Program-made: the position numbers and the translations under genes
Shown: one piece after another, positions 1 through 64,000 of the stretch
Numbering within the stretch: position 1 is the first letter of the stretch
Layout of the letters: each line of letters opens with the position of its first letter
Assembly (NCBI GenBank): GCA_963720335.1
Contig: CAVRFS010000088.1
Coordinates: forward strand, 4,297-68,296
Reading direction: 5' to 3'
DNA: 64,000 nt
Source: an uncultured Planctomycetota bacterium
Lineage (GTDB): Bacteria; Planctomycetota; Planctomycetia; Isosphaerales; Isosphaeraceae
Notes under the pieces: model-generated
The model's input: the letters and a program-made list of their open reading frames with translations, nothing else
Told to the model about the DNA's origin: nothing
Databases searched by the model: none

Positions 1-3000
1 GTGGGTTTATCGCTCCGATGGTGTTGTTCGTGGCGCCCTGCTCGATCAGCACCCCGATTCCTCCGGACGAACCGGCGCCTAAAATCTGATTTCCCAACAC
101 TTGATTCTGCGAGGTTCCCATGCCGGCGATGTCGATGCCGGTTGCGACATTGCCGGAGATGGTGTTTCCCTGACTGGCGGACCCGCCGCCGATCGTGTTT
201 TGGGACGAGCTTTGATCGATCTGAACCCCGATGTTGTTTCCCGAGATGACGTTACCGTCCCCGGGACCACCTCCGCCGATCACGTTGAGACTCGAGCTCT
301 GTTCGATCAGGACGCCGGTGCCGTTTGCCAGAGCGTGAGTGCCGCTTGGTCCCGAACCGATGAGATTTCCCACAACCGTATTGGACACGGCGTCGGCGAT
401 GTCGATACCGGCGGCAGTGTTGCCCGAAATGGTGTTGCCAGCGATGAAGTTCTGAGTGCTTTGTTCGATCAGCAATCCGATGCGGTTGCCGATGGCTTTG
501 GTCCCCGCAGGGTTCGTTCCGACCTGATTGACAACGATGGAATTACCGGTTGTGCTCGCGCCGGCGATTTCGATCCCGGCATCCGAATTCCCGGAAAAGA
601 CGTTCGAGGAAACCATCACACCCGATGCACCGAACTCGATGAGCAGCCCGATGCGATTGCCGATCGCTGTCTGGCCGGTGGAGTCGGTGCCGACGAGATT
701 GCCGCCCAAGGAGTTCAGTCCGGTCTCAGATCCGGAAATGTCGATACCGGTACTCAGGTTGCCCGAGATGACATTGCTCTCTCCCGTCCCGCCCCCGATA
801 AAGTTGTTGTTCGCTTGCTGAATAAGCACTCCGATGAGGTTGCCGACAGCGCTCTCTCCTGCCGCATTGGTGCCGATGAAATCTCCCACGACGGAGTTAT
901 AGCCGGGGCCGGATTCGAGGTCGACACCCGCGAGGCGGTTGGCCGAGATGACGTTGCTGGCGCCGATGGTATTGAATCGCGCATCCTGCTCGATCAGCAC
1001 GCCCGTGCCGTTGCCAAGAGGGCCCGAACCTGAGATGTTCGTGCCGATGTAATTTCCACTGACCACATTGGCGTCCGAACCGATGATGGTTCCCGCACCA
1101 GAGATATCAACGCCGGCAACCTGGTTGCCCGAGATCACGTTACCGGCGCCGATGAAATTCCCCGACGCACCTTGCTGGATCAACACGCCGGTGCCGTTGC
1201 CAACAAGGCTCGAACTCGAGCTGTTCGTGCCGATGTCATTACCAGTGACCAGATTGCCGGCAGTGTACATTCCAGAGATATCGACGCCGGCAACCCGGTT
1301 GCCCGAGATCACATTGGCTGACGCCACGAGGGTCCCGCCGATCGTATTGCTGGCGGCACTGAGAACGATCAACACGCCGGTGCCGTTGCTAATGGGGAGG
1401 GAACCAGTGAGATCCGTGCCGATGAGATTGCCCAATACAAAGTTCGATGAACCGCCCGCGATGTCAACACCAGCGACCTGGTTACCCGATATGACGTTGC
1501 CCGCACCGGTGATCGATCCGCCGATTGTGTTGTTGGACGCACCGCTTTCGATCCGCACGCCGATGCCGTTGGCGAAAGCGGTTAGACCAGTCGGGTCCGT
1601 GCCGATGTCGTTGCCCAAGACAAGGATCGAAGTCCCGAAGATGTCGACGCCCGTGATCTGGTTACCCGAGATCAAGTTGCCCGCCCCGACGGCCGTCCCG
1701 CCGATCGTGTTGCCCGTGACGCCCGACTCGATCAGTACGCCCGTGCCGTCACTGAGGGCCGTTTTGCCGGAGGCGTCTATGCCGATATCGTTGCCAGATA
1801 CCAGGTTGGAGCTGGTCGCCGCTCCCTGGAAATCGATCCCGGCTGAATCGTTGCCCGAGATCACGTTTCGCGCCGCGGGGACTGAGCCGCCGATCGTGTT
1901 GTAGACAGAGCCGTTTTCGATCACAACACCCGTTCCGTTGCCGAGCGGTTTTGTGCCGGAAACGTCCGTTCCGATAAAATTCCCGGAAATAAGGTTGCCC
2001 TGCGCCACGCCCGAGCTATCGATCCCACCAGCCGCCATTGAGGTCGATCCCAGACTCCGTGTTGCCCGAGATGATATTCCCGGCTATTGCCCCGCCAATC
2101 GTGGCCCCGGAGGCTTGCGTATCAATGAGCACCCCGACCGAGTTCGCCAGAGGCTGGGATCCATTCGGGTTCGTACCAATGAAGTTGCCCACGATGAGGA
2201 AGGCCGAAACCTGTTCTCCGTCATGCAAAGCGCTATCCCTGATGCCAACCTGATTACCTGAGATCAGATTCCCGGCGCCGGAGGCGGTTCCACCGATGGT
2301 GATACCGCTCTCTATGTCGTCAGGGTTTGGGGGACCGCCAAGATCGGCAAAAAAGAAACTGGGATCGAATGAACCAATGCCGATGGCGTTTCCGAGAGAC
2401 TTGGTTCCTGAAACGTCCGTGCCGATATAGTTGCCGATGACAAGGTTGTTGAACGGCGTCAGGTTTTCGATGCCCGCTGATGTGTTGCCCGAGATGATGT
2501 TACCGGCCGTAAGCGTCAGGGTGCCGTCGGTGACCTGGCCGACGCCGCCAATCGTGTTTGAACCGCCCTTGAGTATCACCCCGTAGCCATTGCCGACGGA
2601 TGTCTTACCACTGACGTCCGTGCCGATGTAGTCGCCCACGACCAGATTTCCACTGCCGTCGAGCTGGATTCCCGTAAGATTTCCCGAGATGAGATTCATC
2701 GGGCCGTTCACGGGTCCGCCGATGGTCTGGCTGGTGCCGCCAATGGTGTTGTTGTCACCCTCGGCCTGCACGCCAATGTAGTTTCCGATGCCGGCCTCCC
2801 CGGAGAGGTCGGTACCGAGATAATTGCCCTGGACGACGTTCCCATTGGACAGGAGGTCAATCGCCTGCGCCTCGCGGTAACTCGTCAGGGACTGGAGTCT
2901 TTGAGGCAAAGCCGTATATGTCAAGTCCCTCGATCGTGCTGCCTCCGGAACCAGCGGCGAGAACCAGACCGTCGCCACTAAATCCAAACATCGAGTCGGT

Positions 3001-5455
3001 TAAAAAGTTATGTGTTCGACCATCGATCGCGATGATCGGTGAGCCCGCGTATCCCGGCTGGCTGGTGCCGTCCAGAACCACCGGTGTCGTGATCTCAGGC
3101 AAGAGACCCAGCAGCGTGATGGTGAACGGACCTGTGCCAGGGATATTGAAAAGGATCTGGTTCTGTGTTCCCGGGGCGGGCGGGTTATCGTTCGCGTTGC
3201 TGATCGCCTGTCGCAAGGATCCCTTGGGAGGATTGGTATCGTCTCCGTTGTCGGCTGTCGTGGTCACCACGAATAGGTGACTGCCTACCATCGCGCTGGT
3301 AGCGAACTCTGACGTGTCTCCGGCCGATGAGGTTGCCGTTGCCGTGACAACCTGGCTCAAGCCCACCGAGATTGGCAAGAACGCGCTGAAGGTCGCGTCC
3401 CCCGAGCCATCCGTCGTGATCGAGTATGCCGCCAGGTACACATGTGCCTGGCCCGGGACTGCCGGATCTCCCGTGGCACTGGCGTAGAAGTCGATCGTGA
3501 ACGTCGCGCCGGCGGCAAAGCCCGTGACCGTCCCCTGGATTTGCATGCTCCCCGCGTCCGGGTTGGAGTTGACGATGGTGAGCGTGGGTGCGGGCTGGCT
3601 GTCGTTGGCGTCGTTGCCGGCATTCAGGACGATCCCGGCGCCGTTTGCGAATATGAAATTGCCCCTCATCAGATTGCCGGTCCCCGAGTCCACATCAACT
3701 CCCGCGCCGGTGTTGAAGGCGATGTCGTTGGCCTCCGTGGCCGTGATTCCCCCGATCGCGTTGTTCGAGCTGCTGTTGTCGATCAGTACACCCTGAGATC
3801 GCCTGGCCCGGCTATCGTGCCGGTGATGTCGGTTCCCAGATAACAGTTCTGGACGAAGTTACCACTCGACTCGATATGAATGCCGGCGCCGTTGCTGAAG
3901 CCGAGGATGTCCAGTCCCTTGATCGTGCTGCCCCCGGAGCCGGCGCCGAGAACCAGACCGTCGCCCAGGCTTGGTTGGCCTACAATCTGGATGATCGGCG
4001 TGGCCGCATAGCCCGGCTGGCTTGAACCATCCAGGAAAACCGGGCTGGTGATCGGCGGCAGCGCCGCGGCCAGGGTAATCGCCAGCGGAGCGGCACGGGA
4101 ATATTGAATGCGATCGGCTCCGGTGTCACGCCGGGCGTCGCATCGGTTTCGAGAATGGCCTGACGCAGAGATCCAGGGGTGGGTTGGTTATTGTCGCCGT
4201 TGTCGGCGGTTGTCGTTACCAGTAACGAGCTGGTCACGGGCACGGCCGCGGCAAACGAGGAGGTCCCAGTTAAGATGCCATTGAAAGTGGTCTCCGTCGC
4301 CGTGACCGTCTGGCCGATGGCCAGAGTGACGGGCAATGAAATACTGAACGATCCAATGTCGGTGACCGTCGTCGCTCCTAGATAAACGTGCGCCTGGCCT
4401 TCACCAGGTGGGTCCCCCGGGGCGTTGGAGAAAAACTCGATCGTGGACCCCGCATCGCCAGACCCCTGTATCTGCGTGCTGCCAGCGCCGGCGCTGGAAC
4501 CGGCCGCCTCGAGCATGGGCGCCTATAAGCACTATTAATGCCGCTGCCGTTGGCGAAGATCGAGTTCTGCTGAATAAATGCGTCTTCCGCGTTCACCGCG
4601 GCGCCGCCGTTGAAGGCGATGATGTTCCCGGCTCCGGCGACAGTCCCACCGATCGTGTCCTCTGACGGGTACCCAATGTCCATCACCCCGTCAGTCGCGT
4701 TGGGAAGGGCTTTCTTCCCGGTGACGTCCGTGCCAATGTAATTGCCGAGGATGACATTATCCGCCGGCACGTGCGTAAGGACCAGTCCCGGCGTTTGTGA
4801 TCTGGATACCCAACTGGTTCCCTGAGATGAGGTTGCGATCGGCGGTCACAGTGCCGCCGATGGTCGTGTCCGACACGTTGATCGGCTCGGAGAATTCATC
4901 CCCATTGCGATAGGCACGCCATCCCAGTCCAATTGGGCTGGGCAATCGTTCCCGTCACGTCGGTTCCCAGGTAATTGCCTTGAACGAGGTCATTGCTCGA
5001 CTCGATATGAATTCCGGAGCCGCCGCTACCGCTGAATCCGTAGATGTCCAGTCCTTTGATCGTGCTGCCGTCCGAGCCAATCGCAAGGTCCAGGCCATCG
5101 CCCGTTGGATTGTTCTGGCCATCAATTTGGATGAGCGGCGCGGGGTTATTGAGGTCGAAGCCAGGCTGGCTGTGCCGTCGATGAAGACGGGGTTGGTGAT
5201 TGACGGCAGTGGGCCGCTCGTCGGTGTGATGATGAACGGACCGGTTCCTGGAATATTGAAGTCGATGGTGTCGTAGGTGCCATTGTCGACTTGATTGATC
5301 GCGTCACGAAGCGAGCCCAATCCGCCATCAAGGGTGTTCACAACCCTGTAGACCGAAAGGAGCATCCGCGGCTCGATCCGCTCGATTTCCGGCCAATAGT
5401 TCCGTCGTCGTGCCCTCGCGCGAAGTCCAGGACGGACGGACCTTCGGTGTTTCAT
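1..5455 (-). CDS. Giant secreted parallel beta-helix repeat protein (adhesin-like). The 3' end runs off the window, and it is readable only as at least 7 frame segments.
   Basis: ATG at 5453-5455 gives MKHRRSVRPGLRARARRR..IEPRMLLS. Three super-modules start with VVTTTADNGD..GSLRQAI..FNIPGTGPF..LP.IT.PV.DG (ORFs 4955-5545, 3980-4516, 2857-3693). Each is followed by many GN.ISGN / GN.IGTD.SG turns (ORF 2016-2987). My manual reverse translation of 1-2040 continues the same repeat (..IGVLIEQGATNNTIGA.. at 1-60). That stretch has no stop inside the window, so it is absent from the ORF track. Frame changes lie near 4950, 4760, 4500, 3980, 3690, 2900 and 2035. Confidence 0.75.
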
Positions 5456-5937
5456 GGCTGAGTCTCTTCGATGCGATCTGCTCGCGAAAAAAAAACGCAT
5501 GGTTACGCAAACCCAGTATACCGCAACGTCGATGACAGCATCCATGCATGCGCTGAGTTTTCTTGCTGGTGGTTCTCGTTCCGCGACGGCACTCGTTCGT
5601 GACGATCATGAAGTCATGACCGAAGAGTCCGGGAATTCGTTGACGCCCTGCAACTCAGCCCGGAGAGCGATCGCAGGACCGACAGCCAGTAGCACCACAA
5701 ACGGGCATGACGCATTCTTCACGGAAAAACTGTCAAACTCTCAATTATAACTGAGACCTCGATGTCTCGGCGGGAAACCGAATGAGCCGGCGAGCGGCTG
5801 GATCGGATCAATCGATCGTCTCTCGATGGACCTCGCGCCGGAGTTACGCTCCAATGCGTCCCCCGTTGCGAAGGGGGCAATAGTGTTCGGCCCGAGTTTT
5901 GCTTTGGCCTGTGATCCATCGGTCGTTGATAGTGTGG

Positions 5938-5999
5938 GGCGGGTTTCCCAACCCGCCTGAATGCTTCAAGGAGGGTACCAGCGGGTTAGGAAACCCGCT
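5938..5999. repeat. Two related perfect 8-bp-stem palindromes (GGCGGGTT-tccc-AACCCGCC and AGCGGGTT-agga-AACCCGCT)
   Basis: Read directly at 5938-5957 and 5980-5999, downstream of the minus-strand gene ending at 6250. There is no flanking T/A run. Confidence 0.5.
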
Positions 6000-6249
6000 T
6001 CCACGGCTTGTTGCTATCCACGACCACGGACGAGAGGTTAACCAAATCTCATGCCAATTCCGTGCGAATCAACCGTAATAGGGGACATCTCGTCGTCCCC
6101 CGGAGGCGGCGCAATGGTCGGACTCGAAGTCGCCGTTCGCGGATTCGTATGGGACGGGGCTCACCGAGAGATGATGATGGCCCGACGCCGAACACGTTAG
6201 ACCGAGCCGGCGAACCGCATCCCACCACGAACTTCCGCCAGCGCGATGA

Positions 6250-7005
6250 TCACTCCGGCTCGGAAAAGGTCTTGGAATCGACCTTGTCCAGGACCTTGAA
6301 CTCGGTGATCTCGGATTTGATAAAACTCTCGCCGTCGCGTTTGGCCTCGGCCTTTGTGGCCTTCTTGATCCCGTCGAATTCCTTGTAGTCTGAGTAGGTC
6401 GTCTCCTGAGTGTATTCGTCGCCCTGGAAACCGACGACCTTGGCAACCGACTTAACTGGAAGGCCGCTTTCCTTGTCGAAATAGAGTGTGAAATCTTTGC
6501 CATCGGGTCCCGTGACCTTGATGCCCGCAGCCGGCTTCTCGCCGACCTTCTCGTCGGCGACGACCTCAAGTTTGAAGTCCTTTCCCTTCAAAGGGACGAG
6601 CAAGCTCGGGATGACCTGGAGATAAACGCGACGCTTCTCATTGGCGAGATCATCCCCTTCCAAGTCCGACTTGTTGTCGCCGAACCTGCGCCAGCCCTTA
6701 TTGCCGCTGAAAACGGTCACGCCCTTGAACGGGTTGCCGCCGAACTCACCCTCGATGTCTGACCGGTAGTGATCGAGACCCTCGACCGTCGCCGAACTGG
6801 TGAGTTCATTGCTATTGCCGTTAAAGGTTATGGTGAGCTTGGTCTTCCAGGAGATCGCGCCGACCTTCTTGAGTTTTTCCTCGCCGCCCAGGGCCTTGAT
6901 TGCCTTGTCCAGGATGGCTGTCGGGGCCTTGTCATCAGCCCGAACCAAACCGCGAGTGGCTGTCAGGAACGCGATTGCGAGCGCCGCGAAAAGGTACCGT
7001 TTCAT
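6250..7005 (-). CDS. Secreted hypothetical protein
   Basis: ORF 6250-7065. The internal start MKRYLFAALAIAFLTATRGLVRADD is a signal peptide. The frame is uninterrupted and Lys/Glu-rich. A LolA-like fold is only a guess. Confidence 0.6.
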   Translation of the reverse strand: MKRYLFAALAIAFLTATRGLVRADDKAPTAILDKAIKALGGEEKLKKVGAISWKTKLTITFNGNSNELTSSATVEGLDHYRSDIEGEFGGNPFKGVTVFSGNKGWRRFGDNKSDLEGDDLANEKRRVYLQVIPSLLVPLKGKDFKLEVVADEKVGEKPAAGIKVTGPDGKDFTLYFDKESGLPVKSVAKVVGFQGDEYTQETTYSDYKEFDGIKKATKAEAKRDGESFIKSEITEFKVLDKVDSKTFSEPE

Positions 7006-7121
7006 GAAGTTCGCCTCGATAGGAGAGTGGAAAACGCGCGACGTGAACAATCCGCGTCGCGCCAAAACGAGCCGTCGCTACTGCGGCGGCGAGAACCGAC
7101 CATCCTACGCCAAGCGAGGCG

Positions 7122-7317
7122 TCAGCGACAGGGAGTGTCGCGAAGGTCGTGATCCATCGCGTGGCGCAGGCGTGCGACGATCGCAGCCACTTCGTCCACG
7201 CGACACCGCCTTGCTCGGCTCACCCGTTGTCCAATCGTCGCTAACCGAAAAACCCTCAAAATCAGACAAAACCTCGCAGACGATAAAGTCGATAAGATTT
7301 CCATACTCCAAACTCAT
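7122..7317 (-). CDS. Possible small ORF upstream of 6250-7005
   Basis: MSLEYGNLIDFIVCEVLSDFEGF.. (ORF 7105-7317) appears to continue in the frame of ORF 7122-7304. The patch has locally lower GC. No recognisable family. Confidence 0.2.
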
Positions 7318-7413
7318 CTATCTCATAGCCGTTCGCGAACCGACGGTCCGTGGTGGGAAAACAACCCAACTCGTGACCAGGATCAGGCCGAATCTCAGAA
7401 CATCGAGGGGCGT

Positions 7414-9130
7414 ATGACGAGGCTAGGGGTGAGAGTGAATTCCAGCTTATTCGCTACATGTCTTCTCCTGCTATCGACTTGCAGTCAGACATTGGGCGAT
7501 GAGCCGTCGACAACTCTCCAATCCGGCGTCGAACGTCCTCGGGATTCAGCGCGCGGATTCGTAATTGGTGGGTGCATCGCACGCGGCCAAGAGTCCACCC
7601 AACCGAGTCCCGCGCCAGCGAATCGCGATTCTGCATCCACAGATCCGGTCATAGTCCAACTCCCACCGTTGCCGGCCGATCCCACGTCGACTCAGGATGG
7701 CGGAACGAGCGGAATGCGGTCTTTGATCAGGCGACGATGCCCGGTGAGCTATTCCGTACCCGCTCAACTTGGAGAGCCTGGCGAAGACTCGGCTCTCGCG
7801 CAGGCGGCGCCCCAACCGCCCGGCTCAACAACACCTCGCGTTCCACCCGCTTCGTCGGGCGTTCCGGCCCAAGGCACAACCGCCCCCCGTCCCGCGCGGC
7901 CATCGGCACCCACAGCTCCAGCCGCCGGCACCGCCGTATTGCCACCCTTGCCGCCCCTCCCGGGGGCAACCGCCGCTCCGGGAACGACCGGCTTTGCCCG
8001 GTTCGCCGCCGGCTCAACCGGGTCTCGCCGCGGCGGCTCAGCCACAACCCGATGGCGCCGGGGCAACTCCCCGGCCGGGACGGAGACAGATCGTCGAAGA
8101 CCTCGGCGACGTGCGGACCTTTGAGCCACCACCCCAGCTCGGTGATATGTCTCCATTGACGGTGTTCCAGCCGCTCCGGGCCGTCCATCAGGCGACTCTC
8201 CCGCAGCCGTTTCCTCCCAAGCCGCTGCCCAGGCCGCCCAGCCCCAAGCAAGCCACGTCGCTTGCCCCCTCGACCCGTGCCTTCAAGATCGCCGATAATC
8301 AGTCACCGATGCCACAGGATCGCTTCTATTTCACGTTCAACTACTTCAGCAATCTCAACAGTGTCTTGGACCGGCGGTTCCAGTCTTCGGTCGACGAACT
8401 CCGGGCGTACCGTTATATCTTCGGCCTCGAGAAGACGTTCGACGAAGGTCGCGGCTCGATCGGCATCCAACTGCCACTGGACAGCCTCACAGCCGAGTCC
8501 GCCATCAGCGGGAATTTCGCCAAGCAGGGAGGCCCCAGCACGTCGCTCAATGATTTGACGGTTTTTTCCAAGTACGTCCTCAAATACAACCCCGAGACCG
8601 GCAGCCTGATCTCGGCCGGGCTGGCGGTGACACCGGCCACCGGTCCCAACACGTTCGCCGGAGCGAAATACCTCAACGGCATCAACGACACCACGGTCCA
8701 ACCCTTCATCGGCTATATCTGGCGGCGCGACCGATTCTTTCTCCACGGCTTCGTGGCGCTCGATGTCCCCACCAGCGTTCGCGACGTCACGATGGTCTAC
8801 AACGACGTCGGCATCGGCTATTACCTCTATCGCAACCCCGACCCGGATGGGTTCTTGACGGCCTTGGTGCCCACGTTCGAGGTCCACGTCAACGACCCGC
8901 TGACCCACCGCGACTATAACAGTCCGCTCGATATTTCCGGCACAGCCGACGTGGTGAACCTGACGTACGGCCTGAACGCGATGATCGGCCAGAGCTCCGT
9001 GTTCACGGTCGGAGTCGTGACCCCCGTGACCGGTCCGCGCCCGTTCGATTATGAGATCATCGGCCTGCTCAACTTCCGCTTCGGCCGGACGCGCCGACCG
9101 CCGGCGCCATTGCCGATGCTCGGTGGCTAA
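7414..9130 (+). CDS. Putative outer-membrane beta-barrel protein with signal peptide and Pro-rich linker
   Basis: ORF 7414-8124 starts MTRLGVRVNSSLFATCLLLLSTC and becomes Pro/Ala-rich. ORF 7769-9130 carries an alternating beta-strand-like C-terminal domain (FKIADNQSPMPQDRFYFTFNYFSN ... LLNFRFG). The frame junction lies somewhere around 7800-8100. Confidence 0.55.
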
Positions 9131-9387
9131 CGGGCTGAGAGAATCGCTTCGAGCGATTCTCCGACGCACTTGTTTACAATGAACCGCCGCACGGCTGACA
9201 AGGTCGCCGGCCAGAGCCGGCTCGTACAGGAATTGGAGGAGGGAGCGCCGACTCCCGATGCCGGTTGTCGCCTTGTGTTGCGCCGTTACTTATTTACCCT
9301 CGTGCCACAAGCCGTTACCATGCTCGGCATGATCGCGTCTTCATCCGCGCTGAATCGGCGCGAGACGCGAAACGCCGGCGAGTAACA

Positions 9388-11442
9388 ATGGACCGCGTCA
9401 TGCTTATCCAACCACCCGCTTCGCTGGTCCAGTATTTGACAGAAGGCCGTTGTGTTCTCTTCGTGGGTGCTGGCCTCTCGGCCTCGGCCGGCTTGCCCGG
9501 CTGGGGCGATCTCCTGAAGGGGATGCTCGAGGTCATTCGCGGCGATGACCCGACGCGGTCCGACTTGGATGAGCTTCAACGACTGTTCGATTTGGGCCGT
9601 TTCCTCCAGGTTGCCGACTACTGCAAGGACCGACTCGGCAAGACTCGGTACCAAGAGTACCTCGCGGAACGACTTCAACCCACGTCGACCGAAACCCCCG
9701 AGGCACATCAGCACATCTCACGCTTGCCCTTCCGTGCGATCGTCACGACCAACTACGATTCTCTCTTGGAGGACTCATACTTCTTCGAGACCCGACGCCG
9801 GCCGAAGGCGCCCACCCACGTCGACAAAGACGTCCTGGGCACACTCCTCTTCGATCGAGCTTTCTTCATCCTCAAAGCGCACGGCGATATCAACCGTCCC
9901 GCGACGGTCGTCCTGACCGCCCGCGATTATCGCGAGATCATTCACCAAAACCCGGCGTTCAATGCCATGTTTTCGGCGCTCTTGATGACGAATGCGGTCT
10001 TGTTCCTCGGCTACTCGTTGGGCGACCCTGACCTCAACCTGCTTCTCGACAGCCAGCTTTCCGCGTTCAGCGACCGGGTCCCACCCCGGTACGCGCTGAT
10101 GATGGACGTCGGCGAGGTTCAGAGGACCGTGATGAAGCAGTCGGCCGGGATCGATGTCCAATCGTTCCCCAAGGGAGAATATGATTCCGTGCCAAAATAC
10201 CTGGCAGCGCTCGTTGAGGCGGTGCGGAAGCGGAAAGCTCCGGATCAGCCTGCCTCGCGGGGTGGTATCCCCACGAAAACAGATACCGACACCAGGGGTC
10301 TGGAAAGCGCGTCATCGTCATCGATCCAAGACTCCGGGGCGGTTTCGTTCTCGATTCCGGTCGCGCTCAACATCGTCGAATTGTTCTTGCGTCTTCGCGG
10401 ACGCGAACTTGAAGCTCGAGTTACATCGCCCGACGGGAGTGTTGTCGCACAGGGGCGTGGGCGATTCCCGGACCGGGCAGAGCTGGAGTCGTTATTCTGC
10501 CACCTCACAAAGTCGTTTCAGTGGGATGAGGATCTCGCCAAGCGGGCGGGAAAAGCCCTTGCGAGCTGCTTGCCGCCGGACGTCGTGAGGCGCTCGAGGG
10601 CGTGTTCGATGAGAACGGTCATCACCCTTCAGCTCTCGACGGAAACCGAAAGCATCCCGTGGGAGTGGATGGAGGTCGGGGGCCAATATCTGTTCTCCCG
10701 ATTCCCGGTGGCGCGTGCACCGGTCGGAATCGCTGACGCGGCACGCGGCTATCCCCAGTTCGATCAGACCTGCGTGTCTTGCTGATCGGCGTTCCGCAGG
10801 GCACGATGCCGGGAGTGGAGAAGGAAGTGACCGCGATCGCCGCGGCATACCGCCGCCGCCACTCCACCAAATGCGACGTGCTGTTTGGCTCGGAAGCGAC
10901 GTTCAGGCGGTTGTGTCACACCTGGACGGCGGGGACTACGACATTATCCATTTCGCCGGCCATGCCTGGTACGATCGTCAGAGAAGCGTACTTGATGGTA
11001 GACGATCGGGCAGTGATCCGGGCCAACGAGCTGCGTTCGTTCCTTGGGGATCACCCACCGGCGATCATGGTTCTCAACTCCCTTTTCACGGCGTTTGTGC
11101 CGTCCGGCGCCCACGACGTGGATATCGACCCACTCACATGCGCCCTCACGCCGCAGGGGTTCGCTCCGGGGCCCGAATCTAGAGGCCAGCCTGGATTCAC
11201 AGGCATGACCTCGGCTGTCGGCGTGGGAGCGCTGGTCGGGTGCTTCGGGTCACCCAGTGACGACATGGGTGAGGAAATTGGCATGAGGTTCCACGAAGAA
11301 CTGATCGCCGGACAGCCGATTGCCCTCGCGTTGCACCGAGCGCGGCTCTCGGCCCCGCAGCAACGATCGAACGGACCGCTCGGCCCTCGTCTACACGCTC
11401 AGCGGATACCCCGAGCTGGCTTTGCCTTCGGTCGGTCATTAG
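9388..11442 (+). CDS. SIR2-like (SIR2_2-type) domain fused to a CHAT (caspase-like) domain
   Basis: From ATG 9388: CVLFVGAGLSASAGLPGWGDLL, TTNYDSLLE, ILKAHGDINRP, LFLGYSLGDPDL (SIR2_2-like). CHAT part: IPWEWMEV, LLIGVP..GVEKEV, DIIHFAGHAWYD (about 10943-10975, frame of ORF 10715-11182), and GVGALVGCFGSPSDDMGEEIGMRFHEELIAGQPIALALHRAR. A manually found alternative frame ends ALVYTLSGYPELALPSVGH* at 11440-11442. At least 3 frame switches. Confidence 0.7.
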
Positions 11443-11564
11443 GCTACAGCGGTTTGCTTACGCAAAGGATACAGCTCGGCCTGAACCGTCCGAAAAGTAT
11501 GCCGACGCGCGCGAGGGCAAAGCCGTCGCCAGCGAAGCCGCGGGCTGCATGCGGTATCGGGCGC

Positions 11565-12369
11565 TCACTCCGACCTGAATTCTTGATAACGCTCGGGTGC
11601 GAATCGGGCGGCCAACAAACCGGTTGCTTCTTCGATTTTAATGGCCTGCACGAGTACACCCTCCTGCCCATACGGTAAGTACGCCTGGCACCGGCCTGAC
11701 GGGTCTATGAGACTCGTCGCCGATTCTTGGAAACGCAACGCATAATTGACACTGGCAAAGTAAATCGTGTTCTCCAGGCCGCGACACATCATCGCCTTCT
11801 CATAGTACGGCGCCGTCGGCCGCGCCCCATTGTGTGAGACGGACACCTTCTTGATCACTCCCCGTGTGGTGGGGATGAAACACGATTTTGGCGCCGCGCA
11901 CCGCCGCCCACCGAACCGTCTCGGGATAGCGCCAGCCCTCGTGGCAAATCGCCACGCCAAACTTGACCCCGTTGATCTCGAAGAGTCGCCGGGTATCTCC
12001 GGGCACATAAAACGGATCTTCGGTCGGGTCTAATTGGTTTTTGGTTTGGTATCCCTGAATCTGGCCAAAGGCGTCAATGACATAGGCGGCAATCTGCCGG
12101 CCCGCCTCCGTGAGCCTTTCCATGCCGAGGATTGTGCCCACCGCATAAGTTCGAGCCCACTGCGCCACCGCCTGGAGGACCCGTCCATGATCCGATTGAC
12201 CAAAGGGCAACACGTCAATACCCACTCCCCGCAAACCAGGGAGATAGGCTTCCGGAAAACAGACGATTTCCGCGCCTTGGGCCGAAGCTTCGGACAGGAA
12301 CCGCTTGATTTTGTCCAAACCGTCATCAAGGGACAAGGCGACACTCGGCGAGGCCAGGGCGATGATCAT
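11565..12369 (-). CDS. Carbon-nitrogen hydrolase (nitrilase superfamily)
   Basis: ORF 11800-12369 carries VCFPEAYLPG (Glu) and GVAICHEGWRYPE (Cys). The C-terminal part continues in ORF 11565-12008 (..NTIYFASVNYA..). One frame switch near 11850-12000. Confidence 0.75.
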
Positions 12370-12394
12370 GGATGACCTCCGATCAGAATGGATA

Positions 12395-13448
12395 TTACCA
12401 GATGTCGCCGATGGTGAAACCCTCCGGGAAGGGGTCGTCCGCCTCCAGTGTGTAATTGCAAAAGCCGGTGATCCACGCCCGGCCGCTGATCGTCGGCACG
12501 AAGGCGCGATACGGTCCGACCGACGTTTCTTCCACCAAGCGACCCGTGAAGATCGTTCCGAGAATCCCCTCGTGGTGAAAGTCTTCGTTCAGGCCTAGCT
12601 TCCCCTTGGCGTGGAGCGTGGCCATCTTGGCGCAGGTGCCGGTTCCGCAGGGCGAGCGATCGATCGCCCCGGTCCACGTGGCGGGACGATTCCAGTCAAG
12701 CCGGCCGGTCGACACGATGACAGCGTTCTTCGCTTGCGCTCCGGCCTGGGTCGGCGGTGCGGACAAAACCGTGATTGTCACACCGCGGAATCCCGGCTGC
12801 AACGGATGTTGGACCGGCAATTGTTCCTGAGCGGCTGTTTTGATCATCTCGCCGATACGCACAATTTCTCGTCCTTCTTCAGGAACGAGACGCAAGCCGA
12901 ACGGAGCTGCGTCGCTGATGACATAAAACATCCCGCCGTATGCGACATCGACCGTGACCTTACCCAGGTGCGGCACATCGATTTCTTTGTCGATGTGCAC
13001 CGCGAACGCGGGCACGTTGCGAAACGTGACCTTCCGGACCTTGCCGAGAGCGCACTCAGCCTGCACCCGAATGAGCCCGGCCGGCGATTCGAGCACCAGA
13101 TCGGTGATCGGCTCACGCATCGTTACCATACCCGTTTCAAGCAGGACAGTGGTCACGCAGATCGTGTTCGTCCCGGACATTCCAGGGTATTCTGTCTGTT
13201 CCATGATGACATAGCCGGCAGCGGCATCTGGGTGCGTGGGTGGCAGGATCAGGTTGCAGTTCGCGGCGGGATAGCCGCGCGGCTCGCGCAGCATCAGTTT
13301 TCCGCAACCCGTCAGCATGGTTTTGAAAATGCTGCATCTTTTCAAACATCGTGCTCCCGGGAACGTCGAGCACGCCGCCAACAATCACCCGGCCGGGCTC
13401 GCCGCCGGCATGCGCGTCCACGGCTTGGATCATTCGCGCCAAACGCAT
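12395..13448 (-). CDS. Proline racemase family protein (hydroxyproline epimerase/dehydratase type)
   Basis: The N-terminus MRLARMIQAVDAHAGGEPGRVIVGG (ORF 13137-13448) joins ORF 12395-13384. Motifs are PGMSGTNTICV and IDRSPCGTGTCA. One frame switch near 13320. Confidence 0.8.
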
Positions 13449-13510
13449 GGTTGCTCCTTATCGCAAGGTCGGTTTGATCCAGCTCCGTTTTCCGCAAGAA
13501 TCCACTTGGT

Positions 13511-14131
13511 TCAATCCGCGTCGAAAACCGTGGCAACGGCGACCGAGAAACCCACCAACAACGCGGACGCCGCCGATTCCCCGCGCCGGTAAATGCCGGC
13601 TTCTTCATAAGCATCCCCGCGCAAACGGAGAACGGTGATGGTTTCCGTTTGCGGGTTGACGATCCAGTATTCCGGGACGCGGCCCTCGGCATAGTCGACC
13701 CGCTTCTCAACCAGATCTCGTTCCGGTTTGTCTTCACTCACGACTTCCAGAGCGAGGTCGGCGCCGAGCCAGAACCGGTTTTGCCGGCGCGAATCGGCGG
13801 CCGAAAGCAGCAACAGAAGATCAGGCTCGCGGAACTTGCCCGGCCGAATTCGCAGCCGTAACGGCGAGAAGCGGACTTTCCCGCGTCGGGGCTCTATGAA
13901 GTTTAGGAAAGCAAGATAAAGGAACCCCAGAATCGCTTGGTGCTTGTCCGTAGGCATGGGTAGGACTTCCAGGAAGCCGTCGGTGAACTCGACCAGCCGG
14001 CTTCGGTGGTCGGTCAGGACGAGATACGCTTCCTCGCTCCACGCGCCCTGGGGCGGAAGGATTTCCTCGAGCATGTCCTTCCATTCTTGGGCCGATGGGA
14101 GAGCGGTCGTGAGCTCGGATGGACTCGCCAT
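13511..14131 (-). CDS. Uma2 family (DUF820) endonuclease-like protein
   Basis: ORF 13511-14170. Contains ..VEFTDGFLEVLPMP..H, REPDLLLL, ADLALEVVSE and EYWIVNP, which are typical Uma2 motifs. Confidence 0.75.
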   Translation of the reverse strand: MASPSELTTALPSAQEWKDMLEEILPPQGAWSEEAYLVLTDHRSRLVEFTDGFLEVLPMPTDKHQAILGFLYLAFLNFIEPRRGKVRFSPLRLRIRPGKFREPDLLLLLSAADSRRQNRFWLGADLALEVVSEDKPERDLVEKRVDYAEGRVPEYWIVNPQTETITVLRLRGDAYEEAGIYRRGESAASALLVGFSVAVATVFDAD

Positions 14132-14617
14132 GGCGTTCCCTTGAAAATGGGGTTCTGTTTCCACGATCAATCATAACTGGGAAGGCACCGCTGTCCAACG
14201 CGAGTGAGATTCCGGTGAGATCGGGCGCCGGTTCGTTTGTCTTACAAGTGTAAAGGTGTCTGCTCGGCCTTTGCAGCCGGAGGCCAACCAATCTACGGGA
14301 TAGCAGCGACAGGCCGCGCCTTTTCTCTTTTAGTGACCTCCTGGTAAAATTCTGATAAAGCGCTTTCGACTGAATTGGGGTGACGCCGGGGAGCGTCAAT
14401 CCATGGCCGCTCCACAAAACTGGAACGGTCGCTACAAGCGAGGATCTCGAGCAGAAATATCGTCCGGCCAGCGATCGAACGGAGGTCGATCTCTCGCCGG
14501 GAGCCGTGCGCAGAACGACGATTACATCGATCGCCCCGCGACCCCGAAGCATTGATCCTGCATGCCGCAGCAGCCGTTCTTGGTTGCCATCCGTCGGCAA
14601 GGGAGGGGAAACAAATC

Positions 14618-15115
14618 ATGAGTTTGCGCACGAACCCGACCGTTGTGAGAGGCCTCCTGCTTGCTTTCGGTTTGATGGCGGCCGCTTGTTCCAAGGAGAG
14701 AGAGGGCGCGGTAAGCCCGAGCTCGGATCCCGAACTGGCGAATAAAGGCAGCATCGAGGTGACGGCGAAACTCGTCGAGATTCCCGAGGGGGCGATCTTC
14801 GATCGACTGCGGTACAACTACGCGACCGTCCTGAAATACGAGGTGCTCGAAGTCCACCGTGGAAGGGTCAAGGGCCCAACCATCTACGTCGGCCAGTACA
14901 ATCCGGCCAAGCCCCGATCCGAAGCGGCCACTCCGCGCGTGCCGAACATCGGTGGCAACCTCAAGGAGTTCCGCGCCGGCCAGGTGCACCGCATGGCATT
15001 GGATGATACCATGCTCGATCCGGATCAATTCAGGGAAGGGATCCTCAACAAGTATTCCCAGGAAGACACCGACCCGATCTACTTGGCCGTCTGGACAGAT
15101 CTGGTCAGCGGTTGA
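14618..15115 (+). CDS. Lipoprotein, unknown function
   Basis: GGAGGGG lies 7 nt before ATG 14618. Start is MSLRTNPTVVRGLLLAFGLMAAAC (lipobox). Sits directly upstream of the MBOAT gene. Confidence 0.55.
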   Translation: MSLRTNPTVVRGLLLAFGLMAAACSKEREGAVSPSSDPELANKGSIEVTAKLVEIPEGAIFDRLRYNYATVLKYEVLEVHRGRVKGPTIYVGQYNPAKPRSEAATPRVPNIGGNLKEFRAGQVHRMALDDTMLDPDQFREGILNKYSQEDTDPIYLAVWTDLVSG

Positions 15116-15177
15116 CCGGCCGTGCGCGCGACGAGCCTATTCAACGTCCCACTTCCGGTTAAATTGCCTGGCTGACC

Positions 15178-16621
15178 ATGGTCTTCACCACCTATCTCTT
15201 CGTATTCTACTTTCTGCCGCTATTCCTGGTGGATTACTACGCTGTGGTTGGCTTGAGCCGGGCGGCCGGCGCGTCGGATGGGCGAAGCTGCATCGCACTC
15301 AATGCCCTCCTGGTTGTCGCGAGCTACAGCTTCTACGGTTGGTGGAATCCCTGGTTCACCTTGCTGATGCTGGGCATCACGGTTGTGAACTACGTGTGCG
15401 GACGGATCATCGGCCTGCCGGGGATCAGCCGGCGGCTGAGCCACTTGGTCGTGACGTTCGCGATTGTCGTGAGCCTGGGCACCCTCGGGTTCTTCAAGTA
15501 TTTCCTGTTCTTCGAGGCCAACTTGAACCAGGTGCTGACCTGGTTCGGAGCCGGAACCGTGCGAGTGCTCGCGATCACCTTGCCCATCGGGATCTCGTTC
15601 TACACCTTTCATGCGCTCAGCTACACCATCGACGTCTATCGCGGTACCGCTGCCCCCGTTCGGTCGTTCATCGATTTCGCTTGCTACATCGCGCTCTTTC
15701 CACAGCTCGTCGCGGGGCCCATCATCCGCTACAACACGGTCGCCGATCAGCTCGTGAGCCGCTCGCACACCTGGGAGAAGTTTGCCTCGGGGGTCACCCT
15801 GTTCGTCCTCGGCTTCGCCAAGAAGATCTTGCTGGCTAATCCGATGGGCCAGGTTGCGGACGCCGCGTTCAACGCCCAGTCGCTTTCCGCGCCGGATGCG
15901 TGGTTCGGCGCGCTAGCCTATGCGTTCCAGATCTACTTCGATTTCTCCGGTTATTCCGACATGGCCATCGGGCTGGGACGGATGATCGGCTTCGAGTTCC
16001 TCAAGAATTTCGATTCACCTTACCAGGCCGAGAGCATCACGGACTTCTGGCGGCGCTGGCATATCTCGCTGAGCACGTTCTTGCGCGACTATCTTTACAT
16101 TCCTCTTGGTGGCAACCGAATGGGCCCGCGACGCACCTACGTTAACCTCATCGTCGTGATGCTTCTGGGCGGGCTGTGGCATCGCGCGAACTGGACGTTC
16201 GTCGCCTGGGGTGCGTATCACGGAGTCCTTTTGGCCTTCGAGCGATTCCGCGGCAAGCACAGCGTGTATGAACAATGGCCGCGGCCAGTCCGCGTGGCGG
16301 CCACGTTCGTCCTGGTGCTGATCTCGTGGGTCCTGTTTCGCTCGGCGAATCTGCACGAGGCCCTGAGCTACCTGGGGGTCATGATCGGGCAGGGGGGATC
16401 CAGCCCCGCAATGCTCGCTGTTGCCGGCGCTGCTCTATACGCAGGGGACGCTCTTGATCATGGCGGTCGGGGCCGTGGTCGTCGCCTGGCCAATCCAGGC
16501 GCACGAGTGGAGCAGAGAGGTCACGTGGTCCAAGGCAATCCTCGTGCATCCGTTGTTCTGCGCCTCGCTGCTGGCGATGTTCTCGCAGTCGTTCAACCCG
16601 TTCCTCTACTTCCAGTTCTAG
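15178..16621 (+). CDS. MBOAT family O-acyltransferase (AlgI/DltB-like)
   Basis: Multi-TM protein with ..FYTFHALSYTIDVYRG.. and FWRRWHISLSTFLRDYLYIPLGGNR (conserved His). The typical C-terminus ..NPFLYFQF* is in the frame of ORF 16421-16621, with a switch near 16415. Confidence 0.85.
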
Positions 16622-16631
16622 GTTCCCTTCC

Positions 16632-17796
16632 ATGCGGATGGACCGTCGTGCGTACATCTTCGCGGCTGCTGTCTTCCTCGCCGTGATCATGGCGCCGGGC
16701 TTGATCCAGACCGTTTTCGAGCTTCGGGACGGCGAGCAGCCCAGCGCGCTCGACATCTTCCTCCAGCCTCCAACTGCGAAGAACCTGCACGCGTACGAGC
16801 AGAGCCTGGAGGAGACGAGTCTCGTGATCAAGCAGTTCCGGCCGTGGATGCAGTACATTCAATGGAGGTTCCTCGCCGATGCCGGCGAGACGTCCGTGCT
16901 CGGGCGTCAGGGCTGGATCTTCTATCGACCGAGCGTACGCTATGTGATAGAGCGCCGGACCGGCGCTCCCGAAAGCGATGGCGCCGATCCTCTTCCCGCG
17001 ATCCAATCGTTCCGCGATCAGCTCCAAGCGCTGGGGATCCGGTTGCTGGTCGTTCCCGTGCCCAACAAGGAGAGCGTCTATCCCGAGATGCTCGCCAAGC
17101 GGGCTGAAGACGCCGGTGTCGTCGTTTGCGAGCAGACGGTTCGTCTGCTCGATCAGTTGGAGAAGCGCGGCATCGAGTACGTGGACCTGTTCGAAGTATT
17201 TCGCCGTGCCAAGCAGGAGGAGAGCCCGTCGAATCCGAGTCGGCTCTACCTGGCGCACGACAGCCATTGGTCGCCGGAGGGTGCACGGGTTGCCGCGGCC
17301 GCTGTCGCGCGGCGACTGCTCGGTGGAGGCACGGTCAAGCGGGGCGATCATGCTTACGTCGAGCGTTCGGTCACCGTCCGGCGCCACGGCGATCTGGTTG
17401 AGATGCTGCGGGTGCCGTGGATCGAGCGCACGCTCGAACCGGAGAGTCTGGCGTGCCTGCAAGTGGTCGAGTCAGACACCAGAATGCCTTACCGCGATGC
17501 GCCGGATTCCGAGGTCCTGATTCTGGGTGACAGCTTTCTGCGGATTTATGAGCAGGACGAGCCTGGAGCCGCTGGGTTCATCGCGCATGTCTCGCGCGGA
17601 GCTTGGGCGACCGCTGACGTCGATTGTCAACGACGGCGGAGGCTCCACTTTGGTCCGGCAAGCGCTGGCACGCCGTCCGACGCTCCTGATGAACAAGAGG
17701 CTGGTGATCTGGGAATTCGCCGAGCGCGATATTCGTTTTGGGATCGAGGGCTGGCAAATCGTTCCCCTCGCTCGATCGAAGACGACTCCACGGTGA
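16632..17796 (+). CDS. AlgJ/AlgX-like SGNH-type O-acetyltransferase partner
   Basis: N-terminal TM segment, LYLAHDSHWSPEG (D-x-H-W motif) and LILGDSF. The C-terminus ..GGGSTLVRQAL..VIWEFAERD is in ORF 17527-17796, with a switch near 17585. Confidence 0.7.
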
Positions 17797-18011
17797 CCGT
17801 TTCGATCGGCCGCATGAGAGCAACTCGAAGTCAACCTTCAGGCTTGCCTGCGCATGCTTTATGTGTGGCCGGTCGGACGAGGGCCACAAGCCGCGAGAGC
17901 GAAGTCCCCGATGGTGGCTGAGCCTTGCCGCCCTGGCGCGGCCCACGTAACATGAAAAAAGGCCCGCACACGTTGATCGTCGCCCATTATCTGAGGAGAG
18001 TCGTACTCATC

Positions 18012-18269
18012 ATGAGATCGTTCACGAGCGGATTGAGCGTTGCTCTGTTGAGCTTTTGCTTTCTGGGGTTGGCGGGTTGTGCGGAAGACAACGAGGCGGC
18101 CATGAGGGAGCAAGCGTCCAAGGCGAAGGGAACAATCCCCGGTTCTCGTACCGCACAGGCCCAGACTCAGGAAGAGTATTACGAGATTACCCCTGGAATT
18201 CAGGGAGCAGGGACGAAGAGCGGACCTCGACCGGACCAAGGCGCCGGCTATCCTGGCCAGAAGAAGTAG
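18012..18269 (+). CDS. Small lipoprotein
   Basis: MRSFTSGLSVALLSFCFLGLAGC lipobox within ORF 17925-18269. Confidence 0.4.
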   Translation: MRSFTSGLSVALLSFCFLGLAGCAEDNEAAMREQASKAKGTIPGSRTAQAQTQEEYYEITPGIQGAGTKSGPRPDQGAGYPGQKK

Positions 18270-18337
18270 TTTTTTCGGGGAGCCTCCCACGTCGTGGGCT
18301 TTCGGGTTTCATTTTCGTTTTCCTGAGGGCATAGACC

Positions 18338-19456
18338 ATGACTCGCAGAGACCACGGTTTTACCCTGATCGAGTTGCTTGTCGTGATTGCCATCATCGCC
18401 GTCCTCATTGGCTTGCTGCTGCCGGCCGTTCAATCGGCGCGTGAAGCGGCTCGGCGGACGCAATGCATGAACAACCTCAAACAGATCGGTCTGGCGATGC
18501 ACAACTACGTGAGTGCCTGGGACGTCTTGCCGCCTGTTTGTATCGATCCCGCACGGTACCCCAACAACCAGCCGATTCCCCAGCCGCACCAAAACTGGTC
18601 GCAGCACGCGCGGCTGCTTCCTTACCTGGAGCAGCGAGTTCTTTACAACATGATTAACTGGAGCTTCGGCGCTCGGTGGAATGGCGATACGGTGTATACC
18701 GATCTCACTGCGCCGACCGGCGGAAGCACCGATAGCATCCCGCAGATGACCGTTCTGGTCACGCAGATCGCCGCGTTCTTGTGCCCATCGGATGTGAATC
18801 CCGGCTCCTCCACCACTTTCCTCGTGGGTGGCCAAACCAAGGTGGTGGGTGCCAGCAACTATGCGTGCAATATTGGCTTGAACCGGCGGATCACCGGCGG
18901 AGGGCCGGATAAGAGCTGGGTGCTGAACGGTCCCAACTACGTCGCCAGCAGTTGGGATAAGACCGTCCGTGAGACCACCAACATGGCGACCTTCACGGAT
19001 GGGGCCAGCAACACGGCGATATTCAGCGAGTGGGTCAAGGGACAGGCCGCGCCAATCGGCCGAGCCCCGAACGGGCTGGGGGAAGTGTACAACCTCGGCG
19101 AAAACTCAAACTTCTACCCGACGGACTACCAGTTCGCGCGGCTCTGCAATACGGTGCCGATCACCAGCGCCAATCAGCAGTGGCAATGGAAGGGTGAGTG
19201 GTGGGCTTTTGGCGCCACCATGATCTACTCGCACACGCAGACACCCAACCGGACCAGTTGCGTCTACCACGACATCAATCAGGATGGCCGCGGCACCATC
19301 ACCATGGCTGCGGCGAGTTCCAACCACCCTGGCGGCGTAAATTTGCTGTTGATGGATGGCTCGGTCCGGTTCGTCAAGAGCGTGGTGAACTACCGGCCCT
19401 GGTATGCGCTCGCGACTCCTAACGGTGCCGAAGCGCTCAGTTCTGACTCTTACTGA
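18338..19456 (+). CDS. DUF1559 / H-X9-DG protein with prepilin-type N-terminal methylation motif
   Basis: [43 protein letters not shown] at the N-terminus and [19 protein letters not shown] at the C-terminus. Frame is intact. Confidence 0.9.
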
Positions 19457-19539
19457 GATCCACTCGAGCCGCGGCAGTGCGGAAGCGGACTCTAAGACTT
19501 TCCATCTTGTCAATTTCGCACCGGTCCCGCTTTCACCAA

Positions 19540-20178
19540 CTAAATCTTCCACTTTGACGCGATGAGCTTGACGGCTTCCCGGATTCTCTTCATATCCACT
19601 CGCGTTCCATCCATCTCATCTCCCGGAACGTCCGCACACGGGTCGTCGACCCCGTAGAGGTGGCGGATCACCGGCCCTCCGGTCGTCGCCGACAGGAGCA
19701 GTTCGGCGTCCTGCTCTGGGCTTCGGGTCAGCTTGCGGGTGCGGAGGTAGGCGGCCAGGGACCGGCAGGCCTCGGCGAACACAGTGTCGTAGACCGCCCC
19801 GGCGATCGCGGGAGATCGGGCGGCGCCGGCCAGCGCGACTCGCTGGTAGCCGACGGCATCCCGCCAGCACACCAGCTCCACGAACCGGCCGCAAAAGAGG
19901 GCGACCGCCTCGACCGGCTCGGCGGCGTAGACGTCCGGGCTCCGGAGTTTGCCGAGGAACATAACCTTGACCAGCTCGACCACGGCCCTGAATAGCTCGT
20001 CTTTCGACTTGAAGTGGGCGTAAACGGTCGGCTTGGTGGTCCCGGCACGGGCCGCCACGTCGTCCATGCTGGCCGCGTCTAGCCCCTTCTCCAGCAACAC
20101 CAACTTGGCGGCCCACACGATGCGGTCACGTCGCTCGTCGCGGGAAAGGGACCGGAACTGCCGTTCGTCACGGATCAC
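19540..20178 (-). CDS. TetR/AcrR family transcriptional regulator
   Basis: The N-terminal HTH RRDRIVWAAKLVLLEKGLDAASMDDVAARAGTTKPTVYAHFKSKDELF is canonical for TetR. Divergent from the SDR gene. Confidence 0.85.
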   Translation of the reverse strand: MIRDERQFRSLSRDERRDRIVWAAKLVLLEKGLDAASMDDVAARAGTTKPTVYAHFKSKDELFRAVVELVKVMFLGKLRSPDVYAAEPVEAVALFCGRFVELVCWRDAVGYQRVALAGAARSPAIAGAVYDTVFAEACRSLAAYLRTRKLTRSPEQDAELLLSATTGGPVIRHLYGVDDPCADVPGDEMDGTRVDMKRIREAVKLIASKWKI

Positions 20179-20199
20179 AAAAACCTCCTCTTGACTTGA

Positions 20200-20224
20200 C
20201 GGTAAAGTTTATTAGACTTTACGG
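20200..20224. promoter_or_regulatory. Candidate TetR operator (inverted repeat)
   Basis: GTAAAGT (20202-20208), 7-nt spacer, ACTTTAC (20216-20222) in the 158-bp divergent intergenic region. It overlaps TTGACT/TTGAC -35-like hexamers at 20191-20200. Confidence 0.35.
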
Positions 20225-20336
20225 TGAAGTAAACACACAGTAGTATACCCAGCGTACCGGTCGACTACACAGGCTTGCGAAAAGGCGGGCTGCGAATACG
20301 GTCGTAGTCATGAAGTAAGTAAGAGGAGGAGTCGAA

Positions 20337-21455
20337 ATGCGTGTCTTCGTCACTGGTGCTACGGGTTTTATCGGTTCTGCCGTTGTTCGGGAGCTCATCA
20401 ACGCGGGCCATCAGGTGCTCGGACTGGCTCGCAGCGATGCGGGCGCCCAGTCTCTTTTCGCTGCGGGCGCCCACGTGCATCGAGGCGATCTCGAAGACCT
20501 GGAAAGTCTCCGCAGTGGAGCGGCCGCCTCAGACGGCGTCATCCACACCGCCTTCATTCACGATTTCTCGAAATTCGAGGCTAACTGCGCAATCGACAAG
20601 CGCGCCATCGAGACCCTCGGCGCCGCGCTCGCCGGCTCTGACCGTCCCTTGATTGTCACCGCTGGCACCGCGCTCATTGCGCCAGGCCGTCTCGCCACGG
20701 AAGACGATGCGCCCGCTCCCATGTTTCCCCGCGCGGCTTCGGAACATGCGACAGACGCGGTCGCCGCGCAAGGCGTCCGTGCCTCGGTCGTGCGCCTCCC
20801 GCAGGTCCACGATACAGTCAAGCAAGGCCTCGTTACCTACCTGATCGCCGTAGCTCGCGAGAAGGGTGTCTCGGCGTTTGTCGGCGACGGGCTCAACCGC
20901 TGGGCCGCGGTCCACCGGCTCGATGCTGCCCGTCTCTACAGGCTGGCACTTGAGAAGGGCTCCGCAGGAGCCCGGTATCACGCGATCGCTGAGGAGGGCG
21001 TGCCGCTCCGCGAGATCGCTCACGCAATCGGCCGCGGCCTGAACGTGCCGGTCGTCGCCAAGTCCCCTGACGAGGCAGCCGCCCATTTTGGCTGGCTCGG
21101 GTTGTTTGTGGGTATCGACTGTCCGGTCTCAAGCGCACTTACGCAGGAACGGCTGGGATGGCGCCCGACAGCACAGCCTGGGATGATTTCCGACCTCGAC
21201 CACATGTCCGTATTTCGGAGCCTGAACAAGGGGGCTGGGCTGGAAAAGGGGCAGGAACCGTTGCCGGAACGGCCCGAAGGGTGCTTCGCACAACGTTCCC
21301 TGGTCCTTTTTCCAGCCCAGTTGGCGTGCGCTGGCCGAGAGATCAAGCGAACACGCGATATTAGTCAAGCCCGCAAGGATCCTCTTCGAGAGCCCCGAAG
21401 CCAGATTATCGAACGTCTATCCCTAGAAATTGCGTCGTTTGAACTCGGCGAGTGA
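20337..21455 (+). CDS. NAD(P)-binding SDR / NmrA-like epimerase family protein
   Basis: [32 protein letters not shown] Rossmann motif. Family-like sequence ends near ..ISDLDH. An alternative frame gives ..YFGA* at 21223-21225, so the 3' 230 nt of the listed ORF may be read-through caused by an indel. Confidence 0.8.
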
Positions 21456-21707
21456 TCGAACACGCAAAGCTGGGAAACTCCCGATTTCAGCGCCAGGAAT
21501 TGCTGTCAGTTTTCCCCCAACCGCGAAATCCGCTACTAAAGTCAAAACCCGCACGAGTCGATCAATAGACAGTCCTCCGCTGGCATGGCCTATTTGACCA
21601 TTCGCTGAGGACGCTCATGAATGAGCCGTGCACGAGCCAGGAGTTGATTGCCCATTTGCTTGTTCGGCGCGATCGCCGACAAGCGCAAACTCCTCAAGGA
21701 CGAGCGG

Positions 21708-23597
21708 ATGAATCATTTGGTGAGGTTTTCGACCGCAAAGCAGATGAAGCACGTGATTGCGAGAGCGATCGCTTGCAGCATCATGCTGCTGGTTCTGCCG
21801 TCCTGTGGAATCCCCCCTCTCCGTCATCCGCAGCCGGGACCAGGCGTGCCGGTAGACTTCAATGGAAGGACCAGCCCGGATAACTCAGCTCAGCTCGGGA
21901 TCGAAGAGTTTTACAATGATCGAATGCTTACGTACTTGATCGAAAAGGCACTGGTCGACAATCGAGAGCTGAGGGTCCTGAATGAGGAAGTCCAGATCTC
22001 CGGCAACGAGGTTCTGGCACGGTCAGGGGCGTACCTTCCCTTCGTCACGGTCGCGGCCGGCGCGGGGCTGAACAGATACAGCCGCTTCACGGAAGAAGGA
22101 GCCGGCATACTCGACGACGAGTATCTCCCCGGCAAGCACTTTACCAATCCGTCGGGAAATTTCATGGGAGGCCTCAACCTCACCTGGCAGCTCGACATCT
22201 ATCGGCAGTTGCGGAATGCCAGGGACGCGGCGGCGCAGCGCTACGTCGCCGCCAGTGAGAGGCGGAACTACTTCGTGACCACGATGGTCGCGGAGATTGC
22301 CGAGAATTTTTACAGGCTTATGGGGCTCGATAAACGGCTTGAGAATCTGGATCAAATCATCTCGCTTCAGGAGGTAAGCCTCGCGATCGCCAAGGCCAGG
22401 TTTAAGGAAGCTGCCCGTAGCCCCGAGCTGGGTGTCCTGCGTTTCCAGGCCGAGCTTCAACGGAACTACAGCGAAAAGCTGATCATTAATCAATCGATCA
22501 TCGAGGCCGAAAACCGGATCAACTTCCTGGTCAATCGCTACCCGCAGCGTGTCGAACGCGATTCCACCGAATTCTACGAGCTGACCATTCACCCGTTGAG
22601 CGTCGGAGTGCCCTCGCAACTACTCCAGAACCGACCCGATATCCGCCAAGCCGAGCGGGAGCTCGCGGCCGCCGGGCTCGACGTGAGGGTCGCCCGGGTC
22701 AACTTCTTTCCTCAACTTGTGATCAACGGCAACGTTGGCCTCGAGTCCCTACTCCTCAACCATCTGTTCGAGCCGAATGCCTTGGTTGGCAGCATCGCTG
22801 GTGGCCTGGTCGGACCGTTGATCAACAAGAGAGCGATCAGGGCCCAGTACCTCACCGCGAACGCCAGGCAATTGCAGAGCATCTACAACTACCAGCGCGT
22901 AATCCTCAACGCCTTCACCCAGGTTATCAACCGCATAACCATGGTGGAGAACTTCAGCAATAGCATCGACATCAAGAAGCAGCAGTTAAAAACGCTCGAG
23001 GCCGCAGTCCAATCCGCGAACGATCTTTTTCAGAATGCCCGCATCGAATACATCGACGTGCTATTCGTCCAGCGTGACCTCAGGGATGCGAGAGTGGTCG
23101 TGATCGACACCAAGACGGAGCAACTGGCGGCCATCGTAAAAACCTATCAAGCCCTCGGCGGCGGTGTGAGGACGATTTCCACTCCGACAGACTTTCAGGG
23201 TCAATACCCGTACACCCACACGGTCCGCAGCGGCGAGAACTTCTGGACGATCGCCCTGCTTTACTACAGATCGAGCCGATATGGCAAGGCCCTGTGGGCG
23301 GCCAACAAGGATGCTGTCCCCGCCTTCGACCGCCTGACTGTCGGCGACAAGATCATCATCCCGCCAGGCAATCAGCTCGACCCGGCCCTGATCGAGCAGG
23401 GCCCCGCACCTGCCCCGCCCTCCCCAGAGCTGGTGCCCGGCGACAAACCGGCTATCCTCCCCCCCCTGTCCCCGCCACCACCCGCAGGCACGCCTGGCCC
23501 GTTCAGCCAGGCGGCGACCGAAGACCCGGCCGTCAACGCCACCGGCGGCACCAAACCCCCCGCGGCCTCGCCGAAGCCGGCGACGACGGGGAAGTGA
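21708..23597 (+). CDS. Outer-membrane efflux protein (TolC/OMF family lipoprotein) with C-terminal LysM domain and Pro-rich tail
   Basis: MKHVIARAIACSIMLLVLPSCG lipobox (alternative start 21744) and two OEP-type repeats. It then carries YTHTVRSGENFWTIALLYY..LTVGDKIIIPP (LysM consensus) and a PAPAPPSPELVPGDKP.. tail. Confidence 0.85.
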   Translation: MNHLVRFSTAKQMKHVIARAIACSIMLLVLPSCGIPPLRHPQPGPGVPVDFNGRTSPDNSAQLGIEEFYNDRMLTYLIEKALVDNRELRVLNEEVQISGNEVLARSGAYLPFVTVAAGAGLNRYSRFTEEGAGILDDEYLPGKHFTNPSGNFMGGLNLTWQLDIYRQLRNARDAAAQRYVAASERRNYFVTTMVAEIAENFYRLMGLDKRLENLDQIISLQEVSLAIAKARFKEAARSPELGVLRFQAELQRNYSEKLIINQSIIEAENRINFLVNRYPQRVERDSTEFYELTIHPLSVGVPSQLLQNRPDIRQAERELAAAGLDVRVARVNFFPQLVINGNVGLESLLLNHLFEPNALVGSIAGGLVGPLINKRAIRAQYLTANARQLQSIYNYQRVILNAFTQVINRITMVENFSNSIDIKKQQLKTLEAAVQSANDLFQNARIEYIDVLFVQRDLRDARVVVIDTKTEQLAAIVKTYQALGGGVRTISTPTDFQGQYPYTHTVRSGENFWTIALLYYRSSRYGKALWAANKDAVPAFDRLTVGDKIIIPPGNQLDPALIEQGPAPAPPSPELVPGDKPAILPPLSPPPPAGTPGPFSQAATEDPAVNATGGTKPPAASPKPATTGK

Positions 23598-23887
23598 CGT
23601 AGTCGTCGTTACTCAGGAATGTCCGCCCGGGACCGTTTGCCATGCTTCGAACAACCATACGGCGTCTCTTGACTTCCGTCGATAGTGAAGCTATAAATAG
23701 GACTTGGATGTCGTGTATCGGTTGTCCAGAATTTTGGGGTTCCCTCGCACGTCGAAACAGGCTTTTTTGAGAGGCTGTGGGCTTCACCCGGCCAGCCGGA
23801 GTATTCGCGAAGCGATCTGGTAGAAAGCCATCTCGCCGGACGCTGGCGAGCGAGCCTCTAATCACGACGTTCGAGAAGCGAGGGGCC

Positions 23888-24253
23888 ATGCCCGACCGTA
23901 AGAGTCTCGTTTCCGCGCTCTGGCTCACATCGTCGCTGGCGCTGCTGGCGTCGGTGCTGGTTGCGCCGATCCGGGCGTCGGGGTTCGTCTCCGTCTCGTC
24001 CTGGCCCGATTGCATCCGCAGCAATTCCACCCTACTGCCGGGCCAAAATACGACCCACCTCAGCGCAGCGATGGCAACCGACGCCGTCCTGCAGGTGAAT
24101 GCCCTTCCGTCCGAGAATGAAGAGCAGGATCGGGCCGATCCTCGGGACGAGCCTCGAGTTTCGTTCCTGAGCCCTTGTTCCTTCCGCAAGGTGCCCGATC
24201 ACCAGTTGATCGCCCCCCGCTCGATCGTCACCCTATACCCTCTCCGCTGTTGA
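23888..24253 (+). CDS. Possible secreted hypothetical protein
   Basis: Internal start MPDRKSLVSALWLTSSLALLASVLVAP in ORF 23777-24253, with GAGGGG upstream. No family recognised. It lies in a 1-kb gap between the OMF and MFP genes. Confidence 0.2.
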   Translation: MPDRKSLVSALWLTSSLALLASVLVAPIRASGFVSVSSWPDCIRSNSTLLPGQNTTHLSAAMATDAVLQVNALPSENEEQDRADPRDEPRVSFLSPCSFRKVPDHQLIAPRSIVTLYPLRC

Positions 24254-24673
24254 TCGTCCGCTGATGAACCCCTGTTTACGGGCTGATGTGTCGGTGGTCC
24301 TTCACGCGTCGTCCAGGCCCCGGCCTGGGGGAATAGCGTGTAATCAACCTCGCCGACTCTGCCAAACCGTGTCCTTGCCAATGCCCAGGTCTTGGGCTGG
24401 ACCTTCCTCATGATCGTCGGTTCGGCGTGACGCCGACGTCCATGATCGATCGACGACGACCTGCTAGGGAGAGCATCCGCCGCGCCCTCCGGCGCCACGT
24501 CGCCCGCCCCTGGCGTCGAACCAAGTCGGATCGCCGACCATACTCGAAGCCCTCCAATCCACATCGCGTTTCCTTGCCCAAGGGATCGGGACAGAGTCGA
24601 GTCGAGAAGTGTTGAACAGGAGCCCTGCAATGATTTCGATTAAGTCCGCCATGCGATGCGATGGTCATGATTG

Positions 24674-25885
24674 ATGAAGCTTGAGGTCGTCGTCCTGATC
24701 GGCGGCGGGACCATCGGCCTGTACAAGATGCGAGTAGACATCCCGGCGGCTGAACACTCCCAAGCTCTACGTGCATCAGTTGATTCCATGATGGTGCGTG
24801 CCGAGCCGATAAAAGCGTTCATCGTCCGCCAGTATGAGAAGTATTTTCACAAGCACGATGAGGAGACCCACCCGGAAGAACAACAGATCATGGTCACCAG
24901 CCCGATCGCAAAGGACGTCATCGTTACCCAGCAATTTGTCTGCCAGATCCGCTCGCGGCGACACATCGATGTCTGTGCACTGGAGAACGGGTATCTCAAG
25001 GCGATCGGGGTCAAGGAAGGCCAGGCGGTGAAAAAGGGCGATGTGATGTTCGAGATCATCCCAGTTCTTTACAAGGCAAGAGTGGGACGCCGAGGTGGCC
25101 GAGAGAGACTTCGCGAAACTGGAGATGGAATTACACCAAGAAGTTGGCCGACAAAAAAGCGTGTCTCTCAGAAGGAGGTGAGACTGTTCAAGGCCAAACT
25201 GGCAAAGGCCAAGGCCAAGGCGGATCTGGCGGAGGCCGAATTGAACTTTACCAAGGTCAAAGCACCTTTCGACGGCATCATCGACCGCCGTGCAAGAAGC
25301 TCGGGCAGCCTGATCAAGGAGGGGGACATCCTCACGACCTTGTCCGATAACAGCGTGATGTGGGTTTATTTCAACGTACCCGAGGCCCAATACCTCGAAT
25401 ACATGGCCAGCTCGGAGCAGGAAAAGGAGGATCGGAGGATCGAACTCGAGCTGGCGAACCACAGACAAGTTCCCGCCGGCCCGCCATCGGCTTTGACGAT
25501 CGAGGGCCAATTCAACAATCAGACCGGGAACATCGCCTTCCGGGCGGATTTTGAGAACCCGGGCGGCCTGCTGCGTCACGGTCAGACCGGCACCATCCTG
25601 ATCCACCGAACGTTTAAGAATGCTGTCGTCATCCCACAGCGGGCGACGTTCGAGATCCTCGACAAGCGATACGTTTGGGTCGTCGACGAGGATGACGTGG
25701 CGCATCAGCGGCTGATCACCATCAAGCACGAACTGGAGGACATTTTTGTAATCAATAGCGGACTTGACGTGGGAGACAAGATCGTTCTGGAAGGGGTTCG
25801 GCAGATTGAGGAAGGCAAAAAGGTGGAATACGAGTTTCGTAAGCCGGAAGAGGCCCTCAAGAACCAAAAATTCCACGCGGAATAG
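24674..25885 (+). CDS. Efflux RND periplasmic adaptor (MFP/HlyD family)
   Basis: N-terminal TM segment, GYLKAIGVKEGQAVKKGDVMFEI, and KVKAPFDGIIDRR. By manual frame comparison, the coiled-coil stretch 25075-25180 is garbled by compensating indels (..DAEVAERDFAKLE.. and ..YTKKLADKKA.. lie in other frames), one at the A6 run 25153-25158. Confidence 0.85.
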   Translation: MKLEVVVLIGGGTIGLYKMRVDIPAAEHSQALRASVDSMMVRAEPIKAFIVRQYEKYFHKHDEETHPEEQQIMVTSPIAKDVIVTQQFVCQIRSRRHIDVCALENGYLKAIGVKEGQAVKKGDVMFEIIPVLYKARVGRRGGRERLRETGDGITPRSWPTKKRVSQKEVRLFKAKLAKAKAKADLAEAELNFTKVKAPFDGIIDRRARSSGSLIKEGDILTTLSDNSVMWVYFNVPEAQYLEYMASSEQEKEDRRIELELANHRQVPAGPPSALTIEGQFNNQTGNIAFRADFENPGGLLRHGQTGTILIHRTFKNAVVIPQRATFEILDKRYVWVVDEDDVAHQRLITIKHELEDIFVINSGLDVGDKIVLEGVRQIEEGKKVEYEFRKPEEALKNQKFHAE

Positions 25886-25939
25886 CAACCGCTCACCGAC
25901 ATTCTCGACACCGAACACAACGAGAGTTGTTCCCGAACC

Positions 25940-28900
25940 ATGTTCACGAAAATCCTCCATCGGCCGGCATTCGCGATCGTCATCTCAATCATCCTCTTAT
26001 TCCTGGGGGTGCTGGGGATCAAGACCCTTCCGATCGCACAGTTCCCCAACATCGCGCCGCCGACCGTCATGGTTTCCATTTCTTATCCCGGCGCCAGCGC
26101 CAATGTCCTGGTCGAATCGGTTCTGATTCCGTTGGAGCAATCCATCAACGGCGTCCAGAACATGCGCTTCATTACCTCCTCCGCCACCAGTGCCGGTGAG
26201 GCGGCGATCATCATCTACTTCGAGCCGGGCACGGATCCAAACATCAATGTCGTGAACGTGCAAAACCGGGTCAACATCGTGCTGTTCCAGCTTCCGCCCC
26301 TGGTGCGTGCGCGAGGGGATCCTCGTCAGCCAGGTCGTGCCGAGCATGCTGATGTACGTGAACATTTACAGCACGGATCCCAACGCCGACCAGAAAGACC
26401 TCTTCAACTTCGCCAACGTCTACGTCATGCCCCGGCTCAAGCGGATCAAAGGCATGGGCATCCCCAGGAATCTCGGCAACCGCATCTTCGCGATGCGGGT
26501 CTGGCTGAATCCCGACCGCATGCGCGCCTACAACGTGTCCTCCGAGGATGTCATGAAGGCTCTGTCGGAACAGAGCATGATTGGTTCGCCCGGACGACTC
26601 GGCCAGGCCACAGGGAAGACGTCGCAATCAAAAGAGTACGTGTTGACCTATATCGGGCGCTACAACAAGCCAGAGCAGTATGCAAACATCATTTTAAAAG
26701 CAAATCCCGATGGGGAGATCCTGCGGCTCAAGGACGTTGGCGACGGTGGAGTTGGGTCCCCAGTTCTTCGATATTTACTCGGACATCAACGGGCATCCCG
26801 CGGCGTCCATCGTCCTCAAGCAGGCTCCCGGCTCCAACGCCGCCGAGGTGATCGAGGCGATCAAGGACGGAACTCGAGCAGATCAAGAAGGAATCATTTC
26901 CTCCCGGGATGGACTACGAATTCGCCTACGACGTCTCCAAATTTCTGGACGCCTCGATCGAAAAGGTGCTGCACACCCTACTCGAGGCGTTTATTTTGGT
27001 GTCTCTCGTGGTCTACATGTTCCTCGGGGATTTACGATCCACGCTGATCCCGACACTCGCGGTTCCGGTGTCGCTGGTCGGGACCTTCTTTGTCTTGCGG
27101 TTGATGGGCCTCTCGATCAACCTGATCACGCTCTTCGCAATGGTTCTCGCGATTGGTGTCGTGGTGGACGATGCGATCGTGGTGGTCGAGGCGGTGCATG
27201 CCAAGATGGCCCAGAAGCACTTATCGCCCTACCGGGCGACCATGGAGGTGATGCAAGAGATCTCCGGCGCGATCATCGCCATCACCCTCGTGATGACGTC
27301 CGTCTTCGTTCCGGTGACGTTCATTCCCGGGGCGGTCGGCACCTTCTACCGCCAGTTTGGGATCACGATGGCCACGTCCATCATTCTGTCCGGTCTGGTG
27401 GCCCTGACGCTGACGCCCGTACTCTGTGCGATGATCTTGAAGCCCCACAGCCACACCGGCACTGACTCCCACACGAGCGACAACCGACACACTGAACTCC
27501 CACACGAGCAACGTGGAAAGGCCGCGCGGACTGGGAGTCAAGCTGCTTTTTGCGCTGGGAGGGTTGCTGGTCTTGGGCGGAGTAACGTATCTGGCGTATG
27601 AGTTGTGGGGGCCGGCTGGCTTCCTGCTCATTCTTCTGCCGTTCGTGCGGGGTCCTTTTGACCGCGCCGTCGAGAAGGTCACGAGCGGTTATGCCGCGAT
27701 CGTGCGGCGGATCGCCACGCGCCGCACGCTGACCATGGCCGTCGTCGGGGGCTTTGCCGCCGGTATCGTTGTTGTCAACACGCAGCTCGCGACGGGTTTT
27801 ATCCCGGGCGAGGACCAGGGCATCATCTACGCCGTCCTCCAGACGCCTCCAGGCTCCACGCTCGAGTACACCAACGACAAATCCCAGGAGCTCGAGAAGA
27901 TCGCCAAGGAGATCAAGGAAGTCACCTCCGTCACCTCGTTGGCCGGTTATGAAGTTCTGACCGAAGGCCGCGGCTCGAACTCGGGAACCTGTATCATCAA
28001 CCTGAAAAACTGGTCCGACCGCAAGCGAACCGCACGCCAGATCATTGTGGATCTCGAAGAAAAATGCCGCCGGATGAGCAACGTGAAGCTCGAGTTCTTT
28101 GAACCGCCCGCGGTTCCCGGCTTTGGCACCGCCGGGGGTATCTCCATGCTCGTCCTCGACAAGACGTTCTCCGCTGATTACCAGCGGCTCGGAGAAGTGA
28201 CCGACAAGTTCATGGCCGCCCTGAAAAAGCGTAAGGAGGTGACGAACCTGTTCACCTTCTACGCCGCCAACTACCCGCAGTACGAGCTGATCATCAACAA
28301 CGACGTGGCCATGCAGAAGGGCGTGTCGATCAAGGCAGCGATGGACAACCTCAACATCCTCATTGGCAGCACTTGGGAGCAGGGATTCATTCGTTTCAAC
28401 CAGTTCTACAAGGTCTTCGTCCAGGCCCGGCCGGAGTTCCGGCGCTACCCAGAGGATCTGGACAACCTGTTCGTCAAGAACGACAAAGGGGAAATGGTCC
28501 CCTACTCCGCGTTCATGACGATCAAGAAGAAGCAGGGTTTGAATGAGATCACCCGGTATAACCTGTACACCTCCGCCGCCATTCAATGCGCGCCGGCTGC
28601 TGGCTACAGCACCGGTCAAGCCATCCAGGCGATCAAGGAGGTCGGCGCCACGAGACGCTGCCTCGCGGTTTCGACATCGGCTGGTCGGGTCTCGCTTACG
28701 ACGAGTCAAGAAAGGGGAACGAGGCGGTTTATATCTTCCTCATCGTCGTCGCCTTCGTCTATCTGGTGCTGGTCGGGCAATACGAGAGCTTTATCCTGCC
28801 GCTGGCCGTGATCCTGTCGCTGCCGGTCGGGCTTTTCGGTTCCTTCTTCTTCCTGCAGGCCATGGGTTTGGCTAACGACGTGTACGCCCAGATTGGTCTG

Positions 28901-29608
28901 GTCATGCTGGTCGGTCTGCTCGGCAAGAACGCGATCTTGATCGTGGAATTCGCGGTCCAACGGCGGCTGGAGGGCGTGTCTCTCCAGGAGGCGGCCGTCG
29001 AAGGCGCGAAACTGCGCTTCCGGCCGATTCAGATGACCTCCTTCGCCTTCATCGCTGGTCTCCTTCCGTTGGTCGTGGCCACCGGCGCCGGGGCGATCGG
29101 CAACCGAACCATCGGCACCACGGGAGCCGGCGGCATGCTCGTCGGCACGGTCATCGGAGTCTTGGTCATTCCCGGCCTTTATTATTTATTCGGCCAGCTT
29201 GACGGCGGGCGCAAACTCCTCAAGGACGAGTCGCATCAACCTCTCAGCGAGAGGCTCGTACACGGACACGTAACGACGGACACGACACGAGCGATGAACT
29301 ATACGAGACATGCACCGACACGAGCCCGATCGGGAACGGTCAGCATCGCCACCCGATTATTTCACGGCGAATTCGCCGCATGCAGCTACTCGAGGACAGT
29401 CGGATCCGAACCTCTGAGGCGATCCGTCCGGACCCGTCTGGCTTCATCAGTGATCGTCCCTGCTCGGCGAACTGCACGCCTGACGAATGCACTCCGCGCT
29501 TGTTCGTCTGAATCCGAAGCCTGCCTAGCCTCGACACTCTGTCGCCAGCCGTTGGAACCGAATTATGAAATCCGGGACTTGCAAAAGCCTCTTGACCATC
29601 GCTGGTGA
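25940..29608 (+). CDS. RND (HAE1/AcrB-like) inner-membrane efflux pump, copy 1
   Basis: MFTKILHRPAFAIVISIILLFLGVLGIKTLPIAQFPNIAPPTV.., FIPGEDQG, LLGKNAILIVEFA. It is read across ORFs 25940-, 26307-, 26710-, 26909-, 27513- and 28586- (at least 5 switches). Similarity to copy 2 stops near 29232, so the tail up to the stop at 29608 is doubtful. Confidence 0.85.
27462..27512 (+). repeat. Short tandem repeat (about 2 units of about 25 nt, CTGA(A)CTCCCACACGAGC(G/A)AC..) in the TM6-TM7 linker of RND copy 1
   Basis: Read directly. The paralogous site in copy 2 has about 3 units. Confidence 0.6.
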
Positions 29609-30022
29609 CTGCCGTACGTGTGGTAGTCGAGGATTCGAACCTTCGACGGCGATCCGGGCACGAAGCTTGCGAAGCAGACACCTCGCTCTCGACTGATCTC
29701 CCACCAGACGTTTGCTCGGTCGGGTTTCTCGTCGCAAATCACATCACAGAATGAAAATGTGTTGCGGCTGACTTCTGCAACAAGGCTATTCAGCAGAATC
29801 CTACTGCTACGCCGCTAGTGCAGAACTGAGAGTATGGCGAGGCGTCTCCCTTCCACTTCCGGCTCTGTCGGTATCTTATCCTACGGATAACTGCCGGTAT
29901 CCGAATATTCCACTCGATGCGTCTGTGAGGGTCTGATGTTCGACGCCAGGGTTGAAGCAGTCGTCGCCGATGATGTCGTGCGTAGCACATTCACGCAGAC
30001 TTTCGGGAGCGGTATCTAGACC

Positions 30023-32546
30023 ATGTTCACGAAAATCCTCCATCGGCCGGCACTCGCGATCGTCATCTCGATCATCCTCTTATTCCTGGGGGTGCTGGGG
30101 ATCAAGACCCTTCCGATCGCACAGTTCCCCGACATCGCGCCGCCGACCGTTATGGTTTCCATTTCTTATCCCGGCGCCAGCGCCAATGTCCTGGTCGAAT
30201 CGGTTCTGATTCCGTTGGAGCAATCCATCAACGGCGTCCAGAACATGCGTTTCATTACCTCCTCCGCCTCCAGTGCCGGCGAGGCGGCGATCATCATCTA
30301 CTTCGAGCCAGGCACGGACCCAAACATCAATGTCGTGAACGTGCAAAACCGGGTCAACATCGTGCTGTTCCAGCTCCCGCCCCTGGTGGTGCGGGAGGGG
30401 ATCCTCGTCAGCCAGGTCGTGCCGAGCATGCTGATGTACGTGAACATTTACAGCACGGATCCCAACGCCGACCAGAAAGACCTCTTCAACTTTGCCAACG
30501 TCTACGTCATGCCCCGGCTCAAGCGGATCAAAGGCATGGGCATCCCCAGGAATCTCGGCAACCGCATCTTTGCGATGCGGGTTTGGCTGAATCCCGACCG
30601 CATGCGCGCCTACAACGTGTCCTCCGAGGATGTCATGAAGGCTCTGTCGGAACAGAGCATGATTGGTTCGCCCGGACGACTCGGCCAGGCCACAGGGAAG
30701 ACGTCGCAATCAAAAGAGTACGTGTTGACTTATATCGGGCGCTATAACAAGCCAGAGCAGTATGCAAACATCATTTTAAAAGCAAATCCCGATGGGGAGA
30801 TCCTGCGGCTCAAGGACGTTGGCGAGGTGGAGTTGGGTCCCCAGTTCTTCGATATTTACTCGGACATCAACGGGCATCCCGCGGCGTCCATCGTTCTCAA
30901 GCAGGCTCCCGGCTCCAACGCCGCCGAGGTGATCGAGGCAATCAAGACGGAACTCAAGCAGATCAAGAAGGAATCATTCCCTCCCGGGATGGACTACGAA
31001 TTCGCCTACGACGTCTCCAAATTTCTGGACGCCTCGATCGAAAAGGTGCTGCACACCCTACTCGAGGCGTTCATTTTGGTGTCGCTCGTGGTCTACATGT
31101 TCCTCGGGGATTTACGATCCACGCTGATCCCGACCCTGGCGGTTCCGGTGTCGCTGGTCGGGACCTTCTTTTTCCTGCGGTTGCTCGGTCTCTCGATCAA
31201 CCTGATCACGCTCTTCGCGATGGTGCTGGCGATCGGTGTCGTGGTGGACGACGCGATCGTGGTGGTCGAGGCGGTGCATGCCAAGATGGCCGAGAAGCAC
31301 TTATCGCCCTATCGGGCAACCATGGAGGTCGTGCACGAGATCTCAGGCGCGATCATTGCCATCACCCTCGTGATGACGTCCGTCTTCGTTCCGGTGACGT
31401 TCATTCCCGGGGCGGTCGGCACCTTCTACCGCCAGTTTGGGATCACGATGGCCACGTCCATCATTCTGTCCGGTCTGGTGGCCCTGACGCTGACGCCCGT
31501 GCTCTGTGCGATGATTTTCAAGCCCCACAGCCACACCGGCAACTGACTCCCACACGAGCGACACCGACCCTGACACCACACGAGCGACACCGACTGACTC
31601 CCACACGAGCGACGTGGAAAGGCCGCGCGGACTAGGAGTCAAGCTGCTTTATGCGCTGGGAGGGTTGCTGGTCTTGGGCGGAATAACGTATCTGGCGTAT
31701 GAGTTGTGGGGGCCGGTTGGCTTCCTGCTCATTCTTCTGCCGTTCGTGCGGGGTCCTTTTGACCGCGCCGTCGAAAAGGTCACGGGCGGTTATGCCGCGA
31801 TTCTGCGGCGGATCGTCACGCGCCGAGCGCTGACCTCGGTCGTTGTGATGGGCTTTGCCGCCGGCATCTTACGTTGTGAACACGCAGCTCGCGACGGGTT
31901 TTATCCCGGGCGAGGACCAGGGCATCATCTACGCCGTCCTCCAGACGCCTCCAGGCTCCACGCTCGAGTACACCAACGACAAATCCCAGGAGCTCGAGAA
32001 GATCGCCAAGGAGATCGAGGAAGTCACCTCCGTCACCTCGTTGGCCGGTTATGAAGTTCTGACCGAAGGCCGCGGCTCGAACTCGGGAACCTGTATCATC
32101 AACCTGAAAAACTGGTCCGAGCGCAAGCGAACCGCACGCCAGATCATTGTGGATCTCGAAGAAAAATGCCGCCGGATGAGCAACGTGAAGCTCGAGTTCT
32201 TTGAACCGCCCGCGGTTCCCGGCTTTGGCACCGCCGGGGGTATCTCCATGCTCGTCCTCGACAAGACGTTCTCCGCTGATTACCAGCGGCTCGGAGACGT
32301 GACCGACAAGTTCATGGCCGCCTTGAAAAAGCGTAAGGAGGTGACGAACCTGTTCACCTTCTACGCCGCCAACTACCCGCAGTACGAGCTGATCATCAAC
32401 AACGACATGGCCATGCAGAAGGGCGTGTCGATCAAGGCAGCGATGGACAACCTCAACATCCTCATTGGCAGCACTTGGGAGCAGGGATTCATTCGTCTTC
32501 AACCAGTTCTACAAGGTCTTCGTCCAGGCCAAGCCGGAGTTCCGGC
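30023..32546 (+). pseudogene. RND efflux pump copy 2, 5' portion (interrupted by an IS)
   Basis: The first 507 codons are intact and nearly identical to copy 1. A 1-nt frame offset at AAGCCCC (about 31521-31527) joins it to ORFs 31614- and 31855-. Homology to copy 1 breaks at 32546, where an inverted-repeat-bounded element begins. Confidence 0.85.
31543..31613 (+). repeat. Short tandem repeat (about 3 units of about 25 nt) in the TM6-TM7 linker of RND copy 2
   Basis: CTGACTCCCACACGAGCGACACCGAC / CCTGACACCACACGAGCGACACCGA / CTGACTCCCACACGAGCGAC. In the downstream frame it reads ..TDSHTSDTDPDTTRATPTDSHTSDVERPRG. Confidence 0.6.
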
Positions 32547-34156
32547 TGGTTTCGCACATTTGGAGGCGGATGGACTGAGCAAAAAATCAGGTCGGCTTCC
32601 TCGCAAATTTTTGGCACCTTGTCATGGTTCTGAGGCAACAACATGGCGCCAAGGCAAGGAAGCCGACTTATGGAACTTATCGAATCCTTCCGCACGCTGC
32701 TACAGCAGTTCGACCCTGTCTTCACGGCCCCGACCTTTAACACCTATGTGGTTATCGTCACGGGCTGGATTCTCTCCCAACGTCATCGCTATGTAACCGA
32801 GATCATTTTCTCCAGTGGCCGTGTGGGCGACGGCCACTGGTCGCGGTTTCATCGTTTCTTCAGCCATGCCGCCTGGGACATCGACACCTTCTCCATGTAC
32901 TCTGGCCAAGCTGGTCGTGACGATCCTCGCCCCAGGCGCCCTTATCCTCTGGGCCGTCGATGACACCCTCTGTAGGAAACGCGGGTTGACCCTCTATGGG
33001 GCCGGTATGCATTACGACCCGCTCATCTCTAGCCGCTCCAAGGCCCTGGTCAGTTGGGGACATGACTGGGTCGTCCTCTGTCTGATCGTTGCGAATCCTT
33101 TCTGGGCTCCCACGAAAGTCTTTGCCTTGCCTATCGCCATGCGGTTGTACCGCAACCGCCAGGGACTGACCAAGGGAAAGAAGAGCAAGGGGAAAACACC
33201 ACGCCCTAAACGCGATCCGAATCATCGCACTCGACCTGAATTGGCCCTCGAACTCATCAATTTGGCCGCAGGGTGGTTTCCCAATGATGAGATTATCCTC
33301 ACCGGCGACAGCGCCTATGGCGGTCAAAGCATTCTCTCTTACCTGCCCCCCAACGTTCATCTCATCAGCCATGTCCATCCCAAGGGAGCGCTCTACGAAC
33401 CGGCACCGGCCAAGAAGGAAGGGAGCAAGGGCCGGGCCCGCAAGAAGGGAAAGCGGTTGCCTGGCATGAAGCAATGGGCCGAGGATTCCACGCGTACCCT
33501 GGACTCGACTCAAATTCAATCAGTTTGGCCTGCACGCCAGCTTGGCGGTCAAGACGACCCAAGCCCTCTACTACAAGGCGGGAGGCGACCGACTGCTGAC
33601 GATCGTTTTGGTGCGCGACCTGGAAGGGAAACGTCCCGAGCAGATGTTCTACTGTACGAAGCTCGATTGGACGGCGAGGCAAATCCTCTCGGCCTATGCC
33701 TGCCGCTGGGCGATTGAATGCACTTTTGAGTGTTGCAAGCAGTTCTTGGGTTTGGAAGATCCGGCCAATCGTCTTCCCAAGGCCGTCGAGCGGACCGCGC
33801 CCATGGCGATGTTTATCTACAGCTTGGTGGTGGTTTGGTTTCACCAGTACGGGTCATCAATTCCTCCGCTTTCCCTTCCGACCCTGGTATCGCAAGAAGG
33901 AAGAGCCGTCCTTCGCCGACATGTTGGCGACTCTGCGGCGACTCAGTTACGAGGAGAAAACCCGAGCAACTGCCTCCGGAACAGTGTGAGCTGAAAACCT
34001 GGATCGCCCAGCTCACCGAACTTCTCAGCCGACCGGCGTGAGAGCGGCGTCCGGCCACTGATTCCCGGCCTCATCGCACACGTTGGCGATCGACTCGCCG
34101 AAGGGAATCTTACCCCTCGGGCCGATCGCGATACCGCCTCAAATCTGCGAAACAGA
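32546..34156 (+). mobile_element. IS element (IS701-like, IS4 superfamily) inserted in RND copy 2
   Basis: Imperfect terminal inverted repeats: CTGGTTTCGCACATTTGGAGGCGG (32546-32569) against the reverse complement of CCGCCTCAAATCTGCGAAACAG (34134-34155). One transposase gene inside. RND homology resumes at about 34161 (AGAGGATCTGGAC). Confidence 0.8.
32643..34041 (+). CDS. DDE transposase (IS701/IS4-like), at least 3 frame switches
   Basis: N-terminus ..FDPVFTAPTFNTYVVIVTGWILSQRHRYVTEII..HWSRFHRFFSHAAWD; WAVDDTLCRKRG; ILTGDSAYGG; YACRWAIECTFECCKQFLGLED (Y-x2-R-x3-E). Pieces are ORFs 32643-, 32815-, 33542-, 33696- and 33730-34041. Confidence 0.8.
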
Positions 34157-35306
34157 ACTTAGAGGATCTGGACATCCTATTCGTCAAGAACGACAAAGGT
34201 GAAATGGTCCCCTACTCCGCGTTCCTTAAGGTGGTAAAGAAGCAGGGTTTGAATGAGATCACGCGGTACAACCTGTACACCTCCGCCGCCATTCAATGCG
34301 CGCCGGCTGCTGGCTACAGCACCGGTCAAGCCATTCAGGCGATCAAGGAGGTCGCGCCCAGTCGCTGCCTCGCGGTTTCGACATCGGCTGGTCTGGTCTC
34401 GCTTATGACGAGGCAAGAAAGGGGAATGAGGCCGTTTATATCTTCCTCGTCGTCGTCGCCTTCGTCTATCTGGTGCTGGTCGCGCAATACGAGAGCTTTA
34501 TTCTGCCACTCGCGGTGATCGTGTCGCTGCCGGTCGGGCTTTTCGGTTCTTTCCTATTCCTGCAGGCCATGGGTTTGGCTAACGACGTGTACGCCCAAAT
34601 TGGTCTGGTCATGCTCGTCGGTCTGCTCGGCAAGAACGCGATCTTGATCGTGGAATTCGCGGTCCAACGTCGGCGGGAGGGCGTGTCTCTCAAGGAAGCC
34701 GCCGTCGAAGGTGCGAAACTGCGCTTCCGGCCGATTCAGATGACCTCCTTCGCCTTCATCGCTGGTCTCCTTCCGTTGGTCGTCGCCACCGGCGCCGGGG
34801 CGATCGGAAACCGCACCATCGGCGCCGCCGGAGCCGGCGGGATGCTCGTCGGCACGGTCATCGGCGTCTTGGTCATTCCCGGGCTTTATTATCTTTTCGG
34901 CCGGCTTGATGGCGGGCGGAAACTCCTCAAGGATGAGGCGGATGAACCACTTAGTGAGATTTTCGAACACCAGGCACTAGCAGCACACGATCGCGAAAGC
35001 AGACACGATCGCGATAGCAATGTTCTGCCACTTCACTGCGAAACCGCCGAATCTCTTGCGTCGCTACTTTCCAAGCCCCTGTTGCGACGCCCTTTCCCCC
35101 TGGAAATCCCCGACGGTACGGAAGAAAAGTCAACAGTGGAAATCCCTGACAGGATGGAAGAAGAAATTGCCGAATCTCCTGCATCGCTACTTTCCAAGCC
35201 CCCATCTCGACGCCCGTTCCCCCTGGAAATCCGTGACAGTACGGAAGAAAAGTCAACAGTGGAAATCCCTGGCAATACGGAAGAAGAGTCAATTATAGGC
35301 TCTTAG
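34157..35306 (+). pseudogene. RND efflux pump copy 2, 3' portion
   Basis: ..FVKNDKGEMVPYSAF.., LLGKNAILIVEFAVQRR, PGLYYLFGRLDGGRKLLKDE (ORFs 34204- and 34296-35306). Sequence after about 34935 is unrelated to the copy 1 tail and contains a tandem repeat. Confidence 0.8.
35046..35291 (+). repeat. Tandem duplication, 2 x 123 bp
   Basis: GCCGAATCTC..GGAAATCCC.. starts at 35046 and again at 35169. It is in frame with ORF 34296-35306 (AES(L/P)ASLLSKP..RRPFPLEI.D.TEEKSTVEIP..). Confidence 0.8.
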
Positions 35307-35590
35307 AGCGTGTCATTCGAATTCGCTTTTTCAGCCTCGAAAAGGCATACGTCCATAGCCTGGGGCGAAGAGCGCTGCAGCGTGGTTGGTGATTTGCAGA
35401 CGAGGCTAAGCGAAAGTTCAAGATAGCAAAGCAGTTACGCCACGAATCTGTGAATGTGATCGATGTCTCTTTTTTATGAACACTCGGTAACCACTGACTC
35501 GCACTGGAAAACTAGCGGACCGGTCCCAGCCTCTGGACAATCGACCCCAAGGGGCCAGAATTCTTGCTTTTCGTAAACTCAAATGGATAA

Positions 35591-35878
35591 GTAAGCTATG
35601 CGTTAACCTCGTGCCATTCGTTTCCGACCCCTTTTCCAGCCTCTGGCGTCTCCCTCGCGGTGGCTCGACGATTGATGCATCACAAGGACCCGAAGCCGAC
35701 CAGCAACGTGTACACTGACGTCCAGGTGTCCGACATGCAGGCGGCGGCCAAGGCGCTCGCGGCCGTCGCGCCGAAAGTTGTTCCCAAAGTAGTTCCTACT
35801 CGCGGCTCTTCAGTTCATGTCCAGTCAACGGATGTCAACTCGAACCAGGTTGAAGAACGATTCGAGGGCTGGACGTAA
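35591..35878 (+). pseudogene. Tyrosine recombinase (phage-type integrase) C-terminal remnant
   Basis: The open frame from 35591 reads ..CHSFPTPFPASGVSLAVARRLMHHKDPKPTSNVYTDV... This matches the H-x-x-R ... LMGH.d...T..Y(T/A) catalytic-Tyr box. No upstream integrase sequence is present. The tRNA-Gln 3' end lies 49 nt away. Confidence 0.65.
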
Positions 35879-35893
35879 GTAGGTAGGCGCATT

Positions 35894-35918
35894 AAAAACC
35901 CCGATTTCTCGGGGGTTT
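35894..35918. terminator. Bidirectional intrinsic-terminator-like hairpin
   Basis: AAAAACCCCGA-tttc-TCGGGGGTTT, between the integrase remnant and tRNA-Gln. Confidence 0.6.
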
Positions 35919-35926
35919 CACTCAAG

Positions 35927-35998
35927 CTGGGGATCTAGGATTTCAAACCTAGACTAAGTGATCCAGAGTCACTCGTGCTACCGTTACACCAATCCCCA
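35927..35998 (-). tRNA. tRNA-Gln (anticodon CTG)
   Basis: The reverse complement folds by hand. Acceptor TGGGGAT/ATCCCCA; D arm GTGT-AACGGTA-GCAC; anticodon arm AGTGA-CTCTGGA-TCACT; T arm CTAGG-TTTGAAAT-CCTAG. The 8-nt T loop may include one homopolymer error. CCA is not encoded. Confidence 0.85.
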
Positions 35999-36275
35999 AG
36001 AATCAGGATTCGTTCTGGACATTGAACGATCATCGGTATCTTAAGGATTATTACTTCTCTTTTCAATATGGGCAGGCTGGCGTGATGAACCCATGAGCGG
36101 GTTAAAGTGCACGCAGAGGACCACGATGCCCATGTCAGTCGCTCCGATATCCACGACAAGCCTTCGGGTCCTCACCCTCGACATCGAATTGAAGGCGTCG
36201 TACGATGTACGCGTTGAAACTTGGCTGATTGTGGCGTTTTCCGCTATTTTGCATTGGTCTCAGGAGGGCTGAGAG

Positions 36276-37488
36276 ATGTCGGAATCATCGTTCAATTCCC
36301 TGGATCGAAGAGAGTTTCTCCAGGCCGGCGTGGCCGCGACCGCCGTCGCCGCGAGCCTAACCGGATCCGCCCCGGCCCTCGCGGCCGACGACAAGCCGAG
36401 CCAGAATAAACCGGTGCTTCCCAAACGAGTTTTGGGCAAGACGGGCGCCGAGGTGACGCTGCTCACCCAGGGGACCGTCGGGCAGCCGGAGGCCCTGGAT
36501 CGGCTGCTTCGACTCGCCTATCGAGAAGGTGTCCGCTACTACGATACGGCGGAAGGCTACGCGAATGCCGAGACGGTCTTTCACAAGTGGTTCGAAGCCG
36601 CCCCCGAGGTCCGCAAGACCATCTTCCTCGCGACGAAGAGCCATGTCGGCACGCCCGGCGACATGCTCAAGAAAGTCGATCAACGTCTCGCCAGACTGGG
36701 CACTGATTACATCGATCTGCTTTTCTTCCACGGATTGAGCACCGGCCAAGCCAAATGGCCAAAGAGCAAGGAGATGAAAGAGGCCATCGAGGCGATCAAG
36801 AAGACGGGCAAGGTCAAGTTTGTCGGTTTCTCAACCCATGATCCCGCGATCGCCCAGCAATTGCAGGCGGCCGCCGAGGGTGGGTTTGTCGACGTGATCA
36901 TGCTCAAGTTCAATCCTTGGCTCGAAAAAGAGTCGGCGCTCAACAAAGCACTCGACGCCTGCCACAAGGCCAACATCGGCCTGGTATCGATGAAGCAGAT
37001 CAATGGTCAGGCTACGCGAGTGACCCAAGACCGAGTGCCGACGCTAAAGGCTCGCGGTCTGAGCCCGGTCCAAGGCCTGTTACACGCGATTTGGACCGAC
37101 GAGCGGTTCTCCAGCTCGTGCGTCACGATGCGCAACAACAACCAGACGGCCGAGAACGCCGATGCCGCGCGCCGGTTCGAACCACTAAGACTGCCGAGCT
37201 CGACGAGCTGCGCGCGGCCGTCTTGGCGGCCGGGCCGACACTTTGTCCCAATTGCGACGGTAGTTGCTCGCTCGCAGCCGGAACCAAGGCTCGCCTTGGC
37301 GACCTGACGAGGATCTACACCTACCACGAGGAAAACGGCATCCGCCAGCACGCTCGCGAATGCTACAACGACCTCACCGCCGAGGAGCGGGACTGGCAAG
37401 CGCCGACCTTCAGGCCGCACGTGAAGCGTGCCACAACAAGCTCGACTTCGCCAAATTGCTACCCGAAGTCGACCGGCTGCTGAGCTGA
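36276..37488 (+). CDS. Aldo/keto reductase with Tat signal and Cys-rich C-terminal extension
   Basis: SLDRREFLQAGVAATAVAASL (twin-Arg signal), GVRYYDTAEGY, DYIDLLFFHG. Frame switch at CTAAGACT (37186-37190), then ..LCPNCDGSC.. (ORF 36917-37483) and the end ..CHNKLDFAKLLPEVDRLLS* (ORF 37264-37488). Confidence 0.8.
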
Positions 37489-37615
37489 CGGATCTACATC
37501 GTTGGGCGCGGGTCCGAGACCACGCGCTCGTGGACTGAACGGTCCCGACATTGGGGCGGCCTCCTCGTCCCCGCCCGACTGTCTGACCGAAGGCAGGTCT
37601 TCGGGTGTTCGAGGA

Positions 37616-38833
37616 TCACTGTTTGTACCGCGACCTTCGGTCTGGCACTCCAGCGGGGCGGGAGACCCCGCGCTCGAACCACGAACGCGGTCTGGCGTGG
37701 TCGGGAGGCCCGCGCCGAACACTCGCCGCTTTAACAAAGAGCGAGTGAACCATAGTGCCGAAGTTGTCGGCGTTGTCAACGGACATGGCGATGCCTGACG
37801 ACTTCAGCGTGCGCCGGCCGGCTCGATCGGGGCCTCGTCGGCGCGGCGGGGGCGAAGCATCCATTGCCTCGGGGATCGCGATTCGCTCGGCAGGTCTTCG
37901 TGTCAGTAACCGGCGGACTTCCTCCACGGGCAGGAACGAAGCACAGCCAACCAGCATGACCAGCCCGAACGTCCACATTCCCAGGAAGGCCCCGATCCCG
38001 ACGTGAAGCACGACCGCACCGGCCAACATGATGGGCCGCCATAGCGGCTTCCAGATCAACACGCAGAACGAGATCTCCCAGAGAACCGACACGTGCGTCA
38101 TGAGGTTGACCAGCCACGGGTGCCACGCCAGCCAGGTCATGTCGAGCGACTGATATTCCAGATTGGCGAACGCCCGCCACATCGCCTCGCCGGTCCACCA
38201 TGACGGGCCTTGAAGCTTGGAAATGCCCGCGAAGAAATAGATGACGCACATGTGCACTTGAATCAGCCGCAAGGCCAGGTTGGCGATGCGCTCGGCGTCG
38301 GGCGGCGGCAGCGTCGGATCCGAGCCGCCGCAGCGCCAGCCAGCGGTCCAGCGACAGCGCCTGGCCACTCGGTCCGACGTCAGGTACAGGGTGAGCATGC
38401 GATTGATCTGGTCCAGGCCGAAGAACGCGGCGGGAACTCGGTTCGCGAACGAGATCACCACACAGAGCGACAGGAACGAGGTCACTCGCGTCCACAGTCC
38501 GATCGTGAACAGCGTAAGTATCGAGCATGGATACGGCATAGGCTGGCCACATCGCCCGGGCCGGCACCCACCACCAGAATGAATAGCGTGGCTTGATCGA
38601 GCTGGATGCAGTCGCACCAGGCGAGGCCGCAGCCAACTCGCGGGTCCGAAGAAGTCGTTGAGCGCCAGGCCCCATACGGCATGCGTGTACAGGAGCATCA
38701 GGCCCGTCAGCACCCGGATCAAACCCAGCAACGTCGGATCGGCCGGCGTGTGCCAGAAAGCGTTCCAACCCTCGGCCACCGATCGAACCACCTTTCGCAG
38801 GTAATGAGTGACTGGACTCAACGCGCCCCACAT
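37616..38833 (-). CDS. HTTM domain (vitamin-K-dependent gamma-carboxylase-like) membrane protein
   Basis: WNAFWHTPADPTLLGLIRVLTGLMLLYTHAVWGL.. and multiple TM segments. Short frame-shifted patches, with a parallel ORF at 37776-38831. The true stop is uncertain (about 37616-37800). Confidence 0.7.
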   Translation of the reverse strand: MWGALSPVTHYLRKVVRSVAEGWNAFWHTPADPTLLGLIRVLTGLMLLYTHAVWGLALNDFFGPASWLRPRLVRLHPARSSHAIHSGGGCRPGRCGQPMPYPCSILTLFTIGLWTRVTSFLSLCVVISFANRVPAAFFGLDQINRMLTLYLTSDRVARRCRWTAGWRCGGSDPTLPPPDAERIANLALRLIQVHMCVIYFFAGISKLQGPSWWTGEAMWRAFANLEYQSLDMTWLAWHPWLVNLMTHVSVLWEISFCVLIWKPLWRPIMLAGAVVLHVGIGAFLGMWTFGLVMLVGCASFLPVEEVRRLLTRRPAERIAIPEAMDASPPPRRRGPDRAGRRTLKSSGIAMSVDNADNFGTMVHSLFVKAASVRRGPPDHARPRSWFERGVSRPAGVPDRRSRYKQ

Positions 38834-39391
38834 TGGAAGACCCCTAAAGGTTCGTCTTGATAACTGCCTGGATCATCCAGTCGAACGCCGTTGCGGACCA
38901 TCTCCATCGTGGGGAGATGATGGATCTGCCTGTGAGCGTAACCTGCTTCGCGCCATACTTCTGGCAGAGATGTTCCGCGTAGGAACCGACCCACTCCTGT
39001 TCGAGTTGCTCTGGAGCGTCCATTCATATGTTCGGTGAGCATGAAGTGACGATGATAGAGCAGGCGGGGCACGATCTGGAAATTGGGGATCTGTGCCGCG
39101 GACGACCGTTCCATCCGGGCGTTCTGCCGCGAAGCCAGCAGCGTGCTCTCGCTCGGCTCGGGTGCGAAGAAGTGATACCCGTGGTTGAGATACAGCAGCT
39201 CGAGATACGGCTGGAACAGACGCCCATGCCCGATTGGATCAAGCTCGGAAGAGGGACTGACCGACGCCGGAGCAATCGACGATCGCCGCGAGGTGATAGA
39301 CAAGCCACGCGTTCACGGCCCAACGAGAGCAAACGGTGGCGGGATCCAGCGTAGTGCGGGCGTGGTTCCGACGGTTGGGGATTTCATGCAT
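38818..39391 (-). CDS. Hypothetical membrane protein, overlaps the start of the HTTM gene
   Basis: MHEIPNRRNH..AVNAWLVYHLAAIV (TM segment, ORF 39239-39436) joins ORF 38818-39303 (..FQPYLELLYLNHGYHFFAPEPS..PRLLYHRHFMLTEH..). No family recognised. Confidence 0.45.
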
Positions 39392-39550
39392 CGCACGAGA
39401 GCTCACGCCAAGACCTCCTGCACAAAGACGAGGCACGAGAACGAAAAAAACAGGGGAAAGACAGGTCCATCCGTCCTTCCCCTTGAGGCCACGCGAAGGG
39501 GCGGCGACCCGGCTAGGACAGGGCCGCCGCTTGTCCTTATGAGCAAAACT

Positions 39551-40563
39551 TCAACGGCTGGCGACGGTTGCTACCGACGCCACCAGCTCGTTCGGATTCT
39601 GCCCGTCCGATTGAACCGAGACCGCGATCTCCTGTCCGGCCGTGACGACCGCCTGAGTCGTCTTCGACATCGGTCTGGCCGTTCCGCACGACCTCGAACT
39701 CGCACGTTGTAGACGTGCTGGGTGCCGCCGGCATCTCCGGGCTGACGAACCGGCGCTGGGTGCCTGCCAGGGTCATCAACTGGTCCTGGAGATAGACCTT
39801 GGCGTCGGCGGGTACGTTGACGTTGAGATATGCCGACGGCCGCGTGCGCAACGGCGGGAGCCGGGCGTGATCACGTCCGTGTTGCAGAACGGTCTGCCGT
39901 GGTCGGGACAGAGCGGAGCCACTGTTGTAGCTCAAGCCGTACGAGCCGCCCGAAGAGCCGCCGTACGAGCCACCCGAAGAACCGCCGCTGGAGCCGCCGC
40001 CACTGGAACCATGGCTGAACAGCGAGCCGTGTGAGCTGCCACCGCTGGAGCCGTGGCTGAACAACGAACCGTGCTTGCTACCGCCGCTGGAGCCGCCGCC
40101 ACTGGAACCATGGCTGAACAGCGAGCCGTGTGAGCCGCCGCCGCTGGAGCCGTGGCTGAACATGCGAGCCATGTTTGCTGCCGCCGCTTGAGCCGCCGCC
40201 ACTGGAGCCGTGGCTGAACAACGAGCCGTGCTTGCTACCGCCGCTTGAGCCGCCGCCACTGGAACCGTGGCTGAACAGCGAGCCGTGCGAGCTGCCGCCG
40301 CTGGAGCCGTGGCTGAACAACGAGCCGTGCGAGCTACCGCCGCTTGAGCCGCCGCCACTGGAACCGTGGCTGAACAGCCCGGCGAATAAATTGTGGCCGC
40401 CGCCGCCGCTTGAGCCATGCGAGCTGCCGCCACTTGAACCGCCCGAACTACCCCCCCCGCTCGAACCGACGATTTCGCAAATGCTGAGCCCGGTCCGGCG
40501 AAAATGAAGGCCAGAAGCGCCCAGCGATGCCCCCGCGAATGTCGACCAGCTAAGTCTCTGCAT
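39551..40563 (-). CDS. Secreted Gly/Ser-repeat protein with C-terminal TIGR03000-like planctomycete domain
   Basis: Start MQRLSWSTF.. (ORF 40078-40563). A signal peptide ..WALLAFIFAGPGSAFA is in a neighbouring frame, bracketed by G5 and G8 runs. Repeats are GSLFSHGSSGG(GSSGGSK)H. C-terminus is AYLNVNVPADAKVYLQDQLMTLAGTQRRFVSPEM..YNVRVEVVRNGQT..AVVTAGQEIAVSV. My manually derived stop is at 39551-39553. Confidence 0.7.
39930..40450 (-). repeat. Coding tandem repeats (units of about 14-19 codons, Gly/Ser/His-rich)
   Basis: Recurrent GCCGCCACTGGAACC(A/G)TGGCTGAACA(G/A)CGAGCCGTG blocks are visible on the plus strand. Confidence 0.8.
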
Positions 40564-41153
40564 CTGAATTCCTCACCTGTTGCAAATTGCTGTTGGAAAA
40601 TAGACTCTCGAACACGCTCTGCAGACGTCTCTTGCTGCCAATGATCGATTTCTCCGAGCCTTATCCTCCTTTCACTCATTTGGTTTCGTCGGCTCGTTCG
40701 TCCCGCATCGACCGAACGCGAGTTGCTTGCCCTCGGGACGCCGCCATGCCGCCTGAGAAACCAACCAAATCGCGCAGGATTACGAATGTGGATCAGCAAC
40801 AGCAATCCCTCAGCGAAAGGATCGCTGTCGCTTTGCACGTAAGTCTGAGTATTTTACAAATTTTGCTCTGAATGAGAATACTGGGTATTCTGGACGAAGT
40901 CAAACGATCGGGGAGAGTTTTACAACAATTTGAGCGACTACTAAAGCGTCTTGTCGAGAAGGCTGCTCGCAGCGCGAGTTCGTTGAGGATCGGACCGCGA
41001 ACCGGAGAGAGGCCGCGCGCTGTCATCGTGCGACTTGATCCGACCGTCTACTACCCAACAGCACCATTCCTCGATAGGTTAGGGTCGAATGCGATGGCCG
41101 GGCTTCATCGTCGATCCTTCATCGTTTCAAACGGTTGGGCGGGAAGCGAATCT

Positions 41154-42004
41154 ATGAGCCGACGGGACCCTTGATCCGAAGCATCGCCGACACAGCGCGA
41201 TGGGCCGCGGTCTTTCGCGCGCGAAACCGAGCGGCCGGATGCGCTGTTCCGCGATCCCCTGGCGGGAAGGCTGGCCGGCGAGCTCGGGCAGCGGATCGCC
41301 GACGAGGTCCCCGGGGGCAATAGCCACACGTGGGCTTGGGTATTGCGCACGTATTTGTTCGATCAATTCATCTCGCAGCAGATCGAGCAGGGCGCCGATA
41401 TGGTCGTCAACCTGGCCGCCGGTCTCGACGCGAGGCCATACCGCATGGCCCTTCCTCCGTCACTCCAATGGGTCGAAGTGGACCTGCCGGAAGTGATCGA
41501 CTACAAGGAGAACGTCATCGGCGACGAAAAGCCGGGGTGTGCGCTCGAGCGTATTCGTATGGATCTGGCGGATCAGAACGCTCGCCGCGACTTGTTCGAC
41601 CGTCTGGGTCACGGCTCCAGGAAAGCGCTGATCATCACCGAGGGCATCTCGTCTATCTGTCGCCCGAGGAGGTTGGCTCGCTGGCTGAGGATCTGGCACG
41701 TCCGGCTAGCTTTCAATCTTGGGTTGTGGAGTTGTCCTCACCCGGTCTGCTGAAAATCCTTCAGAAACAGCTAGGCCCGGGTTTGAGCGAGTCGGGAGCG
41801 TCGTTCAAGTTTGGCCCGCAGCAGGGGCCGGCCTTCTTCATGCAGTACGGCTGGAAGCCCGCCCAAGTCCGTTCGATGCTCAAATCGGCTGCTCAGATGA
41901 AACGGTTGTCTCCCTGGATGTGGCTCTTGTCACTCCTGCCTGAATCGACAGGCGTCCAGGGATCGCGGCCGTGGTCGGGTGTCACCTTGCTGTCGAAAAC
42001 CTGA
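41154..42004 (+). CDS. Class I SAM-dependent methyltransferase (leucine carboxyl MT / COG3315-like family)
   Basis: ATG at 41154. Reads ..SIADTARWAAVFRA.., LRTYLFDQFI..GADMVVNLAAGLDARPYRM, WVEVDLPEVIDYK, ALIITEGI. The C-terminus is in ORF 41330-42004. At least 4 frame switches. Convergent with the LanC-like end, with a 31-bp gap. Confidence 0.7.
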
Positions 42005-42035
42005 CAGGTCGTGAGCGTATTCGTCTTCGGTCAAG

Positions 42036-45000
42036 TCAGCGAGGTTCGTCGACCTCCGGGATCGACAGAAGCAACGGAGGAACCCGTGCTGGCGCATGCA
42101 GCCGCAGGTACCAGTAACCGTTCCGGCAAGGCCCACCATGAACGAGGGATTGGGACCGCCTGACGGAACTCCCGATGGCCAATCGCCGGATGCTGAGTGC
42201 CGATCGATCAAGGCTCGACCTAGCGCGCTGTGCGCGCGGAGAAACGATTCATCGCCGACCAACTGGCTGGCGATCAGCACAACCTCGCCCAGCCCCGACA
42301 TCCCGTGGCAGAGACTGGCATCGCTTCGCGGGTCCAAGAGATTCTTCTCGATCGCCTTCAGGGTCGTGGCGACGGCAACCCGGCCGGTTGCAAGATGTCG
42401 TTCCGCGTGATCCGGATCGAGCGCGACGGCGCGGAGCCGGACAGAGCGATCCCGGCGGCTCCGTAACACCAGGTACAAGTGAAGCCAGGGGGTGGCACGT
42501 CAGGCCTCAAGACACGCCAGTTTCCCGGGTCCGGGTCGAACAGGGAATCCTCGTACTCGAAGGCTCTGCGTGCGGCATCCAGGAAGTCGGGCCGTCCGAT
42601 CGCTGCGTATAACTCAAGAAGAGCCAGGCCAAGTCCGGCCGCGCCGTGGAGAGACCGCCGAGAAGGCCTTGTCCGTTTCGGCACCGGAGCTGGCATCCTG
42701 CGACCAAGAAGAGGAAGTGTCGCTCCTCTTGGCGCCTCGACAGAGTTCATCTCCCAGCTCGACTGCCAGGTCATGGCAGCGCCTCGAGCCCGGGCGTCCG
42801 AGCCAGCGATAGAGCGCTGCAATCGCACCAGCGTTCCCTTTGATCACGTCCAGATCGTGTGGTTCGGCGATTGCCTCGAACACCCGCGTGAGAATCGTCT
42901 CACCTGGGATTCCAGATCGTACTGATCAAGCATCGCGCCAAGCTTCTGGGCAACATAAGCCACTCCGAGCTGGCCAGCGAAGAACGAAAGTGGGGACACC
43001 CGCTCCTTGGTCGGCGGTCGGTCGAGTTGCTGGATCAACGGCCGATCGCACCGAGGGCTGTGCGGCGAAACTCAAGGTCACTGGTCAGTTGGTAGAGCTG
43101 GGCAAGGAAAAGGGCAATGCCCGTTGATCCACTATACAGGTGTGGTCCAGGCGCGAGCGGTCACCGTGATCCCACTGCTAACTTTGGTCTTTCGAATCCG
43201 GGCGGCCCATCCAGTTGCAAAGACGGCCTTCGACGTCCCAAATGGCTTCCCGGCACAGTGCCTGCCCAATTCGGATCGCGCCTTGCATTGGCGATATTGG
43301 TCGCAACCGATTGTGATGGCTCGCGCCGCTTCGCTCGCATTCATGCCAGCTAATGACAGATGGCCGCGTATCTCCTCGGTCACGGGCGGCGAGTGAGGAG
43401 ATGTAATCGTCGTCCGACTGGGCATTGAGGTAAGGTCGAGTCGAATCGAGACCTTCATTCCGGAATACCTCGCGAGCGTCCCTCGATTGACTGTCCGCCC
43501 GGTTTCTCCGCGGACGAAGGATTCCCAAAGAGCGTTTGCAATCACTTGACACCGGTGTTGTCCAGGCTCTGAGCGTTCGCCCGGGTCTTCCGCAAGGCTC
43601 AAACCGCTCGCCAGTCGCTTGGTGAACAGCGGCACTTCGGGTCGTAACCCAGGCCCATTACCTGATGAATCTGAGCGATGATTTCCCGGCCACGAGCGTA
43701 CTCCTACGTGAAGACAGAGCACTCCTGCGTCGGCTCGTTGGTAGACTGCGGATCGACCAACACCTTGAGCACGGAAGGGAATGTCAGCCGCATTCAGGAG
43801 GTCGGTCGCCGTGGTCAGCGCAGCAGCTGCCCCGACAGTGAGGTGCCAGTAAAAGCCGGATCAGTGGCTCGGCCGTCTCTACGCGCCATCCTCGTTCCCC
43901 ATGCCGTTGCCGATCGCGAGTGGAACCCAGGCATCCAATAGCAGCTCCTTACCGATCTTGACCCGGCAGGACTGGCCAGCCCTGATCTCCTCTTCGGCAC
44001 GACGCACCTGGGTCAGTGAAACCCAAAAAGTGATTTCGTCCTTGGTGACAGCGACACGTCCGTCCTCGCAGAGCCCCTGGACCCGCCAGCCTGGCTCCCA
44101 GGTGCCCGATCCCGAGTTGGCATCAGAGAGTACAGCGGCCATCCAGTCACGCCGAGCCAGCGCGTTGGGCATGCGAATGGCATCGTTCCTCGTCGGCCGC
44201 GTGTATAGCTGGCTGTACAAATTCTGCCGTAGGGCCAACACGAGCGGGGATATCATCGCGTCGAACGTAGGTCGCCATCGGTTCTGTTGAGCTTCGGAAC
44301 TCAAATCCACGATCACGCCGCCAAGCGTGAAACTCGCGGCTGAGTGGATCTCAACCGCATCAAGGACCGCAAGGAGATCTGGGTGGGGTACTCGATCATC
44401 ATCGTCCCAACGCCACGGGAATCCATAGAGCTGAAAGCGGACTCGCTCCGGTTGAGCCAGGAGGTTGGCGCTGATTTGGAGCAATATCACAGATTGAGGA
44501 GACAATCCTGGCAATTGGTAAGAGATCTCGTACGCCGTCTGAATCATGCGCGCCGCCGATAATTTGACACCGCGCTGCAATAACTCCTCGGCTTCGTTCG
44601 ACGTTAACTTGGTTGCCGTCTGGTATCCGTGCCAAAAAAATCTGATCGCTCTTTGAATCACGGGAAGCGGGTAACGTGCTTTGCCAATCCGCTCATCCAT
44701 CGTCATGTCATCCGAGAGAGGCATCGAGGCTCACCCAGAAGTCCACGAAATCTTGCAAAACGCCCACTAGATCCCCAGGCAGGGTCGCCGAACTGGACCA
44801 TCTCCCAATCCACGATGCGAATCTCGGTCTGGTTTTCTTGCGAGGCCAGGCCAGAACGTTGTCGAACTCAGATCGCCGTGGATCACAGTCTCCCGCCGCC
44901 AAAGTACGCGCGTAGTTTTCCGAGCCGCTCCGCCATCCCTCGCTGCGACTGGAGGATGCGGATTGTCTGAAGGTTTCCCCAACTCAAGCTTTCAAGCAGC

Positions 45001-45518
45001 GCCAGGTCCGGCTTGTGAATCTCCAGCACCCAGGGGATGGCATCACGCAGCCAGTTGAGTTGGGGGTGTCGCATGAGAACGGGCTGACGAAAGACGCGAT
45101 GAAACGTACCTAAGGCGATGCCGAGTGCCCGGCCCGCATCGACCGGGAAGCCTTGTTCGTCGTGAGCCTGGTAGTAAGCCCAAAGCGGCTCGGTATCGGG
45201 TACCAGTTCCAACGCGAGTAATGCCTCGTCGGGTTCAAAGTAGACGAGGCGCGGTGCAATCTTCGCCATCTCGGCGGCGGCCGTTACCTCCTGGCAAAAA
45301 CGACAGAAAGCAGCCTCCGATGTCAGAGTCTGATGGCTCCATTTCGCCTGATTGTCGGGTTGTTTGATCAGATAACCGGCGAGGTTCGGTCCCTCGACGC
45401 GAAGATTTCGATTTCGGTCGCACGCGGATGCAATCGTCAGTTCACCATCGATGATCCAATCGCGAGCGATCAGTCCGAATTGCACCAGGGATAGCGTCGC
45501 GTCATCTACTGTCAACAT
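42036..45518 (-). CDS. Multidomain lanthipeptide-synthetase-like protein: N-terminal APH/choline-kinase-type phosphotransferase, central unknown region (lyase?), C-terminal LanC-like cyclase
   Basis: Kinase: AGYLIKQ (Lys about 45363), VIHGDL.FDNVL (about 44869-44886), IVDWEMVQFGDPAWDL (about 44799-44816). No frame-independent stop separates the parts. LanC: AIRIGQALCREAIWDVEGRLCNWMG, LYSGSTGIALFLAQLY (about 43083-43130), DVIKGNAGAIAAL, LHGAAGLGLALLELY (about 42646), NW..TWCYGAAGI (Cys about 42466), SLCHGMSGLG (Cys-His about 42305-42310), NPSFMVGLAG. My manual frame ends GYWYLRLHAPARVPPLLL..* at 42036. At least 10 frame switches, so the continuity is reconstructed rather than observed. Confidence 0.65.
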
Positions 45519-45590
45519 CGCGACATTGCCATGGCACCAACCAAAATACCTCGCGATCGAATTGAAAAACGACTTACCATCTGTGTCTAA

Positions 45591-46083
45591 TCAGCAGTCA
45601 TCAGTAGGCGGCTTGCATACATAGCAGGAAAGTGTTGCGCACGTATGAATATTGAAAACTTTTTTAGCCAACACTTCCAAAGGTGATTCGACAGGTGAAA
45701 CTGCATCGGCGAAACTCTTGCACTCGAACCGCCCTCGCCAGGTTGGCTGACACAATCTCGCCTTGAAGTAACGACAGGGCTGAGCCAGGGATTGAACTGA
45801 CCACCAGGTCGAACGTGGTCGTCGACTCAATGGCTACAAGGATTGGCGCATGGGGATCGCCGGGGTCTGCTGACCAAGAGTGTAAGATATCGGCTCGGTT
45901 CAACTCGTAGTAAGACTTGAACGAAAGCCCGAGGTAAAGTCGGACCCGTTTATCAATGCTTGCAGGTCCCGGGTATCCGCTGAGAACGACTCGATTTGAG
46001 GGCTCATTCGGGTCGGGGCGGAGTACTCGGATCAATGGGCTCGGCGGAATCCTTTCTCCGTCCGGCTGCAATTCTTCGGGCAT
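45591..46083 (-). CDS. Candidate precursor/substrate protein: about 140-aa N-terminal domain plus Cys/Thr/Ser-rich C-terminal tail
   Basis: ORF 45664-46083 (MPEELQPDGERIPPSPLIRVLRPDP..) overlaps ORF 45591-45830, which ends ..SPLEVLAKKVFNIHTCATLSCYVCKPPTDDC*. A single 1-nt offset joins them. It stops 72 nt upstream of the synthetase-like start on the same strand. Confidence 0.45.
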
Positions 46084-46140
46084 GGCCTAACCCTCGATAT
46101 CGCCAGTGTGAAATTGAACCAACCATGATTTTGGAAGTGA

Positions 46141-46159
46141 TTTACAATCAGGTTGTAAA
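46141..46159. promoter_or_regulatory. Perfect inverted repeat in the AT-rich region upstream of the candidate precursor
   Basis: TTTACAA-tcagg-TTGTAAA, about 60 nt upstream of the ATG at 46083 (minus strand). The surrounding region 46090-46330 is visibly lower in GC than the rest of the window. Confidence 0.25.
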
Positions 46160-46395
46160 ACACAATGATTCTTGCCAGGACCGTCACACCGCGTCAAGGA
46201 AAAAACCAGGATTTCCGATCATGAAAATGATCAATAATCGTTCACCGATAGTTCATTCTGACCTCGTTCTGTCGATCAATCAAGCTCCGTGAAACAATCA
46301 TGCTTGCTCGGAAAATCGCCAGCCGCGCTGGCGGATTAACTGATGACCCTCAGGCCCGAAAAAGTTCGCTTCTTCGGTCGGCGACCTGACCGGGT

Positions 46396-49300
46396 TCACG
46401 GGAGAGTGCGGACCACTCTAAACCCAAAAGAATAATTGACGTCGGCAGGCAAGTCAGTGTACCGATTGGCCGAGCGTGCGACCGGTGTTCGAGCGGTGAA
46501 GGATCCCCCTCGCATGAGTCGGGGAGTGGCCTCCATGACGATTTCCGTCTGCGAATCGCTCTGCAATCCGTTATTGACGCTTTCGTATTCGTACTCACGA
46601 TCGTGACACCACTCTCCCAGGTTTCCCAACATGTCAAACAGGCCGAAGTCGTTTGGCATCAAGCTGCCGCATGGGAGTGGGCCGGGCTTTTCCGGGACGT
46701 CTAACCTGGCGTAATTCCGCAACAGAGCGGGCGTGTTTCCGTAGAAACGGCTTGTGAGGGTGCCCGCCCGGCAAGCATACTCCCATTCGGCCTCCGTAGG
46801 TAGCCGATATCCATCCAGATCCAGGGCTCCTGGTCTGATCCGAATTTCTTTAGCGTGTCGATGCTGATTGGTGGGCTCGTAAACCTCCCTGAGCCCTTCT
46901 CGTCCACTCAGCCAGTTGCAAAACGCGGCTCCCAAGTACCAGGTCACCGCGGGTTGTGGTTGGTCGGGTTTCGAGCCGTGAATCACGTTCGCGTAGGGAT
47001 AGGCGACGAGATAATCCTTCAAGAACTCTTCGAACTGGGCGATCGACACTTCCATGGAAGACATTGCGATCCGGCGCAGGATTCTTCGAGTGTGCCGTTT
47101 TTCCATTTTATAGAAGGGATCGCTCTCGGGCGAACCCATCAGAAAGTCAACGGGCCCGTCGACGACGACCATCGTCTGACCAATTGAATTGACAAACCAA
47201 CGGCGATTCCCCTTGTTCTTGTCCTTGGCGAGTTCCGCGTCGATCCTTCGCAACACATGGGCTTGGCCCCACCGTCTCAGTGTCCAATGCGCCGCACTGT
47301 GCACCCCAGGGTCCGGGTCGTTACGGTAGAGCGCGAGCAGCTTCGGGATTTCTCGCTCTCGATCATCGGTTAAGAGGCGATCGGGATCATAACGACCCAG
47401 GGCAAGAATCAGAGCCCGCCGTTTCGAGGTAACCGGGTCGAACAAAGCCCGGTGGTTCGGGTCGCGTGAACCATCAGCACCAATCAACCGGCGAGCATCC
47501 AGGGCCACCGGTGGGCTCTGCTCGATCCGCTGGATCTGCTCGATAATCTTCCACGGATCGGCACCGAGCAGTTCCAGCCAGTGAATAATGAAGCTACGAA
47601 GGCGCGGATCGGAGCGATGTGCCAGCAAGGGCCAGACTGCATCGTTACTGCCCAAGTGCACAAGTGCAACTGCGGCCTTGGCCTCGCGCTCCGCTTGCTG
47701 GTCCTTCTTGTTCTCGTCGGCTGAAGCGGATTCTTCGTCGTCATGGATCGCGGCTTGAAGTAAGGGAATTGCTTGCTCCATCTGCTGTTTGACGGCCTGG
47801 AGGATGATCCCGAATTCCTTGGGCTCCGCGTCCATGAGGAGATCTACCAGATCAATCGGACTGTCGCCAAAATAATCAACAAGATAGATCGTGGCTTGCA
47901 CTCGGTCCGTCTGGGGTCGAGCCTTGTTCCGCAAAATCTGTCGCAGGGGGCCAAGGAGAGAGGTCTTGGCCGGACGCAGGATCTTGAGCCAGTGTAAAAC
48001 GTCGACAGGGTTCACCGATACCATCGCTTCGGCGACTCGGCTCCCCACTTCGTTCCAGTTCTGATGGGCTGGGCCGTGTGCGCCAACACGCCTGCAACCG
48101 GCAGAATTCGGCTATCTTTGGGCGCCGCTCCACGCAAATCTTTCCAGAGTTTACCGCTCAAACTCCCGCGGAACGGCTGCAGACTATCTCGGAGCACAAC
48201 CGTCTCGATTGGATCTGCCGCGAGCAGACGATCATACAGAACATCGAGTTGACTACGGTCCTCCGGCAGCAGTGCAAGGCTATAGGCGAGTTGAGAACGC
48301 CTGTCATTTCCCGGCTGTTTCGCTAGAGCATCCAACTGTTGCGAATAGGTCCAGCGGGGGTAGCTCTTCAGTTGACGAAGAACTTTCGGAATATTTTCGA
48401 CGTTGGCCGTCGAAAGCTGAGAGAGCAGCCTATCCGTTCCGGTGTATGCGTAAAAGACGAGTCCCGCCGTGCTCAGCAATCCCAGCAGACCCAGAAGGCC
48501 GATCAGTCTGTTCCCGTGCACCAGGCCCTGCGCCATCATCCGGCGCTGTGAATCGGACCAGTCTTTTCGACGAGTCAAAGTCCGGATTCCTGACCCATTC
48601 CGGGGCTGAAGGCAGGTAACGGCGCTCGGGTTTGGCGCTCCACTGCGTCATGGCCTCAGCCAACAAGAGCTCCGCCCTTCCGCGGCTCGTTTCGCGCTGT
48701 TTGCGGGTCAGCCAGTCGCGCAGTGGAGTGTACCAGATAATCGTGTGTTAGTTGGTAGCAATTTGCGTCGGCCTTGGAAGTAGATTTCCCCTCATGAATC
48801 GAGCCCTCGGGATCGACCGGCGTGATCAGGCGAAGGTCGTTGTCGAGCACGCGGATCAGGTCGTCGAAGTCCCGGCCGGTCGGCGTATCCTGAGAGCTTC
48901 CCGCAACTCCTCGATCGACCGCATCCGGCCCTTGATATCGGCGTCGGTCTCGGGCAGCAGCGACTTCAAGACGGCCTGGGCCGCCTTCTGGTGATAACGG
49001 TGCTTCGGGGGACACGCGTCGAGCTGAAAGTCTCTTCGAGGAACTTCACGCCCACGCCGTCCATGCCGCCGACTTCCCGCAGGTCGCGGGCGTCCACGGC
49101 TTCGCCCTTGACCATCTCGGCGAACAGCGCCAGCCGGACCGGGACGATCTTGCCGTCCTGGGCCAAGCCCGGAGATGGCCTGGTCGAGGAAGCTGCCTGT
49201 TCCCTGCTCAGTCGTCGATCCTGCGGCGGGCAGAGCCTCGTACGCGCGCCCGTACGCCGCCAAGCACTTTGCGGGCATGTTTCGGGTCGAACAGGTCGAC

Positions 49301-51227
49301 GGCGGCGACGTTGCGGTCAGGGACCAGGTCGATTTCGAGGTCCCTCATGAACCGGGTCGTCGCCATCCAGAAGTCGTCCCGCACCAGGCAGAGCGACCTG
49401 GACGTGCTCGCCGTCGCACTGCCGCAGCGCGGCGACCAGCTCGGTCGCCTCGCTCGGACTGACGGGCGAAGAGCCACTGCTCGAACTGGTCCAGGACCAC
49501 GAGCATCTTGTGACCGGCGGAGACAGGGCGGCCTCGCCGGAGGGCCGCGAAAGACTCCACGAGGCCAGCGTCGACGGCCAGAGCCGGGGAAGGCCTTGCT
49601 GGATCGCCCGGAGCAGTCGGGCTTCCGTCTCGCCGCCGCTGGCCTCGACGATACACCGGACTCGACGTGTCCGAGCAACAAGGGGAGCAGACCCGCCTTG
49701 ACCAGCGACGACTTACCGCATCCCGAGGGCCCGTAAATGATTCCGACGCGAAACGTCCTGTCCGGGTCGGTCGCCTCGATCCGCGTCTTCCAGAACCGGA
49801 GTCCGTCGGGGAGTCCCGTCCCGATCGCGAGGTCCGGGCAAGAGCTCGAGGAAGAAATCGGCGTCGTGCTCGTCGAAGGAACCGAGCCCCTTGGGCACGA
49901 TCTTGATCGGATGCCCGCTCGAGTCGGACGGCCCGATGCGCCAGGCGGTGCTGGCTCACCAGTAAGGCCTCGGGCGCACGATGATGGCGGCTCGTGCGGC
50001 GTCACGACGTCAGGCTGACCGCCCCCGAGCCCATCTTGAGGAAATGCCGCAGGTCCTCGGCCAGGTCGCGGGCGGTCGAGTAGCGCGTCCGACGCCCGCT
50101 TCGCAGAGCGCCTTCAGGCAGATTCGCTCGAGCTCCTTGGGAATCTTGTCGTCGATTTGGCGAGGAGGACGGGGTTCGATGATTGATGATCTTGTGCATG
50201 ACCTCGGGCCGCGAGCTTCCCCGAAACGGCCGCCGGCCGGTCAGTAGTTCGTAAAAGACGATGCCCAGGCTGAAGATGTCGGATCGTCCATCGACCAGGT
50301 GCCCCTCGCCCTGCGCCTGCTCGGGACTCATGTAGGCCGCCGTGCCGACGAACCGTCGCCCTTGCCCACGTTTTCGTCCTTTAAGGCCAACCCGAAGTCG
50401 GCCAGCGAGGGACTCCGTCGGCGTCGAGCAGGATGTTCGCCGGCTTGATGTCGCGATGGAACAGGTCCTGCGTGTGCGGTAGTGCAGCGCCTCGGCAGAG
50501 CGATGGCGACCAGCTCCGCGGCCTCGGCAAACGGGACCGGCCGCGAGCCATCCGAGCTGCAAGGTCGCCGCCTTCCATATACTTGGAAACGACGAAAAAC
50601 CGGCCGTCGTCGGTGCGGCCGACGTCATAAACCGGCACGATGTTGGGATGGGAAAGTCGGGCAACGATGCGTGCTTCATCGAGATAAGACTGTAAATTCA
50701 CGAATTGGGCGAGCCGCTCGGTGATCGGTACTTTGATCGCAACGAAGCGGTCCAGCTCGGCGTCGTGCGCGAGGTAGACACGGCCGAATCCACCTTGGCC
50801 GAGTAGCCGGATGACGCGGTAACGACCGATGTCGCCAGGTCGCACGTGTCGGAATCCGTATGCCGCGTCAGGATGATTCGGCGTCGCGGGTTCCAGAAGT
50901 CCAGTGGTCGCGTCCCTTCTTTGCGGACCTCTCCCCTGCCCGCCAAATCGTCATCGAACTTCTGCTCGAACGGCAGCTTCAAGAACGCGTAGAGTGCTTT
51001 CCGATCATTGATCTGGTCACAAACCGCGTCAAACAATGCTGGATCATTGATGCCGAGTGTTTCAGGGACGCGTCCTCGCGTTTCAGAAATCGCTCCTCCC
51101 ATTTCTCCAGGAGGTCCTGCAGTTCGTTCAACGGGGTGTCGACCTCGCTAGCGGATCGGGCGCTCTTGCCTCTGTCGCAGGCATCGAGCCGCGGGGCGGG
51201 GTCCAATTCCGGGTCTTGGTCGCGCAT
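46396..51227 (-). CDS. Giant signalling protein: Ser/Thr kinase, P-loop STAND-like NTPase, TM segment, HEAT-like repeats and an FGE-sulfatase (SUMF1/CLec-fold) domain
   Basis: [48 protein letters not shown] (ORFs 50381-, 50002-). [24 protein letters not shown] Walker A (49208-). TM segment in 48012-48578. The intact ORF 46396-48048 ends with ..[48 protein letters not shown]. The N-terminus is from ATG 51227. At least 8 frame switches. Confidence 0.75.
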
Positions 51228-51260
51228 GAGAGGCTCCGCCGAACCATCAGATAACGCGGA

Positions 51261-51875
51261 TCAGAACGCCTGGTCGAATCCCTTGAGCCAGATTGCGAGT
51301 CGCCGTGTCGCGGCCAGCCAGAGACGGCTGACTTGCTTGGCGGGCAAGCTGAGTATCTGGGCGATTTCAACCTGGGTAAAGCCGCCATAGTAGCGCATCT
51401 CGAAGACCGTTCGCTGGTCGTCCGGCAACCGTTCGACTTGCTGATGAAACTCGGTCAAGATCGCGAGCCGGCTCGGCTCATTCGTGGTGTCGGGCAATCG
51501 AATGCGGCGGCCGCGTTGGAATCCGTCGTTCCCAGCGGGTCCGCGGTATCGATTCGCATCATCTCTACGCTGATGCCTGGCCATGTCCAGTAGCACTCGT
51601 GCACTTTTGTGGAATACAAGACCCATGAAGCCGTCCACGGTTTGTGGCTGGGTGGACTCCAGGGCGGTGACCAGGCGGATCCAGACCTCGCTGACAACGC
51701 TCTCGAGAACGTGACGACCGCGAAGGCCCGGAAAATCCTGCTCAAAAATCGAACCGGCGATCCGCAACAGGTGGTTATGCGTGCCCGCTGCAACAGTTCG
51801 GTTCGCCGGCGTGGGGTCGCCGCGGTGAAGACGGTCAATCAGGTCCTGGAGATCAGCGGAGGTGTTACTGGTCAC
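51261..51875 (-). CDS. ECF-type sigma-70 family RNA polymerase sigma factor
   Basis: Intact 204 aa. Region 2 is ..VVSEVWIRLV... Region 4 is LPDDQRTVFEMRYYGGFTQVEIAQILSLPAKQVSRLW. Its stop lies 34 nt upstream of the kinase ATG. Confidence 0.85.
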   Translation of the reverse strand: MTSNTSADLQDLIDRLHRGDPTPANRTVAAGTHNHLLRIAGSIFEQDFPGLRGRHVLESVVSEVWIRLVTALESTQPQTVDGFMGLVFHKSARVLLDMARHQRRDDANRYRGPAGNDGFQRGRRIRLPDTTNEPSRLAILTEFHQQVERLPDDQRTVFEMRYYGGFTQVEIAQILSLPAKQVSRLWLAATRRLAIWLKGFDQAF

Positions 51876-52234
51876 TTCAGGAACGCCTATGGAACGATTG
51901 CCGGTTCCCGCTTAACCCGACGGAGCGATCGAGAAACGGACGACACAGATGTTGTCACCATCCATCCTAATGATCCGGTCGCTTGCTCTCAAACAAAATG
52001 ATTTTTTTCCAGATTTGTTGTCCGAAAACCGAGCTCCGACAGCCTTGTTCGATAGTGCGACGAGGGACGCGGAAGCCGTGAAGGAAGGCTGACCATCCTC
52101 GTCGCACATGACCAAATCCGAACCGTCGACCACGGTCGAGTGCGGAGCAACTGCTCCCGGGTGGTCGGGTGGCGAGGGCGTGCATCGTCGAGAGCATCGA
52201 CACTTCCACACCGTTTGAATTCGAGGAGAACATC

Positions 52235-52636
52235 ATGAAGAGAGCATCATTTGTGCCTTGCGCCGATGTCCTGGAATCCCGGATCGCCCTTTCGGGAGGG
52301 GTTCGCTTCACCAGTACGGGGGCGGCGATCTTGACTACCCGTGCGCTAAGCGAGACCTACAGCCAGGTCGAGAACGCGATTTCCCGCTTCGCCAACCACG
52401 GACAGAATTACCACGCGCTGGAGGTCAACCTGGCCAATGCGGTGAACCGGATTCCCTGGAACCGCCGTGACGGCTTGTTGGCCGCCGTCGAGACCGAGCC
52501 CTCGGCGCTGCGAAGCGACATCAGCTCGGGCCTCAGCAAACCGGTCATTACTGAAATGCGGAACACGCTGGCCGACGTACAGCAATTCGTCCAGGGTGAG
52601 ATCGCGGACGGCGTCATCGCCCTGCGGTCTCATTAA
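52235..52636 (+). CDS. Hypothetical protein
   Basis: GAGGAGAA before ATG 52235. Starts MKRASFVPCADVLESRIALSGG (planctomycete-style N-terminal motif). Frame is intact. Confidence 0.5.
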   Translation: MKRASFVPCADVLESRIALSGGVRFTSTGAAILTTRALSETYSQVENAISRFANHGQNYHALEVNLANAVNRIPWNRRDGLLAAVETEPSALRSDISSGLSKPVITEMRNTLADVQQFVQGEIADGVIALRSH

Positions 52637-53614
52637 AAGTCCGCACGAGCGGCCTCGACCGCGGTTCGAGGGGCGATTGCGCCCGTTGTGCCGCGGTATC
52701 GATCCCTGAACGTCGGGGATCGACTCGGATCGAGCTTGGCGGTTATGGGCTGGTGAAGATTTGGCCTTCAACGGTCCAGGACGTCCCTTGTCCATTCCCA
52801 ACCCAGGTTGAATGGGGAACCTTTGTGCTGAGTTGATGCAAGAGACTCGCCCTTGGGAACGGTCCAGGGACTCGTCGCGCTCGCCGCGTTGGCGGCCGCA
52901 GATCCTCTGGCAGGCGGTCAGACCACTGCGGCTCGATGAAATGCGTGCCTTATGCGAGGCATCCGCACGCACGCAGTCGACCGGACGGTCGACGACCAGA
53001 GGTATCGGGTCGACACGCTGCGGGAGAGCCCGATCGTTTGCAAGCTCCGTCCCGGACGGCACCTTTTGCGGATACTCAGAAGCAGTCGTGTTCTTCTTGA
53101 ACAGGAATTTACGCTTGACCGCGGCCAGGAAGTCGTGCTAATGGCCTGGGAACGGTCCAATGAGAAACCCGCTGAGGCACGCCCGCCAACATTTTTTTTC
53201 AACTGGTCGCTTCAGCGAACGCGACTCGATCGGAAAAGCCATTGAGAGGCGGGATGCAGTCGTCGAAGGCTCGAGGAATCGTCGATCGCCTGGCCAACGG
53301 CGCGTCCTCGGCGCGGTCGTCGATTACCCGAAAGTCCGTTTCGGTCGGTCCTTCGACGTCGAGAGGGGGAGCGGCGTACGTGGCCAATCCGGATACCCAA
53401 ATTGTCGCTGCGGACTCGCGCCGAACGCGAGATGCCGATCAGGCAAACTCGCTGGAAATCAACGGTTATCTGCGAAATTCAACCAGCGCCGAGGCCGACC
53501 ACGCCATCCCAAAAAACCGTCAATCTCAAATCGAAGATTTTTTCTCCCGTCCCGACCATTCATGCGCCACACTTCCTTGTTCGAGTTCTCCGGCATTTCA
53601 TGGAGGATGGACTG

Positions 53615-53911
53615 ATGAAGCGCATTGTTTGGATGACCTGCGTCGGTCTCACCTTGGCCAGCTTCTCGGGTTGCCACCTTTGCAAAAAGAAACATCTCAG
53701 ACAAGCCTCTTTGATTGACGGCGGATCTTGCGAATGCGGCCCTGCGATTCCCTCGTCCTACGAAGGGATTCCCACCGCCGAACCGGGTGTCATGGTCGCG
53801 CCAGCACCTATACCTTACAGTGGTCCGTTGCCAGCACTCAGAAGAAACCGTGACTGCTTCGCTCACTCAATCGTCATTGGTGATTGGTCAAGACAGCCGC
53901 AATTTCACTAA
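53615..53911 (+). CDS. Small lipoprotein
   Basis: GGAGGATGG before ATG 53615. MKRIVWMTCVGLTLASFSGC lipobox. Confidence 0.5.
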   Translation: MKRIVWMTCVGLTLASFSGCHLCKKKHLRQASLIDGGSCECGPAIPSSYEGIPTAEPGVMVAPAPIPYSGPLPALRRNRDCFAHSIVIGDWSRQPQFH

Positions 53912-53949
53912 TGACTAATGACCAGAGAGCGAAGCGACCCGTTCGAGAA

Positions 53950-55541
53950 TCAGAACTCAGAAGCCGCAACGGCGAGTCCCTCGTCCTCGGTGACTTCGCG
54001 CTCATGCGTTGACGAATGCAAGAGTGTGGCTTCCGCGTTTGGAAGCCAGAGGGCACAGACCAATGTGCCGACCGCCAGGAGGGTCATCTGCAGATAAATG
54101 TCCTTCAGCGTCAGACCCAGGTTCACCTGGACGGCCGCAAGTTGAGTGGCCGACAGCAGCTCATGGGTCTCCGGCCTGAGCGCGGCGGCGACGTCGATTC
54201 CTGACGCTCCGGAGACAGCCAGGCGACGAGTCGAGCTCCCAACCGAGAGTCGCGCCGAGAAGACCGACGCCGAGCGCACCGCCGATTGTGCGGAGAAACG
54301 TGACCGCACCGGTCGCCACTCCCCGCTGTCCCCAGTTCACCGCGTGTTGCACGGCGAGGATAAAGCTGAGCGAGGTCGGCCCAAACCCGAGGCCACAAAC
54401 CGCTAGTCCGACCATGAAACACACACGCGACCATTCCGGAATGGTTGTGCCAACGACGAGACCGAGCGTCCCCAGGGCCACCAAGGCCGAGCCGACCATG
54501 CCTCCGCGACGGAAACCATAGTGCACGACCGCCTTCGCGGCCAGGGCCACGCTGATCGCCCAGGCGAGGAAAAGCGGCATCAGCGCCCGCCCGCCGAGGG
54601 TCGCATTTCCGCCGCGCACGCCTTGAATGTAAAGCGGCACGTAGGTTTCGAGTCCGAACAGGATGCCGCCGACAAGAAAACTGCCGATCAGCGACGCCGC
54701 GATCACGGGCCGAGTCATCAGGTCCATGGGCAGGATCGGGTCGGCGGCGTGGTGCTCGCGAATCACGAAGGCAATGAGAATCGCGACCGCGGCACCCAGC
54801 AGAGCCAGGTCGACCGGCCAACTGAGCCGCGAGCCGTCCAGCACGACCCACAACAATGTGGACATCCCCAAAGTCAATAAGACTGCACAGACCAATCGAT
54901 CGGCGCCACCGTCCGCTCGACCGAAGGCTCTGTCACGTAAAAGATTAGCATCCCGATCGCCAGGACAGCGAACGGGACGCTTACAGGAAAACCCAGCGCC
55001 AGCCCAGATGATCGGTCAGATATCCCCCGATCAGCGGGCCAGCCACACTTGATAATCCCCAAACCGCGCTGAAGAGCCCCTGAACGCGAGCCCGCTCCGA
55101 TAGCGTGAATAAGTCCCCCAGCATCGTCAACACAATCGGCCCAACGGCGCCGGCACCCAACCCTTGAATGCTCCGCATCGCGATCAACTGTCCCATGCTC
55201 ATCGAAGTCCCGGACAGAATCGAGCCCAGGCTAAAGAGCGTAAGTCCAAAGAGCAAAACGCGCTTGCGACCGAACATGTCGGCTAGCTTGCCGTAAATGG
55301 GCGTACTGACGGTCGCTGCAAGCAGAAAAGCCGAAATCACCCAGGGATAGATTTCGAACCCCTTGAGCTGGGCGATGATTGTGGGCATGGCCGGTGAAAC
55401 GACCAGTTGCTCCATCGCGGTTACCATCATTGCGACCAGGAGGGCCGCGGTTACCATCCGCCGGCCGTCCAGAGCCGATGGACTCGCCTTTTTCTCGTCC
55501 TGTTCCAGACCAACCTCGACGTCTACACTCGAATTCCCCAT
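53950..55541 (-). CDS. MFS transporter (DHA2-like drug:H+ antiporter family)
   Basis: ORF 54981-55541 carries ..YGKLADMFGRKRVLLFGL..IQGLGAGAV. It continues through 54874-55062, 54161-54895 and 53950-54309. At least 2 frame switches. Confidence 0.8.
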
Positions 55542-55749
55542 GTCCCCAAGTTCCTCAACGGTTTTTGGCAGCGAATCTTTGACTGATCATTGTACCGAGG
55601 TCGCCAAGTCGGACACGAACCGATGACAAGTTGGCTCGCCCGCCGAGACGACTCTCGAAAAACAATCACGACTGGCGTATCGTGATCGAATCGGTCACCG
55701 TCATGTCAGTTTCGAAGAGCGTTTCAATCGGAACCGGAAGGAAAACACC

Positions 55750-56692
55750 ATGAGTCAAATCAGGCAAGGTCAAGATCAACCGGGGCGAAGCTCTCGCCGA
55801 GAGATGCTTCAGCGAACCACGGGCGCGGCCATGCTCGGCTTGACAGCACTGGGGAGCAAGGCCATGGCCCAGGACAGTCCATCCAGCGACCGTGCCGTCA
55901 AGAACGGCCGGATCAAACAATCGATCGTCTACTGGTGCTTCGAAAAGTACCTGGGACATGGAGCAGGCGGCCAAGATCGCCAAGCAGCTCGGCTGCGAAA
56001 GCATCGAGCTGATGGCCCCCAAGTTCTTCCCCGTGCTCAAGCAGCATGGGCTAACCTGTGCGATCGGGACGATCGATATGAGCCCGGACCCGCCGTTCGT
56101 CAAGGGATTCAACAACCCCAAGTACCGCGACCAAGTGATCAAGGCGACCCGCGACGCCATCGATGCGTGCGCGGACTTCGGGTCCAAGAACGTCATTTGT
56201 TTCACCGGCATGCGAGAGGGAATCCCCGACGACGTCGGCGCCGACAACTGCGTCGAGGGCTTCAGGCAGATTGTCGGACACGCCGAGAAGAAGGGCGTCA
56301 CGCTCTGCCTGGAGATGCTCAACTCACGGGTCAACTCGCACCCCATGAAAGGACATCCCGGCTATCAAGGAGACCACACCGACTATTGCGTCGACATCAT
56401 CAAGCGAGTCAGCTCGCCCAGCTTGAAACTGTTGTTTGACATCTATCACGTCCAGATCATGGACGGCGACATTATCAGCCGGATTCGCCAGCATCGCGAA
56501 TTCATCGCCCACGTCCACACCGCGGGCAACCCCGGGCGCGGCGAGCTCGACGACAAGCAGGAAATCAGCTACAAGCCGATCATGGAGGCTCTGATCGAGA
56601 TCGGCTACCACGGACACGTCGGCCAGGAGTTCATCCCCACACGAGACCCGCTCGTAGGCTTACGGGAAGCCGTGGTGCTTTGCGACGTGTGA
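55750..56692 (+). CDS. Xylose-isomerase-like TIM-barrel protein (hydroxypyruvate isomerase family) with Tat signal
   Basis: SRREMLQRTTGAAMLGLTALG..IKQSIVYWCF (ORF 55750-) joins ORF 55892-56692 (..CLEMLNSRV..HPGY..FDIYHVQIMDGD..HVHTAGNPGR). The switch is near 55950. Confidence 0.8.
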
Positions 56693-57333
56693 TCAAGCTG
56701 GTCTCCGTGGCCCCGCGTGGTCAAGCCGGCGGTGAGTGCGGTCCGTTGGGAGACCATCGGGTGATCAGGCCCCGGATTTCGATCTCTGAATTCATGGTCC
56801 TCACGGTCGTCTGCACTCTGCCGATGGCTTCTCTCATCGTTGCCAGCGACGGCTGGGTCGATGTGACTCGCTACCTGACCGTCGCGGTTCTGGCCGCAGC
56901 CACCTACCTGGCCAGCTTCCCGGAGCGGCGAAGAGGGGGTATGGTGGTTCGGGTTCCGCGCTCGCTGGCTGGGCTTTCTTTGCATTGCTCATCGATTCGA
57001 TTGTGTGGAATCCCACTCGCCACCGCAAAGGTGAGCGGAATGCTTCCGACGCCTGTCGTCACGCTCTTCATGACCGCTCGAGAGATCGCGGAAACGACAG
57101 CGCACTGGCCGACCGATCGGGCCGTGGGAAAATCGTTCCCGGATTCTCCAGTATTTGCTGATCCTGGTCGTCGCGGCATTGGGAGGGCTTGTCTGCTGGA
57201 TTGCCAACCGCAAGCGCGGAAGTCCCAAGGAGGAATGGAACTGGCCATCCGGAGTTTGGAGGGTCGGCGACGAGGGACAGGAACACCGAAAATAGAGCGG
57301 TTAATGGTCGGGCGGCTCACGGGGCCATATTAG
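56680..57333 (+). CDS. Hypothetical membrane protein (weak)
   Basis: ORF with a few hydrophobic stretches (ISEFMVLTVVCTLPMASLIV). No family recognised. It could be a GC-rich chance ORF. Confidence 0.2.
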   Translation: MRRVIKLVSVAPRGQAGGECGPLGDHRVIRPRISISEFMVLTVVCTLPMASLIVASDGWVDVTRYLTVAVLAAATYLASFPERRRGGMVVRVPRSLAGLSLHCSSIRLCGIPLATAKVSGMLPTPVVTLFMTAREIAETTAHWPTDRAVGKSFPDSPVFADPGRRGIGRACLLDCQPQARKSQGGMELAIRSLEGRRRGTGTPKIERLMVGRLTGPY

Positions 57334-57388
57334 CCCGAAGCGTAGCGAGGGGACACTACACCGGAATCCTCGCTGACGCTTCGGGCTA
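57331..57388. terminator. Long stem-loop between convergent genes
   Basis: TAGCCCGAAGCGTAGCGAGG (57331-57350) pairs with CCTCGCTGACGCTTCGGGCTA (57368-57388). That is 20 bp with one bulge and a 17-nt loop. Confidence 0.5.
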
Positions 57389-57438
57389 GTATGATGGACG
57401 TCTCAGTCACGCTGTGCACAACTTATGAGTGAGCCGCT

Positions 57439-58933
57439 TTAAATGATCTGGCGGATCGGCTCGGCGCCTTCGACACCCACCAGCTTCTGGTGCAGGCCGC
57501 CGTAGAAGTAGCTCAGCCGGTTCGCATCCAACCCGAGCTGATGCAGGATCGTGGCATGGAGGTTCTTGACGTGGAAACGGTCCTCGACGGCGTTGTTGCC
57601 CAGCTCGTCGGTCTGGCCGACGCTGGTCCCGCCCTTGATCCCGCCACCGGCCATCCACATCGTGAAGCCATAGGAGTTATGGTCGCGACCGGTCCCCTTA
57701 GCGAATTCCGCGGTCGGTTGGCGACCGAACTCGCCCCCCCAGACAATCAGCGTTTGATCGAGTAAGCCACGGCGTTTCAAGTCCTTGATCAGACCGGCGA
57801 TAGGTTTATCAGTATTGCCGGCGTGCTTGGTGTGGTTGTCGACGAGATCGGCATGCGCGTCCCAGTTATTGTCGTTGTGCGAGCCGCCGGAATAGATCTG
57901 GATGAAGCGAACTCCGCGCTCGACCAGGCGTCTGGCGATCAGGCACTTGCGGCCGAAGTCGGCCGTGCGCGGTTGGTCGATCCCGTAGAGCGATTCCGTC
58001 TCGGGCGATTCCGAGGCGAGATCAACCGCCTCGGGCGAGGATTGTTGCATCTTGAACGCCAGCTCGTAGCTGGCGATCCGCGCGGCCAGCTCGGAGTTAT
58101 CGAGCCGAGCGACGCCAGGTGGCGCCTCGTTTTTCTGGCGGAGCCGGTCAAGCAGGAGTCTGCGAGTCGTTCGCTCCGTCCCGCTCGGCGAGGCGAGGTC
58201 ATGGATCGGCACGCCGCGAAGCGCGCAAGACCGTCGCCTGATAAGCGGCCGGCATGTAACCACTTGACCAGTTCTTTGCTCCGCTGATCGGACCACCGGT
58301 TCGATCGAGCATGACCACGAACCCGGGCAGGTTCTCGTTCTCGCTCCCCAGGCCGTAGTTGACCCATGAGCCCAGGCAAGGGTTTCCGCTCAGGAGCCGT
58401 CCCGAATTCATCATCAACATCGCCGACCCGTGGATCGGTGACTCCGCATACATTGAGTGAATGAAGGCGATGTCGTCCACGCACGTGGCCAGGTTCGGAA
58501 ACAGCGTCGAAACTCGCTTGCCGCTCTGGCCGTACGGGTGGAACTCCCACTTCGGGCCGACGATCCGGCCTTCGTTCTTTTTACCTCCACGGCCGAATGT
58601 CTTGAGAGCGATTGTCTTGCCGTCCAACGGATAAAGCTTGGGCTTGTAGTCGAACGTGTCGACGTGGCTCGGGCCGCCGTACATGAACAGGAAGATGACG
58701 CTTTTGGCTTGCGCGGGGAACGGAGGCGGCTTGGGTGCGACCGGGTTGATAAACGGTGTGACTCCGTCGGCCGCGACGGACGCACGGTTCAGGAATCCTT
58801 CCGATCCGAGCAAGGCGGTAAGGGCAACTGACCCGAAGCCGCCGCCGATCTCCCAAAGAAACTCGCGCCGGGTTCGGCCGCAGAAGGAACCGCCGGCAGG
58901 TCGCCGACTCGGAGCAGGGGAGGGTGAGTTCAA
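57439..58933 (-). CDS. DUF1501 domain protein (sulfatase-like fold) with Tat-like signal
   Basis: RTRREFLWEIGGGFGSVAL, IFLFMYGGPSHVDTFDYKP (ORF 58199-58933), then ..GRDHNSYGFTMWMAGGGIKGG..HATILHQLGLD (ORF 57439-58296). One switch near 58230. Confidence 0.85.
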
Positions 58934-59042
58934 GGTCCATGGGCCCGGTTCCGTCAGTCGAGGTACAGGAATGCGTTGGCATTCAGCGTCATCAGACAGT
59001 ACTGGGTCAGCGCTGTGTGCTCGTCGAGGTGCGACTCCGCCA

Positions 59043-61239
59043 TCAGCTTGTTGAGAAACGCCAAGTCGTCACGGATTTCGCTCGGGGAGGGATGCTGGGC
59101 GGTGGTGAGGAAAACGCGCGATCGATTTGGGCTCCTAAATCGTTGGGAGCCTCCCGGCGTAGCCGGCTGGCGAACCGAGCGGCCTGCTGGTTCGAGAACT
59201 CTCCGTTGAGCAGGCCGAGTGCCTGTGTTGGCACAGTTGTCGTATACCGCACCGGGCAACTCGAATCGGTATCGGCCGCGTCGTGCGTTGCCAGGATCGG
59301 GACCAGGAGCGACCGCTTGACGTGTACGTAGACACTGCGCCGGGACGCCTCGCCCGGTGGTGAAGTCGGCCAGCCTTGACCGGGCACAGATTGGCCGGCC
59401 ATCACTTCGCGCGGGATCGGCGGGTAGACGCTCGGACCACCCGCCTTGAGATTGAGCGACCCACTCACAGCCAGGATCGAGTCGCGAACTTCCTCCGCGG
59501 TGAGTCGTCGCATCGGGAACCGCCAAAGCGATTGGTTGGCCGGATCCTTCGCCAGGCCGGCCGCCGAAGCGCGCGACGACATGCGATAAGCCGTTGACGA
59601 CAAGATCAGCCGGTGAATTCGCTTGATCCGCCAACCGCCGTCCATGAACTCCTCGGCGAGCCAGTCCAGGAGCTCGGGATGGCTGGCGGCCTCGCCGAGC
59701 TTTCCGAAGTCGTTTGGCGTCGGCACCAGACCCCGTCCAAAGTGATACTGCCAGAGTCGATTGACCATGACCCGGGCTGTCCGGGGATTGCGACGGTCGG
59801 TCAACCACTCCGCTAGCGCCGTGCCTCTTCCGGGACCACTCTCGAAACTCGGCGACCCATCGGCGAGCACCTCGGGCACACCCGGATCGACCTCATCGCC
59901 AGCCAGGCTCGGGTTGCCGCGGAGCAGCACATGTGTCTTGGCCCGACCTCGTTCGGCGACGCACATGACGTCGATCTTGGTCCCGGATGGGTCGACCACT
60001 TTCCTGAGGTTCTTGCCGTCGGAGTTGGTGACATCCTGAAAAAATGACAGCAGCCGGTAATAATCGCGCTGGGGGATCGGGTCGACCTTGTGGTCGTGGC
60101 AACGGGCACAGTTAATGGTCATCCCCAGCACGACCTGACCGGTCGTTGAAACGATGCCGTCCAGCCCATCGTAGTGGGCGAGCAATCGGTCGGCCGGCTC
60201 ATCGTCCCAAATTCCCAGGCGATAGAATCCGGTCGCGATCATCGACTCCGCCGAGGTCGGGTCGACCTCATCACCTGCGAGCTGTTCGCGGATAAACTGG
60301 TCGTACGGCTTATCGCGGTTGAACGCGTTGATGACATAATCGCGATAGCGCCAGGCAAACGGTTTCGCCGAGTCGCGTTCGTAGCCATTGGTTTCGCCAT
60401 AACGGACCAGGTCGAGCCAGTGCCGGCCCCACTTCTCGCCATAGTGGGGAGAGGCCAGCAAGCGTATCCACCAGACGATCGTAGGCGTCAGACCTCTGGT
60501 CGGCCAGAAACGAATCGACCTCGTCGGGTGTCGGTCCGAGCCCGGTCAGGTCGTAGGACAATCGCCTGATCAATGTCACGTGATCCGCCTCAGGCGCTGG
60601 CTTCAAACCGGCCTTCTCCAGCCGGTCCAGGAGAAATGCGTCGATCGGGTTGCGACACCAATCCTGTTGTTTCGCTGTCGGAACAGTCGGACGAACGACA
60701 GGCCGATGCGACCATTCCTGGCGAGCCGCCACATTGGTCGAGCGAGTGGGCTCCGCGGACGGCCGGACTGGTGCGACGACGGGCTTGTTCGTCGCGATTG
60801 GGCTTGGCGACCACGGTGCGCCGTTCTTGACCCACTTTCGAGGATTGCGACCTCGCTCGCTGGCAGTTTACCGCTCGGAGGCATCTCTAGCTCTTCAAAG
60901 CGGATCGCCTGGAGCAAGAAGACTTTGGTCCGGAGCTTCGCGAGAGATGGCCGGCCCTAATTCGCCACCTCGCAGCATCGCTTCCCGGCTATCGAGCCGT
61001 AAGCCACCGCGAATCTTGGGACCTTCCCCATGGCACTTGAGACAGCGAGCCTTCAAGATCGGCTGGACCTGGCTCTCGAAGAAGCGGGCCTGTTCGGACG
61101 TGGCGGAGCTCAGCCGTTGATCGCGATCCGCATCGCCCTCTCGGGCACATACGCCGCCGACGAGACCGGCGGCCAACACAGTCGCCGTGGCGAGACCACC
61201 CAGTCCGATGCACTGCTCCGGCTCATGCAGAATCTCCAC
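59043..61239 (-). CDS. PSCyt1-DUF1549-DUF1553 (planctomycete cytochrome c-like) protein
   Basis: [19 protein letters not shown] (CxxCH, ORF 60895-61239). [35 protein letters not shown] (60310-60732). [21 protein letters not shown] .. [12 protein letters not shown] .. (59043-60461). At least 3 switches. Confidence 0.85.
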
Positions 61240-61399
61240 CCAGATTTCGTTCTTCTCTTATCGACTGTAAGTTAGTTCAACAAAAATTGAACGAAGGGTC
61301 AAGGACGACGATGTGATCGGAGGCTCGCCCAGCAAGCGGCAAGAAGTTGATCACGACCGTATCATTCGAGAAGGATCGTAATCACAAAGGGAGAGTCGA

Positions 61400-62018
61400 A
61401 TGCGGTACCTGGTCTCAGCGAAGGTTCGCCCGGAGAAGCGCGGAGCTTCTCGAGGCGATCAACGCGCAACAGTTTGGCGAGGGGTTTCCCTACGGCGACC
61501 TGGGCGACGTGTTGTGCGCCGGTCGCGTTGACCAATCCGGGACCGTCCGGTGGGTTGAAGTCTGTTACTGCCGTGAGTTCGCGGGCATCGCGATGCGCGA
61601 GGAGATCGATTATTTCGAGGAGTTCCTCACCGAGATCAGGATCGCCGACGCCCGGAGCCCGGTTTCCTGCGAGGGATATCCAACGTGTAACGACTGCGAT
61701 TGCACGAACAAAGTCCGATTTCGCGGTGAGCCGATCCTCGACTACCTGCGTCGCATCGTGGCTGAGCCCCCTCCAGCCGCCGAAATGAATTCCGACCGGC
61801 CCACGCGGTGGCTGGGCTGGCGCGGCAATGTCAAGCCGGAGGAGGCTGGCGCAATCAAGCGTGAGTGCACTTGGCACGCTTCACTTGGATTTATCTTGAT
61901 TGCTTCTTTGCCACGCTTGAATTGGTCTGAGGTAACGGGGCAGCGGCCGGTTGTTGGGCCTGAAGCGACAGAGCTTGAGCTCTCACAAGAGCCGCCTCGG
62001 CCAGCATGCGAGCTTTAA
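61400..62018 (+). CDS. Cys-rich hypothetical protein
   Basis: AAAGGGAGAG before ATG 61400 (MRYLVSAKVRPEKR), then the frame of ORF 61347-62018 (..WVEVCYCREF..CEGYPTCNDCDCTNKV..). The 3' limit is uncertain and it overlaps the next minus-strand ORF. Confidence 0.35.
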
Positions 62019-62175
62019 CCGCCTCGGCTCGCAATGCTTCCTCGCGTGCCCTCGACTGTTGGAGCCGGGACGTCTGAAGATACAATTGCAACAGGAGGGC
62101 CACGATGATGATCAGGAGCAAGAGCGTGTTCAGCCGAAAGCGATATCGCCTATCTTTTGGTCGACTCTCGTCCAT
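61891..62175 (-). CDS. Small TM/coiled-coil hypothetical protein
   Basis: Internal start MDESRPKDRRYRFRLNTLLLLIIIVALLLQLYL.. in ORF 61891-62259. Confidence 0.3.
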   Translation of the reverse strand: MDESRPKDRRYRFRLNTLLLLIIIVALLLQLYLQTSRLQQSRAREEALRAEAVKARMLAEAALVRAQALSLQAQQPAAAPLPQTNSSVAKKQSR

Positions 62176-62296
62176 GGTTGTGTCAACTCTGGCTTGGTTG
62201 AGAATTCGCGATCCGACCGTCTTCGAGGTCTGCCGGACATGTCGATTCACTCTACCCAATCGCGCGGTTGTGCGGTAGTCTGCGACCTACCCGCGT

Positions 62297-63702
62297 TTAC
62301 GGCTTCGCGCGCTGGCCTTCGGGCGTCGTATCTGGAATTGGCACGCGAAGACGGGCCCGATCAGCGGGGGTCAAGAGTGCTGGAAGCTTGTCGTCATCTC
62401 GCTTTCGAGGCAGCGAGACCCTCACTGGCTCGACTTTTTTTCCCACGAATTCGTCATCGATCCTCTCGATAACGACCCATTCATCTGTCTTGAGCCCCGC
62501 GTCAAACGCGGTCCGACCATCGTATTGCCCCGAGGAGCGAACGTCCCTCGCTTCGACGACGTTTTCCGAGTTCACGACGTATATTCGTAGACCATTGGGT
62601 CCAACCTGGGAAACGGATTCGTCTTCAACCGGAAGTAATCGCACCACGTAAGGCGCACTCGTCGTGAGCTTCACGTTAACAATCAGGCCCGGCAACAAGA
62701 ACCCATCGGGATTGGGCACCAACGCGGCCAATGCGGCGACGATGTGGCCGCCCTGATTCTGGACAACGACATCCCCCAAATCGACTTTAGCGGGACACTT
62801 GAAATCGTCGCCAAACCGGTACACGACGACCGGATAGCCCGCGGTTTGATCAACCTTGATCTGGCCGTCGCGGATCAAGCTCTTGAGCCGCATTAGGGTC
62901 CCTTCGTCGACTGAGAACGAGACGTATATCGGATCGTACGAAAGAATCGTGGTCAGGACCGTCGTGTCGGCGACTGCAACATTCCCGATCGCCAGGACAG
63001 AGCCGCTGATCTTGCCGACGATCGGCGACGTCACTTTCGTGGATTCGAGCTTGAGCTTCGCAAGTTCGAGGTTGGCCTCGGCCGTCTGCAAGGCCGCGCC
63101 GGCTACCTCAATGTCGTCCTTGAGTTTTGCCACATCCTCGGGCCCTTTGAAACCTTTTTTTTGCAGTAGTTCAAAATTGGAAAGTTTCGCAGGAAGCCGT
63201 GTGTGCGCGAGCGGACGGGCGAGCTCGGCTTCCGCTTTGTCCGCCTCCACCCGGAAAGGTCGTGGATCGATTTCGAAGAGGACCTGTCCCTTCTTGACCA
63301 TCTGGCCTGGCCGGCAGTGGACATTGATAAGCTGACCGCTCACCCGACATTTCAGCTCGACCTTTTGAACGGCTTCAAGCTGGCCACCAGCCTGCACGGA
63401 GTCGGTGACGTCCTGGATGGTCGGCTGAGAACCCGAATCTTTGTCAAGGGCGGCGGAGATTCGTTCACGGGAAGTTTTGTCGGCGCGGGGCGTTGCACTT
63501 GCGGTTTGTCAACGGCCGTGGGCGCTTTTTGTTTGGGATCGTCCGTACGCTCGGCTTTCGTCTTCGCGGCCGTATCGGAATCGGCTCGCAAGCGACCCTG
63601 AGCCAGGCTGGGTAAGAACGGCAAGGCCAAAACACCCAGGAACAGCACGGCGCGAGGCACGTTGCGGGCGAGCGAACTCGTCGATTGATCGGACAGGATC
63701 AT
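62297..63702 (-). CDS. HlyD/MFP-like periplasmic adaptor domain protein
   Basis: GAGGAG lies 7 nt before ATG 63700-63702 (MILSDQSTSSLARNVPRAVLFLGVLALPFLP, TM segment). ORF 62297-63397 carries ..KCRVSGQLINVHCRPGQMVKKGQVLFEIDPRPF.., TKVTSPIVGKISG. Switch near 63400. Confidence 0.7.
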
Positions 63703-64000
63703 GTTCAGTCTCCTCGTTAGCGGCAGCACTCGCCCCGCTCCGCTCGCCCCGACGGGCAAGGGAAGGCGCGGGCCAGATAAACAAACCGCCGTGGTCACCA
63801 ACGCTTCCGCGTAGGCAGCCGCGGCCTTCGGCAAAGCCCAGACGACCCAGGCGTCGCAACACGCTTCCTCGGCTCGCTCCAGCTCACGACGCGCCCACCA
63901 GGCAATCGGGTCCCACCAGAAAAGCGCCAGCACAACGGCTTCGAGCCGGCGTACCCAATGGTCACATCGCTTCAGGTGCGCAGCTCATGTGCCATCACGG
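63703..64000 (-). CDS. M56 (BlaR1-like) metallopeptidase domain, 5' partial at the window edge
   Basis: Reverse translation of the last 40 nt gives HEL(A)HLKRCDHW with one indel (HExxH), followed by LALFWWDPIAWWARRELERAEEACCD (ORF 63352-63933). The same frame runs without a stop into the adaptor-like gene. Confidence 0.6.

Follow-up and report, generated by a model that had tools for sequence, protein, structure and literature searches.

On the minus strand of the window, i.e., the 64,000-nucleotide stretch of DNA analysed here, positions 42036–46083 hold, on the most likely reading and in order of transcription, a candidate substrate (precursor) gene of ~163 aa (45591..46083), a gene for a LanK-type kinase of the APH family of ~373 aa (44399..45518), and a gene of ~784 aa (42036..44402) for a fusion of a HopA1-type lyase (LanY) with a LanC-type cyclase. 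The precursor gene was delineated from ORFs, orthologue alignments and a three-frame view, the kinase gene from frameshift-aware alignment, Pfam and NCBIfam, and the LanY-LanC gene from reconstruction, Pfam, homologues and AF2/Foldseek. The ORF listing breaks the strand into at least nine pieces and contains no single open gene, and frameshift-aware alignment requires ~23–27 single-base corrections across the ~4 kb of the three genes. The alignment places one in the precursor gene, five single-nucleotide shifts in the kinase gene and 16–20 in the HopA1-LanC gene.

The cassette shares this state with its surroundings. A neighbouring 1609-aa kinase gene (46399..51227), used as a control, needs 29 frame corrections in 4.8 kb (one per ~165 nt), a density equal to that of the cassette, and the AcrB, MFS and LCM genes of the window are likewise split across frames, which is why the breaks look like assembly error. 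In the cassette and the control gene nearly all disruptions are ±1 indels, with at most one unresolved in-frame stop among ~50 events; deletions are the commonest error type in the cassette, and the errors are clustered, e.g., five within 180 nt in the kinase gene. Two observations speak against assembly error: a long-read error signature was not seen in the homopolymer spectrum, and the indel contexts of the control gene have no clear homopolymer association.

Elsewhere in the window an AcrB gene is broken by the insertion of an IS-type transposase, so that some real gene disruption does occur in this stretch. Together with the sheer number of breaks in 4 kb and the replacement of the usual lyase Tyr by Cys, this would fit a real pseudogene, i.e., a class V-type cluster decaying in the genome via accumulated frameshifts. 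We consider such decay quite unlikely, however, given that the breaks are equally dense in the control gene and extend to the AcrB, MFS and LCM genes. Neutral decay would, moreover, bring many substitutions and stop codons, whereas the cassette shows neither a clear nonsense codon nor any large deletion, aligns with its orthologues at ~51–56% identity along the full length, and keeps the invariant catalytic residues that were tested. The most likely source of the many frame breaks, and with them of an apparent fusion of kinase and lyase, is indel error in the published assembly.

The kinase shares 206 of 369 aligned residues with the kinase of the orthologous locus L003 in frameshift-aware alignment. 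Its five shifts all fall at 44909–44728, and a sixth probably lies near 44415, where it would restore a TGA stop at 44401–44399. The initial annotation had pointed to APH-type signatures in this part of the locus, and after frame correction PF01636 matches at 46 bits (cutoff 23) with YLIKQ, HGDL (in HGDLSxDN), DNVL, VDWE and GDPAW (in DWE..GDP) all present. The top NCBIfam model is that of the class V kinase LxmK (NF038156), matched over its full length at 75 bits against an equivalog cutoff of 315, so that the protein is a relative of LxmK and not an orthologue. For a profile of the kinase family, the top PDB match is the LxmKY kinase chain, 9dk1_A.

The reconstructed HopA1-LanC protein is ~51% identical to its L001 and L003 counterparts. 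Its LxmY/HopA1-like lyase module (~44402 to 43400) is the central region, with LRQNLYSQLY, SGSGTWEPGWRV, YQRADAGVL and VPLFTKRLASGLSLAEDP, that had at first carried no name and had been compared tentatively with HopA1-type phospho-Ser/Thr lyases. This comparison was borne out: after frame correction PF17914 covers the full-length domain (91 bits, profile 8–170/170), the lyase half finds 9dk1_B, chain B of the lexapeptide dehydratase LxmKY, by sequence at 1.4e-27, and in an AF2 model of P0032, the closest relative, the module matches this LxmY chain with a TM score of 0.80 and 27% identity (Foldseek). R183, K213 and R223 are invariant and spaced as R187/K219/R229 of CaoY, which matter by mutagenesis (PMC9486802). 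The Cys mentioned above occupies, in the window, the last position of ADAGVLY, where most family members have a Tyr that corresponds to Tyr236 of CaoY; since two members have Leu, the column is not invariant.

A linker (~43400 to 43150) leads to the zinc-type cyclase module (~43145 to 42036), rightly recognized at the outset as a complete LanC-like domain: PF05147 matches at 158 bits (profile 5–349/350) with the WCYG, CHG and HGAAG motifs, and the zinc-motif residues H587, C647 and C700-H701 are invariant. This half matches LicM2, its top PDB sequence match, as well as LanCL and NisC, both in sequence searches and by Foldseek on the AF2 model of P0032, where it is structurally equally close to LanCL1/2 and NisC. 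All of the at least 145 homologues combine HopA1 and LANC_like, and the fusion with an adjacent LxmK-like kinase occurs at no fewer than 473 loci among species-representative genomes from many phyla. In the literature and the PDB we found no solved structure spanning HopA1 and LanC and no biochemical study of, or other experiment on, such a fusion.

Taken as it stands, the sequence has kinase and HopA1 in a common frame without a stop in ORF 43879–44724, which is also in NCBI/ENA as a 281-aa protein (P0001). The initial annotation had described one polypeptide of kinase, centre and LanC, with no stop surviving between the three parts. A genuine single chain would give lanthipeptide synthetases a new architecture, in which the linker WRWDDDDRVP connects the kinase C-terminus to the HopA1 N-terminus. 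The two frames of the junction that the as-read translation leaves unused, however, hold '..P-VALGR-TGA' and 'ATG ATG ATC GAG TAC CCC', and form there an ATGA stop/start overlap of the two genes (44399..44402, minus strand) at exactly the spacing found in L001 (LYGIPMTMAS* / MTIAIHSDLL) and L003 (LYGIPLSPSPQ* / MTEIHPDLL). The 4-nt overlap is present in L001, in L003 and on the contig of P0032, whose protein is 69% identical. A separate APH kinase gene lies directly upstream of the HopA1-LanC gene in all ~74 relatives with upstream sequence, and PF01636 is absent from the best 120 of the at least 145 homologues.

Two extra 1-nt deletions within ~45 nt of the window are required for the two-gene reading; they restore stop and start, and deletions are the commonest error here, where errors also cluster. 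Given that the window shows 21 or more frame breaks and that not one fused kinase occurs among the ~74 related loci or the best 120 homologues, the single polypeptide is very improbable. The earlier statement on stops is valid between HopA1 and LanC, a fusion shared by every relative, but is not safe from kinase to HopA1, where the ATGA stands in the other frames. The apparent three-domain enzyme is most likely encoded by two genes, one for an LxmK-like kinase and one for a HopA1-lyase/LanC-cyclase fusion, which look fused because single-base frame errors pervade the sequence. The proposal of a new synthetase class does not stand, indel errors being its probable source, and the lesson is that domain fusions are not to be inferred from error-rich assemblies.

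The precursor gene ends in NIHTCATLSCYVCKPPTDDC* with its stop at 45591, 72 nt upstream of the kinase ATG at 45518, as described initially. The spacer (45519..45590) folds as RNA no better than shuffled sequence (z = -0.18), and neither promoter nor terminator signals exceed chance in it. The gene aligns with its L001 and L003 orthologues, is 64% identical to P0153, has its single frameshift near 45726, and encodes a conserved N-terminal domain (~46083 to 45730) followed by a variable core, which in the window is short (~40 aa, 4 Cys). In no fewer than 45 loci, spread across phyla, this domain of ~120 aa immediately precedes an APH gene, and it belongs to a family with at least 354 sequence clusters, counted by cluster representatives. 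Pfam, NCBIfam and the PDB gave no match to it, structural relatives in the PDB included, and it is predicted to be folded (AF2 model, pLDDT 84). The tails are hypervariable and consist of 9.1–9.7% Cys, compared with 0.6–1.8% in the N-terminal domain and the enzymes; in the set of genomic loci, 43 of 52 tails have two or more Cys, and among sampled open frames and called proteins their length runs from ~10 to ~770 aa, the number of Cys reaches 82, and tandem repeats occur. The proposal that this Cys/Thr-rich ORF is a substrate candidate is thereby well supported, N-terminal domain and Cys-rich tail recurring upstream of LanK in the loci counted above. The family appears to be undescribed in the literature searchable here, and its N-terminal domain may act as the recognition element for the enzymes.

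A domain predicted with such confidence to be folded, and tails of such length, could alternatively belong to a substrate that remains a protein, its N-terminal domain kept and numerous thioethers stapling its Cys/Thr/Pro-rich region; the thiol added by the LanC module might even be an external one (cf. the LanCL glutathione transferases), and this module resembles LanCL1/2 as closely as NisC. The cassette contains no protease or dedicated ABC exporter, in line with such a fate. We nonetheless regard this as unlikely, because the core in the window resembles an ordinary lanthipeptide core, intramolecular rings are the likelier outcome in tails so rich in Cys, and long folded leaders are known from other ribosomal peptide families, e.g., NHLP and Nif11. 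Below, the N-terminal domain, predicted to be folded, is called the folded leader.

Upstream of the cassette and co-directional with it, the ~1600-aa control gene (minus strand) carries Ser/Thr kinase, nSTAND NTPase and FGE-sulfatase domains by Pfam; it is identical to its L001 orthologue at 981 of 1627 positions and syntenic in L001–L004, L009, L022, L023 and the P0153 contig. At the head of the co-directional array stands an ECF sigma factor (51261..51875, minus strand; Pfam Sigma70_ECF, r4 and r4_2), 60% identical to that of L001. An MFS transporter gene (53956..55520, minus strand), split across frames and recovered by tblastn in four pieces at 65–83% identity, has syntenic counterparts in L001 and on the P0153 contig; that it serves as exporter or immunity gene is possible, if speculative. 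These three syntenic neighbours may regulate the cassette or export its product.

Downstream, a frameshifted LCM-family methyltransferase gene (41330..42004, plus strand) converges on the 3′ end, in agreement with the initial annotation (PF04072 on 41343–41753). It is conserved beside HopA1-LanC only in the closest relative (P0032 contig) and is absent downstream of the L001 and L003 loci. Within ~10 kb, the neighbours comprise LCM, Gly-rich protein, HTTM and aldo-keto reductase genes downstream, and Ser/Thr kinase, ECF sigma, small genes and MFS upstream. Among ORFs of at least 150 aa in this range neither LanD (flavin Cys decarboxylase) nor LanX was found; no protease gene was identified, nor a transporter gene inside the cassette.

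The APH kinase, HopA1 and LANC_like domains, each above its Pfam cutoff once frames are corrected and with the invariant catalytic residues kept, support the original assignment to a lanthionine-synthetase-like system. The reading that we favour, with a probability of about 0.78, is that a planctomycete-like genome carries here a lanthionine-forming cassette of class V type with three genes, for a folded-leader substrate, an LxmK-like kinase and a LanY-LanC fusion, with the frame breaks as assembly indels. The chemistry that we infer from the sequences would begin with phosphorylation of core Ser/Thr by the kinase, probably within a kinase–lyase complex of the kind known from LxmKY and CaoKY. 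Next, Arg183, Lys213 and Arg223 of the lyase module would serve to eliminate the phosphate and give dehydroalanine or dehydrobutyrine. To these residues the LanC module, tethered to the lyase and with Cys647, Cys700 and His701 as zinc ligands, would add core Cys, forming (methyl)lanthionine rings.

A broader, joint reading, to which we give slightly less than even odds, is that of a large and experimentally unexplored lanthionine branch in which LanK and LanY-LanC act on folded-leader substrates whose Cys/Thr/Pro-rich repeat cores of ~10 to >700 residues become thioether-stapled proteins, placed in planctomycetes under an ECF-sigma/Ser-Thr-kinase module. If the substrates are truly modified, lanthionine chemistry would extend from short peptides to long repetitive proteins, and the leader domain would offer a new genome-mining handle for such clusters. 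HopA1-LanC fusions (flagged in 2021, PMC8153245) and class Vb logic are already known; what appears to be undescribed in the literature searchable here is a sizeable substrate family absent from Pfam and NCBIfam, with a leader predicted to be folded and highly variable Cys-rich cores, some of them very long.

Among the established classes, class II (LanM) was rejected: the C-terminal part of TIGR03897 (positions 550–930) is the top NCBIfam match of the cyclase module, but its 279 bits fall short of the cutoff of 304, and the LanM dehydratase domain is missing. Class IV LanL and class III LanKC (CuvL, 8car; ThurKC, 8sap) carry out the same three steps of kinase, phospho-lyase and cyclase as proposed for the cassette, and LanL likewise has a zinc-type LanC domain; however, they unite lyase, kinase and cyclase, in this order from the N-terminus, in one chain with a Hanks-type kinase (PF00069) and an OspF-like lyase, whereas the cassette has an APH-type kinase, most likely separate, and a HopA1/LxmY-type lyase. 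These classes were rejected as well, with an APH-type kinase upstream and with NF038150 and NF038151 matching the cyclase region only, well below their cutoffs.

Closer counterparts are found in class V. The kinase model and lyase fold of the cassette match those of the class Va lexapeptide pair LxmK-LxmY (PDB 9dk1–9dk3), and the catalytic Arg/Lys/Arg spacing is that of the cacaoidin pair CaoK-CaoY (PMC9486802); class Va, unlike the cassette, has no LanC and makes AviMeCys with LanD and LanX. The same architecture, a phosphotransferase beside a HopA1-LanC fusion, was seen by genome mining in peptide Families 11/20 and 22 by Eyles et al. (2021, PMC8153245), who proposed 'a new uncharacterised lanthionine synthetase'. 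Their survey targeted short peptides, whereas the substrate here has a ~120-aa leader domain, and RLYLD and its variants, a motif of this domain, do not occur in the available part of the supplementary text; for these reasons the long-leader family may have gone unrecognized there.

The initial annotation had placed the composition of the locus outside classes I–V and class V itself outside LanC-containing systems. Both views are out of date, as class Vb consists of LanK, LanY and LanC (PMC12291118, PMC11186320, PMC10676316), as set out for the SmoA system of Pei et al. (JACS 2022) in these sources and in PMC12328550. Judged by its sequence, the cassette follows this known class Vb logic of kinase, HopA1 lyase and LanC: an APH-type LanK, a HopA1-type LanY with Arg/Lys/Arg and a zinc LanC-type cyclase are present, LanD and LanX, which class Vb lacks, were not found among the ORFs of at least 150 aa screened within ~10 kb, and a Ser/Thr/Cys core is encoded beside the enzymes. 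Several differences from class Vb stand out. Reviews describe three independent enzymes, whereas lyase and cyclase form one protein in the cassette; the class Vb leader is short, whereas that of the cassette is a predicted folded domain of ~120 aa; and class Vb comes from Streptomyces, whereas the cassette comes from Planctomycetota and is linked in its clade to an ECF sigma factor and a Ser/Thr-kinase gene.

Between 46083 and 42036 on the minus strand the window holds no single long ORF; the stretch is broken into overlapping pieces, at least nine of them, whose frames differ, and the identical broken ORFs occur in NCBI/ENA (P0001 and P0152, on a 75,422-bp contig). When the uncorrected pieces were each scanned alone, Pfam HopA1 (PF17914) and LANC_like (PF05147) were matched, and the N-terminal pieces gave no domain match. 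A 281-aa piece at 43879–44724 spans the kinase/lyase boundary, since its first 37% matches stand-alone APH-family kinases of ~375 aa and its last 57% stand-alone HopA1-family proteins of ~345 aa. Frames were corrected with a purpose-written frameshift-tolerant protein-to-DNA alignment, for which the intact orthologues on two metagenome contigs, L001 and L003, served as guides. The APH-type kinase (LanK) aligned end to end from 45518 to 44416, with 206 identities over 369 aligned residues and five single-base shifts, all within 44909–44728; the HopA1-LanC protein (LanY-LanC) aligned end to end from 44385 to 42057 at ~51% identity with 16–20 single-base shifts; and a single shift, near 45726, was needed in the ORF preceding the kinase. 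The corrected kinase passes Pfam APH with 46 bits, and the corrected second protein matches the whole HopA1 profile with 91 bits and the whole LANC_like profile with 158 bits.

The frame breaks extend beyond the cassette. The next gene upstream, which runs in the same direction (51227 to 46399; domains of Ser/Thr kinase, nSTAND and FGE-sulfatase type) and is 60% identical to its L001 orthologue, required 29 corrections, i.e., ~1 shift per 165 nt compared with ~1 per 130 nt in the cassette, an MFS transporter at 53.9–55.5 kb is recovered by tblastn in four separate pieces, and the LCM methyltransferase gene beside the cassette is likewise broken across frames. A second AcrB-type gene (25940–27601, plus strand) is split over three frames covering ACR_tran profile positions 4–122, 124–260 and 314–498, which adds to the evidence of frame errors window-wide. 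Nearly all disruptions are ±1 indels, deletions being the majority error type; three apparent in-frame stops of one alignment are paired shifts in the other, and one of ~50 events is still a possible stop. With the neighbours broken too, nearly all events being ±1 indels, and conservation and the invariant catalytic residues kept over the full cassette length, indel-type assembly error fits better than gene decay. A homopolymer bias was not shown: when run-length spectra were compared between the whole window, its stretches with few and with many breaks, and related loci, no clear difference emerged, and no homopolymer character was obvious in the indel contexts inspected.

Two further disrupted or joined genes were observed. 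The AcrB-type RND transporter gene at 30023–35306 (plus strand) matches ACR_tran (Pfam) in pieces at positions 4–496, 541–752 and 841–1020, with DDE-transposase ORFs (32815–33717 and 33542–33994) between the last two, and looks like a gene interrupted by an inserted IS element. In the database protein P0174 (540 aa), the N-terminal domain of the precursor family runs on into LanK kinase sequence (MLSLDDAAPYLLERN..), probably by read-through from a frame error like that of the window, and this illustrates how readily false fusions appear within this gene family.

The same question arises at the kinase/lyase junction, where the initial annotation had claimed a single kinase-centre-LanC polypeptide. 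As read, the window sequence is unbroken here (..LYGFP-WRWDDDDRVP-HPDLL..). A second frame gives ..P-VALGR-TGA, five residues past LYGFP and matching the L001 spacing, and a third gives ATG ATG ATC GAG TAC CCC, five to six codons ahead of HPDLL; the stop and the start of these alternative frames form ATGA at 44402–44399, and the canonical two-gene layout is regained by correcting two one-base deletions, plausibly located in the C-runs TTCCCG (~44417) and TACCCCAC (~44388). Both guide contigs encode the APH kinase and the HopA1+LANC_like protein by separate genes with a 4-nt overlap (405 and 785 aa in L001; 374 and 781 aa in L003, whose intact cassette lies at 9456–13467), and on the contig of the closest relative (P0032, 69% identity) HopA1-LanC begins at nt 171, before the preceding gene has ended at nt 174. 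An APH domain is absent from all of the top 120 HopA1-LanC homologues, and wherever the sequence reached far enough upstream, in ~74 genomic loci, the kinase lies directly before HopA1-LanC, either in another frame or with its stop 3–7 codons before the lyase start. Given the ATGA in the other frames and this comparative evidence, we take the three-part polypeptide to be artefactual, its reality being very improbable; the fusion of HopA1 with LanC is genuine.

The best curated family for the kinase (NCBIfam) is the class V subunit LxmK, in a full-length alignment far below the equivalog cutoff, and the kinase-family profile finds the kinase chain 9dk1_A as its best match in the PDB. Searched against the PDB, the single kinase sequence had yielded only weak APH matches and a probably spurious match to MutL, and the profile search was needed instead. 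With the fusion-family profile, the lyase half matches 9dk1_B (1.4e-27) and the cyclase half LicM2, LanCL and NisC, and no PDB chain found in this search spans both halves. The AlphaFold model of P0032 (69% identical; mean pLDDT 87.5) consists of an alpha/beta module from residue 1 to ~335, a disordered linker (345–364) and a helical barrel (~370–790). Foldseek assigns the first module to chain B of 9dk1, the lexapeptide dehydratase complex LxmKY (TM 0.80, 27% identity), and the second to LanCL2, NisC and LicM2 (TM ~0.7). In the family alignment, R183, K213 and R223 are invariant, with the spacing of Arg187, Lys219 and Arg229 of the cacaoidin lyase CaoY, which mutagenesis has shown to be required for elimination (PMC9486802), and the LanC His and Cys/Cys-His zinc ligands are invariant as well. 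This is in agreement with the earlier proposals that the central region is a lyase and that the LanC-like cyclase is complete, and all motifs then quoted are present after frame correction. The only departure in the window is at residue 229 of the corrected LanY-LanC (~43730, minus strand), a Cys where the lyase motif ADAGVLY usually has Tyr (the equivalent of CaoY Tyr236 and SpvC Tyr158), in a column that has Leu in two other members; the Cys may be real or may stem from a base error. A six-base insertion destroying this codon was ruled out, the family alignment showing a plain Tyr-to-Cys in a non-invariant column. The nearest named relatives are from Isosphaerales, Isosphaeraceae, Gemmataceae and other Planctomycetota genomes, metagenome-assembled.

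The ORF upstream of the kinase (46083–45591, minus strand), which the initial annotation had put forward as a candidate substrate, ends 72 nt before the kinase as reported there. Some 120 N-terminal residues are common to it and to the orthologues from L001, L003 and the P0153 contig, followed by divergent Cys/Ser/Thr-rich ends (IHCGNTCVATSCDVC.., CASTNSGSCTGVHCG.. and TLPTCVYKSCNKCE, with IHTCATLSCYVCKPPTDDC in the window). By HMM search, this leader domain occurs on the same strand directly upstream of the kinase in at least 45 sampled loci from many phyla, in some with two copies. The tails that follow it in the open frames of the sampled loci have ~10 to 770 residues and contain 9.7% Cys, 10.4% Thr and 13.5% Pro, the Cys content being 0.6% in the leader domain and 1.6% in the enzymes; long tails are built of tandem repeats, e.g., GCPNTSTCPPQTH and CPSQLTFCQSQ, and a few of the short tails lack Cys. 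Seeded with just two sequences, an exhaustive HMMER search gave 354 cluster representatives; all carry the domain at the N-terminus, and their tails are of the same composition (9.1% Cys). Pfam and NCBIfam contain no model of the domain, and a Foldseek search of the PDB with its confidently predicted structure (six beta-strands and helices, pLDDT 84) gave no structural relative, the best match reaching only E = 0.14 and TM 0.33.

A conserved leader and a hypervariable Cys-rich core adjoining enzymes are the classic mark of a ribosomal-peptide substrate, and since this combination stands beside the enzymes here, we infer that the leader-domain proteins are their substrates. Candidates for very long lanthionine substrates are the open frames directly upstream of the kinase gene in four loci from other phyla (L052 2008–4809, L017 2129–4726, L043 2338–4728 and L035 3606–4799), each headed by the leader domain, with 400–930 aa, 34–82 Cys past the domain (82 in L052) and tandem Cys/Thr/Pro repeats. 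The 72-nt spacer gave no sign of an RNA element or leaky terminator (fold z = -0.18), and promoter and terminator scans of it were at chance level. No description of the long-leader family was found in the searchable literature, a search outside which the primary class Vb paper lies, and a motif search did not find the leader motif in the available part of the supplements of the 2021 HopA1 survey (Eyles et al.).

The window, L001 and the P0153 contig have a common array of MFS, two small opposite-strand genes, ECF sigma, a ~1600-aa Ser/Thr kinase gene, precursor, LanK and LanY-LanC. Linkage to the ECF sigma and Ser/Thr-kinase genes is restricted to the planctomycete subclade, and the LCM methyltransferase, correctly described earlier as converging on the 3' end, is common only to the window and its closest relative; regulation or tailoring outside the core cassette is a possible role for both. 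One planctomycete contig (CAVURY010000043.1) carries two complete cassettes ~9 kb apart (L004 and L022); a separate leader-domain gene belongs to each, as does a Ser/Thr kinase gene of FGE-sulfatase type lying upstream. A kinase and HopA1-LanC pair is also found on a 5-kb contig (L015) binned to a Nitrososphaeraceae archaeon in a metagenome assembly, a placement that could be due to horizontal transfer or to a binning error. Elsewhere in the window, adjacent SIR2_2-domain and CHAT-domain (caspase-like) ORFs (9265–11678, plus strand) may form a defence-type gene pair, and a highly repetitive Gly/Ser/His-rich ORF (39537–40838, minus strand; overlapping ORFs at 40078–40563) with repeats like SLFSHGSSGGGSSGGSKHG has no Pfam match and is adjoined by an HTTM-domain protein (37616–38833).

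Class V pathways rely on an APH-type LanK that stands alone and on a LanY of HopA1 type, to which class Vb, with one characterised member and >240 predicted clusters, adds a LanC cyclase (PMC12291118, PMC11186320, PMC10676316, PMC12328550). According to reviews the class Vb LanC is stand-alone, whereas in the window cassette it is fused to LanY. Among 1,340 HopA1 proteins, Eyles et al. 2021 found 96% beside a phosphotransferase and 20% near or fused to LanC, and suggested that HopA1-LanC fusions might be a lanthionine synthetase of a new, uncharacterised kind (PMC8153245). In NCBI the fusion proteins already carry the name 'lanthionine synthetase LanC family protein', and the family is very widespread, with at least 473 loci confirmed in genomes that represent species. 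Class VI lanthipeptide synthetases were considered and set aside as an unrelated LanKC-type family of streptococci. Based on the class V/Vb logic, the fusions noted in 2021, the NCBI naming and the number of loci, the enzyme architecture is assignable: it is a variant, uncharacterised but noticed before, within a known class. The initial annotation thus stands in part: its lyase, cyclase and candidate-substrate assignments hold, and the single polypeptide and the new class outside I–V are judged to be wrong. The value of the locus lies in the uncharacterised LanY-LanC fusion and the unusual substrate family rather than in a three-part architecture, and the locus itself, a class V-type cassette in which LanY and LanC are fused, is present as a low-quality copy.
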